Shown here: piece by piece, positions 1 through 64,000 of the stretch
Layout: each line of letters begins with the position of its first letter
Position numbering within the stretch: the stretch's first letter is position 1
NCBI GenBank assembly: GCA_963797555.1
Contig: CAWCPV010000007.1
Location: 448,001-512,000 of the forward strand
DNA: 64,000 nt
Reading direction: 5' to 3'
Source of the DNA: an uncultured Gammaproteobacteria bacterium
GTDB taxonomy: Bacteria > Pseudomonadota > Gammaproteobacteria > CAWCPV01
Notes under the pieces: model-generated
Databases searched by the model: none
Told to the model about the DNA's origin: nothing
What the model saw: the letters and a program-made list of their open reading frames with translations, nothing else
Translations under genes and position numbers: made by a program

Positions 1-413
1 GGAAACGGGGTGGGCTTCTGAAACACCATCCCCACCTTGGCGCGCAGGTGATTCAGGTCCTGGGCACGGTCGAGCGCGTTGCTCCCGTCCAGGATGACTT
101 CGCCGGTGGCCCGGTGACCCGGATAGAGATCGTAGATGCGGTTGAAGCACCGCAGCAGCGTCGACTTGCCGCACCCCGAGGGGCCGATGAAGGCGGTCAC
201 CCGGTTCTCGGGGATCTCCAGGCTGATGGACTCCAGGGCGCGAGACTTCCCGTAGTAAAAGTTCAGGTCGCGCACTACGATCTTGGCTGCCGGCTGCGCC
301 CTGAGCACGCTCTCGGCTTCGGCCGCCCAGCGGTCGTCTGGCTGCGGGGTGGGGACTTTGACCGAAGTCGGCTGTGGCATCGGTGTCATGGCGGCGGAGT
401 GGTTTTCGCTCAT
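1..413 (-). CDS. pstB: Phosphate ABC transporter ATP-binding protein (3' end outside window)
   Basis: Manual translation gives ...VRDLNFYYG...[25 protein letters not shown]...[11 protein letters not shown] (Walker A and PstB motifs). ATG at 413, directly after pstA. Confidence 0.95.
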
Positions 414-417
414 GGGC

Positions 418-1260
418 TCAGCGCACCGGGATGCGGGAACGCAGCAGGAAGCGCGCTAGGATATTGAATATCAAGACGCTGAATGTGATGAGCAGTGCCC
501 CAGCCCAGGCTAGATGATGCCAGTCGTCGTACGGGCTCATGGCGAACTGGAAGATGACCATCGGCAGGTTCGCGATCGGTTGGTTGAGGTCGGTGCTCCA
601 GAACTGGTTGTTGAGCGCCGTGAACAGCAGTGGCGCGGTCTCCCCGCTGACGCGCGCGAGGGCCAGCAGAATCCCGGTCATAATCCCGCCTCGAGCGGCG
701 CGATAGACGATGTGCGTCACTATTTTCCACTGCGGTGCCCCCAACGCAGCAGCCGCCTCGCGTATGGTGTCGGGCACCAAGCGCAGCATGTCCTCCGTGG
801 TGCGCACCACCACCGGCAGGACGATGAGTCCCAGGGCGAGCGCGCCGGCCCACCCGGAGAAGTGGCCTGTGCGCAGCACCACCAGCTCGTACACGAACAC
901 CCCGATGATGATCGACGGAGCGCTCAACAGGATGTCGTTGACGAAACGGATCACCGGAGCGAGGCGCGAGGCCTGGCCGAACTCAGAAAGGTAGGTGGCG
1001 GCAAGCACGCCCAGGGGGGCACCAATCGACACGCCGACCGCCGTCATCAGGAGGCTTCCCACGATGGCGTTGGCGAGACCCCCTTCGCTCCCGGGCGGAG
1101 GCGTGTTCTCGGAGAACACGCTCCAAGTTGTCCATTGGAGGCCGTGGCTCACCAGAGTCCACAGCAGCCAACCGAGCCAGAACAGCCCGAAGGCTGTGGC
1201 CACGACGGACAGGCTCAGGCTGGCAGCGTTGACGATGCGTCTGCGCGTGTAGATTTGCAT
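418..1260 (-). CDS. pstA: Phosphate ABC transporter permease PstA
   Basis: 280 aa hydrophobic ORF with [10 protein letters not shown], the EAA loop (REAAAALGA) and [13 protein letters not shown]. Fits operon position. Confidence 0.96.
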
Positions 1261-1428
1261 CCTTGGCGGCGTCGGATCAGCAATCCATGGGCAAGCTAGG
1301 ACGATGGCGAAAGCCTTCCCCAGGGCCGTCGCGAGTCATACCGGACTCGGGCGCTTGCGCGTTGCGCTGTGGGGTACCCGCCGACCCGCTGATCGTCTGA
1401 CAGGAGTGCGGCACTTGCACCCCACCAC

Positions 1429-2376
1429 TCAGGCGCGCTTGCCCTCGAGGGCCGTGAGACGCATGAGGAGCAGCTTGGCCAGTACCAGCACCACGAACGT
1501 GATCGCAAACAGGATGAGTCCCAACGCGATCAGCGAGGAGGTATAGATGTTCCCAACCGCCTCGGTGAACTCGTTGGCCAGCGTGGACGAGATCGTGTTG
1601 CCGGGCATGAACAGCGAGGCGCTGAGCTGATGGGCGTTTCCGATCACGAACGTGATCGCCATGGTCTCGCCCAGTGCCCGGCCCAGTCCCAGCATGATGC
1701 CGCCCACGACGCCGGCCTTGGCGTAAGGGAGCACGATATTCCACACGACCTCCCAGGTGGTGGCGCCCACCCCGTAAGCCGATTCCTTGAGGACCGGCGG
1801 GACGATCTCGAAGACGTTGCGCACGACGGCCGAGATGAACGGGATCACCATGATCGCCAGGATGAGCCCTGCCGTGAAGATCCCGATGCCCATCGGTGGC
1901 CCCTGGAACAGTATCCCGACCACCGGCCAGTCTCCGACGTGGTCTGTGACCCATGGCTGCACGTAATCGGCAAATAAGGGGGCGAAGACGAACAGCCCCC
2001 ACATGCCGTAGATGATGCTGGGGACGGCTGCCAGCAGCTCGACTGCGGTGCCGATCGGGCGCTTGAGCCACAGCGGGGCCAGCTCGGTGATGAACAGCGC
2101 GATGCCGAAGCTGACCGGAACGGCGATGATCATCGCAATCGCCGAGGTCACCAGGGTGCCGACGATGGCGACCAGGCCTCCGAACTGCTCGGTGACCGGG
2201 TTCCAGGCGCTGCTGGCGAGAAAGCCCAGGCCGAACTTACTCAGCGCGGGCCAGGCTCCCGCCAGCAGAGACACGAGGATCGCGGCGACCAGCACCAGCA
2301 CCAGCGTGGCGAACAGGCGGGTCGTGCCCCGAAAGAGCTTATCCGCTAGCTGGCTCCGCTCCCGTGCGGTGACCAC
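1429..2376 (-). CDS. pstC: Phosphate ABC transporter permease PstC
   Basis: [24 protein letters not shown] and [10 protein letters not shown] motifs. Confidence 0.96.
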
Positions 2377-2517
2377 GACCGGTACCTGCTCCCAGCCTTG
2401 GATGGTCGCGTCCAGGGCTCTATCTCCAGCCTGGGACCGTCGGCACCCGGGTCACCGGAGAGCCTCGCATCGGTTTCAAAGATCCCTCCAAGAGGGCCGT
2501 TCCGCTCCACAAATGGA

Positions 2518-2548
2518 GCAGCGGGGCCGTCCAAGACGGCCCCGCTGC
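2518..2548 (-). terminator. Perfect 14-bp stem hairpin downstream of pstS (attenuator or mRNA stabiliser)
   Basis: GCAGCGGGGCCGTC-caa-GACGGCCCCGCTGC in the pstS-pstC spacer. Confidence 0.65.
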
Positions 2549-2573
2549 GCGCTCGGCCGGGACAGCCGCAGGT

Positions 2574-3656
2574 TCAGCGGGCAGATGCCTGGTCGTGGGC
2601 GTCTCCGCTCCAGACGCTCTTGCCGTCGGGTCCCGCGATGTCCTTCCGCCAAGTCTTTTCGACCAGGCTCACCACGCTCTTGGGCAGGGGCACGTAGTCG
2701 AGGGCCTCGGCCATCTGGTCCCCGTTGCGATAGGCCCAGTCGAAGAAGCCGAGCACCGCCTTCCCCTTCGCGGGATTCTGCTGCACCTTATAGACGAGAA
2801 TAAAGGTTGCGCCGGTGATGGGCCAACTCTTCGCGCCAGGCTGGTCGGTCAGGACCATATAGAACCCGGGGGCACCTGCCCAGTCCGCGCTGGCGGCGGC
2901 CGCCTGAAAGCTCTCGCTGTCAGGGTCCACGAAGCTGCCCGCGTGGTTACGCAGCTTGGCATGGCTCATCTTGTTCTGCAATGCGTAGGCGTACTCCACG
3001 TACCCAATGGCGCCCTTGATGCGCGATACGTAGGACGCGACCCCCTCGTTGCCTTTGCCGCCGACTCCGACGGGCCAGGCCACGGCCTTGTCGTTCCCCA
3101 CCTTGTCCGCCCACTCCTTGCTCACCTTCGTGAGGTAGTTGGTGAAGATCCAGGTCGTCCCAGAGCCATCCGACCGGTGCACGACGGTGATGGCAGCGCT
3201 GGGCAGCTTCACATGAGGATTGAGCTTGGTGATGGCGGGGTCATTCCACTTCTTGATTTTCCCCAGATAGATGTCCGCCAGTGCCTCGGGGCTCAGCTTG
3301 ATCTCACCGGGACGCACGCCTTTGACGTTTACCACGGGCACCACACCCCCCATCACGGTGGGGAATTGCAGCAGCCCCGCCTCGTCGAGCTCCTCGGGCT
3401 TGAGGGGCGCATCCGAGGCCCCGAAGTCGACGGTCTTGGCCTTGATCTGCTTGATGCCACCGCCCGAGCCGATGGACTGGTAGTTTAGCTTCGCACCGGT
3501 CTTCTGGGCGTATGCCTCGGCCCACTTGGCGTAAACCGGGTAAGGGAAGGTCGCTCCGGCGCCCGAAATGTCCTTGACCTCCGCCGCCTGGAGATTGAAG
3601 GCGATGCCCATCACGAAGAGGCCACCGCACGAAATCCTGACGAGTTGTTTCAGCAT
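2574..3656 (-). CDS. pstS: Phosphate ABC transporter substrate-binding protein PstS
   Basis: Signal peptide, then GAGATFPYP, YQSIGSGGG, RSDGSGTT. AGGAGT RBS precedes the ATG at 3656. Confidence 0.97.
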   Translation of the reverse strand: MLKQLVRISCGGLFVMGIAFNLQAAEVKDISGAGATFPYPVYAKWAEAYAQKTGAKLNYQSIGSGGGIKQIKAKTVDFGASDAPLKPEELDEAGLLQFPTVMGGVVPVVNVKGVRPGEIKLSPEALADIYLGKIKKWNDPAITKLNPHVKLPSAAITVVHRSDGSGTTWIFTNYLTKVSKEWADKVGNDKAVAWPVGVGGKGNEGVASYVSRIKGAIGYVEYAYALQNKMSHAKLRNHAGSFVDPDSESFQAAAASADWAGAPGFYMVLTDQPGAKSWPITGATFILVYKVQQNPAKGKAVLGFFDWAYRNGDQMAEALDYVPLPKSVVSLVEKTWRKDIAGPDGKSVWSGDAHDQASAR

Positions 3657-3721
3657 GTCGACTCCTATCGTGGCACAGAGTATCGAACGCGACGCTGTGG
3701 ATGGTGGAACCAGAGCCAGTT

Positions 3722-3753
3722 TGCGGGCCATAAGGTATGCGGGCCATAAGGTA
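3722..3753. repeat. Perfect 16-bp tandem duplication
   Basis: TGCGGGCCATAAGGTA x2 (3722-3737 and 3738-3753). Confidence 0.9.
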
Positions 3754-3763
3754 CAGGATGAGC

Positions 3764-3781
3764 ATTACATTTTGGTGACAG
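3764..3781 (-). promoter_or_regulatory. Pho box (PhoB site) of the pstS promoter
   Basis: Minus strand reads CTGTCAC-caaa-ATGTAAT, with a TACCTT -10-like hexamer 10 nt downstream. This is canonical Pho promoter geometry. Confidence 0.8.
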
Positions 3782-4198
3782 TGAGCCCGTGACCGGTCTG
3801 GCCGGCAAGACTGGCGGTGGAGCACACCGCTACGAAGGTGCGCGCAGACACGCCCACCGGCGGAGATCGTCTCTCGCGATCGTCCGCTGCCGACGCGGCC
3901 GCGATCGGCTATGATTGGGCGCGCCAGGCTTCCGTCTCGCGTGCGTGAGCACGAAACCTAAGCGTGCAAGGCGAAGGCGAGCCGGGCGCCGAACCGGCGG
4001 AGACGCAGTCTGGATGGCGCGCTCCGTCGACGCCGAACGCCAGGGATCGCGTCGCCGCTGGCGCCGCAGGCTGACCCGAACCTCTCGCTCAGGCGAGGCT
4101 GTGCCCCGGGTTCGCCCGGGCGACCCCCAGCGATGGGCTCGTACGCCCAGCGACCCTACTGACCGAGCAGGAGGCGTGCGCCTATTCCCACCTCCAGG

Positions 4199-6127
4199 GT
4201 GCAGAGCTGGACCGTTCGGCGACGGGCGGTCGGCATTCCACCGCTCATCCCCTTACCGGGTACCGTGTGGCGCCGGTTCGCGATGCTGATCGCGCTGGTC
4301 TGCCTGCTGTGCTGTGCACCGCTCGCGCTCGGCGGCGAGGTCGTCATTCCGCTCAGCGTGCGGCTGTCACTGCTGAATCAACTGCTCGAGAAGCGCCTGT
4401 ATGCCGGATCGGATCAACCGCGGGTGCTCTACCAGGAAGGGTCGTGCCGTTTCTTCAGCACCTCCCAGCCACACCTCGAGATCCAAGGCCGGAAGCTGCG
4501 CTTCATCAGCCACGGCAGCGCTCGGCTGGGAATCTCGTTGTGGGGGCATTGTCTCGGGGGGCTGGACTGGACGGGCACGGTCGCGCTGGACCTGCTGCCC
4601 TCCCTCGACGAGGCATGGCAGTTGCGCTTTCGCGTTTCGGAGGTGCGGGTGTTCGATGCCCAAGGGCACCCCCAAGGGCTGTTCGGCTTCGTGCTGCGGA
4701 TGACCACGCGTTTTCTGCAGCCGCTGGTGGAGTCGTTCACGCTCGATCTCGCGCCGCCTCGGCAGGAGCTTGCGGCGCTGGTGCGCGCTACGGCGCCGCT
4801 CGCGGTCAGCGCTCAAGTGGAGACGATCCTGGCTTCGCTGAAGCCGCAACCACCCTATGCATCGGCCGAGGGTATTGCGGTGCCGTTGGCGTTTACGGTG
4901 CCCGATCTCATCGCCAATCCGCCTGCGCCGGTAAAGTCTCCCGAGGCGCCACTCACGCCCCAGGAGCTCGAGCACGTGCAGCAGGCGCTGCAACCCTGGG
5001 ATGCATTTCTGGTGTTCGTGATCAAGAGTGCCGGTCTGGATATCTCGGACGGTGGGATTCGGGGGGAGCTGTTCCAGCTCCTCATCGCCAGCCGGTACCG
5101 GTTGCTCCCGATCCTCGGCGGGGAGCTGCCGGCGGGCGCTCGGGACCCGGTGCGCGTGCTCTTCAAGGACGCCTGGGAACGCCTGCGCGCCATCATCCAG
5201 GAGGCGGAGAGGCGCGGCCTGGTGCAGGATCACCTGCTGCAGTACCTGACCTTCATCAACGCCGGTGACGCCCTGCTCGCGCTGCAGAGCGCCGCGCCCG
5301 GTCTGGGAATCGAGATGTCGACCGACGGGCTGCGCCGTCTGGCGCGCGCGCTTCGCCCAGCCATGACCGGCGATCCGTTGCAGTACAGTTGGGAGGTCGA
5401 CCCGGAGCTACGCGAGCTGTTCGGCTTCGGTCCCGACCAGCAATTGCCGCTCAACGAGCCCCCGGCAAGCGACCGGCTTGGCACGTTGCTCGTCCGCTCT
5501 GCGCGCGCGGATGCGGCCTTGAATTCCGACGCCGCCAGTCTCGGCAAACGCCTGGACGGCTGGATACCGACCGACAGCCAGTTGGACGAGTACCGCCGCA
5601 CGGTCCACGAGCTGCTGGATCTGGTGGTATCGGGGGAGCTGCAACGCACACAGCTCGGTTCCCGGTTCGTGCCGGCGTACCGCAACTTGGTACCCAGCAC
5701 CGCGCTGATAGAGAGCTGCTGGCGGCACTTCGTACGCCAGGGCGGGCGGATCTCCTATCTGCGCTCGGATATGGGCGGCATCGGGCTCATGCAGATCAAT
5801 CGGCACGTCTGGCGCGGCTTCTACAACGTCGAGCGGCTGAAATGGAACGTAGCGTACAACGCGCTCGCGGGCGGTCAGATATTGATGCGCTATCTACAGG
5901 ACTATGGCGCGAAGGTCGTCGACCGCACGGGCGATCTGGACGCCGCACCACGTGCGACCTACTCTGTTTACAACGCCGGTCCCGGCGCGGCGCGCCGCTT
6001 CATGTCGGACCGGGCCTCGGCGCGCGAGCGGCGCGTGGACAATCGCCTCTGGACGCTGTACCAGGGAATCGCCGCCGGCGGCACCGTCAATCTCGCGAGC
6101 TGCACGGTCGACCCACCTGCGCCCTAG
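4199..6127 (+). CDS. Secreted protein with C-terminal lytic transglycosylase (SLT-like) domain; true start probably near 4283
   Basis: Signal-like N-terminus. C-terminal IESCW...GGIGLMQIN...YSVYNAGP match the ES, GLMQ and YNAG motifs of SLT domains. Confidence 0.8.
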   Translation: MQSWTVRRRAVGIPPLIPLPGTVWRRFAMLIALVCLLCCAPLALGGEVVIPLSVRLSLLNQLLEKRLYAGSDQPRVLYQEGSCRFFSTSQPHLEIQGRKLRFISHGSARLGISLWGHCLGGLDWTGTVALDLLPSLDEAWQLRFRVSEVRVFDAQGHPQGLFGFVLRMTTRFLQPLVESFTLDLAPPRQELAALVRATAPLAVSAQVETILASLKPQPPYASAEGIAVPLAFTVPDLIANPPAPVKSPEAPLTPQELEHVQQALQPWDAFLVFVIKSAGLDISDGGIRGELFQLLIASRYRLLPILGGELPAGARDPVRVLFKDAWERLRAIIQEAERRGLVQDHLLQYLTFINAGDALLALQSAAPGLGIEMSTDGLRRLARALRPAMTGDPLQYSWEVDPELRELFGFGPDQQLPLNEPPASDRLGTLLVRSARADAALNSDAASLGKRLDGWIPTDSQLDEYRRTVHELLDLVVSGELQRTQLGSRFVPAYRNLVPSTALIESCWRHFVRQGGRISYLRSDMGGIGLMQINRHVWRGFYNVERLKWNVAYNALAGGQILMRYLQDYGAKVVDRTGDLDAAPRATYSVYNAGPGAARRFMSDRASARERRVDNRLWTLYQGIAAGGTVNLASCTVDPPAP

Positions 6128-6299
6128 AAGGGGCTGGGCTGAAACGGTGCCTTCGCTCCGTGACGTGTGCTGCAGGCGCAGCACCCGGATGTGCCGCAGC
6201 GGCAGGGCGTAGGGCAAGCTCGATGTCCGCCGGTCCTCTGCGGAGGCGGCAAGCGTCCGCGCCCCGTCCCATCTTGCCCATAAGGCTGCGATTCCCGCG

Positions 6300-7949
6300 A
6301 TGAGACATCTGTTCTGGTCTTTCCATCACCTGAAACGGACTGCCACGGTGCTGGAGGACGTCGTCTTCGTGCTGGGCCGGAACCTGCAGCGCAAGGCTTT
6401 GCGCAACGGCGGGCTGATCCTGATCGCGTATCTCTCGGCGCTGATTCATGTCGGTTTGAGCGGCGCGAACGGCGATTTTGCGCACCACCTCACCTGGGTT
6501 TCCGCGGTGGCCGCACTGGCCTCCTACCCGCTGGGGACGCTGTTGGTGCGCATCTCGGATTTTCGGGTGCACGGGCAGATGAACTTCGCCTACGTGAACC
6601 ACCTGAACCTGATGGGCGATTACAAGCGCGACCGTTGCAGGCACCACCTGGAACGGCTCTGGGACGAGGTGTTTTGCTATGAGGCGGCGTTCCGCTATAC
6701 GCCCCGTCAGGCGGAGCTGGCACAGCAGGAGCTGGCGCGGCGCACCGAGGCATTGCGCGGCGTGTTGGCGGGACTTCCCACGGGGTTGCGGCAGCTTCTG
6801 CGCCTCGACGACGCTCACGGGTTGGAGCCCATGGTGGAGCGCATCCTCTCCACCTATCCGCAGGACCCGGCACTGGAGGCGACGCGTGCATTGTTCGTGC
6901 TGACCGGCCTGTATGCGCTCAATGTACCGCTGCCTCAGGTGCTGCAGGAAAAGGAGGTAGGCTTCGACATCAGCCTGCTGGAGAATTGGTACCGGCGCAG
7001 CGTCTTCACCTTCGAGGACAGCGTGGTGAGGGACAGCTACGCCAACCGCCACCTCCGCGAGCTGCCAACGCTGCCGGACCACCCGTGGCTGAGCCGCGTC
7101 CTGGCCCTGGCAACGTCCAATCCCTCCCCGTCCTTCTGGCATACCTATACGATGCGAAAGTACGGGGCCATGTTGGGCCGGCAAATCCGCTTGTTCAACC
7201 AAAGGTATCTGGATCTGCAGCGGGAGGCGCCGTACTTCAACGCCCAGCACTTCCTGTGGCCGCACGTGGAGCTGGAGGCCCATGTGCGCGAGCGCTTCGG
7301 CAGCCGCGGGGAGCTGGTCCTGAGCGACCTCAGGGCGACACGGCGACGGCTGGTGCGCACCATCTTCTCGGACCGGATCGAGAGCGCCCGCCGGCAGATT
7401 TACTTGATGTTCCGCAAGGACGTGAAACGGGTGCTGCGGCTGCGCGTGAGCTACGATCCGGAATTCGTGGCGGGCGGATTGGCGCAGAGTCTGGCGGGGG
7501 AGGTGGCCGCGTGGGAGCGGCAGTTCGGCGTGAGGGTGATGGGTGAGCGGCGGGTGGATCGCCTCCAGGCCCAGGCGCAGGCCCGGCTGCGGGAGGCGGA
7601 CGCGTTGCTGGAGGGTTGTTGCGCCGACCGCGCGCTGACGCGGGAACAGGTGCGGGCGGTGCGCATGGCGTACCACGTGGACTATGGCGGGTTGCGCAGC
7701 CGAGTGGCAGCCGCTGGCGCGGCGATCCGACACCCTTTTGCCGTGCCGGGGTTTCCCGCCACGTTCGCATCCGCCGACAACGCCGGCGACTCGATTCGGG
7801 ACCGCGTGGAGGGTATCGCCCAGGCCTGGGAGCGGGCTTCCACCTACCTGGTTCAGGTGCGCACCATCTACCTTCTGGCCAAGTTGGAGCTGGACACCTA
7901 CACCGAGCTGGTGGAATCGCTCGCGGAGTATGCGCCGTCCGCCTCTTAG
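6300..7949 (+). CDS. Hypothetical 549-aa protein with two predicted N-terminal membrane helices
   Basis: Long ORF with host-like codon bias and natural composition. No family recognised. Confidence 0.75.
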   Translation: MRHLFWSFHHLKRTATVLEDVVFVLGRNLQRKALRNGGLILIAYLSALIHVGLSGANGDFAHHLTWVSAVAALASYPLGTLLVRISDFRVHGQMNFAYVNHLNLMGDYKRDRCRHHLERLWDEVFCYEAAFRYTPRQAELAQQELARRTEALRGVLAGLPTGLRQLLRLDDAHGLEPMVERILSTYPQDPALEATRALFVLTGLYALNVPLPQVLQEKEVGFDISLLENWYRRSVFTFEDSVVRDSYANRHLRELPTLPDHPWLSRVLALATSNPSPSFWHTYTMRKYGAMLGRQIRLFNQRYLDLQREAPYFNAQHFLWPHVELEAHVRERFGSRGELVLSDLRATRRRLVRTIFSDRIESARRQIYLMFRKDVKRVLRLRVSYDPEFVAGGLAQSLAGEVAAWERQFGVRVMGERRVDRLQAQAQARLREADALLEGCCADRALTREQVRAVRMAYHVDYGGLRSRVAAAGAAIRHPFAVPGFPATFASADNAGDSIRDRVEGIAQAWERASTYLVQVRTIYLLAKLELDTYTELVESLAEYAPSAS

Positions 7950-8206
7950 TCCAGGAATCCCCCGCACGCCTCCGCTGTTTATTAGACAGCTTCTTACCCG
8001 ACTTTGACGGGAGCTATGCACACGAGCGCCACAACACAAGGCGCGACAAGGGCTTGCCGCGGGGCGGGTGCTGGTACAATCTCTCCGGCCTGGGGCCGGC
8101 GTCTGGCGCGCCTTCGTCCGCCGCCCCCCCTCGATCGAGGGGGGCGAATGCATCCTCACCTCGCCTCAAGGCGTTCCCGCGGCAGCGGCCCGTTGGCCCG
8201 CAGCGC

Positions 8207-9319
8207 TCAGCAAAGGGGGCTGCAATCGTCCGGCGTGTTCTTCTTTACCGTCGAGCCGGTGAGGGTTACCGTACCGCCGGTGTTGAAGATCCCGCCGCCG
8301 TCGGCGGACGCCGTGTTCTTCGAGACGATCGAATCGGTGGCGGTCAATGTGGCGCCGACGTTCAAGATCCCACCGCCGAACAGGACAGCCGAGTTCTTCC
8401 ACACGATCGAGTCGTTGAGCGTCAGGGTGGTGGTGCGGATGATGCCGTCGACGGGGTCGGCATACTGGAGGTTGAGAATGCCGCCGCCGCCGCTGAAAGG
8501 CCCCGTGTTTTGCGACATGCTATTTTGCGACACGCTCGAGTTATTGAGGGTCAGCGTGCCGCCGAAGGAATTGGTGATACCGCCGGCGAACATGGACGCC
8601 GTGTTCTTCGACACGATCGAGTCGTCGAGGGTCAGCGTGCCGCCGGCGTTGACGATCCCACCACCCTCGAGGGACGCCGTGTTCTTCGACACGATCGAGT
8701 TGTCGAGGGTCACCGCGGGGAGAGGCGTGATAGGGTGGTTGTAGAAGTTGCAGTAGCTGCAAATGCCAGCGCCCAAGTATGCCGTGTTGTTCGACACGAT
8801 CGAGTTCTTGAGGCTCAGCGTGCCGTCGTTGTAAATGCCGCCGCCGAAGCAGAGGAGGGTACTTGTACCGCAATTGCCACTCTCGCTGGACGCCGTGTTG
8901 TTCGACACGTTCGAGTTCCTGAGGCTCAACGTGCCGTCGTTGTAGATGCCGCCCCCTAAGTCGCTGAAACCATGCTGCACCGTCAGGTTGGCCAGCGTGA
9001 CGGTAACGCCGGAGTCCACGCTGACGACGGTGCCGGCGCCTCCGCCGTCGAGGGTCGCCGAGGGGCTGCCTATGATGGTGAGGTCGCGATCGATGGTGAA
9101 GCGGCCGGTGCAGCTGCCTCTAACGCGGATCGTGTCGCCGGTAGCGGCAGCGTCGATCGCGTCCTGCAAGCTCTGCGCCTTATCGCAACGGACGGTCGTG
9201 GTGGCCGCCTGGGCGGGGGCTGCCGCGAGTGCTGGCAGGAGGATGCTGGCTCCCCACAGGGCCGCCAGCGAGCAGGCCGTCCGGCGGCCGGCTCCAAGGG
9301 CTGGAATGAGACGAGACAT
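8207..9319 (-). CDS. Secreted right-handed beta-helix / polymorphic-membrane-protein-like repeat protein
   Basis: Signal peptide (AAPAQA) and about 7 GG(G/A)IxN...TLTLxxSxVSxNxA repeats. GGAGG RBS. Confidence 0.85.
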   Translation of the reverse strand: MSRLIPALGAGRRTACSLAALWGASILLPALAAAPAQAATTTVRCDKAQSLQDAIDAAATGDTIRVRGSCTGRFTIDRDLTIIGSPSATLDGGGAGTVVSVDSGVTVTLANLTVQHGFSDLGGGIYNDGTLSLRNSNVSNNTASSESGNCGTSTLLCFGGGIYNDGTLSLKNSIVSNNTAYLGAGICSYCNFYNHPITPLPAVTLDNSIVSKNTASLEGGGIVNAGGTLTLDDSIVSKNTASMFAGGITNSFGGTLTLNNSSVSQNSMSQNTGPFSGGGGILNLQYADPVDGIIRTTTLTLNDSIVWKNSAVLFGGGILNVGATLTATDSIVSKNTASADGGGIFNTGGTVTLTGSTVKKNTPDDCSPLC

Positions 9320-9411
9320 GGTGCCTCCGAGGAAAGGATAGGAAATTCAACGAGGTGGACCAAAAAGTATAGGGGCCGCGGGGGGAGCCGTCAAGGCGCC
9401 CCGGGGGAGGC

Positions 9412-10872
9412 TGTAGCGCCAAAGTCGTAATGTCCCCTTTGACCAAAGTCGTAATGTCCCCTTTTGGTACTCGAAGGGGGACGTATGGAAGAAGGGGTGA
9501 TCACGATGAGCCGGCGAGAGTTGGAGCGACTTGAGGTGATGCAGCGGGTGGCGGGCAGGCGGATCAAACAGGGCGATGCGGCCCGCATGCTGGGGCTATC
9601 GGTTCGGCAGGTGAAGCGCCTAGTGTGTGCGTACCGGCAGGACGGGGCAGCGGGCTTGGTGAGCAAGCGCCGGGGTCGCCGGTCCCATCAGCGCATCCCG
9701 GAGGCGGAGAAGGCGCGTTTTCTTGCCATCGTCCAGTCTCAGTACCCCGACTTCGGCCCAACGCTTGGGGCTGAGTATCTGGCCCAGGCGCACGGATTTC
9801 CCTACTCGGTGGAGACCCTGCGCGGGTGGATGTCTGAGGCCGGGCTGTGGCAACGAGGCCAAGCCAAGGCGAGCCGTCCCCATCCCCCGCGTGAGCGACG
9901 CCCTCGGCTGGGCGAGCTGATCCAGATCGAGGGCAGCCCGCACGACTGGTTCGAGGGCCGGGGGCCGCGCGTGAGCCTCATCGGCTTCATCGACGATGCC
10001 ACCAGCCGGGTGATGGCCGCCCGTTTCGTGCCAGTGGAGTCGAGCCGGGCTTACCTCAGTGTGCTCGCGGCGTATGTGCGCCGTCATGGGTGCCCGGTGG
10101 CCTTCTATAGCGCGCCGCCACTCCATCTTCACCAAACACGACCCGCAAGACCCCGAGCCCACCCAGTTCGAGCGCGCGCTGGGGAGCCTCGACATCGCCT
10201 CCATCCAGGCCCTCTCCCCGCAGGCCAAGGGGCGGGTGGAGCGGCTGTTCCAGACCCTTCAGGACCGCCTGGTCAAAGCACTGCGGATGGCACACATCCA
10301 GGACATCGACGCCGCCAACGTCTTGCTCGACACTTACCTCGAGCGGCACAACGCGCGCTTCGCCGTCGCGCCCGCACCCCCGCAGGATACCCACCGGCCC
10401 TGGAGCGGCTCGGTCGCCGAGCTCTCCCACCTCTGCTCGCTGCAGCACGCGCGCACCCTCTCCAAGAACCTGGTGGTCAGCTTCAGGGGTCAGCGTTACA
10501 TCCTCCAGACCCCGGCCCACGCCCCGCGCTATGGCCTGCGGGGACGGCGCATCACCGTATGCGAGCACCCCGACGGCACCATCGAACTGCTCAACGGCAC
10601 CGAGGTCCTGCCGTACAGAGTCTTCGATGAGCGCCGCGACGGGCCCGCCGACCGCAGCGTCGATGACAAGACGCTCAACCAACGGGTCGACCAAGCCATC
10701 GCCCGCCTCGCCCCGAAAACGCCCCGAAAGCCCCCGGCAGATCACCCTTGGCGGCGACCCTTGCACTCCCATCCCAGACCAACCGCCACCAGCAAGAACT
10801 GCCCCTAACTCTCGCCTCAAGGGGACATCTCTACTTTGCAGAAAAAGGGGACATTTCTACTTTGGGTTGACA
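9412..10872 (+). mobile_element. IS1202/ISNCY-group insertion sequence
   Basis: TGT...ACA termini. Doubled subterminal repeats (AAAGTCGTAATGTCCCC x2 on the left, GGGGACAT(C/T)TCTACTTT x2 on the right). Contains a transposase. Confidence 0.88.
9486..10808 (+). pseudogene. IS1202/ISNCY DDE transposase, frameshifted near 10110
   Basis: HTH (LSVRQVKRL), YPDFGPTL, GELIQIEGSPHDW, SPQAKGRVERLFQTLQDRL, split over two ORFs. Confidence 0.85.
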
Positions 10873-10972
10873 CGGGTTCGGGGGAGGTTCGGGGCAAGGG
10901 GACCGGTCCGCAGGGGGATTTGACTTGCCGATGGAATGACTACGTGTCGGCTCAAGGGTACGCAAGCACATC

Positions 10973-13900
10973 ATGAATGACGCTCCTCAAACCAACTTTG
11001 CAACGGACTCGCTGGAGAACCTCAGACGTCGTCTCCTCGACCTCACTGCCCGCAACCGCTTGTTGAACTTCGCCCACGGCCGCCAGGGCAACGTCCGACT
11101 CGTCGACGAGCCGCCCGACGAGCTCCACCGGATGCTGCTGTCCGAGGAGGAGCTCAGGTTCCAGGCCATCCCGGACCCAACCCGAGAACAACTGATCGAG
11201 GCCGGCTACATCGAGATGGACCCGGAGACAGGGTTGGACAGCCGTGTGAGGAAAGACCCCACGGCCGCAGAGTGGGCACGCTGGCTCGGCTATGACACGA
11301 GCTACGAGCTGCCGGTTCCGAGTGGCGACGGGGGTGCGCAGCCAAAACATCAGGACAGGGCCATCCAGACCCTGATGTTCCCCTCGGAGATGGAGGTGCG
11401 TCTGCGCGGCTTGCGCAACAAGGCGGAGACGGCCATCGAGGAAACGGGGGCGAACGTCTGTCACGTCGCCTTCGGCTTCCTGGAGTGGTTCGAGAGTCCG
11501 GACAGCGACCAGCCACGCCACGCGCCGCTCCTGCTGGTGCCGGTCCGGATCGCGAAGGGCCGGCTCAACCCGGCGAACGGCACTTACAACTACACCATCG
11601 CTTACACGGGCGAGGACATCCTCCCGAACCTCTCGCTCAAGGAGAAGCTGCGCATCGACTTCGGGCTCGCATTGCCCCATCTCGACGAGTCTACGAGCCC
11701 GGAAGACTACTTTCTCCAAGTCGCGCATCTGATCGAGGAGCCGCAGCCCAGTTGGAAGGTTCGGCGCTACGCGACCGTTGCGCTTTTCAACTTCAGCAAG
11801 CTGCTGATGTACCTCGATCTCGACCCCGCAAAGTGGCCGAGCGAAAAGCTTATTACCGATCACCCGGTCGCCAGCCGGTTCCTCACCGCCGAGAGCCAGG
11901 AAGCGGGTCCCAGTGGGTTCGACGACGAGTACGTGATCGACGACCTGCCGGACGTGCATGAGCGCTATCCTCTCGCGGAGGATGCCGACAGCTCCCAGCA
12001 CAGCGCCCTGGTTGACGCGATCGAAGGCAAGAATCTCGTCATCGAGGGACCGCCGGGCACTGGCAAGTCCCAGACCATCACCAACCTGATCGCGGCCGCT
12101 CTGGCGCAGGGCAAGCGGGTGCTGTTCGTCGCCGAGAAGCTGGCGGCGCTGGAGGTGGTCAAACGGCGCCTGGACCATGCCGGTCTCGGTGACTTCTGCC
12201 TGGAGCTGCACAGTCACAAGACGCAGAAACGCAAGGTACTGGATGACATCGCCACGCGCCTGAGCAACCAGGACAAATATCAGTGCCCCGCGCAGATCGA
12301 CGCGGATATTGCACGCTACGAGGCCCTGAAAAACGAGCTTCGCGGCTATGCAGAGCGGATCAACAGCAAGTGGAAAAACACCGCGCTGACCATCCACGAG
12401 ATCCTTATGGCAGCCAGCCGCTACCGGGAAGAGCTGGGAATCGATCCGGCCACCGTTCACGCCGAAGGGTACGGCGGGGAGATGTTCACCGGCGAGGTCC
12501 AGCGGGAGAGTCTGGACACCGTCCGCATCTTTGCGGACGTCTATCGCCAGATCGCCGTCCAGCTCGATCGGGGGGACGACCTCCAGAGCCACCCCTGGCA
12601 CGGCGTCGGCAACAGGGACCTGCAGCTCTTCGATAAAGAGCGGGTGTGCGCCGCCCTGTCCCGATGGCAAGACGCTTTGCGTCGCCTGGGTGAGATAATC
12701 GCGGCAGCCGGTTCTCTGTTCGGCGCAGAAAACGTGAGTGCGCTTCATGATCTCGACGGCATCGAGATCCTGCAGAAGGATCTCGGAGAAATCCCTGCCC
12801 TGCATGGTGACGAAGTCCTGGCGGCGCTGCCCCACCTGCGCGAGGAAAATCTCGCCGCGTTGACCCGCCATCTGCAACTCTTCCGCGAGATCCGAGAGTG
12901 CCGGCAGGTGCTGTCGGAGCGGCTGCGGCCAGAGTTCTTGGGAGACCCCGAACCGCACGGACAGTTGCGCTCCGCCTACACAGAACTGGAACAACTCGGC
13001 GTGGCGAGTGGTACCGACCTCGCGACGCTCGCCAGGCACTTCGAGCGGATCGGGCGCCTGAAAGAGCGCATTCAGGAGCTCGGCAAGCCCATGGCGGAGA
13101 TCGCCGTCCACCTCGGCCGTCCGTTTACCGACCTCATAAAGGTGAATGAGGCCGGCCTCGGGGAGTTCCGCGCACTGGTCGACTTGGTCAGCCAGCTCAG
13201 ACCCGCCCTGCTCAAGCTCCGCGACGCGTGCTTCGATGATGACGGTCTGGACGATCTGCTCGCGGAGCTGAAGAAGAGGGTCGAAGCACTGAACGCAGCC
13301 CGAGAGGAGCTTGGCCAACGCTTTGCGCTGGATCGCCTCCCTCCTCCGGAGAGTCTCGCCGAGATGCGAACGCAGCTCGCGAAGACCGGGCTATTCCGTT
13401 GGTTCGACGGGAAATGGCGCGCCTCCCGCCGCGCTCTGCTCCAGCTCTCGGCCACACCGGCGGCACGTTTCAAAGAGCTGGCAGGCCGCCTGGAACAGCT
13501 CTCCGAATACGCGAGGGACAAGCGGGCGTTGGAAGAGGACGCTCGCTTCAGCAAGACCCTCGGAACCCACTTTGCAGGCACCGAGACGCCCGTGGCGCAT
13601 CTGGCCGAACTTCGCAATTGGTGCAGGACGGTGCGGCGGCGCTACGGCGTTGGGTTCGGTCCTACGGTGGCGCTCGGTGACGCCCTGCTCGGGATGAGCA
13701 CCAACGTGGCCAGGGGAATCCAGTCCCTCAGCCAGCAGGGCATCGTCCACCGGGTCGACGACGTCCTTCGGGAGCTTGGCGAGCTGAAATCGGCGCTTGC
13801 AGGATACCCGCCGATCCAGCGACACGACGCGCCCCTGCTGGCGGCGGACGGGCCTTTGTCCAAGCTGCAAGACTTGCTTCGGCGAAACCTCGCCGTTTGC

Positions 13901-16435
13901 CAACAGCAGTTGATCGACACGAACGCGTCGCTTGCCGCCGTAAAGGCCGTCGTCAGCCGCCTGGAGGAGTTGGGATTCCTGCTGCAGACATGGCACGAGA
14001 GTGCGGTCGACCCCCAATGGTTCAACGGCCGGATCGACCTGCTTGTCGACCCCGACCAACTGGCGGACGAGACCTTGGCCGCGGCGGAGCATACGGAAGC
14101 CCTCGCGCGGGTCATCGATGAAAGGCTCAGCACCGGGATTCTGCGGGAGGCCATCTACCGAAATCCGCACAGCGCGATGTTCACGGAGCTGAGGCAGCTC
14201 GGGGAGAAGCTGGCAGCCGCGTGGCAGGCGCATGTGGAACAGCGCGCCCGGTTCGCCGAGCTCACCGAGTTGGACCTGGACGCCTGGCAGCGACGGTCGA
14301 ACGGGACGCTCGATGGACTCGAATCCCGCAATCAGGCGGCTCTGGACAGCCCGGATTGGCTGTCGAATTGGCTCGACTACGTGCGGGTTCGCCACCATGC
14401 GGAATCCATCGGCTTCGGTCGCCTGGCGGTGGCAGTGGAGCGTGGCACCGTCCGGCCGGACGACATCGACGCTGGCTACAAATTGGCGGTGCACGATCTC
14501 CTCGCCAGGGAGATTCTGAAGGAGATCCCCGGTCTTGCCCGCTTCTCCGGAAATGCACAGATCGCATTGCGGAAGCGATTCCGCGAGTACGACGAGAAGC
14601 TCAAGCACCTGCAGCGTCAGCGCATCGCCTGGCGGATCGCCCAGAACACGGTTCCCTCCGGCTCGGTCGGCGGGAAAGTCAGCGAGTACACGGAGCTCGC
14701 CCTGATCCGCCGCGAGTGCGCGAAAAAGAAACGGCACATCCCACTCCGGGAACTGGTGAGGCGTGCGGGAAACGCTCTGGCAGCCTTGAAACCGTGCTTC
14801 ATGATGGGACCGATGTCCGTCGCACAGTACCTCGCGCGTGGCCAGATCGAATTCGACCTCGTCGTCATGGACGAGGCTTCGCAGATGAAGCCGGAGGATG
14901 CGCTAGGGGCTATCGCCAGAGGCCGGCAGCTCGTGGTTGTCGGTGATCCGAACCAGCTCCCGCCCACAACCTTTTTCGACAAGGCGCGCGATGACGATGA
15001 GGAGGACTCCGCCGCAATCGCCGCGTCCGAGAGCATACTCGACAGCGCGATGCCGATGTTCGATAAGCGACGTTTGCGCTGGCACTACCGTTCGAAGCAT
15101 GAAAGCCTGATCGCCTTCTCCAATCACGCCTTTTACCACGATCTCGTTGTCTTTCCCGCTCCTTACAGCCTATCGGAAGAGTTCGGCGTGAAGTTCACGC
15201 GAGTGCCGCGCGGGCGCTTCGTCAACCGGCGAAACGTCGAGGAGGCCCGCGTGATCGCCATGGCGGTGCAGCGCCATCTCCTGAATCGTCCGGACGAGTC
15301 CCTAGGCGTAGCTGCCATGAGCGCGGAGCAGCGTGACCAGATCGACCGCGCCGTCGAAGAGCTGTCGAAGGACGATCCGCTATTCCGGGAGGCGCTGGAG
15401 CAAAACCTGCTGCTCGAAGAGCCGCTGTTCATCAAGAACCTCGAAAACGTGCAGGGCGACGAACGGGACGTCATCTTCATCTCCTGCACCTACGGTCCGG
15501 AGGAGATCGGCGGCAAGCCCGCCCAGCGCTTCGGGCCGATCAACAGCGACGTGGGTTGGCGGCGGCTCAATGTGCTGTTCACGCGGTCCAAGAAGCGGAT
15601 GCACGTTTTCAGCTCCATGGGTTCCGACGACATCGTGCTCTCGGAGCACTCGAAGCGGGGTGTGGAAACGCTCAAGAACTTCCTGTCGTTTGCCGAGACC
15701 GGCCATCTGCACCAGGCAATCTCCACCGGTAGAGCGCCCGACAGCGACTTCGAGGTGGCCGTGGCCTCCGCGCTCGGTCGGGCAGGGTTCGAGTGCGTGC
15801 CCCAGGTCGGTGTCGCCGGCTTCTTCATCGACGTTGCCGTGCGCGATCCCGGGAAGTCCGGTCGGTATCTGATGGGCATCGAATGCGATGGCGCGAGCTA
15901 CCATTCGGCCAAGTCAGTTCGCGATCGCGACCGGCTGCGGCAGACCGTGCTGAAGCGATTGGGCTGGCGCATTCGCCGCATCTGGTCCACGGACTGGTAC
16001 AGAAATCCGCAGGCCGAAATCGAGCCGATCATGCGCGAGCTGAACGCCCTGAAGACCGAGATCCCCGAGGAACAGCCTCAGGCGACCGAAACAGTCGAGG
16101 TGCGGGAAATCGTCGAAAAGGAAAAGCAGCTAGAGCTGTTCATGGATGCTGTTGTCCCGAAGGGTCTCGACGTGCGCGAGAAGCTCGTCCGCTTCGATCG
16201 CGAGGTAATCCGCAGCGAGGTTCCCGAGACACCAGAGAACCGTCGCTTGCTGCGGTCCGCCATGCTGGAGGCCCTGCTCGAGTTCATGCCGATCACGAAG
16301 AGCGAGTTCGTCGAGATGATCCCGCTTTACCTCCGCCAGGCGACAAGTAGTGAAGAGGGCAAGTACCTCGACCCAGTGCTCAGCATAATCGAACAGTCCG
16401 AAGTGGATGCTCAGAGCGTGGCCAAAACTTCTTGA
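10973..16435 (+). CDS. DUF4011 + SF1 (UPF1/DNA2-like) helicase + Vsr/MTES_1575-like endonuclease; Hhe-type anti-phage protein
   Basis: N-terminal RRLLDLTARNRLLNF (DUF4011); GPPGTGKS, DEASQ, VGDPNQLPP, HYRS, ENVQGDERD, RRLNVLFTR; then FIDVAV..GIECDGASYHS..RDRLRQ..GWRIRRIWSTDW. Confidence 0.9.
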   Translation: MNDAPQTNFATDSLENLRRRLLDLTARNRLLNFAHGRQGNVRLVDEPPDELHRMLLSEEELRFQAIPDPTREQLIEAGYIEMDPETGLDSRVRKDPTAAEWARWLGYDTSYELPVPSGDGGAQPKHQDRAIQTLMFPSEMEVRLRGLRNKAETAIEETGANVCHVAFGFLEWFESPDSDQPRHAPLLLVPVRIAKGRLNPANGTYNYTIAYTGEDILPNLSLKEKLRIDFGLALPHLDESTSPEDYFLQVAHLIEEPQPSWKVRRYATVALFNFSKLLMYLDLDPAKWPSEKLITDHPVASRFLTAESQEAGPSGFDDEYVIDDLPDVHERYPLAEDADSSQHSALVDAIEGKNLVIEGPPGTGKSQTITNLIAAALAQGKRVLFVAEKLAALEVVKRRLDHAGLGDFCLELHSHKTQKRKVLDDIATRLSNQDKYQCPAQIDADIARYEALKNELRGYAERINSKWKNTALTIHEILMAASRYREELGIDPATVHAEGYGGEMFTGEVQRESLDTVRIFADVYRQIAVQLDRGDDLQSHPWHGVGNRDLQLFDKERVCAALSRWQDALRRLGEIIAAAGSLFGAENVSALHDLDGIEILQKDLGEIPALHGDEVLAALPHLREENLAALTRHLQLFREIRECRQVLSERLRPEFLGDPEPHGQLRSAYTELEQLGVASGTDLATLARHFERIGRLKERIQELGKPMAEIAVHLGRPFTDLIKVNEAGLGEFRALVDLVSQLRPALLKLRDACFDDDGLDDLLAELKKRVEALNAAREELGQRFALDRLPPPESLAEMRTQLAKTGLFRWFDGKWRASRRALLQLSATPAARFKELAGRLEQLSEYARDKRALEEDARFSKTLGTHFAGTETPVAHLAELRNWCRTVRRRYGVGFGPTVALGDALLGMSTNVARGIQSLSQQGIVHRVDDVLRELGELKSALAGYPPIQRHDAPLLAADGPLSKLQDLLRRNLAVCQQQLIDTNASLAAVKAVVSRLEELGFLLQTWHESAVDPQWFNGRIDLLVDPDQLADETLAAAEHTEALARVIDERLSTGILREAIYRNPHSAMFTELRQLGEKLAAAWQAHVEQRARFAELTELDLDAWQRRSNGTLDGLESRNQAALDSPDWLSNWLDYVRVRHHAESIGFGRLAVAVERGTVRPDDIDAGYKLAVHDLLAREILKEIPGLARFSGNAQIALRKRFREYDEKLKHLQRQRIAWRIAQNTVPSGSVGGKVSEYTELALIRRECAKKKRHIPLRELVRRAGNALAALKPCFMMGPMSVAQYLARGQIEFDLVVMDEASQMKPEDALGAIARGRQLVVVGDPNQLPPTTFFDKARDDDEEDSAAIAASESILDSAMPMFDKRRLRWHYRSKHESLIAFSNHAFYHDLVVFPAPYSLSEEFGVKFTRVPRGRFVNRRNVEEARVIAMAVQRHLLNRPDESLGVAAMSAEQRDQIDRAVEELSKDDPLFREALEQNLLLEEPLFIKNLENVQGDERDVIFISCTYGPEEIGGKPAQRFGPINSDVGWRRLNVLFTRSKKRMHVFSSMGSDDIVLSEHSKRGVETLKNFLSFAETGHLHQAISTGRAPDSDFEVAVASALGRAGFECVPQVGVAGFFIDVAVRDPGKSGRYLMGIECDGASYHSAKSVRDRDRLRQTVLKRLGWRIRRIWSTDWYRNPQAEIEPIMRELNALKTEIPEEQPQATETVEVREIVEKEKQLELFMDAVVPKGLDVREKLVRFDREVIRSEVPETPENRRLLRSAMLEALLEFMPITKSEFVEMIPLYLRQATSSEEGKYLDPVLSIIEQSEVDAQSVAKTS

Positions 16436-16588
16436 CCACACAACGCATGAACTACCGGCCGTAACTCGTGACGGCCCGGCCGTCACTCGTAACACGGCTA
16501 CCGGATGCCAGACGGGGATAGGGTTTCGGTCCGGGACGGTGGCCCCTAGCTGGATCCGTACAGGTCAGGCGCGTCTTGCTCTCCCCGT

Positions 16589-16680
16589 TATGCACGGCAC
16601 ATGGACTACCTTCACTTCAACCCGGTCAAACATGGTCATGGGGCGGCCGTCGCGCACTGGTCGTATTCGACGTTTCATCC
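16589..16680 (+). pseudogene. Remnant of a REP-associated tyrosine transposase (RAYT) C-terminus
   Basis: Translates [17 protein letters not shown]...HWSYSTFH, matching the DYIHxNPVKHG...WPYSS motif. Confidence 0.75.
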
Positions 16681-17109
16681 TAAAAAACGCAGTTGCCCTT
16701 CGCAATTGAGCTGAAAGTCTTACGTGGCGCGGCTTCCAGCGCGAAACGCTATCTGCGGAGCAGTTGGAACAGTTCTTGATAAATCCGATACATACAGTCC
16801 AACTGCCGTTTTTAGGTTCATCGGTTGGTGAGACAGGGTGTTTTATCCACGCTCCTGGGGCGGCGAAGGCGCGGCCGACGTTGCCGCCGGCGAGCGGGGT
16901 TGAGGCCATGCGGCGGAACGCCCGCAAGGGGCTTCCGCCCCACGCGGGCTTGACCGCTCTGGGCAGCTTCTGCTATCAATTACTGGATGGGAATTACAGG
17001 ACGGCAAAGACTCGGGAGCCGTCCACGCGGCAGACATCCGGCCCGCGAGCCCGATGCGCAGCGGCCGAAACCGACGGCGGCCATCATACAATAGCTATTA
17101 GGAGGCAAT

Positions 17110-17349
17110 ATGAATCTTGTTGTGCTGGTCACTGATGCCCCAAAATCGAATACGGAAATAGACCGTCTTGACAAACTTGCCGCAATGCTTTCTCCGCTTC
17201 CAAATGGCGTTTTCCAAGCCGCTCGATATGTATGGCTAGTAGACGCGGAAGTTGCAATAGGGTTTGTCGTATCAGCAGCAAGAAGTGCAGCGCAGGCTGA
17301 CCTAGAGATTCGGGCTTATTCCGGTATTCTCAAACAGAACGCTCAGTAG
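17110..17349 (+). CDS. Small hypothetical protein (79 aa), AT-richer than host, cassette-like
   Basis: AGGAGG RBS before ATG and plausible amino-acid composition. Confidence 0.6.
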   Translation: MNLVVLVTDAPKSNTEIDRLDKLAAMLSPLPNGVFQAARYVWLVDAEVAIGFVVSAARSAAQADLEIRAYSGILKQNAQ

Positions 17350-17439
17350 CAACCCATTCTTGGTTGTTCAGGATATTCTTTTGAAAACCATACCTCATAC
17401 CGTTATCTTCCATCCGGAGGTCCGGAGGGATACACCTGA

Positions 17440-17542
17440 CCCCAACGACCCAAGTTGCTTGCAGCCGAGGCCCGCTCGCACCGGCCTCTGTATCAACCTC
17501 AGCGCTCTGTGGGTGGGCGCGGCTTTGAGCTGGGCGTTCGCC
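17440..17542 (+). other. attC-like integron recombination site
   Basis: Imperfect palindrome CCCCAAC...GCAGCCGAGGCCCGCT...GGGCGCGGCTTTGAGCTGGGC ending in core site GTTCGCC, 11 nt before a start codon. Confidence 0.6.
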
Positions 17543-17553
17543 GAAAAAATGGC

Positions 17554-18354
17554 ATGAGCGATAGGATGCAGTCACTAGCCAAGCAATGCGAGACCCTTCT
17601 TGAGTCGGTGCTCGGACTCGCGCTCCACTTGCTTGAGACCCTCCGGTTCGACAGACGGAACCCGCAGCAACTTTACGCCGTATGCCTGTTCTCAAGACTA
17701 CTTGAACTCGCGTTTGGATGCAAAGCGATGTTGGAAAAGCAAGCTCTCATGGGTGTTCCCGTGCTGCTGCGCAGCATGTTTGAGGCCGACATCGACTTGA
17801 CGAATCTCATGAGGTACCAAGATTACTCGAAGCGGATGTACGCGTCGTTTCTGGAACAGAAACTTCGCCTCACGAAAGAGGCCGCGTCATCACGCCCCAA
17901 CCCATTCTTTGCGGATATTCGGAAACACCGTACGCCGAAGGAGGATTTGGCGCAGACGCAGCGCGAAGTGGACAAACTCAGGAGCGAGAAGACCGGCCCA
18001 ATTCAGATTCGATGTCGCGCGGAACTCGCTGGTAAGTTAGATGAGTATCTCTCCGTGTATAACACGCTCTGCCTTGACACCCACAACAACATCCGCTCGC
18101 TTGAGGACTGGCATCTCGATGAGACCAGCGCGGGTGAATACCGAGTTGTCGCGTTCAAGATGACTAAGGCGGACCTGCTCCATTACCTTAGCGCCATCCC
18201 GGCAATGCTGCTTGCGCAGAGCAAGGCACTGGCCGACTTCTTTGGGACGGAGGGTATCGAATTCGGTCGCTACTTCGACAAGCTGAAGGCGATGCAGGCT
18301 GACCTCAAGGTGCATGCGGAAGAGGCGGCGAATCGGACAGCCGGGGGTGTCTAG
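17554..18354 (+). CDS. DUF5677-like (HEPN-related) protein carried as a gene cassette
   Basis: LLRSMFEA and YNTLCLDTHNN motifs. Bounded by GTTCGCC and the complementary GGCGAA. Confidence 0.7.
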   Translation: MSDRMQSLAKQCETLLESVLGLALHLLETLRFDRRNPQQLYAVCLFSRLLELAFGCKAMLEKQALMGVPVLLRSMFEADIDLTNLMRYQDYSKRMYASFLEQKLRLTKEAASSRPNPFFADIRKHRTPKEDLAQTQREVDKLRSEKTGPIQIRCRAELAGKLDEYLSVYNTLCLDTHNNIRSLEDWHLDETSAGEYRVVAFKMTKADLLHYLSAIPAMLLAQSKALADFFGTEGIEFGRYFDKLKAMQADLKVHAEEAANRTAGGV

Positions 18355-18390
18355 CCCCCAGCCACCACCACGGCATGCGGGTCCGCACCG
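18332..18390 (-). ncRNA. Group IIC intron 3' remnant (part of domain V plus domain VI)
   Basis: Minus strand GGTGCGGACCCGCATGCCGTGGTGGTGGCTGGGGGCTAGACACCCCCGGCTGTCCGAT, ending in the typical ...CCGAT terminus. Confidence 0.75.
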
Positions 18391-18707
18391 CACCAGGGCG
18401 AGGCGAAGGCACGCGGCCTTTCAACACGCCGAATGGCTAGGATGCCTCCAGTCCATGGCGCCACCCTCTGCGCCTGACAGTAGTGGGGACTGGGAAGGGC
18501 CAACGTCGCTTGGGTTGGGGCGTCCTTAGACGGCCGGCGAGAGGCCCCTTGACCGCTCGGGGCGCTTCTGCTACACGTCGCTCCAGAGGACACCACGACA
18601 GGACTTGGGGAGCGGACCATGCGCCGGCAATGCAGCCTGCGAGCCCGACTCAGAGTGACCCGAACGCCGGAGCCCGAAGCTCCATCGCCGTAGGAAGGTG
18701 TACAACC

Positions 18708-18941
18708 GTGGCTTCACGTTGGCATTGGAGACCGCTATGTTGGTATTGCGGAAAACCTGTAAGCGGAATGGCTACACAATGTCCCCATTGTGGCCATGGG
18801 CTCGCACCCAAGAAGCGCAAGATGAAACCTTGGCAGGTGATATTCACGGTCGTCTGCGTCGCTATTGTTCTAATCTACCCTCAAGCATTGATAGCGGCAC
18901 CATTTGCTCTCCTGATATGGGCAATAATTGAGTATGGGTGA
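18708..18941 (+). CDS. Small zinc-ribbon membrane protein
   Basis: CWYCG-x8-CPHCG followed by a basic patch and two hydrophobic segments. AGGAAGG precedes the GTG. Confidence 0.65.
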   Translation: MASRWHWRPLCWYCGKPVSGMATQCPHCGHGLAPKKRKMKPWQVIFTVVCVAIVLIYPQALIAAPFALLIWAIIEYG

Positions 18942-18980
18942 AGGTGAAAAGGCAGAAATATGTTCTTAAGCAGGAAAAGG

Positions 18981-20497
18981 GGCTCTTTCGGTAATTGTGT
19001 GGATCGTGGTGGTCGAGTAGCATCCGTTCTGAGCAATCGTCTATCACAACATCTTGTGGTTGGGCTTGTGGGGTTGTGGGCGAGAGGCCCGCGAGTGTGG
19101 GCAACCGGGAGGTTGTCCACACGGTCCTTGGGACGCGGGCCGCTCCGCAGGACTCGTCCACAAATCCACAGGCCATCAAGGGGGGAGCGCCATGGAGCCA
19201 ACGCATCTATTCACGACGGCACTGGGTCTCACGGCGCCTTGGGAAGTCACCGGCGTACGCTTTGACCCCGAGGCTGGGCGCATCGACCTCGAGGTGGCCT
19301 TTGCCAAGGGGAGCCGCTTCGCCTGCCCGGCGTGCGGAGTGCCAGGCCAGCCGGTGCATGATACCCGCAAGCGCAGCTGGCAGCACCTGAGCTTCTTCCA
19401 GTATCGAGCATACCTGCACGCGCATCTGCCGCGAGTGCGCTGTGAGAGCTGCGGCAAGACGACTCAGGTAGAGCCGCCGTGGGCGCGCGCACAGAGTGGC
19501 TTCACGGCGCTGATGGAGGCACTGGTGGTGACGCTGTGCCAGGCGATGCCGGTGGCGACCGTCGCCCGGCACCTGGGCGTGGGCGATGAGCGCCTGTGGG
19601 GGGTGCTCGAGCACTACGTGGAGGCGGCCCGCGCCCAGGAGGACCACTCCCCGGTGCGCGCCGTGGGCCTGGACGAGACCGCCGCCCGGCGTGGGCAGCA
19701 CTACATCAGCCTGTTCCATGACCTCACGGGCAAACGCCTGCTGTTCGCCTGCGAGGGCCGCGACCAGAGCACCGTGGCGGCCTTTGCCGCCGACCTCCAG
19801 GCGCACGGGGGCGACCCGCAGGCCATCGAGCAGGTGTGCATCGACCTGTCCGCCGCTTATCTCGCCGGGGTGACCAAGCATCTGCCTAAAGCCACGGTGA
19901 GCTTCGATGCCTTCCATGTCATCCAGCTCGCCAACCAGGCCGTCGATACAGTGCGCCGCGAGGAGGTCAAGACCGAGCCCGCCCTCAGGGGCACCCGCTG
20001 GACCTGGCTCAAAGACGCCCACGACTGGACCTGGGAGCAGCTCACCGACTTCCACTGGCTCTCTCCCGCGCCCGGCTCAAGACCGCCCGTGCCTGGCGCC
20101 TCAAGGAGGCGCTGCGCGATATCTACGCCACGGCCAGCACCCTCGAGCAGGCCGAGAGCGCCCTCGGGCGCTGGTATAGCTGGGCACGGCGTAGCCGCCT
20201 GCAGCCCATGAAACGCCTCGCCACTACCCTGAAAGAGCACTGGGACGGCGTGCTCGCCGCATTCCACTCCGGCCTCACCAACGGCCGCGCCGAGGGCATC
20301 AACTCCCTCATCCAGGCTGCCAAAGCCCGCGCCCGAGGCTACCGCACCACGCGCTCGCTCATCACCATCGCCTACCTCATCGCGGGCAACCTGGCCCACT
20401 TGCCGGCCTTGCCGTTCAACACACGATCTTGTGTCAGACCTCAGGCAGAGGCTGCCGCAGCGTAAGCATATCTACCCACACGATTCCGGTAAGAACC
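18981..20497 (+). mobile_element. ISL3-family insertion sequence with 8-bp target duplication
   Basis: Ends GGCTCTT... and ...AAGAACC. GGAAAAGG direct repeat at 18973-18980 and 20498-20505. Confidence 0.92.
19192..20465 (+). pseudogene. ISL3 transposase, frameshifted near 20065
   Basis: CPACG zinc finger, GLDET, CIDLS, FDAFHVI and TNGRAEGINSLIQ motifs. Confidence 0.88.
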
Positions 20498-20676
20498 GGA
20501 AAAGGGGACAGATTTATTTACGGGAAAAGCGGACGGATTCATTTTGCTGCCCCGTGTCGCGGGCGTCCTGGCGTGCCGTGCTCAATGCGCCAGCCGAGGA
20601 TCGCCTCGACTTCGTGAATGAGCCGGCCGTTGCCGGTCAACTGCCCGCGCTGCAGCGCTTCGCGTATCAGCCTCCG

Positions 20677-20766
20677 ATAATAATAGGGGACGATTATAAT
20701 AATAAGAATAACAGGGGACGATAAGAATAATAACGAGAATAATAGGGGACGGACCCCTATTGTATT
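20677..20766. repeat. AT-rich tract with three AAYAGGGGACG units
   Basis: Units at about 20682, 20710 and 20741 within AAT/AAG runs. A related AAAGGGGACAGATTTATT lies at 20501. Confidence 0.7.
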
Positions 20767-20857
20767 CAGCTAACGCAGGTCAGGCGCGCTGTCAATCTTT
20801 TGCCTGCGCCTGCTTGTTGAAATCTGACGTTCGTTGGATGTTGGCCGGAACTCATAT

Positions 20858-21172
20858 CTATCGAGCTTCTCCTGTGCATGTCGCGCGAAGGTGGCACCTG
20901 GGTGTTCCCCTAAGCACAAATGCTCCAGAGCCCATGGTAACGAGTCCTTGGAAAGGCATACCACCAAGATTCATCCGCAAGTGCGCTTTGCCCTCATCGT
21001 CGTCACCGCGATGCTCGTCTTCATGCTTCCAGAATCGTTTAAACGACGACAACATCAACTTGCCTTTATTCAGGAATTGGTCAACGTATTGGCTTTCCAG
21101 ATACCGCACCGCTGTGGGCAGTTTTACCTGCCAATTCGCGATCTGAATAGGGATAGCAATTGCATTTTGCAT
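20858..21172 (-). pseudogene. Truncated AT-rich hypothetical gene, cassette-like
   Basis: MQNAIAIP...RYLESQYVDQFLNKGKLMLSSF...GDDDEG, decaying at its 3' end. Preceded by a GTTATCC core-like site. Confidence 0.5.
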
Positions 21173-21232
21173 AGTTTGAGACTCCCTGTGATCCGCTTCA
21201 TCCGTCGTGCGACAGCATGATGGATAACATGT

Positions 21233-21830
21233 GTTGAACTGCACCGCTGGATTCAGGCGACCGGCCTATGGGGATTGTATGCGGGCGGTCCGGTGGTCGG
21301 GCGGCTTGGGGTGTGGCTGGTCGGGTGGCTGTGTGGTACCTGGACCGCTCCCCGTGTCTTGGTCTGGCGGGATGTCCCCGCAGAACACTATGGCAAAGGT
21401 CCCTTGGACGGGTCAAGGGCTGGAGAAGACAAAAGGGGACTGTGGCCGGCTTGCGGGGGGAAGGGGTCGATGGGGCTTCGGCGGGTGATCGTCGTCATGA
21501 GAGCGGCGGGGGTCCGATGGCTTTCGGAGTACAAGGTGCAGCCCTGAGCGGCACCACGAGAATAATCCGCTGCAGGTGCCCTTCTGCGAAGCGGGGGCAG
21601 CGCTGGATATCGACCCCTGTCAGGCGCAGCATGGCCGCCTGCACCGGCTCCGGTTCTCGTGGCTTGGCTCTGGCCGGCCGAGCAGGGCCCGGCAAACGCC
21701 CCAGACGCTCGGCGCGGCACCGCTTGGCCAAGAGCCGAGTTGACGGATACGCATGAAGCCGGGTGGGAGCAAATGCAGCAGAAAGCGGCGGGCCTCCCAT
21801 GTGCCTCTCGGTGGTCTGGTCCGCCACCTT
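21233..21830 (-). mobile_element. IS91-family (Y2) transposase C-terminal remnant plus terminus
   Basis: RRFLLHLLPPGFMRIR, (L)LAKRCRAERL and LRLTGVDIQRCP across frames. Element ends ...GCGGTGCAGTTCAAC. Confidence 0.78.
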
Positions 21831-21985
21831 TTCGGCCGCCCTCTGGAGCGCCTTGACCTCTGGCGAAATCTGACGAGCGCGAGACTGGCTATCAAGCCGG
21901 GCGCACGGTTTGCCGGCCCGGCCGGATGCACCCGCCCGTGGACACGGGCCGACGCACCTAATCGTGGGCCGCTGCAGCTAGTGAG

Positions 21986-22133
21986 CGTAGCCCGAAAGTA
22001 GCCTCGATGAAGCGGAGCGAAATCGAGGGGGCCGGAGTACAGTCAAATCGAGGGGAGTGGCATTGGGGTTGGGGAGCGGGGTGGTCTCGTGGCCCTCGAT
22101 CCCCGGATTCCACTTCGTTTCATCCGGGCTACG
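21986..22133. repeat. GTAG-type REP pair (BIME/REPIN-like)
   Basis: GTAGCCTCGATGAAGCGGAGCGAAATCGAGGG ... CCCGGATTCCACTTCGTTTCATCCGGGCTAC, inverted. Confidence 0.75.
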
Positions 22134-22465
22134 AGGTCTGGCGACGGCGGATTGAGGGCGCAAAGAGATAGGGCGCATCGGGAGTCGCCTCCAGGCTGCC
22201 TGGCCCGTTGCACTGTCTCGATGCAGCCACCGGTTGACCCGGCCGCGGCCGGCTGCCCCGAATCGATGGTCGCCTTCCCGTGCAACAGAAGGATCGCGAG
22301 GGTCGCGGCCGTGGGCAATCGGGGCTCCAAGGTAAAGCACTCACCTCGCAAATTCTAGCCTGCGGCAACGGGTTCGGGTCCGCTCGGGACCGAACGGTGG
22401 ATTGATGGTCGCGGGCAAACGAAGGAGCCTCGCACCACGGGCTACGAAGCCTTTACGCGGCGACC

Positions 22466-22631
22466 CCATCTCGTCGAGACGCCCGAGGCCGATCTCGCCC
22501 AGGGGATGCGCCAGCTCAACGGCGTCTACACGCACGCCTTCAACCGAGCCCACTCGCGGGTCCGACCCCGGGTCCGACCCCCGTTCCGTGGGCACCGCCA
22601 AGCCATCCTCGTCGAGCGAGACCGCTACCTC
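22466..22631 (+). pseudogene. RAYT/IS200-like Y1 transposase internal remnant
   Basis: HLVETPEADLAQGMRQLNGVYTHAFNR...AILVERDRYL. Confidence 0.78.
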
Positions 22632-22973
22632 TGGAACGGGCGCGCTACTTCTTCCTCAATCCGCTTCGGGCGGGGAGGGTCCAACTGGCGTGGAGGATTC
22701 TGAAGCCGGCCGAGCACGCGGTTCGAGGCGCGCTACCAACGTGACGAGGCCTTGGGGCGTGCGACCTCGCCGGCCGGCCACCCTGGGCAGCCATCGCCTG
22801 CCACCTGGGGTACACGGGCGATACGGGCGTTTGAGGCTGAAAGAGGTCAGTGAGGTTGCAAGGCTAGACCTAAGCCGAGACTTCGGAGTTCAGAATTTGA
22901 AAATCCCGGCTTCATCGATGCCATTCGGCCAGTGAGGACGAACTCGGATCGATCTTATTGTGGGCCGCCGCCG

Positions 22974-23786
22974 CTAGACCCGATTCCGCATCCGCACTTT
23001 GGGCCACAAAAAACCGGTCGTGCGCATGTAGTGGGCATACGCGGGCACGAGTAGGAGCAACTTGTGTTCTTCCACTTTTGCCCTGACGATTTGCATGATT
23101 GTGGTGATGACAAAGATTCCAAGACCAATGGGGTGGACGGTTAGAATCGCGGTGCCGAGACCTTGGACAATCTCCGCCATGTAGAGTGGGTGGCGGATAT
23201 AGCGGTAAAGGCCCGTGGTGACTAGCTGTCTCACCTCCACCATGAGGCCGAACGACCGCTTGAGGCTCCACAGCGAAACCGTGCTGAGGATTGAGCCTAT
23301 GATGGCGATCATCAATGCGACGGTTTCTATGAGCAGCGGGAAGAGGGGGGGCAAACCAAATAATGAAGCGATCTTTCCCATCTGAAATGGCGGAATGATA
23401 ACGTTGAAGCCAGGTATGAGCAGGATGGAAAACCCCGCCATAGGGAAGAAAATGGTAACCAGCGGATAATATCTCTCCCAGAACCCGCGGGCTTTGCTAA
23501 CGGGGTCGGTTCGGATCAGGTAACCGGCAAATATCAAGGCATCGAATAGAATAGCGACTAGATTGTAACTGATGCGGGCTATTCCGTTGACGATCGTCTG
23601 GGTGATTCGCGGATCAAAATTAAAATGGCGCAGTTGAAATAGATACAGCAGATAAGAGTAGCCGTGTTTGATGAAGAGAAAATCGACCAGAAAGTAAACT
23701 TTCCAACTTAAAAGACCCCCGAAAAACAGAAATGGGATTGGCTCGTGCTTTAATCTCTGCAAGATGAAGATGCTTCCCCGGTTCAT
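22974..23786 (-). CDS. Isoprenylcysteine carboxyl methyltransferase (ICMT/PEMT) family membrane protein
   Basis: LVTTGLYRYIRHPLY and RAKVEEHKL motifs. Multiple TM segments and low GC. Confidence 0.85.
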   Translation of the reverse strand: MNRGSIFILQRLKHEPIPFLFFGGLLSWKVYFLVDFLFIKHGYSYLLYLFQLRHFNFDPRITQTIVNGIARISYNLVAILFDALIFAGYLIRTDPVSKARGFWERYYPLVTIFFPMAGFSILLIPGFNVIIPPFQMGKIASLFGLPPLFPLLIETVALMIAIIGSILSTVSLWSLKRSFGLMVEVRQLVTTGLYRYIRHPLYMAEIVQGLGTAILTVHPIGLGIFVITTIMQIVRAKVEEHKLLLLVPAYAHYMRTTGFLWPKVRMRNRV

Positions 23787-24659
23787 TCCTGGAAACCTCC
23801 CCGAAACTCTCCCAGAGCACCCGCTGACCTGTTGGACCCGCGCCCAACCTGTACGCTCGAGGACGCCCCGATTACCATGGCGCGAACGGCTTGCGCGACC
23901 AGTTCGGGTCGGTCTAGCTGCAAGTAATGACCCGCACCCGAAACACGTTCGACGCGCGAGGCGCCCGTGAGCCGCAGCCAGTCCTTTTCCAGCGCACGAG
24001 CCATCCTCTCGATCGCGCCCTGTTCGGTGCGATCAAAGAAATCAAACCTTGTACGTACGAGAATTCGCACCGGACAATGCAACGGCCTGACCAGATTCAG
24101 TCGATCGAGGCAGGTCGCTTGATCATGGAACTCGCGTGGCATGACGCGGCTGAAGGTCCAGCGCATCCTCGCAAGAATAGCCGCAGTGGTCTTGGCTTGC
24201 TTCTGCATCTGCTCCCAGAGCCTTGGGTGAGTCGGATCAAGTAGCACGAGCCCAGCCACCTCTTGGGGATACAGCTTCGCATAGACAAACTGATAAAGCC
24301 CGCCAAGCGAGTGCCCGACCAAGACGTAGGGGGGATGAAGCCCTACCGCCCGCAACAACGCCCTTTGCTCGGAAGCGATGGTGCAGGGATCACGCGGTCC
24401 CGAAGATGCCGCGCTGCCGCCGTAGCCGGGCCGGTCGAATGCGATGACGGTGGTGGTCCGGGCGATCCGGGCATACACCGGTCCCCAGAACGTCCTTGCC
24501 GTCGCCGAGTCCAGATTGCAGAACAACCGCCGGCGACCCGCTGCCCGCGAGCGAATACGCCAAACAACCCGCTGCTGTGGGAGCAGTACCGGAGGTCGTC
24601 AATGACGGCCACGCAGCGAGGCAAACAGCAACTACGGCTAATAAGTGCTTGAAAGGCAT
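23783..24659 (-). pseudogene. Secreted alpha/beta hydrolase, frameshifted near 24495
   Basis: Signal peptide; PAVVLQSGLGDG | FDRPGYG, VGHSLGG, LLDPTH, AGHYLQ. Confidence 0.8.
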
Positions 24660-25050
24660 GGGTCCCATGCGGCCGGTCGAGTGCTGGTCAGGTATGGATA
24701 ACGTTTCCGCTTGCCGCCCGTTCCACCACCCACGCGATGAGGTCATCGCGCAAGGGCGACGGGATGCGCTTTGCGGACTTGCCGGCGTTTGCCCGGTCCG
24801 CCAAGCCCTGCTCGACCGGCACCTATCAACCTCGGGGCGCGGCGCAGCAGCGGACGCAAACCAGCGGGCCACCGTACTGCTCGACGAGCTTCTTGGTGCG
24901 GTTCCTTCCTGCGTCTGGCCGAAGCCGGGTCCGCACGGCGTCGCCTTCATCGTCTAGCCCTTGGTCCTTGCGGTCAGCAGTGTCGGTAATTGTAGTGCAC
25001 CCAGGGCCGGTTGCCGCCCCCCCACGGACCGATCGGGGGTCGGCGCTTCA

Positions 25051-25110
25051 CGGAGGTTCCTGTCGAAGTTCTCCCCCCCTGAAATTGCGGATCGATGCGC
25101 CGGTAATCGT
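25051..25110. repeat. Degenerate copy (about 60 bp) of an internal AKR segment (27340-27397)
   Basis: CGGAGGTTCCTGTCGAAGTTCTCCC...GCGGATCGATGCGCCGGTAATCGT is present at both sites. Confidence 0.85.
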
Positions 25111-25349
25111 GGAGCCGCATCCGTGACGGTCGGACGCCTTGTGCGCGCGAGCCTGTGCACCGCAGAGTCCCGCGCGTAGGTTGGACGCGTCGGCGAGCGC
25201 GTGCTTCAATGATCAAATGGATCTTTCCATGCGCACGCTGCCGAATGTTGGCGCTGCGCCGCGCCGCCCGGAGCCACGGATGCTTGAGCATACCTACCTG
25301 GTGATCGTCCCGGCCTCTTTCCTCCTGGGGTCTTGAGAGTCCATGTCGA

Positions 25350-26727
25350 ATGGGTCCGAGGCCCGGCAAGTTCGCCACCATCTTCGACGACATCACGGAG
25401 CGCAAGCGCGTCGAGGACGAGATACAGTCGCTGGCATACCTGGACACGCTGACGCGGCTTACCCAACCGCACCCTGCTGCAGGACCGGCTGACGGAAGCC
25501 CTGGTCCGCGCAGAGCGCGAGGCGCGACTGGTCGGTGTACTGTTTTTCGAGCTGGATCGCTTCAAGCCGATCAATGACACCCTCGGGCACACCGTGGGGG
25601 ACCTCCTGCTGAAATCGGTCGCCGGCCGGCTCAGCGAGTGCGTCCGCAAGAGCGACACGGTGGCGCGCCTCGGCGGAGACGAATTCGTGGTGGTCCTGCC
25701 GAGCGTGCAGCGCGAGCTGGACACCACCCTGGTCGCTCGCGAGATCCTGGAGCGGCTCACGCAGCCCTTCGAGATCGAGGGCCGCGAAATCTATACCAGC
25801 GGCAGCATCGGGATTGCAGTCTACCCGCTCGACGGGCCGGACGCGGGCACCCTGCTCAGGAACGCCGACATGGCCATGTACGTGGCCAAGGAATCGGGGC
25901 CGCAACACCTACCAGTTCTACTCCGACGAGATGAACCGGCGTGCCCTGGAACGTCTGGATCTGGAGACCAGCCTGCGACGCGCCCTGAAGCGCCAGGAGT
26001 TCTCCGTCCAGTATCAGCCTCAGGTGGACCTCGCCCGGGGCAGGATCACGGGGGTCGAAACCCTGCTGCGCTGGCGTCACCCGGAGCAGGGGCTTATACC
26101 GCCCGGCCGGTTCATCCCGGTCGCGGAGGAGACGGGCCTGATCCTCGCGGTGGGCGAGTGGGTGCTGCGCGCCGCCTGCCTGCAGGGCAGGGCCTGGCAG
26201 GATGCAGGGCTGCCCCCTCTGCGCATGGCGGTGAATCTTTCCTGCCGGCAGTTCAAGCAGCCCGGCTTCGTGGACTTGGTGCAGCGGATACTGGACGAGA
26301 CCGGCATGCCGCCGGAGCTCGTGGAACTCGAACTCACCGAGAGCATGATCATGGAGGACGCCGACGAGACTGTGAAGCGATTGAGGGCGCTCAAGAACAT
26401 GGGCGTGCACTTGGCGATCGACGACTTCGGCACCGGTTACTCCTCCTTGAGCTACCTCAAAAACTTCCCCATCGACCGCATCAAGATCGCCCAGACCTTC
26501 GTGCGCGACCTCTCCACCGACCCCGGCGATGCGGCCATCGTGGAGACCGTGCTGGCGATGGCGCGCAGCCTCAACCTGCAGGGACGGAGGAGCAGTTCGC
26601 GTTCCTGATGTCGCGCCAGTGCAACGAGATGCAGGGCTACTACTTCGCCGTCCCGCTTTGGCCGCAGGACATGGAGCGCCTGTTGCGGGAGGGGTCGGTG
26701 CCGCTGCGCGAGAGGGCGAATTCCTGA
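25350..26727 (+). pseudogene. 5'-truncated PAS-GGDEF-EAL protein with frameshifts and an internal deletion
   Basis: DITERK, VARLGGDEF, YQPQVD..GVETLLRW and AIDDFGTGYSS are present. The VxAEGVE motif is missing near 26580. Confidence 0.85.
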
Positions 26728-27077
26728 CCCCGAGCAAAGCCTGGCCATCCGCAGAGGGGCGAGCGGCCGCGGTTGCCGCCCCACCCACAGCCTGGCGAGG
26801 GGATGGCGAGAGGGGAAATCGATGGGATTCAGACGCCTCGGTCCCCGCCTCTTCGCGCTGGCCGCCGCTAACATGGTCCCGGATCGCTTCTGCGACGTTT
26901 TTGGCTATCGTGGTTACCGGGCTCCGCGTGTCACGCGTTGGCCCACAGGGTTCATCGCTTGAGTCGATGTCACGCAGCGCGTAACCACCACGCCCTGCAA
27001 CACTCGGAGCCCTCCGTGTGTGCCCCCCATGCCTCGACGCTCTGAGGCGAAGCCTCGTTAGGTTTATTGACAAGCTC

Positions 27078-28064
27078 TCAGCGATCGATGGTCCTCATCA
27101 ACGCCTCGGTATACCGCGGACCGGAGGCCGCGCCGACCGGTACGGCTTCCTCCAGCCGCGCCAGATCCTCGGCGCTCAGAGCGAGGCTGGCTGCTCCGGC
27201 GTTCTCTTCCAGGTACTCGACGTGCTTGGTGCCCGGAATCGGCACGATGTCCTTGCCCTGATGCAGCAGCCACGCGAGGGCTACCTGGCCGGGTGTAGCG
27301 TGCTTCTCCCCGGCGATCTCTTTCACGCGTTCGACCAATCGGAGGTTCCTGTCGAAGTTCTCCCGCTGGAATCGCGGATCGATGCGCCGGTAATCGTCTT
27401 CTGCCAGGTCATCGAAACGCTTGACCTGACCGCTGAGAAACCCGCGCCCGAGCGGGCTGTAGGGCACGAAACCGATGCCCAGCGCACGCACCGTCGGCAG
27501 CACCTGCGCTTCCGGGCCGCGCTCCCACAGCGAGTACTCGCTCTGGAGGGCGCTGAGGGGATGCACCGCGTGGGCGCGGCGGATGGTGCGGGGCGAGACC
27601 TCCGAGAGGCCCAGGTAACGCACTTTGCCCTGGGCGACCAGCTCCGCCATTGCCCCGACCGTGTCCTCGATGGGCACGGCGGGATCGAGCCGGTGCTGAT
27701 AGAGCAGGTCGATATGATCGATGCCCAGACGCTTGAGGGAGCCCTCACATGCCCGGCGGACGTTGTCCGGGCGGCTGTCGAGACCGCGCCGTTCTCCGCT
27801 CTCCGCGATATCGAAGCCGAACTTGGTGGCTATGACGTATCGCTCGCGCCGGCCCGCGATGGCGCGGCCGATCAGCTCCTCGTTCGTCCACGGTCCGTAG
27901 ATCTCTGCGGTGTCGAGGAAGTTGATCCCGAGATCCAGGGCGCGGTGGATGACACGCATGGACTCGGCATCATTCGGGGTGCCGTACGCCCAGCTCATCC
28001 CCATGCACCCCAGCCCTAAAGCCGAGACTTCCAACCCCTGAGTTCCTAGCCGGCGTTTATCCAC
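27078..28064 (-). CDS. Aldo/keto reductase
   Basis: [33 protein letters not shown] motifs. GGAGG RBS. Confidence 0.95.
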
Positions 28065-28557
28065 GTTACCTCCGTCGATTCAGCCCACACAGTGTCGCCC
28101 CAACGGCCCGGTGCGCTCGCGCTCGCGCCGGCCCCGCTCCTGTCGCCAGCACCGAAGGCCGATAAGCGGCAGGCCCGGCTGCAACGCTCGAGCCTTACGG
28201 CCAGTCCAAGGCCGTCCACAGAATCCCTGGCAAGGGACAGGACCTCGTAAGCTCGGGCTGGCTCTCACACCGGGCTCGGACGGGTAGATAGTCATTATGC
28301 ATGATGGGGCGCCGCCGTGGGCGGGCAGCCGGCGCCGGTTCCCTCGCGGCGGCCAACGCGCTGAACAGATCCCAGAAACCCTCGTCTTCGTTCAGCACTC
28401 GCAGCTGCGGCCGCCGACACGTACGCCCGGACGGCTCAGCTCGGCTGACGGCCTCGTGTCCGAGATCTCGCCAGCCAGCGGTCCCGCCCGCTGCGGCGGC
28501 GCACCCGGCGGCTCGGGATTCTGGATATGATCGGCCCGTCACGACTCGGCGACCGAC

Positions 28558-28730
28558 ATGAACATCGCTCAACTGGGAGTTTCGCAGGCGCTGGCGAGCT
28601 TGAGATCGAAGGCGGACGGGCTGGGCCGCGCAGAGGCCGAGCGGCGGCTACGCGAACATGGCCCGAATCGCGTCGAAGAGGTCAGGTGCAGGAGCTTGGT
28701 GAGCGCTCTGTTCAAGGAATTCACGCATTT
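28558..28730 (+). pseudogene. N-terminal stub of a cation-transporting P-type ATPase
   Basis: GLGRAEAERRLREHGPN...FKEFTH (Cation_ATPase_N-like), then no further homology. Confidence 0.7.
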
Positions 28731-28833
28731 ACGGCTATACCATAGGCTGCGCCGCGCGAGCGCCAAGAAGCTGTCGCGCGGCCGCCGGAGTTCTGCCAGC
28801 ATAGCCGGGGAATCGACCGGCAGGTGAGGGTGC

Positions 28834-30181
28834 ATGGAAAACGTCCCGTCGACTCTCACACCGAGTCCTTCGCGCAAAGGCCAACGGACTCCCGCGCACC
28901 GCGTGCCGCCCATGCTGCGTGCTCTGCGCCACCGCAACTTTCGACTGTTCTTCGGCGGACAGCTCGCGTCCCTAGTCGGCACATGGATGCAGACCGTGGC
29001 GCAATCCTGGCTGGTCTATCGCCTGACCGACTCGGCGCTATTGCTGGGCGTGGTCGGGTTCGCGAGCCAGATCCCGGTGTTCGTCCTCGCACCCTTCGGC
29101 GGTGCCGTGGCCGACCGGTACAGTCGCCACCGGGTGGTGGTTCTCGCCCAGACTTCGATGATGGCGTTGGCGCTCATCCTGGCGGGCCTCACGCTGACGG
29201 GGCTGGTGGAGGTGTGGCAGGTCATCGTACTCGCGCTGCTGTTCGGCGCTGCCAATGCCTTCGACATTCCTGCCCGCCAGGCATTCATCGTGGAGATTGT
29301 CGGGAAGAAGGACCTGTTGAACGCCATCGCCCTCAACTCCTCGATGTTCAATGGCGCGCGTGTCGTCGGCCCTGCCGTGGCCGGGGTTCTCGTGGCCCGA
29401 TTCGGTGAAGGCTGGTGCTTCTTCGCAAATGGCGTGAGCTACCTGGCAGTGATCGGCGGGCTGCTGTTGATGAGCCTCGATCGGCGGCACCGGCAGGACG
29501 TTCGACGGCACCGCGCTGGAGCGCGTGATCGAAGGCTTCCGCTATGCGCGGCACACCGCGCCGGTACGAGCCATTCTGCTCCTCGTGGCGCTGGTGAGCA
29601 TCGTCGGAATGCCTTACACGGTTCTCATGCCGGTCTTTGCCGATCGTATCCTGCACTCCGGCGCACGAGGACTCGGCATACTCATGGGGGCGACTGGATT
29701 GGGAGCGCTGCTCGGGGCGCTGACGCTCGCTGCGCGCTCCGGCGTGCAAGGATTGGGACGCCTCATCGCCATGGCGTGCGCAGGCTTCGGGATAAGCCTG
29801 ATGCTGTTCTCGCTGTCGCGCTCCTTCTGGCCTGCGGCGGCCTTCCTGGTGCCTGCCGGGTTCTCCATGATCCTGCAGATGGCAAGCTCCAACACCCTCC
29901 TTCAGGCCATGGTGCCCGACCACTTGCGGGGGCGCGTGATGGCCCTTTACTCGATGAGCTTCATGGGGATGGCGCCGTTCGGCGCGCTCCTGTCGGGGGC
30001 AGTTGCACACGGCTTCGGCGCTCCGCTCACGGTTGGTCTGGGAGCGGGGGTGTGTGTGATCGGCGCGGGCCTGTTCGCCCTGAGACTCCCCAGCCTGCGT
30101 GGCGAAGCGCGCCAGCTCATCATCGCCCAGGGGATGCTCGGAGGAGAGCCCCCGGAGGAGATGACGGCGCGTGGTCTGTAG
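28834..30181 (+). CDS. MFS transporter (MFS_3/DHA3-like), one frameshift near 29515
   Basis: RALRHRNFRLFF, GTWMQTVAQSW, NAIALNS, LRGRVMA. Two halves in different frames. Confidence 0.85.
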
Positions 30182-30473
30182 CGAATCCTTTGGGCGCAAG
30201 CGGTCCGGCGGGAGACTGCACGTCGCGCATTCTCGCGGCCTGCGGCGAGCCTTACCTGTGCACACTGTGCGATCCGGGGTCCACTTTGGTCATGGCGAGT
30301 GGGGCTTGCGTGTTGTGGTATTGTGCCCCTTAAACGTACCTGCGGAGGCCATCGCCGGGTTACGCCGGCGCGCAAGTCGCGCGGCGGGCGCTCGTGCTTC
30401 TCTACACTCGGCGTTGACACAGACCCGCAGTGCTCTATAGGTGAGACCGTTGGGAGAAGGAGGAGCACGGCAT

Positions 30474-30812
30474 ATGCACGACCAGCCTGCCGCTGAGAAT
30501 CTCGACCGCGTGGATTTCGACGAGGACGGACTGATGAAAGATCCCCGACAGTGGACCGAGGCGGTTGCTCGGGCCATCGCCGAGCAGGACGAACTCGGCG
30601 ATTTGACCGAGGCGCACTGGCACGTCATCCGGTCGCTGCGAGATCACTACGCCAAGTTCGGAGTGGCGCCGGCCATGAGTCACGTCTGCTGGACTCTGAG
30701 GATGGGCAAGTCCTGCGTCCACGACTTGTTCGGCACCTGCATGGAGGCGTGGCGCGTCGCCGGGCTTCCCGATCCCGGCGAAGAGGCCAAGACTTACATG
30801 AGGGACATGTGA
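30474..30812 (+). CDS. DsrC/TusE-family protein lacking the C-terminal cysteines (RspA-like)
   Basis: DEDGLM.DP..WTEAVA..IA, LTEAHW.VI..LRDHY and AGLPDP, ending GEEAKTYMRDM. Confidence 0.85.
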   Translation: MHDQPAAENLDRVDFDEDGLMKDPRQWTEAVARAIAEQDELGDLTEAHWHVIRSLRDHYAKFGVAPAMSHVCWTLRMGKSCVHDLFGTCMEAWRVAGLPDPGEEAKTYMRDM

Positions 30813-30927
30813 GCCGCCGATTTGGGTGGCCGCCGGAGGAGCACCCCGGGGAATGGCCGGCGTGTCGATGCGCGCGCGCCGGTGCGGCCGAGGTCCGGCA
30901 AGAAATGTCACGAGGCATCGACGGCCC

Positions 30928-31137
30928 ATGAACTCCGGAAAACTCGGTACGCTTGCCATTCTACTTGCCTTGATCCTGCCCGGGTGCACGTCCGATGCAG
31001 CGAAAAGAAGTGCCTACGAGGCACTGCATCAGAAGTGGTGCATGGATCGTACTGGAGTGCCGAACTGCGATCCGGACCACAAGAGCTACGACGCCTATGA
31101 GAAGGAGAGGGAGGAGGTTCTCAAGGGGCAACAGTAG
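30928..31137 (+). CDS. Small lipoprotein
   Basis: Lipobox LPGC followed by a C-x8-C...SYDAY pattern. Confidence 0.7.
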   Translation: MNSGKLGTLAILLALILPGCTSDAAKRSAYEALHQKWCMDRTGVPNCDPDHKSYDAYEKEREEVLKGQQ

Positions 31138-31332
31138 ACGCCCGTCATCTGCGTTATGACGCGAACTCGCGACCCGGCTTGCCGGCGAGGCCGCACGCTC
31201 CACCCCCTCCAGAGCGCCTGGAACAGACCTGCCGAAGCCGCGAGCTGGTCCAACCGGCCTGGGCGAGTTTGTCTTCGCTCTGCGGCTGCACGGGGAGCAC
31301 GTCGAGTTTGCGCCGGCGCGCCGGGCTGCGCC

Positions 31333-31827
31333 TCAGAGCTCGTAGAGGGCTTCGTCCACCCTCGGTGGAAGGAAGCGCTGACGGAGCAGCTTCAAGTTGG
31401 GCTTGCCCTTGCTGATCAAGGGCTCTTCCCCCTCCAACACGTCTCCCATCTCGGCCTCTATCTGCTCGGGGTCATCGCCTGCCTCCATCCGCCGGATGGC
31501 CTCTTCCATGCCGTGGCCCATTTGCATGCCGCTTGCGTCGAAAAGCCTACGCATCAGGCGTCCCGCGGCCCGTGGGTCGTCCTCATCCAGGCTGTCGAGT
31601 TCCCCGGCCATTGACTCGAAGGCCCGCTCCATCTGTGCGTCGTCCATATCCGGCGCTTCTTCCGACTCTTCCTTGCGCCCTTTCGAGATGGCAAAGACGG
31701 ACATCCTGCGCTCCAGCTCTGGACGGCTGCACTTGGGGCAAGCGGGGCGCTTCTCCGTGTTCACGACTCGGGACAGGAAGTTGAAGATCGTGTGGCAGTC
31801 CGCACAGTAAAACTCGTAGATGGGCAT
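31333..31827 (-). CDS. FmdB-family zinc-ribbon protein
   Basis: MPIYEFYCADC...CPKC N-terminus. Confidence 0.88.
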   Translation of the reverse strand: MPIYEFYCADCHTIFNFLSRVVNTEKRPACPKCSRPELERRMSVFAISKGRKEESEEAPDMDDAQMERAFESMAGELDSLDEDDPRAAGRLMRRLFDASGMQMGHGMEEAIRRMEAGDDPEQIEAEMGDVLEGEEPLISKGKPNLKLLRQRFLPPRVDEALYEL

Positions 31828-32017
31828 ATGCGTGCTGTTCCTTTAACTCTGTGAAAAAACGGCGATCTAAGCTTATGGGCTTCCCCGAGAATGGGCAACC
31901 CTCAGACGTGGAACCGGCCGGTTGGATGGGGGCTCGCCGCACTGGCCCGTGGCCATCGCCGCAGCATGGCGTCCCAGAGCTTCGTTTCCGGCCGTTTGGG
32001 CACGGCCTCTCGCTATA

Positions 32018-33260
32018 GGGCACCTCGAATAATTGGTTTTGGCGCCGGTCGGTCCCTCTGATCGAGTCACGGATGAGGGAATTGGGGCGAAACGAGTGGT
32101 TTTTGAGGGGTTTTGGGAGGGCTCCCGTCGCCTTGCGGGCGCCGGGCGGAGGCTCCGGCGGCGATCAGGCCGGTGCCGGCATCGGACCTTTACCGCCTGA
32201 GCTGACCAGGTAGCTCAGCCGGGGCATGTTGTAGACGAGATTCATGAGCCCTATCTTGGCCCTCGCACGCACCCCTCCGATGGTTCGTACGAGCTTGCCG
32301 CCTTGCTCGTTGTGCTGGGAGCCGAAGACATGCTCGACGCGCACCCGGATGCTTGAGCGGCGCCGGTTGAGCGCTTGCTGGTACACGCTGAGCGCCTTGT
32401 GACGGTGACCGCGACGGTGAATCCGGCTCCTGAGCCCCTTCTTACGCAGCAGCCGCTCGGTCTCCTCGGAGCGGTAGGCGCTGTCGGCCCAGACCTCGGT
32501 GCTGGTGTTGGCGCGGTCGAGCAGCGGCTCGAAGACCTACCTGCGCACCCGCTTGTGGGCAGCGTCCACGCTCAGGTGGTTCTTGTACCCGTAATAGCTC
32601 TTGCCATGTTTCTTGGTCCAGCGCGCCTCGGTGTCCTTTTGACGAAGCTTGGCGGGCTTGTCCTTCCAGGACTCGGGCGTCTCGCCCCGCTTGAGGGCAT
32701 CGTTCTCTTCCCGGCTGTTGCGCTGCTTGGGGGCCGAGACGATGCTGGCATCGATGATCTGCCCCTTGCGGGCAATGAACCCCCGCCGCTCGAGCTGCTG
32801 GTTGAAGGCCCGAAACAGCTCTTGCACGGCGTTCTCCTTCGCCAGCGCCTCGCGAAACAGCCATACGGTGGTGGCATCGGGCACCCGGTCCTCGGGCAAC
32901 AGCCCCAGGAATCGGCTGAAGGAGTAACGGTCCCGAATCGGGTACTCGACGCTCTCGTCGCTCACGTTGTACAGGTGCTGCAGAACGAGCACCTTGAACA
33001 TGAGCACGGCATCGTAGGGCTTGCGCCCCGCGTTGCTCTTGCGCGGCCTGTCCCGCAAGCACTCAAGCCGGGGGCGAAAACCCTCCCAGTCGACCACCTG
33101 CCGGATGTGCACCAGGGGGGTCACCGAGCCGGCTCAGACGCTCATAGCGCTCATCGAGGTCGAAGAATCCGGGCTGGGGCATCGCTCTGTTCCTCATCGG
33201 CCACGAACTGGCGCCAGTCTACCGGGCAGCCGCCCGCCGCGCCAATTTTTCGAGGTGCCC
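32018..33260 (-). mobile_element. IS5-family element with internally deleted and frameshifted transposase (32165-33182)
   Basis: 19-bp IRs GGGCACCTCGAA(T/A)AATTGG and TATA target duplication. Motifs GRKPYD, IIDASIV, YYGYKNH, RVRVEHVFG. Confidence 0.9.
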
Positions 33261-33908
33261 TATAGTGGAGACGGGGCAGACGCTTACGTACTCGGACAGG
33301 CCCGAGTGCTGCAGGCCGTGCGGTCGGCCTTCATGCTTCGCTGTCGTGCTGTTCCTTCCGTTGTACGAAGCGGTAACATGGCGAGGCTGGGTCTTGGCGG
33401 CTCACGAGGCGGAGTCAGGAACATGCAAGCGGTTTGCAAAATCGCCCATCAGGAGCAATGGATTTGGGCGGAGGCACAATTTCGGGCGACACGAACGGCG
33501 GCCGCGCTCGCAGAGCTCCGACTGGAGCGACTGGTGCAGCGACGGCAGCGAGCCAGGGCTGTGCGGGACTGGCGAGCCAACTGCGCATATCGGCGAGTGA
33601 GGCCAGGAGCGCCGCCTTTCTGACCGGAGACATGGCGCGGTTCAGCAGAGCCGACGCAAGGCGATCGGCAGGCAGAGGCGCGCCGAAGGGCTGCTGAGCG
33701 CCCTCTGGCCAGAAATCGATGCCGCCCGCCGAGAAAGACATCAGCTCGAGGCCGAGGCCGCGCAGTGGGAAGAGGCTTTTTGGCACCATACCATACAGTG
33801 GTTCATGAGCGTGTGGACCATGGAGACCCGGACTGCGTTCGGGCCGGGAACCGCCGCCGGCGTGGGATGAACGCCCTTTCGCGGCTGGGAAGGCAAGGAT
33901 CACTCCGG

Positions 33909-34283
33909 ATGCCATTATCGCTGCTTATCGTCGATGACTCGCCGGTGGCACGCGCCCTTCTCAAGGGCCGGCTAAAGGCCAAGTTCGGCGCGGAGTTCTT
34001 CCAGATCTCCGAGGCTGCTGATGGCGTCGCCGCTCTCCAAGCCCTCCGCTCGCAATGGTTTGACCTCGTGCTTCTGGATCTCACGATGGGTGGCATGGAT
34101 GGTTATCAGGTCCTGGAACAGATGCGAGAGGAGCAGATGGAGGTGCTGGTTTACGTCGTCACCGCAGATGTCCAGCCTCAGGCCGAGGAGCGCGCCCGCG
34201 CTTTGGGTGCAGCGGGCCTCTTCCACAAGCCCTTTGATGTCAAGCACCTGGAAGCAGCACTGTCGCAAAGGGGGTGGGTATGA
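33909..34283 (+). CDS. Single-domain response regulator (CheY-like)
   Basis: IVDDS, LLDLTM..MDG, VTAD and KP receiver motifs. Confidence 0.9.
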   Translation: MPLSLLIVDDSPVARALLKGRLKAKFGAEFFQISEAADGVAALQALRSQWFDLVLLDLTMGGMDGYQVLEQMREEQMEVLVYVVTADVQPQAEERARALGAAGLFHKPFDVKHLEAALSQRGWV

Positions 34284-34921
34284 GCCTCGACGTGAGCGGT
34301 GGGAGCCTTCTGACAGGGGAGCAGGTCGAAATCCTGACCGAAGCCGCGAACATCGCCATGGGCCAGGCGGGGGAGCGTCTGGCGCTGCTGCTAGGGGAGT
34401 TCGTCGAGCTGCACGTCCCGCGCGTGGAGGCCGTTACGCGGCAGCAGATCACGGATCACGTCAGCACCCTGACTGCCGACTTCAGCGAAGTAGCCGCGGT
34501 ACGTCAGGGGTTTAGCGGATCGCTGGAAGGAGAGGCCATCGCGCTGTTCAACAGCGACGCTCCGGTCACCGTGGCCGACCTGCTCGGCTACGACACCCCC
34601 CCAGACCCCGCCAAGGCGCGTGAGGCGCTGCTGGACCTCAGCAATATCATTATCGGGGCCTGCGTGAACCGCATCGTCTCGCTGATGCAGGGCCAACTGG
34701 ATTTCTCCAGACCTTCGGTGCTTGCCGAGCGGGTGCCGGTGCAGCAGCTCATCGCCTCTCTCTTCGCACCCCAGAAGCTCGCCTGGGAGGCCGTCCTGCT
34801 ATTCAAGATCCAGTTCAGGATTACATCCCGCGGCTTCAACAGCGACCTGCTGCTGCTGTTCACGGAGGCGTCCATGAATATGCTCAAGGGCCGTATGGAC
34901 GTCCTGCTTCGGAACCTTTGA
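34280..34921 (+). CDS. CheC-like aspartyl phosphatase
   Basis: EAANIAMG and DLSNIIIG ((E/D)xxN motifs). Overlaps the receiver stop codon. Confidence 0.82.
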   Translation: MSLDVSGGSLLTGEQVEILTEAANIAMGQAGERLALLLGEFVELHVPRVEAVTRQQITDHVSTLTADFSEVAAVRQGFSGSLEGEAIALFNSDAPVTVADLLGYDTPPDPAKAREALLDLSNIIIGACVNRIVSLMQGQLDFSRPSVLAERVPVQQLIASLFAPQKLAWEAVLLFKIQFRITSRGFNSDLLLLFTEASMNMLKGRMDVLLRNL

Positions 34922-34924
34922 CGG

Positions 34925-35893
34925 TTGGAACCGGACGCGGACCAGCGCCCACTCCTGGCACCCGAACTGCTGAACAGGGTGCTCGACCACGTCAGCATCG
35001 GAACGGTCTTGGTGGACCGGTTCTGGACTATCTGCCACTGGAATGACTTCATGGCCAGGCACAGCGGTCGCGGCGCGGCGGAGGTGCTGGGCAAGAACCT
35101 GTTCGCGGCCTTTCCCGAGCTGCCGAAATCGTGGCTTGAGCGTAAGCTGCGTAGCGTACTGGTGATTCGGAACTACGCGTTCACGTCCTGGCAGGAGCGG
35201 CCCTATCTGTTCCGCCTCAAGAACCTGCGGGCCATTACCGGAAACGTGGACTACATGTACCAAGACTGTAGCTTTATTCCCATCGTCGACGAGCGGGATG
35301 AGGCCGAGTACGTGCTCATCAACGTGCTTGACATGACGGACGTTTACGCCTACGAGAACAGGCTGGACGCCGTAGCGGAAACGATGACCGAACTGGAGCG
35401 GCTGAGCCACCGCGATGGCCTGACCGCCCTATACAACCGCCGCCATCTGGAGCAGAGCTTGGCGACAGAGTTCCACAGAGCAGTCGCCCAAGGCCATCCT
35501 CTTTCGTTCATCCTGGCCGACATCGACCACTTCAAGCTGTTGAACGACACCTACGGTCACATCGCAGGCGACGAGGTCTTGCGGTCAGTGGGAGCGTGCA
35601 TCGCGGGAAACGTCCGCGGCAGCGATATCGCCGCGCGTTACGGGGGGGAGGAGTTTGCCGTCGTGCTGCCCGAAACTGGACCCGATGTCGCGGGCAGAGT
35701 CGCTGAGCGGCTGCGCGGCGCGATCGCCGCTCTTTCCGTGATGTTCGAGGACCAACCCATCGCCGTCACCGCCAGCTTTGGCTTCAGTACCCAGGGCCCC
35801 GGCATGCACGGCTATACGGAGTTGGTCCAGGCTGCCGATCGCGCGCTCTATCAGTCCAAGCAAGGAGGCCGCAATCGGGCAACCTCCGCATGA
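34925..35893 (+). CDS. PAS-GGDEF diguanylate cyclase
   Basis: PAS (WNDFM..HSG....VLGKNL), DGLTALYNRR, RGSD I-site and GGEEF. Confidence 0.92.
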   Translation: MEPDADQRPLLAPELLNRVLDHVSIGTVLVDRFWTICHWNDFMARHSGRGAAEVLGKNLFAAFPELPKSWLERKLRSVLVIRNYAFTSWQERPYLFRLKNLRAITGNVDYMYQDCSFIPIVDERDEAEYVLINVLDMTDVYAYENRLDAVAETMTELERLSHRDGLTALYNRRHLEQSLATEFHRAVAQGHPLSFILADIDHFKLLNDTYGHIAGDEVLRSVGACIAGNVRGSDIAARYGGEEFAVVLPETGPDVAGRVAERLRGAIAALSVMFEDQPIAVTASFGFSTQGPGMHGYTELVQAADRALYQSKQGGRNRATSA

Positions 35894-35943
35894 CGGCGGC
35901 GGGTCAAGGGGGACGGAATTCCACCACCGGCGGTGCGGATGGC

Positions 35944-37434
35944 TCAGAGAGCCTGCTCCAAGTGGAGCTGCCCGGGCGGCATCCCGTGGCGGGCGAGCAG
36001 AGCTTGCAGCGTGTCGAGGAAAGGCGGCGGGCCTGCAGCATACACCTCGTACTGCGCGATTTCTTCCAGCTCTGAGATGCCGGCCGCCAACGCCCCAGTC
36101 GGCTCCTGCGGCCCTTCGTCCAGGCCGAGCACACGCGGCGTGTAGTCGAAGTTGTCCAGGGCGTCGGTCCAGGCCCGGCAGCGGTTGTCCATGTAGTGGC
36201 CGCCCGGCGCGGATACCAGCCAGTACAGGTGGTAGCTCTCCGCGTTCTCGATGGAGATCGCGTTCTCGATCAGGCTCTTGATCGGCCCGAATCCCTCGTC
36301 GTAAGCAAAGAACAGGATGGGATGGGTGGTCTCTTCGTCGAGCACGAAGTTGCCATGCGGCCCGTGGGCGGTGACGGGGTGGCCTGGCTGAATGCGGCCC
36401 CCAAGAACGGCGTCGGTGAAGGGGGAGGGGGAGGAAGCGTGTCGGCGGATATGGATCTCCAGATTCCCACCATCGCAGGGGCAGCTCGCGAGCGGCAGGT
36501 CGGCGGCAGCGCCATCTTCCAGGGTGAGGGTGACGCGCTGTCCGGCCAGGAATCGCAAGCGCTGGGTCGGCGGGGTCTGTAGGCTCAGGATTGCCAGTTC
36601 GTCGCTGGGGCGCACGATTTGCCTGACCCGCGCGTAGATCGTCTGGAGCGGGATGTCCTCGCTCCGGTGTGCCTCCGCTGCCTCGATGGTGAGGTCCGTG
36701 ACTGCCGTATAGGAACACATCAGGATGTAGCCGAGGCTGTGCTCGGTCGGGCTGATCTCGTAGTCGTGATCGCGAACCTTGAGTACTTCGCCCGCGACCA
36801 CCCTCGCTTTGCACGACCCGCAACTGCCGTCCTCGCAGCCGTAGCACAGGGCCAGCCCGGCGCGCACGGCTGCATCCAGGATCGAGTCCGTCCCTTCCAC
36901 GAAGAATTCGCGGCCGCCGGGAATTACCTTCACCTGGGCGGCGAGCAGACGCAGGAAGGTGTCCCTCGCCAGGATCTGGGCTTGGCGCTTGGGAACCTTC
37001 GGGCGACGTTCCACCTCCCGTCCGAGCCATTGCGCGAGTGCCTGCACCTCGGGGCGCAGCGCGGCGTCGTCGAAGCTCTCCAGGGCGGCAAGCCGATCGC
37101 CGAGCGTCGTCACCAGGGACGAGTATGTGCCGATCTCGGACTTGGCCTCGGTAAGCTCCCGCGACAGGCGGGCCAAGCGCGTCGCGAGCACCTCCGGGGA
37201 AGGCAGCTCGGCTATCTCCTCCCTGCGTGGCATCGCGGCCGCCTTGATGCGGTTGACGCGCTCCAGCGCCGAGTCGTCCTCCAAGTGAGCCTCGGGAAAG
37301 GCGCGCAGCAGGTCGGAAACACCGACCTGGCCCTCGAAAGTCTCCAACTCGTTGTCTCGGATGCGTTTCTGTAGCTCGCCGCGGGTCACTCCCACGAGGC
37401 GCGCGGCGCGCGACAGAGTCAAGAACTCAGTCAT
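35944..37434 (-). CDS. HTH + coiled coil + 2Fe-2S ferredoxin + FAD/NAD-binding reductase (AscD/RfbI-like)
   Basis: LTLSRAARLVGV HTH; YGCEDGSCGSCK...LMC; FLAGQ, GPHGNF. Confidence 0.85.
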   Translation of the reverse strand: MTEFLTLSRAARLVGVTRGELQKRIRDNELETFEGQVGVSDLLRAFPEAHLEDDSALERVNRIKAAAMPRREEIAELPSPEVLATRLARLSRELTEAKSEIGTYSSLVTTLGDRLAALESFDDAALRPEVQALAQWLGREVERRPKVPKRQAQILARDTFLRLLAAQVKVIPGGREFFVEGTDSILDAAVRAGLALCYGCEDGSCGSCKARVVAGEVLKVRDHDYEISPTEHSLGYILMCSYTAVTDLTIEAAEAHRSEDIPLQTIYARVRQIVRPSDELAILSLQTPPTQRLRFLAGQRVTLTLEDGAAADLPLASCPCDGGNLEIHIRRHASSPSPFTDAVLGGRIQPGHPVTAHGPHGNFVLDEETTHPILFFAYDEGFGPIKSLIENAISIENAESYHLYWLVSAPGGHYMDNRCRAWTDALDNFDYTPRVLGLDEGPQEPTGALAAGISELEEIAQYEVYAAGPPPFLDTLQALLARHGMPPGQLHLEQAL

Positions 37435-37784
37435 GAGTCGTCCACCCGCGGGCGAATCTCCCGCCTCTCTCTTCCGACCCCAGATCGTCGTCCGAGCGGG
37501 CGAGGGGGTCAAGGGCCTGGGAGCGGCGATCGCGGCCGCGGGTCGGTCCGCCGCCGCCCGGTCCGGCACACTGCCGCGCCGATCGGGCAGTCATGGCCTG
37601 CCACCGACCTGAGGGTAGAGATCTTACAGAGAGTGGGTGCTGGGCTGCCGTGAGCTTTACGCACCTGGAGTGGCTTTGGGGTGGCGTCCCCCAGGCTTCG
37701 TCAACACGCGCGGTGGCGCCGGCGTCCCGGGTGAGCGGCGAACGCACTTTCGGGGTGGACCGTGCTCGGACCGCGGGCGGTAGA

Positions 37785-39866
37785 TTATCCCCGGAAGATG
37801 TCTACTTTTGTCTCCAGGCACTTCCGCAGACTCAAATCCTGGGCGCCGATCTCGAAACGGCTGCCGGGCTTCTGATAGAAATCCAGGCCGCGCCCGATCT
37901 TGATGCTCCAACCGTTGTCGAGGCGAATCTCGCGATCGTGCAGGTTTGGATTGAGCTGTACGTCCAACACGACGTCCAGCTCCAGCAGGCTTTGCTTGAC
38001 CTCTTCCAGCTTCTCCTGGGCATCGGCCCGTTGCTTCTTGTCGTCGTAACCGGTGACCAACTTGATGTGTTTCACGGTTCCGGCCTTGACCACGGTCTCG
38101 CAGAGACGGAGGAAGTTCTGGATCTGGTGTTGCGCCCTGATGTAGGGGTCTTCGATGGTGACCTCCGTTGCGCCTCGCAGATACGGACCGATGATCGAGT
38201 CGTAGGTGTGGCCAGTGTCCCCATATAGGATGCTGAAGTGCTGCTCCTTCAGCTCCGGCGCCATGGGTTCGGTGCCCGGAAGAGCCACGTCTACCGCCGA
38301 GAGGACTGCCGGTGTGGCAGCGCGGTCATCGAGGTTTGCGGGAACGCCGACTGGGAGCTTGCGAGGTCGCAATTCCTCTCCGATCCGTCTTCGCGTGGGA
38401 TGCAGTGTCGCTGGCGCGTGCTCGGACTCCGGACAATAGACGACGACCTCCTCGCCGCTCGCCCCGAAGTAGGATAGGCCGATCTTCGCGAACTCGTCGT
38501 CCGGCTTGCGTTTGTTCATCTGCTCCTTGACCCGCCGACGGCACTCGACCGCGTACGCCACGTACTCCTCGAATTCTTGGTCCGATGGGGCGGCAGACGG
38601 ATGCAGGATCTTCAGGAAGGCGCACACCGTCTTCTTGATGGCCTTCTCATCACGCCCCTCCACCGCCTGCCCGAGCGCGATGCGCTTGTTCACCTCCTCG
38701 TAGCGGTTGGTGTGCATGAACAGGTAGTGGAACGCCTCGGCCAGGTAGTCCGTGATGAACCCGTAGTTCCTTGTCAGAAACTCGCTGCTGTTCTTCGGCA
38801 TCTCCCACCCGGGGAGATAGCAGGCGAAGCGGTCCATGACCGCGAGATCGAACTGCGGCGGCAGCGGCTGGAACAGGTCGTATTCGGTGGAGTTGACGAC
38901 CTGCTCCACCGACAGGTCGATGTTGCCGACGAAGGCCAGGCTCGCATCGGCGATGACCTCCACTCCGCGCGAGAAGCGCCCGTTGGCCATGAAGTCCTTC
39001 ATGATCTGGACGGTGTCCGGGTCCTTCACCTTGATGCCCGCGACTTCGTCGAAGGCCACCGTGTCCCAGAACCCGACCAGCCCCACCTTGCCGCGCGCGT
39101 TGTTGTAGAACAGGGTGGCCTTGGTCGCCTGGCCGCCGCTCACCAGCGTCGAATAGGGCGAGAACTCGCTGAAGAAGTACGACTTGCCGGTGCCGCGCGG
39201 CCCCAGCTCGATGAAATTGAAGTTGGCTTCGACCAGTGGGGCGAGCCGGGCAACGAAGTGCAGCTTGACGCGGTGCGACAGCTTGCCCGGCTCGAGGCCC
39301 ACCGAGCGCAGGACGGCGTCCAGCCACTCTTCGCGCGTGAAGGCGACGCGGCCTTCGGCGTAGCGGTCGAAATCGAAGCGGGTGAGCTGAATGGGGCGCA
39401 TGTCCTCGACGTAGAAGGCGTAGTCGTCCTCCTCGATGTCGTTGTGGGCGATGGTCACCTCCGCCCAGATGCCGCCTTCCAGCAGGCGGTCGTTGTCCTG
39501 ATAGAACTTCTGCCCGACGGCGATGCGTTGGGAATTGAAATTCTCCAGCGCCGCCCAGTGCCGCTTCTCCTTCTCGACGTAGCGCACATGCACCTTGTCG
39601 ATGAAGCGGTGACGCCCCTTGGTGGCCACCCTCGACTGCGCTGCGTTCGATTCGTCCGGGCGGACGTAGTTGTCCTGCAGGGTGGCGAGGACCGCCTCCA
39701 TGCCGGCGTCGATCTCGGCCGGGTCGTTGCTGGCGCAGAACTTGGCGAGCAGGAACTCGAGCACGAAGGTGGGGACATTGGTGCCCTTCTTGATACGGTG
39801 CAGCAGGTCCTTGCGGACCACCCTCCCGTCGAACACCTCGTTCAGTTTCCTGTCCAGCGCGTCCAT
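37785..39866 (-). CDS. brxL: BrxL-family AAA+ ATPase with C-terminal MIT_C/PLD-like domain and no Lon protease domain
   Basis: NVPTFVLEFLL, ELGPRGTGKS, VAFDEVA, GFITDYLAE, ECRRRVKEQ. C-terminus IEDPYIR..HQ and LHDREIRLDNGWSIKIGRGLD. Confidence 0.88.
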   Translation of the reverse strand: MDALDRKLNEVFDGRVVRKDLLHRIKKGTNVPTFVLEFLLAKFCASNDPAEIDAGMEAVLATLQDNYVRPDESNAAQSRVATKGRHRFIDKVHVRYVEKEKRHWAALENFNSQRIAVGQKFYQDNDRLLEGGIWAEVTIAHNDIEEDDYAFYVEDMRPIQLTRFDFDRYAEGRVAFTREEWLDAVLRSVGLEPGKLSHRVKLHFVARLAPLVEANFNFIELGPRGTGKSYFFSEFSPYSTLVSGGQATKATLFYNNARGKVGLVGFWDTVAFDEVAGIKVKDPDTVQIMKDFMANGRFSRGVEVIADASLAFVGNIDLSVEQVVNSTEYDLFQPLPPQFDLAVMDRFACYLPGWEMPKNSSEFLTRNYGFITDYLAEAFHYLFMHTNRYEEVNKRIALGQAVEGRDEKAIKKTVCAFLKILHPSAAPSDQEFEEYVAYAVECRRRVKEQMNKRKPDDEFAKIGLSYFGASGEEVVVYCPESEHAPATLHPTRRRIGEELRPRKLPVGVPANLDDRAATPAVLSAVDVALPGTEPMAPELKEQHFSILYGDTGHTYDSIIGPYLRGATEVTIEDPYIRAQHQIQNFLRLCETVVKAGTVKHIKLVTGYDDKKQRADAQEKLEEVKQSLLELDVVLDVQLNPNLHDREIRLDNGWSIKIGRGLDFYQKPGSRFEIGAQDLSLRKCLETKVDIFRG

Positions 39867-39912
39867 AGTCTCCCTATACCTACATGTCATTACACACAAA
39901 TCGACACCTCGC

Positions 39913-40011
39913 CGTCATTCCGGCATGGATTGCCGGAATCCAGCGACCAGGGACGGTCACCCCAATCACATCCCTGTGTTCTAGATTCCGCCATTCCCTG
40001 GCGGAATGACG
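39913..40011. repeat. CGTC-type REP/palindromic element between pglZ and brxL
   Basis: CGTCATTCCGGCATGGATTGCCGGAATCCAG ... CTAGATTCCGCCATTCCCTGGCGGAATGACG. Confidence 0.8.
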
Positions 40012-40032
40012 AGATGTGTGTAAGGAGATGCC

Positions 40033-42561
40033 CTACACCGTATAGTCGGTCTCCAGACTCAGGCTGCTGTAGGCCGTAAGAGTGGTGGGATTCAGCGCCT
40101 TGACGGTAAACTTGCCCTCGAAGTCCGCATCCATGCGCAGCGCGATTTGCTTGCGCGCCCCCGCGGCCAGGGTGATCGTCCGTGTCGCCGGGTTCACGTC
40201 CCCGCCGGGCCGCGGCTCGCCCACCACGTTGCCCTTAGGGTCCTGCGCTTCCAGCAGCACCTCGACGGCATCGCCTGCGCCCGCAAACAGGCTGTCGCTG
40301 TGCAGCTCGACCTCGATCACGGGCAGTCGGGTCGTGATACGCTTCGCGCCGCTCTTGTAGGAAAGCACCACAGTGTAGCGCCGCGCGTCCGGCTGTACCG
40401 GGGCCTCGAAGCGCACCCGCAGCACCGGTACCACGGCCTCGGGCAGGGAGATCCCGCCGTGGAAGTAGAGATAGCCCGCTCGATAGGGCGCCATGCTGCG
40501 GGGACCCGCCACTTGCGCGAAGGCACCGCGAATCCCGAGCTTCTCCGCGGAGACCACGAAGTTGTGCCCATCCGCGACCCCATCGCCCAGCATCAACCGA
40601 TCGTGCGCGGCGACCGGCCACCGCCCCCGGGGCTTGGTGCACACGTCGCCGGCTTCCGCCTGGGCGTTCAGGAAAAACCCGTGGTCGGTCCCGATGACGG
40701 CCTCCCGGAATCCCAGGCCCCGCAGCTTGTGCAGGGCGACTCGGATCAGCTTGAGCGTGCCTGGAACGAGGCTCAGCGTGCTTTCCGGATTGCTCTCGAG
40801 CTGACTGTCGATCTCGGTGCTGCGCAACACCAGCAGATCCACGGTGTCGGGCAGCTTGGCCTTGCCCCGCACGAAATCGCTCAGCGCCATCTCCGCGAAC
40901 CGGTCGCCGTAGCGCTTGCGCAGCACGCCCATGCGCTGGGAGACGTTATTGACGGGAATCCCGGCGAGCTTCAGCACCAGCGAGTCGCCCTCGCTCTCCA
41001 GGGAAAGGTCCGCGTGCGCCCCTGGGAGCAGACTGGCCATGCCGACCGGGGTCACCGTCGGCAGTTGGGCGCAGGCCGCCCGGAGCTCGACCGGACCGTC
41101 CTCGGCGACGAGCTTCTCCAGCGCCACGCCCAGCTCGTAGCGCAGCGCGTCCACCATCAAGTAGGCCAGCCGGTGGCCGCGCTGCTTCAGCCGCTCGCCG
41201 ACGAAGCGATCGAACACGTCCGCGTTGGCGAGACGCCCCGTCGGCGGCCAGCCGTCCGTCTCCAGGTGGCTCACGAAGGCGGCCTGGACCTTCTCCGCAA
41301 GGCGGCGGTAACGGCTGCGCGCCACCTGGATGACCTCGCCCATGAAACCCTGGGCGTCCAGGAAATCGCCGACCGCCTGCTCGAATTCACGCTGCAATCG
41401 GTCCGCCTCGCGCAGGCTTCCGATATAGAAATCCAGCAGGCTTTCCTGGCGCCGCCCGTGGTCCGGCAACTGGCGTTCGAAATCCTCGCAGGCCTCCATG
41501 AGATGCAGGGCTGCCCGGATCAGCGCCCATTGCACCTGGCTCTCGCCCTTGCCAATCCACACCGACCGAGCGTGGCGGCCGAGCAGGGCGCGGGTTCGAT
41601 CGGCATTGTCCCGCAGCAATGCGTCCATGGCCTGCCGCAGGAAGGTGCGCTCCTCGAAGGGGAAGGTGTCCTTCTGACCCAGGTCTTCAATCTCGGAGCA
41701 CACCTCGGGCAGGTTCATCTCGGCCTCGATAGCCTCCGCCCTCTCGACATAGCTCGCCCGCGTGCGCAGGTCGCTGCGCAGCCGCTCGCACAGGTCCTCG
41801 ACCAGCGGCCGCGCCTCCTCCGGTGCGCGCGGGACGCCCGCCAAGGCATCAGGTAGCACGCCGGGCAAGTCGAAGACGAATTCGCTGAACAGCAGGAAAC
41901 GCCAAAACTCGTCGGCCAATGGTCCCCAGCTCTTGGCGCGGGTCTTCAGTTCCATCTCCAGCGTCGCGCGCAGGAGATCGCGTGCCTCCTGCGACCAGCC
42001 GTCCGCGGCCTTTAGCGTCTTCGCTTGCTCCGGATTCGGCACCAGCAGCGCTGCGAGGATATCGCCTGCCGATTCGACCTTCAGCGTCGCACGCAACTGG
42101 GGCCAGCCCATGCCGCCGCCAATCGCATCCATCACCGCAAAGGCCGGGGAAGGGTTCTCCGCGAACACGCGGCGAACCTCGGTGGCGAAATCCGGCTTGG
42201 CCCGCAGACAAACGCTCAAAAACTCGTCCCCGTCATCCTCCGGGAACACCGCGCCGCACTCGGCGTAGAGCGCAAAGGGATCGGCCTGTTTCTGCTGCTC
42301 GCTGAGAGGCTTTCCGGCCGGCACGTAGATTAGCAGCCCCTCCACCGACGCTTTGGCCGCGCCCAGCGCGCGCAGTCCCCGCAGCGCCGCCTCCCGGCTC
42401 TCGATGCTGCTCTCCGAGGCATCGACCACATAGATGGCGTCGGAAGCCAGACCCAGACACAGCTCCCGATAGCGCCGTTCGGGGTCGTACACCACCATGC
42501 ACTGGGCCTTCTTCAGGCGGGGGAGCAGCACCTGCTCGCGGATGAACGCTGTTAATCTCAT
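40033..42561 (-). CDS. pglZ: BREX PglZ alkaline-phosphatase-fold protein
   Basis: VDALRYE, LPTVTPVGMASL, TDHGF and HGGISLPE motifs. BREX context. Confidence 0.9.
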   Translation of the reverse strand: MRLTAFIREQVLLPRLKKAQCMVVYDPERRYRELCLGLASDAIYVVDASESSIESREAALRGLRALGAAKASVEGLLIYVPAGKPLSEQQKQADPFALYAECGAVFPEDDGDEFLSVCLRAKPDFATEVRRVFAENPSPAFAVMDAIGGGMGWPQLRATLKVESAGDILAALLVPNPEQAKTLKAADGWSQEARDLLRATLEMELKTRAKSWGPLADEFWRFLLFSEFVFDLPGVLPDALAGVPRAPEEARPLVEDLCERLRSDLRTRASYVERAEAIEAEMNLPEVCSEIEDLGQKDTFPFEERTFLRQAMDALLRDNADRTRALLGRHARSVWIGKGESQVQWALIRAALHLMEACEDFERQLPDHGRRQESLLDFYIGSLREADRLQREFEQAVGDFLDAQGFMGEVIQVARSRYRRLAEKVQAAFVSHLETDGWPPTGRLANADVFDRFVGERLKQRGHRLAYLMVDALRYELGVALEKLVAEDGPVELRAACAQLPTVTPVGMASLLPGAHADLSLESEGDSLVLKLAGIPVNNVSQRMGVLRKRYGDRFAEMALSDFVRGKAKLPDTVDLLVLRSTEIDSQLESNPESTLSLVPGTLKLIRVALHKLRGLGFREAVIGTDHGFFLNAQAEAGDVCTKPRGRWPVAAHDRLMLGDGVADGHNFVVSAEKLGIRGAFAQVAGPRSMAPYRAGYLYFHGGISLPEAVVPVLRVRFEAPVQPDARRYTVVLSYKSGAKRITTRLPVIEVELHSDSLFAGAGDAVEVLLEAQDPKGNVVGEPRPGGDVNPATRTITLAAGARKQIALRMDADFEGKFTVKALNPTTLTAYSSLSLETDYTV

Positions 42562-42588
42562 GGTTCTACCGGAAAGCAGCGCTGGCCC

Positions 42589-43009
42589 TCACGGAGCCGC
42601 CTCGTCCCAAACGACCCGCACGTACCCGCTATCCGCGAGCGATGAGTCTTTGGTGAGCAACGGCACTCCCCATGCCCACGCCTCAGCCGCCACGAGCCGA
42701 TCGAAGATATCCGGAATCGCTGTGAGCTTCGTGCTCTCGATGACACGGGCGGCGGTTAGCGGAAGGAGCCGGTAGTTATCGCTGTCCTGCAACTGATCCA
42801 GCACTGGTATCAACCGGGTCAGGGTAAAACCCCGTAGGCGCTGCTTTTCCGCGACCATGCAGGCCTCGGCCACCACCACGGCCGGCACCAGCAAAGACTG
42901 CTTCCCCGCGCTCCACCTCCGCCAGCGCATGCGCCGCCCCGCGCCCGATGCGATCGGGTGCCATCAGATGCCATATCAGGACGTGGGTATCCGTAACGTA
43001 CCGATTCAC
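42589..43009 (-). CDS. PIN-domain (VapC-like) toxin, frameshift near 42905
   Basis: VTDTHVLIW | ...VAE...DIFDRLVAA...LLTKD. Confidence 0.82.
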
Positions 43010-43299
43010 CGCTTCGATTCTCCCGCGAGCTCGTCGATCAGCCTGTCGTGCCGGGCGTTGCGCTCCGCGCGCGACTCGTCCAGGGCCGATCGCACCGGGT
43101 CACCCTCGGGCATAGGCCCCCGTGTCAGCACTCCGCGTATGCTAGCAATCTGCTGGACGGGCGATTCAGACCCGAGAGGAGTCTCCGCTTCCGAGGATAA
43201 GACAATCACCTCCACCTCACCGACGGGAACCTCCGGGGGCAACTGAAGGGACAGGCGGTGATCCGCCTGGACGGTCGCTCGGTATCGGTAGGCTTGCAT
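43006..43299 (-). CDS. Putative antitoxin (AbrB-like beta N-terminus) paired with the PIN toxin
   Basis: 4-nt overlap with the toxin start. GAGGAGGAG RBS; PVGEVEVIVL motif. Confidence 0.65.
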   Translation of the reverse strand: MQAYRYRATVQADHRLSLQLPPEVPVGEVEVIVLSSEAETPLGSESPVQQIASIRGVLTRGPMPEGDPVRSALDESRAERNARHDRLIDELAGESKR

Positions 43300-43388
43300 G
43301 GATGTTCTCCTCCTCATTCAAGCACCACCAACGAATGCTGATGGAGCCACGTTTATCGACGCCGGACAGGTTGATCGGAACCGAGCCT

Positions 43389-43595
43389 TCACTCGCCACC
43401 CTCGAGGAGATTGAAGACTTCGTCTCGTCCTATCGAGGCCGTGCTCTCGGCCTCTTCTATGGCGCGAGCGAGCGCAGCGTCCTCGATGGCCTCATCGACG
43501 ATGTCGCGAAGCAGATCGCGTCGCTCTTCGAGGACTTCCACGATAGCCGCCTTCAGCAGCTCCTTGAGCCGGCGTTCATCAACAGGTGTTGCCAT
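43389..43595 (-). CDS. Small acidic antitoxin-like protein (RelE-partner type)
   Basis: LKELLKAAIVEVLEERRDLL...IEDAALARAIEE...RDEVF; 68 aa. Confidence 0.6.
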   Translation of the reverse strand: MATPVDERRLKELLKAAIVEVLEERRDLLRDIVDEAIEDAALARAIEEAESTASIGRDEVFNLLEGGE

Positions 43596-43627
43596 GCTGG
43601 CCTCACGGGTTCAAGAAATTAGCACCC

Positions 43628-43659
43628 GTAGGTTGGGCAAAAGCGCAGCGTTGCCCAAC
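43628..43659. repeat. GTAG-type REP hairpin
   Basis: GTAG-GTTGGGCAA-aagcgcagcg-TTGCCCAAC. Confidence 0.7.
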
Positions 43660-43754
43660 ACGAACGCCGATCGGTCCATCTAGCCGGCGATACATCCGGA
43701 CTGTCGTATGAATTCCGCGTCCCAAGGACCGGTCAACTCGACCCGTTCGCCGTC

Positions 43755-44162
43755 TCAGGACGACCCGGATGCATGGACCAGCCGGACGTTGTCCGTATAG
43801 CGTGCCAAAAGACTGTCGTCGGTCAACAGGAGCATGGGCTCCACACGGCTTTGCGCGACCAACAGCCGGTCGAACGGGTCCTTATGGATCGGCGGCAGCC
43901 GCGATACCAGCGCTGCGTGTTGCGCGGTGACGGGCAGCTCGGCAAAGCCGGTTTCCGGCATCACGGCCAGGATCTCGGCCGGATCGGCCTGGAAATCCTG
44001 CCGGCCCAACGCGCTCTTGATGGCAATCTCCCAGATATTGGCAGCGCTGAAGTAGATCTCGTTGTCGCCGTCCTCAAGCATGCGGCGCACCGCCTTGGGT
44101 ACCCGGTGGCTCGCACCCACGGCCCAGAGCAGCACGTGCGTATCGAGCAGGATGCGCATCAA
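43755..44162 (-). CDS. vapC: VapC-family PIN toxin
   Basis: LLDTHVLLW, SAANIWEIAIK, HKDPFDRLLVAQ, LLTDD. Confidence 0.92.
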   Translation of the reverse strand: MMRILLDTHVLLWAVGASHRVPKAVRRMLEDGDNEIYFSAANIWEIAIKSALGRQDFQADPAEILAVMPETGFAELPVTAQHAALVSRLPPIHKDPFDRLLVAQSRVEPMLLLTDDSLLARYTDNVRLVHASGSS

Positions 44163-44401
44163 CGCTCGCCTTCGAACTGAGCCAGGATCTCATCGGGCAG
44201 GGGTGCGTTGAAGTCATCGGGAATGCGCAGCTTGCCGTCCAGCAGCCCCAGCTTGCGGAGCCGCCGTGGCGATGCCAGCGGCACGAGCCGGGCAACCGGT
44301 TTGCCGGCCTTGGCGATGACGAACTCCTCACCCGCCTGGGCCTGTTCGACCAGCCGGGAAAGGTGCGTCTTGGCTTCGTGGATGTTTATCTGTTGTGCCA
44401 T
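44159..44401 (-). CDS. Phd/YefM-family antitoxin
   Basis: INIHEAKTHLSRLV...GEEFVIAKAGKPVARLVP. TGRACTAAG direct repeats upstream (44418-44436) could be the operator. Confidence 0.92.
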   Translation of the reverse strand: MAQQINIHEAKTHLSRLVEQAQAGEEFVIAKAGKPVARLVPLASPRRLRKLGLLDGKLRIPDDFNAPLPDEILAQFEGER

Positions 44402-44490
44402 GGCTGGCATCTCTGGATGGACTAAGGTGAACTAAGCTTATCATGTTGAAGGGCCTGCGCGGCCCGCGGCGATCATGCACCCTAGTCGCC

Positions 44491-47400
44491 CTAGTCGTCC
44501 CCGCCATCTTCCGCGACGGGCTTGCGCCCCCGTTTTTTCTTCGCGCTCTGCGGGGGCGCCTGGTAGAGGTCTTCGAGGTCGTGGGCGATGGCCAGTGACT
44601 TGTCGGTCTTGCATTTCTCGCGCACGCGGTCGGGCCAGAGGGTATAGGCCAGGTGCGCCCAATCGTAGTCGCCGCGATCCAGCTTCTCCCAGGTCTCCTT
44701 CAGCGTCTTCTGCCACTTGGGCAGGCGGAACAGCTTCCAGAGGGGCGCCGCCGTGATCTGGACGCCGTCGTTCAGGTTCGGCTTCCAGCGGGGCGCCCAG
44801 GCGAGCAGCTCGTCGCGGAAGGCCTGCAGCTCAATCTCGAAGTCCTGCAGCCCTTCCAGCTCCTTTTCATCGGCACGGGTGCGGGCGCTGCCTTTGGCCT
44901 GTAGCCGGCCTACCGCCTCGCTGACTTGACGGAGCTTCGGCTCCACGAAGTGCACGACGCAGGCATAGAGCGTTTGATCGGTGAGGCGGTGGTAGTAGAT
45001 CCAGAGCGTGTAACGGCCGGAGGCGGTGGAGAGCGGCCAGTAGATGGGGGCCTGGCGGCGGCTCTTGGAGTAGCGCTTCAGGTGGTCGGCGAAGAAACTG
45101 GCAGGCTTGCGGAAGTAGTCGCGCAAGGTGCGCACGCCCAGGATGTCGCACGCCTCGCGCTCGATGGCCTCCCAGCGGTCCTTCCAGATGATTTGCAGCA
45201 CCTGGTGGACACGGGCCTCAATGTCCAGCGGATGGCCCGGGTCATCCACCAGGATGCCGTCCCACGGGATCTCGATCGGATAGTTCCAGCGGCCTTCCTG
45301 CTTCAGCCTTGCCACGTCCTCCTTGGTGACGGGTAGCCCTTGCTCGTTCTGGAGCTGGCCGGGCGGACAAACCGGCAACGGCGCAAACGGGTCGGGCAAC
45401 TCCGGCGCCGGTTTCTCGCCCGTGGCGAAACGGATGTCCCAGCGGCCAAAGGCGGTGCCGAGGGCATAGGATGGCGCAAATTCGAAAGCGGGTCGTCCCG
45501 ACGCTGCCAGCGACCGATGAAATCTTGATTCACTCGCAAGCTTCTCAAGATCGCAATTGAACCTCAAAGCCAACGATTCGAACTCGGCGTGTATGACGTG
45601 AGAGCGTTTCATGAGCTGCCGACTTACGCCTTCGACGGGTGCCTCCTTTTCATCTCCGTCCAAAGTCGGGAGATTGGGACTGCCCCAAAAGCCCTCCGGT
45701 ATCTGCCCGCCGCCGCAGTGGTATGGGTGCCGCGCAAAATCTGCCTCAAGTAATCCGTCATCAGCCTCGGAAAACCCGAAAATATGTCTCCATATTTTGT
45801 CAACCATCCAATCCGACCGAAGGACCTCTAGCGCGTCTGCAAGAAACGACTTGGCGTTAGATATCGCGAAATCTTTGAGAGACTGACGTGTCGCTCCGAA
45901 TCGAAGACCCTGAAAGGTTGGAGACAGCTCGTCGACAGCCAACTGATGAGTTTGAACACACCGAAACCGCCGATCGATACTCTGTTTGATGTGTTCGGAC
46001 TGAGCGGAGTTCAGGCGGTCGAGAAGGCATGGAAGTCTCTTCATGATCCCCGTCGTATAATTCCGGGCGGCACTACCTCGAACGGCAGAATCTCCGGACC
46101 CGACGCAGAATTCAACTAAGGCCCCGACCGGACGACTATTGAGATACGAAAGTAGCGGCACAAGGTGTTGGCCGGCGAGAGGAATAATGCCAGGGCCTCC
46201 CGGACTGAAGACGCTTCCCGCAGGTAATGCTCGAAACGAAAGAAAGCTAGTCGTTCGCTGGGTATAAGTAATCCCCGGAACTCCGTAAATCTCGGAATCG
46301 GTCGTCCTTCGAGCAACAGGTAGCAACTTGAAGTCAACTACCAACTCGTAGTTCCCAGCGGTAGGTTGATAGTCGCCGCCTTTTGCATAGCGCCGCCATC
46401 GGCCGTCCAACTCGTTAGGTGGAACTTCGACGTGGAGGCGCAAGAATCGATCGTCTTCACCTGTCTCAAGCCCCTTCGAAACTTTCGCAAAAGCCTCGAC
46501 CGGCCGTTCCGCGAAAAGGTCAATCCAATGCTTTGGCGCCCAATAAGCAATGCGGTGGCTGGGAATCTGGCCCCAGCAATTTGGCACGGCAAAGACATCG
46601 CGTTTAGGCGTGGACTGGACAATCGCAGCAGCCAAAGCAGTCGCTTTATCGCTCGCCGAAAGCAGGCGAAAGAATGTTCCGAGTCGTCCTTCACGAGAGA
46701 TAACGAAAGCGGCAGGTTCAACCACCGCATCCAAAACCCCGTATCCCAAATCAGCGACGAGAGCGAAGTTGCAAGACGACAGGATCGCTTCCCGCCACTC
46801 GTCGAGCTGATCGAGGAACATCAGAAGGCGTGTCGCAAGCACACCGATACGGCCGCCGACTGATAGCTGCTGAATGCTGCGCGTTAAGAATAGCGACGCA
46901 ATTTCGCGACTAGATCCTGCAGGTGCCGGAATCTCCTGTTGGTAAATGGCTCTAGTCGCTTCGCCAAACGGCGGATTCATGAGGACCACGTCATATCGTT
47001 TGCGGCACAGGTCGATGAAGGCAAAGCCACGGGCGGCATCATCGGCAAACAGGCGGCGCTGGTAGCCGTCGCCGTGCTCCGCCCGTCCAGCGTAGGTCTG
47101 GAGGGCGGCGTAGATGCGTTCCTCGGCCTTTTCCCAGAAGGTTTCGTCGGTGATGCCGGTTACATCCAACCCGAGTTGCTGTTGCACGGGCGGAGCGGTG
47201 TCGTCGGCGAAGAGACGGCCTTGTTCGCGCTTAGGGCCGACGAGCCATTTCTGCTTCGCCTCGGCCACGGCGCCGGCGATTTCCTCCTCGATCTTGAGCA
47301 AGGAGCCGGCTTCGCCCGCGAGCTTCATGGCCTCGAATACCCGCCGGACGAGTTGCCCGAGAAGCTTTCGCTCGGGCGTGGCGGAGAGGTGCGCCGTGAC

Positions 47401-48757
47401 GAACTCCTCCAAGAACGCTTCCTCGCCGGGCATGGGCTCGGCGCAGACGATGTTCGAACGGCGGATGCGGAAGCGCTCGCCGGGCTTGAGGCCCTGCTGC
47501 TGCCAGGTGCGCTGGGCGCGCAGCCAGAGAGACAGCCCGGCGATCTGCACCGCGCGGGGGTCGATGTCGATGCCGTGGATGTTGCGCTCGATGATGAGGC
47601 GGGGAACATCCCGCAGCAGCTCGCCCTTGTCTGCGTACGTCTCCCGTAGCGGCTTCAAGCCTTCGCCCCGCGCATCTCCTCCCGTGGGCGAAGGGAGCAC
47701 ATTGAGATCCCATGCCTCCTCGTAGATGCACTCGAACAGGTCGAAGGCATAGAGCCCGAAGTGCATGGACCCACAGGCGGGGTCCAGCATCTTGATCTCG
47801 CGCGGATCCTTCAATGCCCGGAAGGGGATATATACCGGCTGCTGCAGCAGTTCCTCCTGGCTGAGGTTGCCCTGATCGCTCGGCGGCTCGGGCGCCACTT
47901 CTCCGGGCGCCAGGAAGACTTCGCGCGGGCGACGCACCAGATAGCCGCAGCGTTCCTTCAGCGCCGTCCTGCCCTGGGCCATCTCGTACCAGATGCGGCC
48001 CAGGGTGTTGTCGGTGAGGAACTCCACCACGTAGCGCGGCGTGAAGAACTGGTTGCGCACGGCCAGCTCGCGGCTGTTGCGCGGCGCGGCCGATTCGTCG
48101 CGCATCTTTTTCCGCTCTTCCTTGGAGTTGAAGTACTGGTAGATCCAGCCGATGGTCTCGTCCTCCGCCCACAGCGGTGCGATGTCGGGGGCGTTGATGA
48201 GCTGGAGCGCCTCCAGCAGGGCTGGCTCGCGCGGGAAGAGCCGCCCTTGGGGCGAGTAGCGGTCGAACAGCACCTTGAGGTCGAGCGCCAGTTCGTCGAA
48301 GACGCTGAAGAGGTAGCAGCGGTAGGCATCGCCCATCTCCCCGAGGCCGCTGCCCGCCAGCCTGGCGTACAACTGAAAGCCCTTGGAGTTGTGGCCGCTC
48401 GCCACCGACTCGATCAGCAGGCCGCGCGCCTCGGCCATGCGCAGGCGCAGCGAGGCGGTTGAGCACGGTGAAGGCCTGCTCGCGCACGATGCGCTCCAGC
48501 CCGCTGCTGCGGTTGCCGCCCGTGGCGGCTGGTCGGCGCAGGTAGTGCGCCAGCGTCTCGCGCAGGATGCGGGCCGTTTCGCGCCGGGCATCATCGAGGT
48601 GGCGCAGGCTTGTCCAGGTCGCGCCACCTGCGCCGGAGATGCGGGTCCAGGCCGTACTCGTTCTGCAGTTGGCGGGTGAACTCCTCGGTCAGCAGCGCGC
48701 GCGCGCCTCGCTGACGAAGCGCTGCAGGCGGTTGCGGGTGGGTTGATCGAAGGCCAT
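44491..48757 (-). CDS. pglX: BREX PglX adenine methyltransferase (frameshifts in the first 300 nt or so)
   Basis: Start MAFDQPTRNRL overlaps the brxC stop. ETIGWIYQYF, NQFFTPRYVV, DPACGSMHF, MNPPF, PIYWPL, DDGV-like NDGVQI. Confidence 0.9.
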
Positions 48758-51700
48758 TAGCCATCGTCCTCGATGACTGAAGCGTCACCTCGACGTCTCG
48801 AGTAGATGGGCCAGATCTCGCTTTGAGCTCTTGCAGCTGCCGAATCAGGTCTTCGAATCTGCGTCGGGTCGCTGATCGCTGACAGTGGACGTCGCACGGT
48901 AAGCTTCGTACGTCGCGCACGGAATCGCCGATCCTTCGCGCGCCCGCTCCTCCATCCGCCGGCGCGCGCGCTCCTGGCCCTGACGGCCGATCGACGTCTT
49001 GAGATCGCTGACCGTCGGAGATGATCTCGTAGTCGCGGTTGAGCAGCTGCTTGAGGCCGGCGAGGTCCTGCGTCGGCCTCCATCGCCAGCGCTGTCCAGA
49101 CGCGGCCAACGCGTTCGCGCTGCTCTTCCTGGGTGAGTCTCTGCCATTCGGGCAGGCGCTGCAGGTCCTCTGGCGCCTCCTTGAGGCGCAGCTTCTGCTG
49201 CTCGGTCGAGCTGCGGTGACCGCGTTGCTGACCCGGCGCCTTGATGTGCGGTGAGCGGGGTGCTGAGGTCGGCGGCGTGGCTGGAAGAAGTCGTCCTTGC
49301 CGAGGCGCTCGGCGAGCTGCTGCAAGCTCTCGGCGAGGTCGCGGCGCAGCTCCCCGGGGATGCCGGTCGCGGGCAGCGCACTCGATGTCGCGGCGGTGGC
49401 GCCTGCAGATCCCGCGATGGTGGTCTCCAGGCCGTTGCTTGAGCGCTCGGTTCGACCTCGCCGGCCCACTTCAGGCTCTGGTACAGCGCCGACTCCTCGC
49501 CGCCCAGGCGCTGCGGGGCATCGGAGGCGTCGGTGAACAGCACGTCGGCGATGTCCTGGTTCAGTGTGCGGATGCGTTCCGCCGCCGGCCAGCCTGTAGC
49601 GCCGAGAGCTTTTCCGCGAGCGGGGCGTACTGCGTGCTGGAAACGCGGGAAGCGCTTGGCGGCGGCCTTGCTGATCTCCTCCTCCAGCGGGATCACCGTG
49701 TCGCCGATCAGCTCGGTGAGGCGTTCGGCGGCGCGCGCCAAGGTCTCGATGGAGGGCCGCTCGTCGCGCAAGCGCTACGCCCGCGGCTGGCAAAGCTTCT
49801 GTTGGTCTTCAGCGCATCGATCGCCTGCTGGCCGGTTGACCGTGACCTCGCGGCCCGAGACCTTGAGCTTGATCTCGCCCGCCACCAGCATCGCGGCGAG
49901 GAGGTAGCGGATGCGTGTCCGGCGACCAGCCGAACGGCGCGCTCGGTGAAGTGGTCGAGCAGGCGCTTGCCTTCGACGGTGCCGTTGCGCTCGATGTAGT
50001 CGCGGATGCTGACGAGGGCCTTGTGGTCGGTCTTGATGCGCGGCCGTGCCGCCGGCTGATCTGCACCAGCCCCAGCGGATCCAGGGCGCTGGTGATGGCC
50101 GCGGGATTGCCCGACGCGCAGGAACTTCTCGGCCAAGGCCGTCTCCGCCCGCACGGGCGCCTCGGCGTAGCGGTCGAAGACCTGCTCGGCGACATCCGCG
50201 AGATGCTTTCTTGCAAGGCCTCGAGCACGTCTGGTCGAGGGCTCTCGACGGCGGTGGTCTGGCCGCGGAAGAGGAACGAGCCCTGCGCGCAGCTGCCTGC
50301 TTGAGCAGTTGCTGCAAGTTCGCCGCGAGCTTGGCGGCCCGCTCGCGTCTGGCTGGCGCAGTACTCCTTGACCTCCTGGTCGGGATCGTTGCGGTGCAGC
50401 TCGGCGATGCGCTGGCAGCGGTAGATCTCGGCCGACCAGATCGTCGGCTTCGGCGGCTGCGCGGCCGAGCAGGTAGATCACGTTTTGCCGTGCGCTCGCT
50501 GGCGCGACTCGTCGAGCAGCCGGGTGCGCTGGCGGTCTCGTAGTCGGTCGGATTGGCGAACTCGACGACGGTCTGGATCGTGCTCGCGCTCGCCGGCGAG
50601 GCTGGTGATGAGTGCTGCCCGACTGCGCCTTGAGCCCCGTGGTGACGGCCAGCGTGCCGTGCAGGCGTGGCGGGCGGCAGCGGGTCGAAAGCGTCGCGGA
50701 GCGCCTCGTTGAGGATGCGCCGCGTCTCGACGGTGCGCAGCGGTATCTGCGCCGCGCTCCTGCTCGATGTCGTTCAGCTTCTCGCTGAAGAAGCAGCAGG
50801 TTGCCGTCCTTCTCGCCGAGCGGCACCAGCGGATCGTTCAGCATCTCCTCGACGCGCCTTGCGCACCTCGTCCAGGCGCGAGGGCGCGGTCGACGGCGGG
50901 TGCATGAGGCTGGCGAGATTCTGCACCGTGACCGGCATATTGCCGAGGATCTGCAGCACGGCGACGGTCTTCGCCACCTCCTGGTGCAGGGCGGAGTCGT
51001 GGAAAGCGAATGCAGGACCTTGCCGACCGCCTGATGGATCGACGGAAAGGCGCGGCGGATGTCCTTCTCCAGCGCGTCGTACAGGGTCACCGTGGTGGCC
51101 AGCCAGCCCGACCGGCTGATCCGCGACCGGCGTGCGGCCGTCGCTGCCCTCGACCAGAATGTCCTGGATCACCTTGATGGCGGAGCGCAGGCCGATGCCG
51201 CCGGTGGATTTGGCCAGGGCACCCAGCAGGTGGAGCAGGATATCGAAGTGCGCCGGCAGGAAAGGGTAGAGGTTGATGAAGGTCTCGCGGTTGAAATCCG
51301 CGTCGTAGTAGCTTGGCGTCGTGCAGCTTGGTGTTGTGCCGCAGGGCCTGCCCGAGCTGCATCGAACAGCTCGCCCGAGCGTCTGCTCGCCGGCTGGCGA
51401 CTTGCCAAGCAGCCGGCGGTAGCAGATCTCCTTGATGTCGCTCGACTCCAGGTCGACCTGGATGGGGAAGCGGTCCTTGAGCTTGAAGAGCTCCGGCGAA
51501 TTGAAGGCCGCGCGCGGGTCGTCCTCGGTCAGCGTCTGCTGCGCGGTGCCGATGATCCAGACCTTGCCGTCGCCCATGCTGCTTGAGGTTCTTGGCCAGG
51601 CCGTCGAGGTTGAGGATCGAGGTCTGGCGCGCGAGCCGACGTACTGGCCCACCTCGTCGATGATGAAGAGGATATACTGCTTGCCCGATGCTTCGCGGAC

Positions 51701-52460
51701 GATGTCGATCATCTCCTGCACGCGCTCGTTCTCGAACCGGACGAAATCGCTGGTGCCGGTGGAGAACGACGTGGGCGTCTGTGAACAGCGCCGGGTACAT
51801 CTCGTGGGCGATCTCCGGCAGCAGACTGTCGACCACCAGCGGATCGTTCTGAACGTCGCTCCAGGTCAGCCCGGCTCGTGCCTGCGATCAGCGCGCGTGA
51901 AACTCGTCATAGCGGCCGTCCTTCTCCAGCCGCCGCTCCAGCGCCGCCACCTTCAGGTTGCGCGAATAGCCGGCCCACTGCAGCACCTTGTAATAGAGGA
52001 CCGTGGAGACATCCTCCATGCGTCGCCCCGGCGAGCATCTCGCTGGCGAGGTCCAGCATGACGACGGCGGCCGGGTAGCGCGTGCGCCACCGTGGTCGAG
52101 CAAGGCCTTGGTCTGGGGCTGTGTGCAGGCGGTCCTGCAGGTGCTTAAGGAAGGGCACGCCGTCGACCGTGCACGCGCTCGTCCAAGGCGAAGCCGAGAT
52201 ACTTGGTGAACGAGCTTTTGCCCGGATCCGTAGAAGCCGGAGACCCAGACGCCGATCTCGTTCTCGCCGCCCGGCTCCATGGCCAGCTTGCATCTTGTCC
52301 AGCAGCTTGCTCGAACTGCTCCTCGATGCTGTCGGTGACGATGTACTCGCGTGATCTCGGCCTTGAGGCGCTCTTCCTGCGAGGCACTGTAGGTGATCAC
52401 CTTCTCGATGGTGCGGTCGATGCCCTTGCTCGGGTCGAACAGCGTGCGGATCTGGTTCAT
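48757..52460 (-). CDS. brxC: BREX BrxC/PglY P-loop ATPase, broken by many single-base indels
   Basis: IDRTIEKVI, VWVSGFYGSG(K)S, FIIDEVGQY, KLKDRFP, YPFLP, PFGW fragments in shifting frames. Confidence 0.85.
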
Positions 52461-52488
52461 GCGCGATCAGCCTAGTTCTGACGGGTTA

Positions 52489-53064
52489 TCAGCCGCCCAC
52501 ATGGACGGAGCGGTAATTGCCGTCTCGGGATAGAAGCCGAGGAACTTCAACCGCGTCTTGCCGGCTCCGGATGCCCGGATAAAGAAAGACGGTCGGCACG
52601 TGGAACTTGCCCTGAAGCTGCCCCTCGATGGAACCGATCCGCAGGTAAGGGTGGAGCGCCTCCAGGTCGGTGACCAGCAGCAAAGCGTTACTGGCCCCTT
52701 CGAGGGAGGTCAGAGAAGCTTCCAGGCGGCGCTGCAGCGCGCCGTTGCTGTCAGCGCATTCGCCAGGGACTGGTTGGTCTTGGTCCAATTCTGCGGCTCC
52801 CGGCGGTCGGCGGTGAGCCACAGCGCACGGCGCGGATCGTTTTGCAGGACGGCCTCGATGTGCTTCGGCTATCGAGAACGTGGTCACCTCCCAGCCCTCG
52901 TTGCGCAGCCGTGCAATCCAGGCCGGCGTCTGGCGCTTGACCTCGAGGATCTGCGAGGGGTGGAACACCAGGTAGTAGATAGGCTCGAAGCTGGCGTGGC
53001 CGAGTTCCCGGCCATGGCGGATGCGCTCCCGCAGCTCGTCGAAGTCAGCCTTGAGCGAGGACAT
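52489..53064 (-). CDS. brxB: BREX BrxB (DUF1788), local indels
   Basis: EALHPYLRIG..E...VPTVFLYPG...GNYRSVHVGG. Lies between brxA and brxC. Confidence 0.8.
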   Translation of the reverse strand: MSSLKADFDELRERIRHGRELGHASFEPIYYLVFHPSQILEVKRQTPAWIARLRNEGWEVTTFSIAEAHRGRPAKRSAPCAVAHRRPPGAAELDQDQPVPGECADSNGALQRRLEASLTSLEGASNALLLVTDLEALHPYLRIGSIEGQLQGKFHVPTVFLYPGIRSRQDAVEVPRLLSRDGNYRSVHVGG

Positions 53065-53837
53065 CGCAGAGCGCCTTCATGTCTCGATGTTTCCAGCTTA
53101 TTCGGACCACGTCGCCCGCCGCCTGGACGATGAACAGTCCCGTCAGCGACAGGCGTTTCAGCTCATCCAGCGCATCGTCGCGGCCGAGCCCCGAACAGTC
53201 CCCAATCTTGGTGACTCATTACCGAGTTGTCGCCCAGGCCCGAGAAGTGCAGGTCGTGCGCCAGGTAGGCCGCGACCCTGGGCGACATACGGAAGGCGGC
53301 GATACGCCGGGCCGTCTTTTGCCCGTTTTCGAGCAGGCCGTAATCGGCGCAGCAGCCGGTCAGATAACCGGCCACATTCTGGATCGTCCTGTCGGACCAG
53401 CGTGTTGCAGTCTTGCCGTCGTCGACGGCGCGCTCCACGAACGCTCGCGCATGGTCGTTCGATATCTCGCCGGCGCCTGCCGCGTACCGCTCCCAGTAGA
53501 CCTGCCGGATGAAGTCCCCGAGGATCGGATTCGCCCGGCTGGTGAAAAGCATGAAGAGCTGATTGATCTCCGGCGGCGCAAGGCGAACCACCAGGCGCTT
53601 CAGGTGTCCGGCGGGTGCACCGTCTCTGACAAGGTAGCGGGGAGCGAAGCATTCAGTGACGATGTTCCGCAGCCTTCGGTCGGCAATGTTCGGGAATCGA
53701 CCGGACTCAAGCGCCGCTTGATGGATCTGCGGTGCTCTCATTCCGGGCTCCCATAGCTCCAACAGTGCCTTGGTTTCATCGACGAGTCCGAGGCCGGCCC
53801 CAAGCCTGATAGTATATGGCGCCCTCTTGGTTACCAT
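53045..53837 (-). CDS. brxA: BREX BrxA (DUF1819), indels near 3' end
   Basis: GAGLGLVDET, RRLRN..ECFAPRY, WSDRTI, ADYGLL. Operon position. Confidence 0.8.
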
Positions 53838-54340
53838 CAGGCGACGAAGTAGGGGTACGTCCTCGTGCCCGCCTCGAAGGCTGCCAAATAGCTGCCGGCG
53901 ATGGCCTCCTGACTGCGCTCAGCACCGAGGTCGTCCGCCCCGCCAATCGAGATCGGACCCTCCGCTTTCGGCCTGTTGCCGCCCGACATCGTGGCCAACA
54001 CTGCCAGTGCTGTGTCTTTGCTTTGCAAGCTCGAGAGCAGATTGTCGTCCCCCAAGGACTCCAGCAGCAGGTTGTGCAGATCCTGCTCGGTTTCTTCGGG
54101 CAGTCGGAACAAGTGGAAGACATTGCCGATGCCGATGTGTTCATCGTGCAGGCGCCTGGCCGCTTCGACAATCCCATGATACCGCGCCAGGCGAACCGTC
54201 TTGGGAAAGACGGGCTCCGAGAACAGTTTGCTCGCCGGGGTGAAAAAGGAGGTGGACCACCACCCGAACTGGGCCCGCTCGCCCAGGTACCCCACAATCA
54301 GCCTGAGCCGCACGTATATCGATAGACGTGGTTCCGCCAT
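53837..54340 (-). CDS. brxE: BrxE-family protein
   Basis: RLIVGYLGE..QFGWW...AARRLHDE...HLFRLPEETE...PYF. First gene of the operon, coupled to brxA. Confidence 0.72.
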   Translation of the reverse strand: MAEPRLSIYVRLRLIVGYLGERAQFGWWSTSFFTPASKLFSEPVFPKTVRLARYHGIVEAARRLHDEHIGIGNVFHLFRLPEETEQDLHNLLLESLGDDNLLSSLQSKDTALAVLATMSGGNRPKAEGPISIGGADDLGAERSQEAIAGSYLAAFEAGTRTYPYFVA

Positions 54341-55119
54341 CGTCAGCAACTCCCTTACTTGTGCGGGACCCAGCGGCCCGCTCGGCCACTGCGCCTGCCC
54401 GAGCGCTGCTTCGGTATGGCGCCGCTTCTGCTTGCACTAACCCCGCAAAGTGCGCTTGCTCGCGTCCGCCGGTGAGCCTGGCATCACCCCAAAACGAGAC
54501 ATCGGCTCCGACGCCTGCGCACTTGCTCGCTGCGCCGTTCCCCGCAAGCATAAGACGCGGCTGGAAGTGCCACGGCGGAGGCGTCGCCGGCTTCCGGAAA
54601 CCCTCCGCGGCGCGGAGCAGGCCGCCCAAGGCCCCGTGCATTCACGAATTGTGGAGAAAGTATCGACGCACCTCAACTATAAATGTGGCATATCTCCGCT
54701 TGAGGGTCCGCGCGACGACTTGGAGATCAACCGCACCTGCCCACTTCCTCATCGTCTTCTTCTAACGTGCGCTCCTCGATCGCGCCGGATCGGGGCGAGG
54801 GTGACCCCGGCAACCGTGTGCATCGCAGCATCGACCGGTTGGCCGGGCCAAGCCGAAGTGCCGAGAGGCGCATGCGGCCACGGTCCCGGGGTCGATACTC
54901 GGATTTTTTGGGAGTCATTGTCTTGTTTCGAATCTTGTTGATTCGATCTGGCTTGGAGTGTCTCGCGGGGTTCGCACTGGCGCGCCGAGGGCGCCAAATT
55001 CCGGAGACAGCGGGGAGCGGCGAACTATCCTGTTCAACCGCTGCCGAGCCATCCTTAGGTCCTTTTGCTCATCGTCCCGGCCTTACTGGGGCAGTGGTAC
55101 CACCTGACTCGGTGCTCCT

Positions 55120-55326
55120 GTATTGTATGCCTTCCAGTTGCATATATCCCATCCCTTGGTGGAAGGCTCAAACTGGGAGCCGGATGGTGTAACCCTCCAA
55201 GTCCGGTTCTGCGAGGAGCCGGGGACGAATCGATGCATGGCCGAGATCACGTGGCACCGCGGGGAAACCAGGCGGCAAACAGAGAACACAAACTTCTACC
55301 GTCGGCAAGGACCCGGCTTACTCTCC
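55120..55326 (+). ncRNA. Group II intron 3' remnant (end of IEP, domain V, long domain VI)
   Basis: ...ISHP tail, then GGGAGCCGGATGGTGTAACCCTCCAAGTCCGGTTCTG (AGC triad domain V) and GAGCCGGG...CCCGGCTTACTC with a bulged A. Confidence 0.78.
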
Positions 55327-55751
55327 GGGCACTTTTTTGACGAAAACGCTATGCCGAGTTCATGCGCGCAGCGATCCCCGAGGAGGAGCAGACGCTGATA
55401 CGCGAAGCGCTGCAGCTTGGACGATTACGGGCAGCGCCCGGCCCGGAATCCACTCGGCATGCAGGGGCAGGGCCGGGCGACCTGTCCCTTGCCGCCGGCG
55501 TCCCCATCCGCCTCGTCGGCTGCGAGGCGGGGACCGGGCTGAGCGCCGCCGGGAACAGCGGTCATGGCGCTCTGTACCGGCCCTCAGCGGGAACCTGTTC
55601 GTGACGGTTTTGTGATCGGGCTTGACTTGCCGCGCCTGCTACATCACTCTGCGCCTGTGCGCCGCCGGGCGCAGCTTACCGACGCGGTTCGTATCCCTTC
55701 GCTGCTGTGTCACGTTACAAAACAACCCACCAAACCGAGGAGGCAGCACGC

Positions 55752-57392
<1,641 letters not shown>

Positions 57393-57410
57393 CCGGAGTG
57401 ACCGTCACGG

Positions 57411-57434
57411 CGGGCGGCTCGCAAGGGCCGCCCG
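57411..57434 (+). terminator. GC hairpin after sulfatase 1
   Basis: CGGGCGGC-tcgcaagg-GCCGCCCG, related to the 59442 terminator. Confidence 0.6.
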
Positions 57435-57437
57435 TCT

Positions 57438-57552
57438 CCGGCCCAGGGGTTGCCCGACACCTGGCCCGGCACCTTCACCCAGGCGCTGTACGACGGGCGA
57501 AGCAGCACGGGTAGGTCGTCATCAGCGTGAAACAGGACTGGAGGAGGATCTC
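57438..57552 (+). pseudogene. Degenerate C-terminal fragment of a HAD-family phosphatase
   Basis: PAQGLPD..GTFTQALYD..VISVKQDWRRI, homologous to 59775-59905. Confidence 0.7.
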
Positions 57553-57686
57553 GCGTTCGAGCAATGAGCGCTGCGGAGCGGTGGGCATAGGTGCCCAAGC
57601 TCGGCGGCGCTTTTCCGTCCATCCCGTACCTGCCCGACGGTACGCGGGATGATCCAGTCAACCACGAGGCAACAAAGGAGGCTGTA

Positions 57687-59416
57687 ATGGTTTACCCACG
57701 AAGAGTTTTGCTGAGTCTGTTCGCGTTGTGCAGCGCCCTGGCGTTCAGCACCGGGTCTGTCTCTGCGGCCGAGGAGACGAAACCCAACATCCTGTTCATC
57801 ATGGGCGACGACATCGGCATCATGCAGCCGTCTATCTATCACCGCGGCCTGATGGTCGGGGAGACACCCAACATCGACCGCATCGGGAAAGAGGGCGGGA
57901 TGTTCATGGACTATTACGCCATGCAGAGCTGCACCTCGGGGCGCAACGCCTTCTTCACCGGCATGTATCCGCTGCGCACCGGCATGGTCGAGCCGCAGCT
58001 CCCCGGCAGCCCTTCCTACCTGCGACCCGGCACGCCGGCGCTCGCCAAGGTCCTGCTCGATCTCGGCTACAACACCGGCGAGTTCGGCAAGAATCACCTG
58101 GGCGATCACACCGCCGCGCTGCCGACGGCGCACGGCTTCCAGGAATTCTGGGGCTATCTGTACCACCTGGATGCGATGCAGCAGGTGAGTTTCCCGGATC
58201 ATCAATTCGAGCCCGACCGAGCAGGCCATCGTGCCGCCGTGCAAGAACACGCCGGTCCCCGGCCTCCAGAGATCCCCGGGGTCCGTTGACCCCATGACGA
58301 CGACCTGCCTGACGCCGCCGCGCCCGATCATCTCGTGCACGTCCTCCGACGGCACGGAGAAGAATCAGACCTGCAAGGACGAGGGCCCGCTGACGCTGGA
58401 CCGTTCGAGGACGGTGGACGAGGAGATCTCGGCAAAGGTCATCGACTTCCTCGACCGCAACGATCCCAAGAAGACCGGCAAGCCCTTCTTCGTCTGGTAC
58501 AACCCCGCGCGCATGCACGTGACGACCATGCTGTCGCCCAAGTATGAAGCCATGCTGGGCGTGCGGGGCGGCAAGGACTGGGGCGTCAACGAGGCCGGCA
58601 TGAAGCAGATGGACGACAACATCGGCTACGTGCTGAAGAAGCTGGAGGACATGGGCGAGTTGGACAACACCATCGTCGTCTTCACCACCGACAACGGCGC
58701 CGAGGCGATCAGCTTTCCCGGACGGTGGCGTCACGCCGTTCAAGGGGCAGAAGGGCATGGCCTGGGAAGGCGGCTACCGGGTCCCGGCGGTCATTCGCTG
58801 GCCGGGTCAGATCAAGGCCGGCACGGTGTACACGGAGATGTTCGCCTCCTTCGACTGGATGCCCACGCTGGTGGAGATCGCCGGCGGTCCCAAGGGCGAC
58901 GGGCTGAAGAAGGAGATCGAGGCCGGCCAGTATCCCGGCTTCGTCAAGACCACCCTGGACGGGATCAACCAGATCGACTACTTGACGGGCAAGTCCCAGA
59001 AATCGGCGCGCGACGAATTCTTCTACTACTCGGGCGCAACTCTGTCGGCGCTTCGCTACAAGAACTGGAAGTTCTACTGGACGATGCCGAGTCCGTCGGC
59101 GCAGGGATGGCTGCTCCCCAAGACCACGTACAACTTCACGCTGGTCGACAACATCAAGCGCGATCCCTTCGAGCAGGCCGTCGGCCCGCTCCAGGATACG
59201 GCCATGAGCATCGGCGGCGCACTGGCGGCCCCGATGACCGCCTTCATTTACGACTGGAACCTCCTGCCCCTCGGCCAGCGGCTGGCGCTGCAGTTCCTCG
59301 AGACCTACGCGAAGTTTCCGCCGTTGCAGGCGCCGTCTTCTTACAACCTGGCGCAGGTAATGGAGGAAATCGAGGCGCAGAAGCGCGCTCTCCATACCGG
59401 GCACCCGAGCGACTAG
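57687..59416 (+). CDS. Secreted Cys-type arylsulfatase 2 (about 2 indels)
   Basis: KPNILFIMGDD, SCTSGR, GKNHLG, WEGGYRVP, plus a Cys-rich insertion. Confidence 0.88.
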
Positions 59417-59441
59417 CCTGACAGGAAGGGCATGAGGTGAC

Positions 59442-59473
59442 AAAGCGGGCGGCCCGAAAGGGTCGCCCGTTTT
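59442..59473 (+). terminator. Rho-independent terminator
   Basis: AAAGCGGGCGGCCC-gaaa-GGGTCGCCCGTTTT. Confidence 0.8.
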
Positions 59474-59496
59474 ACGTGATCAAGGAGAAACCACCC

Positions 59497-59907
59497 ATGA
59501 GACACATTCCCTCGTTATCGCAATTCGCGCGCTTCTTTGCGCTGGGCGCCCTGCTCGCCCTGCGCGCGCGCGCCCATGCCCAGACCGATCCGCTGCCGTC
59601 GTGGAACGACGGCGCCGCCAGGCAGGCAATTGTCACCTTCGTGGAGGAAACCACCGACCCGGCGAGTCCCAAGTTCGTGCCGCCGGCCGAGCGCATCGCC
59701 ACCTTCGATCAGGACGGCGCGCGGCTCGCCATGCTGGTGTTGCACGACGGCGCGCAGCGCGAGTATGCGTATGGTCCGGCCCAGGGGCTGCCCGATACGA
59801 AGGTCGGCACGTTCACCCGGGCGCTGTACGACGAGGCGAAGAAGGACGGCTGGTTCGTCATCAGCATGAAGAACGACTGGAAGCGAATCTTCGCCTTCGC
59901 GCCGTGA
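59497..59907 (+). pseudogene. Secreted HAD-family phosphatase with a large in-frame internal deletion
   Basis: DPLPSWNDG...RIATFDQDG joined directly to the C-terminal LVLHD..REYAY...ISMKNDWKRIF. Confidence 0.78.
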
Positions 59908-60036
59908 TGTGAACTCCTAATGAATACCGGGCATTCGGCATTCGGGACAGTGCTATTATCAGACCCCCATGCCGCAACAAGTAGATCCCGCGGCGCCCGC
60001 CGGAAGTGTAAAAGACACGTTAACTGGAGATAAACA

Positions 60037-61670
<1,634 letters not shown>

Positions 61671-61714
61671 CGCGAGTCGATCCCGAGATCCGTTTCACTT
61701 CAAGGAGACAGACG

Positions 61715-63760
61715 ATGCGCAAACGCTCGATATCGTCGGCACTCGCCGTTTTCGGCCTCTTGTCGACGGTTTCTGCTTTCGCGGCCACCCTGAACGGCCA
61801 AGTGCTCGGCGCAGGCGCGCCGATCGCCAATTCGACGGTGACGCTTTGGGCCGCAAGTGCGGATGCACCGAAACAACTGGCAGAGGCGCAAACCGGCGCC
61901 GATGGCCGCTTCGCGCTGACGGTTCCCGACACGCGAAGCGCGGACGCGAGTCTGTACCTGGTCGCCAAGGGCGGCCAACCCGCGGCTAACAAGGCAAGCG
62001 GGGACAACCACGCCATTGCGCTGATGGCGGTCGTGGGCATCAAGCCCCCGGCCAGGGTCGTCATCAACGAGTTCACGACCGTGGCTTCGGTGTGGACCCA
62101 CGCGCAGTTTCTCGATGGCAGCGCAATCAGCGGTCACGCGCTCGGCCTGCAAGATCGCCGCGGGCAACGTGCCCAACTTCGTTGATCTCGCAACCGGCGG
62201 GTGGGGTGGGGCCATCCAGGGTCCGCTCAACAGCAGCCAGACGCCCACGATGGCGAACTTCGCCACGCTGGCCGACGTGCTGGCCGGATGCGTTACGCGC
62301 GTGACGGCGGATGCGTGCGGCAAGCTCTTTGCCGCGTCTACGTCGCCCAAGGGCAGCGTCCCGACCGACACGCTGACGGCGGCGCAGTCGATCGCACGCA
62401 ACTCGTGGTACCAGCCCGAGCGAATTTTCGCGCTGCTGGACGCAGTTCTATCCGGTTCCGCAGGGCAAGAATCTGCGCGCGGTTCCCTTCATGCCGTACC
62501 TTGAGTTTCTCGCCCAGCGCGTGGGTGCTACCGCTCAAGTTCGACGGCGGGGGGTATCGCGCGGGCGGCAAGGCGATGTTCGACAGCGAGGGCAACCTCT
62601 GGGTCGGCGACAACTTCACCGTCGGTTGGCAGGGGCGAGCGACGCGCTGTGGCAGGGCCATGCCACCAAGTTCGCGCCGAACGGCAAGCCGCTGTCGCCC
62701 AGCACCACCGGGTTTTCCGGCGGCGGAATGGAAGGCGGCACGTTCGGCGCGGCCGTCGACGCCAAGGACAACGCCTGGTTCACCAGCTACGGCAGCAAGT
62801 CCATCACGGAATTCGACAAGAACGGCAAGCCCCTGACGCCCCCTGAAGGCATCAACTTCGGAGGCCGGCTCGGACTGATGCAGGGAATCATCGTCACGCC
62901 GAGCGGCGATGTCTGGGCCCTGGGCATTGAGAAGAGGCAACTCGTCTACTTCCCCAAGGGAGATCTGACCAAGGGCCGGATCGTTTGCGAGGGCGACAGC
63001 GCGGAGCCGTGCAAGTCGTTCCTGGGGCCATTTCACCTCGCCATCGACCAGCAGGACCGGATCTGGGTGTCCGACAGCAGCGACAAGGTCACCCGCTTCC
63101 CCGCCGCCGATCCGAGCAAGGTGGAGAACTTCAAGACCGGACTCCAGAACAGCGGTCTGAACATCGACAGCCAGGGCAACGTCTGGGTCACCAATCGGTT
63201 CGGTACGGGCCTGCTGGGCATGGCCCATCTGGTCGACTTTGCGGTACGCATGAAGGCCGAGGGTCTTACGTCCGCCGCTGACTACCTGACGAAGACCATG
63301 TCCGAGCAGAAGGGAGGCGCCGGCAGTGTCACGCTGCTGCGGCCGGACGGCACTCCATTTCCGGGCTCGCCGTTCAAGGGCGGCGGTCTTCCGGGACCGT
63401 GGGCGGTGGCGGTGGATGGCAACGACAACGTCTGGATCTCCAACTTCGCCATGCCCGCTAGTCCAATCGTGCAGTTGTGCGGCGCCCGCACCGAGAACTG
63501 CCCGCCCGGCTTCAAGACCGGCGACCAGATCTCGCCGCCCGGCGGCTACGTCGGCGGTGGCCTGCAGATGCAGACGGATTTGGCCATCGATCCGGCCGGC
63601 AACGTCTGGGTGATGAACAACTGGCAGGACGTCGACAGCTTGCTATGGGAAGCCTCCCGAAGCGCTCTCGACCCGCTGCGGCGGTCAGGGCGTCGTGATT
63701 TTCTATGGAATGGCCAAGCCCGTTCGCGCACCGCAGATCGGGCCGGCGCGGCCGTATTAG
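61715..63760 (+). CDS. Secreted NHL/Vgb-like beta-propeller protein (several indels)
   Basis: Signal peptide and repeated (A/V)(I/V)DxxGN(L/V)WV blades. Confidence 0.75.
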
Positions 63761-63778
63761 GAAGCCGGTCGGTCACTT

Positions 63779-63819
63779 GGTAGGTCGGGTTAGCCCGATA
63801 GGGCGTGACCCGACCTACC
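63779..63819. repeat. GTAG-type REP palindrome
   Basis: GGTAGGTCGGGT...ACCCGACCTACC. Confidence 0.7.
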
Positions 63820-63919
63820 CGACGCTCCAAATTGGTGCGGCCCCACCACCCGCGCATTCGGCACATGCTGATTCGGACAGGATTCGGCATCCAAGGCACC
63901 GACAGGAGAGATACCACCC

Positions 63920-64000
63920 ATGACCGAAACGAACGAAGCTAGATCGCTGGCTGGCGCGGTACTGATGACCACGCTGCTTGCGGCCACGCCGGCAGTGGCG
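63920..64000 (+). CDS. Start of a secreted protein (runs off window)
   Basis: AGGAG RBS; MTETNEARSLAGAVLMTTLLAATPAVA signal-like N-terminus. Confidence 0.5.
   Translation, partial: MTETNEARSLAGAVLMTTLLAATPAVA

Follow-up and report, generated by a model that had tools for sequence, protein, structure and literature searches.

A set of BREX genes occupies positions 37785-54340, on the minus strand, of the window, i.e., of the whole stretch of 64,000 nt that was analyzed. Genes were called from PADLOC, Pfam and NCBIfam profile matches on the open reading frames (ORFs) of the window, and they followed one another in the order brxE-family gene, brxA, brxB, brxC, pglX, two toxin-antitoxin pairs, pglZ and brxL, so that the interval proposed for the named genes in a first-pass annotation of this DNA was confirmed. 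The features are the following:

55145-55328, plus strand: repeat with dispersed copies, located upstream of the operon and similar to the 3′ end of a group II intron
53837-54340, minus strand: brxE-family gene, 167 aa from the ATG at 54340 (the longest ORF starts from TTG 54349)
53051-53837, minus strand: brxA; the deposited ORF is 53163-53837 (224 aa), and homology continues in another frame to about 53051
52489-53064, minus strand: brxB, an open ORF of 191 aa with two out-of-frame stretches
48594-52466, minus strand: brxC, not an open gene as deposited
48442-53189, no strand: indel-dense stretch with about 47 frame-breaking indels
44491-48757, minus strand: pglX (m6A methyltransferase), deposited as the ORF 44491-48627, with homology starting from 48757
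44159-44410, minus strand: Phd/YefM antitoxin (PF02604, 44.1 bits)
43755-44162, minus strand: PIN-domain (VapC-like) toxin (PF01850, 46.9 bits), with a 4-base overlap with the antitoxin gene
43389-43595, minus strand: RelB-like antitoxin ORF (PF25734, 62.1 bits)
43006-43317, minus strand: small ORF before the second PIN gene, a possible antitoxin judged only by position and coding signal (no Pfam match)
42589-43009, minus strand: second PIN gene, which a frameshift divides into two ORFs, 42776-43009 and 42589-42930
40033-42561, minus strand: pglZ, 842 aa, intact
37785-39899, minus strand: brxL, HKD/PLD-tailed variant, 704 aa, intact

With the PADLOC models, BrxA scored 319 bits (PDLC02445; 81 bits with Pfam BrxA), BrxB 257 bits (PDLC02465), PglX 1349 bits (PDLC02527), PglZ 1302 bits over its full length (PDLC02561) and BrxL 954 bits (PDLC02508). 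Furthermore, PglX exceeded the cut-off of the BREX-1 methyltransferase model NF033452 (596 versus 500 bits) and kept the m6A methyltransferase motifs I and IV (DPACGS and NPPF, at residues 282 and 551), and BrxL exceeded that of TIGR02688 (477 versus 329 bits). PglZ stayed below every NCBIfam cut-off, its best score being with the BREX-6 PglZ model (175 versus 400 bits), followed by BREX-1 type A (70 bits). The 1.9-kb gap between pglX and pglZ holds the Phd/YefM-PIN pair, the RelB-like antitoxin and the second, frameshifted PIN gene, whose lower ORF matches positions 21-115 of PF01850 and whose upper ORF opens with a PIN-like N-terminus; among the related loci described below, pglX and pglZ are more than 1 kb apart in 25 of 62. 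The operon neighbors are a Fer2/FAD oxidoreductase gene, beyond brxL, and a sulfatase gene, which is also split. Neither brxD nor brxHI adjoins the operon, and no WYL regulator gene was found beside it when the flanking genes and the interval 54350-55706, which has no ORF with coding signal, were checked; the absence of these three genes had been noted earlier and is borne out. The ORF at 54141-54641 had no NCBIfam match. The dispersed repeat scored 30.8 bits with RF00029 (E=0.0009), under the gathering score of 40, and further copies of it are located on contigs C3, C9, C17, C16 and C14.

The ATG of brxE is preceded by GGGAG, and the brxE stop and the brxA start share one base (TGATG). A translationally coupled chain from brxE through brxA, brxB and brxC to pglX, as described in the first-pass annotation, is nevertheless absent as open frames, since brxC, at about 48777-52466, falls into four or more staggered ORFs. 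These pieces match positions 4-188, 207-293, 528-883 and 993-1196 of the PADLOC BrxC model PDLC02483 in different frames, and no BrxC can be read because small insertions fill the 4.75-kb stretch between the last part of brxA and the first part of pglX. A frameshift-aware alignment of brxC to a profile of 60 relatives required 39 frameshifts (26 of +1, 13 of +2 and no deletion) and one TGA, at 51888; the count was 27 or 14 when the penalty was raised to 20 or 30 bits, and none was needed for three intact divergent BrxC genes that served as controls. Homology spans BrxC profile positions 5-1161, and the score was 1528 bits when the frame was corrected versus 594 bits when no frameshift was allowed, but an intact P-loop ATPase of about 1200 aa is not found in the deposited sequence. 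By the same approach, brxA has one +1 frameshift near 53189 (profile of 67 relatives, median length 264 aa), brxB has four, forming two compensating pairs near 52860/52747 and 52560/52522, and pglX has three, at 48702, 48635 and 48442, all within its first 105 codons, the remaining 3.9 kb being clean. No frameshift was detected in pglZ, in brxL or in brxE (profile of 64 relatives for the latter). Phase variation at homopolymer tracts was rejected as the cause of the frameshifts, for the inserted bases lie mostly outside runs, and decay of brxC alone was rejected because the patch extends into brxA, brxB and pglX.

Taken literally, the deposited sequence, which is without an open brxC, would describe a real but dead BREX operon, in which brxC, brxB and the ends of brxA and pglX were destroyed in the organism and neither methylation nor defense works. 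The second PIN gene and the neighboring sulfatase gene are split as well, and all four BrxL loci of this genome look fragmented, which could reflect a real decay of defense loci. Natural decay, however, proceeds by deletions, substitutions and stops, whereas brxC shows insertions, no deletion and a single stop, and once its frame is corrected it scores like a healthy member of the family. The ends of the patch are sharp and ignore the genes; most of pglX is clean, and so are the whole of pglZ, brxL and brxE. Codon-phase switches within it reach 16 per 2 kb, versus the usual 3-4, and are among the highest values of the genome; equally phase-scrambled patches occur on contig C4 in genes for an AcrB-type transporter, Cas1 and a hydantoinase, so that apparent metabolic and transport genes are hit in the same manner. 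Moreover, the completeness of the genome is only 84.6%, despite its having just 20 contigs. Contigs from three marsh metagenome runs were compared with the window: nine of the ten contig pieces that lie inside the patch differed from it in length by exactly the predicted bases (shorter by 3, 6, 4, 6, 1, 1, 0, 0 and 0), and the tenth by 9 versus a predicted 8. Within brxC, most of the pieces share only about 90% identity with the window, so that they show a close relative without the extra bases and not necessarily the source strain; this divergence of about 10%, maybe that of another strain, is a further point in favor of a dead operon. A 99% identical contig that crosses 53189 in brxA is one base shorter and lacks the extra base, this being the sole event covered at such identity. 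Since only insertions are seen in brxC, gene borders are ignored, unrelated genes carry such patches, completeness is low and independent contigs are shorter, the stretch 48442-53189 is most likely an assembly artefact, with sequencing errors left in a badly polished piece of metagenome while the gene in the cell would be different, and the destruction of these genes in the organism is unlikely.

The protein encoded by the first gene was identified as BrxE-like, as had been claimed, by NF033447 (BrxE family; 160.3 bits versus a cut-off of 40, model positions 5-168 of 169), and it fell under the type 6 equivalog NF033448 (29.6 bits versus a cut-off of 80). The BrxE model of PADLOC detected it with E=0.0022 only. 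An identical 167-aa protein is present in a public protein collection with PF26412 precomputed, relatives are labeled "BrxE family protein" by NCBI and UniRef, and a profile search returned 855 representatives at E<=1e-10. It is a conserved alpha/beta protein in which invariant polar and aromatic residues form a cluster, and from its full-length match, with no difference from the family, the BrxE of the window is a plain member of the already curated NF033447 family.

A comparison set of 80 loci fetched through PglX was used. A BrxE ORF was observed in all 68 loci whose sequence extends far enough upstream of brxA, BrxL in 52 of the 53 that extend far enough downstream of pglZ, and both together in 48 of the 49 that do so at both ends, in more than 10 phyla; a re-test of five genomes with NF033447 was positive in all five (144-160 bits). 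In 65 of 66 loci, the start of the brxA ORF lay between -89 and +25 nt from the brxE stop, and the two overlapped by exactly 4 nt in 23 of these. Identities to the window proteins BrxE, BrxA, BrxB, BrxC, PglZ and BrxL co-varied across loci (Spearman 0.40-0.87; 0.55 for BrxE versus BrxL and 0.86 for BrxL versus PglZ). In a PglZ tree, which was run quickly under LG+G4, has long branches and lacks type 6 rows, 32 BrxE-bearing rows lay on one side of a branch and 9 BrxE-less type 1 rows on the other (SH-aLRT 89, which is not strong); type 6 rows are missing because NF033448 gave no match over its cut-off in a 400-genome sample of the phylum, where type 6 references were sought. The PglZ of the window falls in an HKD clade (support 100), its nearest loci being from Nitrosovibrio, Novosphingobium, Paracoccaceae, Acidobacteriota and Bacteroidota, and PADLOC assigns PglZ and BrxC to subfamilies that differ from those of the sampled BrxE-less loci. 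To judge from the Spearman values and the PglZ tree, the operon evolves as one unit, and by its gene order it is typical of a type 1 BREX branch that is widespread, is led by brxE and ends in brxL.

The first-pass annotation had regarded this layout as a distinct subtype or a recombinant, and as a candidate for a poorly described defense system. A hybrid formed by recombination of the brxE end of a type 6 operon with the brxL end of a type 1 operon, or a rare undescribed subtype, would accord with the 2015 scheme, repeated in PMC12839542, in which BrxE marks type 6, with the higher score of PglZ with the type 6 model than with the type 1 models, and with the 400-genome sample of the phylum, in which BrxE was found in 0 of the 19 genomes with BrxL. 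Yet the BrxE of the window fails the type 6 equivalog and fits a separate curated family, large and publicly named; the full order is common to nearly all the related loci; and the two ends of the operon co-diverge. A hybrid or a rare subtype is therefore very improbable. Of the earlier proposal, a lineage of its own stands, as far as the PglZ tree supports it, and the recombinant does not. By the survey of loci, the combination of brxE with brxL is not rare; as for a poorly described system, the BrxE family is already named and this type of BrxL is in print.

BrxL combines BrxL_N (PF20442, 149 bits) and BrxL_ATPase (PF13337, 403 bits) with a C-terminal MIT_C domain (PLD-like, PF16565, 177 bits) at residues 563-703; it carries a Walker A motif, GPRGTGKS, at 233 and HDREIRLD at 654-661. 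A PLD-like tail was present in 42 of 54 BrxL ORFs of relatives, 39 of these 42 having H-D-R-x4-D. According to the text of PMC12839542, a BrxL-HKD variant, "HRD", occurs in 1030 of 2913 type 1 taxa, with an HKD-type nuclease domain replacing the Lon-like tail and arginine replacing lysine; H654-D-R...D661 of the window agrees with this. The BrxL of the window is, by these residues, the published HKD/PLD-tailed variant, and a nuclease role of the tail is presumed. The main text of PMC12839542 does not mention BrxE in such operons, the name appearing once, for type 6; no mention of BrxE in BrxL-type operons was found in literature text, and the supplements of PMC12839542 may list it. In type 6 BREX (Goldfarb 2015, as given in the text of PMC12839542) the order is brxE-brxA-brxB-brxC-pglX-pglZ-brxD-brxHI; the operon of the window resembles it in being led by a BrxE-like gene and in the best, sub-threshold NCBIfam score of PglZ, and differs from it in its BrxE and in having brxL after pglZ in place of brxD and brxHI.

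Our preferred reading, to which we assign a probability of about 0.8, is that this is a type 1 BREX operon of a BrxE-led lineage, whose BrxL has an HKD/PLD tail in place of a Lon-like one, which would act like type 1 systems and whose brxC was most likely garbled by assembly; the assignment to type 1 is based on gene content, PglX and BrxL, with PglZ reaching no NCBIfam cut-off. Type 1 BREX, with model systems in E. coli HS, Salmonella and Acinetobacter, consists of brxA-brxB-brxC-pglX-pglZ-brxL. The operon of the window has the six core genes in this order, with a PglX and a BrxL that pass the type 1 models; the differences are the extra BrxE-family gene before brxA, the PLD/HKD-like end of BrxL, and the PADLOC subfamilies of PglZ and BrxC together with the separate position of the PglZ rows in the tree. 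By analogy with the BrxE-less type 1 model systems, from which the functional steps are carried over, PglX with BrxB, BrxC and PglZ would place N6-methyl groups on the adenines of a short asymmetric motif in host DNA, and unmethylated incoming phage DNA would be blocked from replicating. BrxL would be a DNA-loading ring ATPase acting at the restriction step, here with its own presumed nuclease, and BrxA a small DNA-binding helper. BrxE would be co-produced with BrxA, and our guess is that it might serve the methylation/recognition complex as a subunit for regulation or assembly. Between pglX and pglZ, the toxin-antitoxin pairs would be cargo in a known insertion hot spot.

To our knowledge, none of the studied BREX model systems has BrxE, and we know of no experiment on any BrxE-led operon. 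A bolder proposal is that BrxE is a working seventh subunit and the mark of a single ancient BREX branch that bears it, out of which "type 6" came by a swap of brxL for brxD and brxHI; the protein would be a separate copy of the helical module that forms the N-terminus of PglX/HsdM-type methyltransferases, tuning when PglX methylates. The proposal draws on the presence and translational coupling of brxE in 68 of 68 loci, on the grouping in the PglZ tree and on a structural match to PglX: the confident BrxE model (pLDDT 94.9) comes closest to the N-terminal part of Salmonella PglX (8c45_A; Z 6.5 and rmsd 4.0 over 145 aligned residues, a Z below the level meaningful for helical matches), followed by N-terminal regions of HsdM with Z about 4. 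Besides this low Z, a profile-profile comparison (hhalign) of BrxE with the N-terminus of the PglX of the same clade, with a probability of 0.5%, speaks against it, and we hold this proposal to be unlikely. Foldseek retrieved nothing from the PDB at E<=0.001 with the BrxE model, the BrxE profile gave a chance-level match only (E 0.39) with the sequences of solved structures, and a protein atlas search for look-alikes returned no usable match. A complex prediction for BrxE and BrxA, with a Blastocatellia relative as first row, had a score of 0.00 and the verdict "no answer", which is uninformative either way.

These results indicated that kilobase patches of probable insertion errors in this assembly can pass for pseudogenes, and claims of gene decay in this genome need the reads. 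For the family, the six-type BREX scheme misleads at this point: BrxE is not a marker of type 6 and leads hundreds of BrxL-type operons, and what looked like a hybrid is how operons of a large BREX lineage, already annotated in databases, are usually arranged.

HMM scans of the minus-strand BREX row at 37785-54340 found the genes from brxE to brxL that the first-pass annotation had read there, but brxC was present only in pieces. The row, in gene order, is:

53837-54340, minus strand: BrxE-family gene (NF033447, 160.3 bits, cut-off 40)
53163-53837, minus strand: brxA (HMM scan)
52489-53064, minus strand: brxB (HMM scan)
about 48600-52466, minus strand: brxC, in pieces (HMM scan)
44491-48627, minus strand: pglX (BREX-1 methyltransferase model, 596 bits, cut-off 500)
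between pglX and pglZ: Phd/YefM antitoxin and PIN toxin
between pglX and pglZ: RelB-like antitoxin ORF
between pglX and pglZ: small unassigned ORF
between pglX and pglZ: second PIN gene, split by a frameshift
40033-42561, minus strand: pglZ (PADLOC PDLC02561, 1302 bits)
37785-39899, minus strand: brxL (TIGR02688, 477 bits, cut-off 329)

The first gene had been taken for brxE, the mark of type 6. Its place in the BrxE family stood, but not that type, as the protein reached only 29.6 bits with the type 6 equivalog NF033448 (cut-off 80); with the PADLOC BrxE model it gave only E=0.0022. PglX, which retains the DPACGS and NPPF motifs, scored 324 bits with the BREX-6 model (cut-off 900), and PglZ remained under the cut-off of all NCBIfam models, the best being type 6 PglZ (175 bits versus 400) and the second type 1 A (70 bits). 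BrxL carries the Pfam domains BrxL_N and BrxL_ATPase, a Walker A motif (GPRGTGKS) and the sequence HDREIRLD at 654-661, and its final 140 residues match the PLD-like MIT_C domain (177 bits), with no Lon-like domain found there. The stop of brxE and the start of brxA share one base. Between pglZ and brxL lies a spacer of 133 nt (39900-40032) with two GC-rich inverted repeats of the REP-like hairpin kind.

The order brxE to brxL had been regarded as unusual, and the synteny survey did not bear this out. For the survey, contigs from a one-genome-per-species set yielded 313 confirmed PglX relatives; the best 80 were taken with 10 kb of flanking sequence at either end, and the other genes were placed by tblastn and a BrxE profile. 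A BrxE ORF lay directly upstream of brxA on the same strand in 72 of the 80 loci, and in all 68 whose BrxA match was preceded by 560 nt of sequence or more; in the others the sequence ends too soon, or, in one locus (L024), is rearranged. Of the 53 loci whose sequence continued far enough past pglZ, 52 had BrxL there, and 48 of the 49 that were long enough at both ends had both genes. The one exception for BrxL is Thalassobacillus devorans (L063:16400-19124), in which the BrxE-led operon stops at pglZ and is followed by an arsenic-resistance operon, arsR-arsB-arsC, with no brxL. In 65 of 66 loci the distance from the BrxE stop to the brxA ORF start fell between -89 and +25 nt, and 23 of those had an overlap of exactly 4 nt. 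Among the hosts are members of Acidobacteriota, Thermodesulfobacteriota, Pseudomonadota, Planctomycetota, Chloroflexota, Cyanobacteriota, Bacteroidota, Bacillota, Actinomycetota, Spirochaetota and Verrucomicrobiota, with cultured strains such as Flexilinea flocculi TC1, Desulfosarcina variabilis and Nitrosovibrio sp. Nv17 represented. NF033447 was re-tested in five of these genomes and gave 144-160 bits in each; four more BrxE proteins gave 99-156 bits, and all were below the type 6 cut-off. A profile search retrieved 1385 cluster representatives at E<=1e-3, 855 at 1e-10 and 332 at 1e-30, almost all of them free-standing proteins of 160-180 aa. The system had been proposed as poorly described; public records already name the relatives 'BrxE family protein' and assign them PF26412. 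Even so, the BrxE-led, BrxL-type lineage is in the minority: when 400 other genomes from the phylum of the window were sampled evenly, 19 had a BrxL ATPase, and no BrxE-family match over the cut-off and no type 6 BrxE was detected.

A recombinant origin had also been suggested, and the co-variation of the genes speaks against it. Across the loci, identity to the window proteins co-varied for BrxE, BrxA, BrxB, BrxC, PglZ and BrxL (Spearman 0.40-0.87), and this included the two ends of the operon (0.55 for BrxE versus BrxL, 0.62 for BrxE versus PglZ). PglX alone showed no co-variation (-0.01 to 0.18), as might be expected of the specificity subunit. A PglZ tree (IQ-TREE, LG+G4, short search) was built from 41 rows, namely the window, 21 loci hand-picked from 42 whose BrxL ends in an HKD tail (a PLD/HKD-type nuclease-like domain in place of the Lon-like end), the full set of 8 loci from another sub-branch in which BrxL has no such tail, 2 loci of the kind seen at the genome's second BrxE locus, and 9 loci without BrxE taken from the phylum sample. 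The 32 BrxE-bearing rows shared one side of a branch with an SH-aLRT of 89, which is not strong, in a tree with long branches, an undefined root and no type 6 rows; the HKD group was a clade with a support of 100. This partly supports the earlier proposal of a distinct subtype. The co-variation and the tree together indicate that brxE-to-brxL operons form a coherent lineage rather than a recent splice. BrxE does not go strictly with the HKD tail: among the BrxE-led loci, 12 of the 54 BrxL ORFs were without it. The window operon is a member of a common, database-named BREX lineage, without a recombinant origin.

As deposited, brxC is a series of staggered ORFs and cannot be read. We aligned a profile of 60 full-length BrxC proteins from related loci with the DNA by a custom frameshift-aware dynamic programme, and the best path spanned profile positions 5-1161 with 39 frameshifts (one extra base in 26 of them and two in 13, with none missing) and one TGA, at 51888. 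The score was 1528 bits, versus 594 bits when frameshifts were forbidden, and when the penalty was raised from 12 to 20 and 30 bits the events fell from 39 to 27 and 14, every one of them an insertion. Three intact, distant BrxC genes gave no frameshifts, and a fourth control, a truncated input, gave two. The same test found one event in brxA (at 53189), four in brxB and three in pglX, all within the first 105 codons of the gene, whose homology begins at 48757, upstream of the deposited ORF; no event was found in brxE, the other 3.9 kb of pglX, pglZ or brxL. This distribution defines a single unbroken damaged stretch, 48442-53189, regardless of gene borders. The extra bases are mainly G or C and mainly outside homopolymer runs.

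This patch is most likely an assembly fault, because it consists of insertions only, nearly lacks stops and preserves the protein signal, unlike natural decay, because comparable patches occur elsewhere in the genome, and because metagenome short-read contigs match the lengths predicted without the extra bases. In a whole-genome scan for switches of GC-rich codon phase, the patch ranked at the top with 16 switches per 2 kb versus the usual 3-4, and tied with three patches of contig C4 (575001-578000, 236001-239000 and 453001-456000). In these, genes for an AcrB-type transporter, Cas1 and hydantoinase A/B are broken into staggered pieces, and CTP synthase N-terminal matches also occur; the three patches have the look of local errors in the assembly consensus. 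The completeness of the genome is put at 84.6%, although it has only 20 contigs. When short-read contigs of three marsh runs were aligned to the operon, those that fell outside the patch, in brxL, brxE and brxA, were gap-free at 99-100% identity. Ten listed pieces lay inside or adjoining the patch, and in nine of them the length difference from the window was exactly the predicted number of extra bases (3, 6, 4, 6, 1, 1, 0, 0 and 0); the tenth differed by 9 bases where 8 were predicted. The pieces within brxC are about 10% diverged and hence come from a relative, and the 99% identical piece covers the brxA event only, which leaves some room for a locus that is truly dead in the organism. We consider such a dead locus unlikely, given that insertions almost without stops and a preserved protein signal are not the pattern of natural decay.

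The toxin-antitoxin cargo, absent from the first-pass annotation, fills the 1.9-kb gap between pglX and pglZ with its four items. This gap exceeds 1 kb in 25 of 62 related loci, with a maximum of 6.6 kb, and the cargo of the window occupies a recurrent insertion site. No brxD, brxHI or WYL gene adjoins the operon, as originally noted; it is bordered by a Fer2/FAD oxidoreductase and by a sulfatase gene (55707-57392) broken into two ORFs, of which the first matches Pfam Sulfatase positions 1-176 and the second positions 262-300. A dispersed repeat at 55145-55328, with copies on five other contigs, resembles group II intron domains V-VI under the Rfam threshold, and metagenome contig depth climbs steeply across 54929-55500, a region that includes it. 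Elsewhere in the window, ARAGORN called a plus-strand tRNA at 9086-9161 (anticodon CTA, labelled Pyl) within a long minus-strand ORF (8207-9319), which may be a false call.

The 5.3-Mb genome has four BrxL loci in total. A second BrxE-led BREX locus, at G000:C3:512500-532400, belongs to other PADLOC subfamilies (BrxA PDLC02454, BrxC PDLC02476, PglZ PDLC02559), and has an intact BrxC of 1177 aa; its brxC and pglX are separated by a PDC-S70 gene, and its brxB, pglX, pglZ and brxL appear truncated or split. Two BREX-like loci with BrxL and without BrxE, at G000:C4:665001-685000 and G000:C16:93001-113000, have several genes that look fragmented.

In an alignment of 54 BrxE members, G23, E24, W31, L80 and P166 were invariant and R16, W30, H68, D69, H79, R82, L83, P84 and E88 nearly so, with the recurring motifs LGE..Q..WW, HDE.IG, YHLFRLPE and a C-terminal FPYF. 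The AlphaFold model is a confident alpha/beta fold (pLDDT 94.9, pTM 0.90) for which Foldseek found no match in the PDB. The top hit of a wider structural search was the N-terminal part of Salmonella PglX (8c45_A residues 74-391, with 145 residues aligned at Z 6.5 and rmsd 4.0), and N-terminal regions of HsdM came next (Z about 4), all below the reliable level for such matches, and a profile-profile comparison gave no support for homology with the PglX N-terminus; the modelled likeness to PglX may serve as a lead only.

According to one study (PMC12839542, NAR 2026), types 5 and 6 BREX nest inside type 1, 1030 of 2913 type 1 taxa have a BrxL-HKD that bears an HRD motif, and BREX loci recruit PIN and other nucleases; in its main text BrxE is named once, 'exclusively in Type-6', after the 2015 scheme. 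Passages of two other papers only list the name, and literature searches of article text, supplementary tables being outside their scope, returned no description of BrxE within BrxL-type operons.
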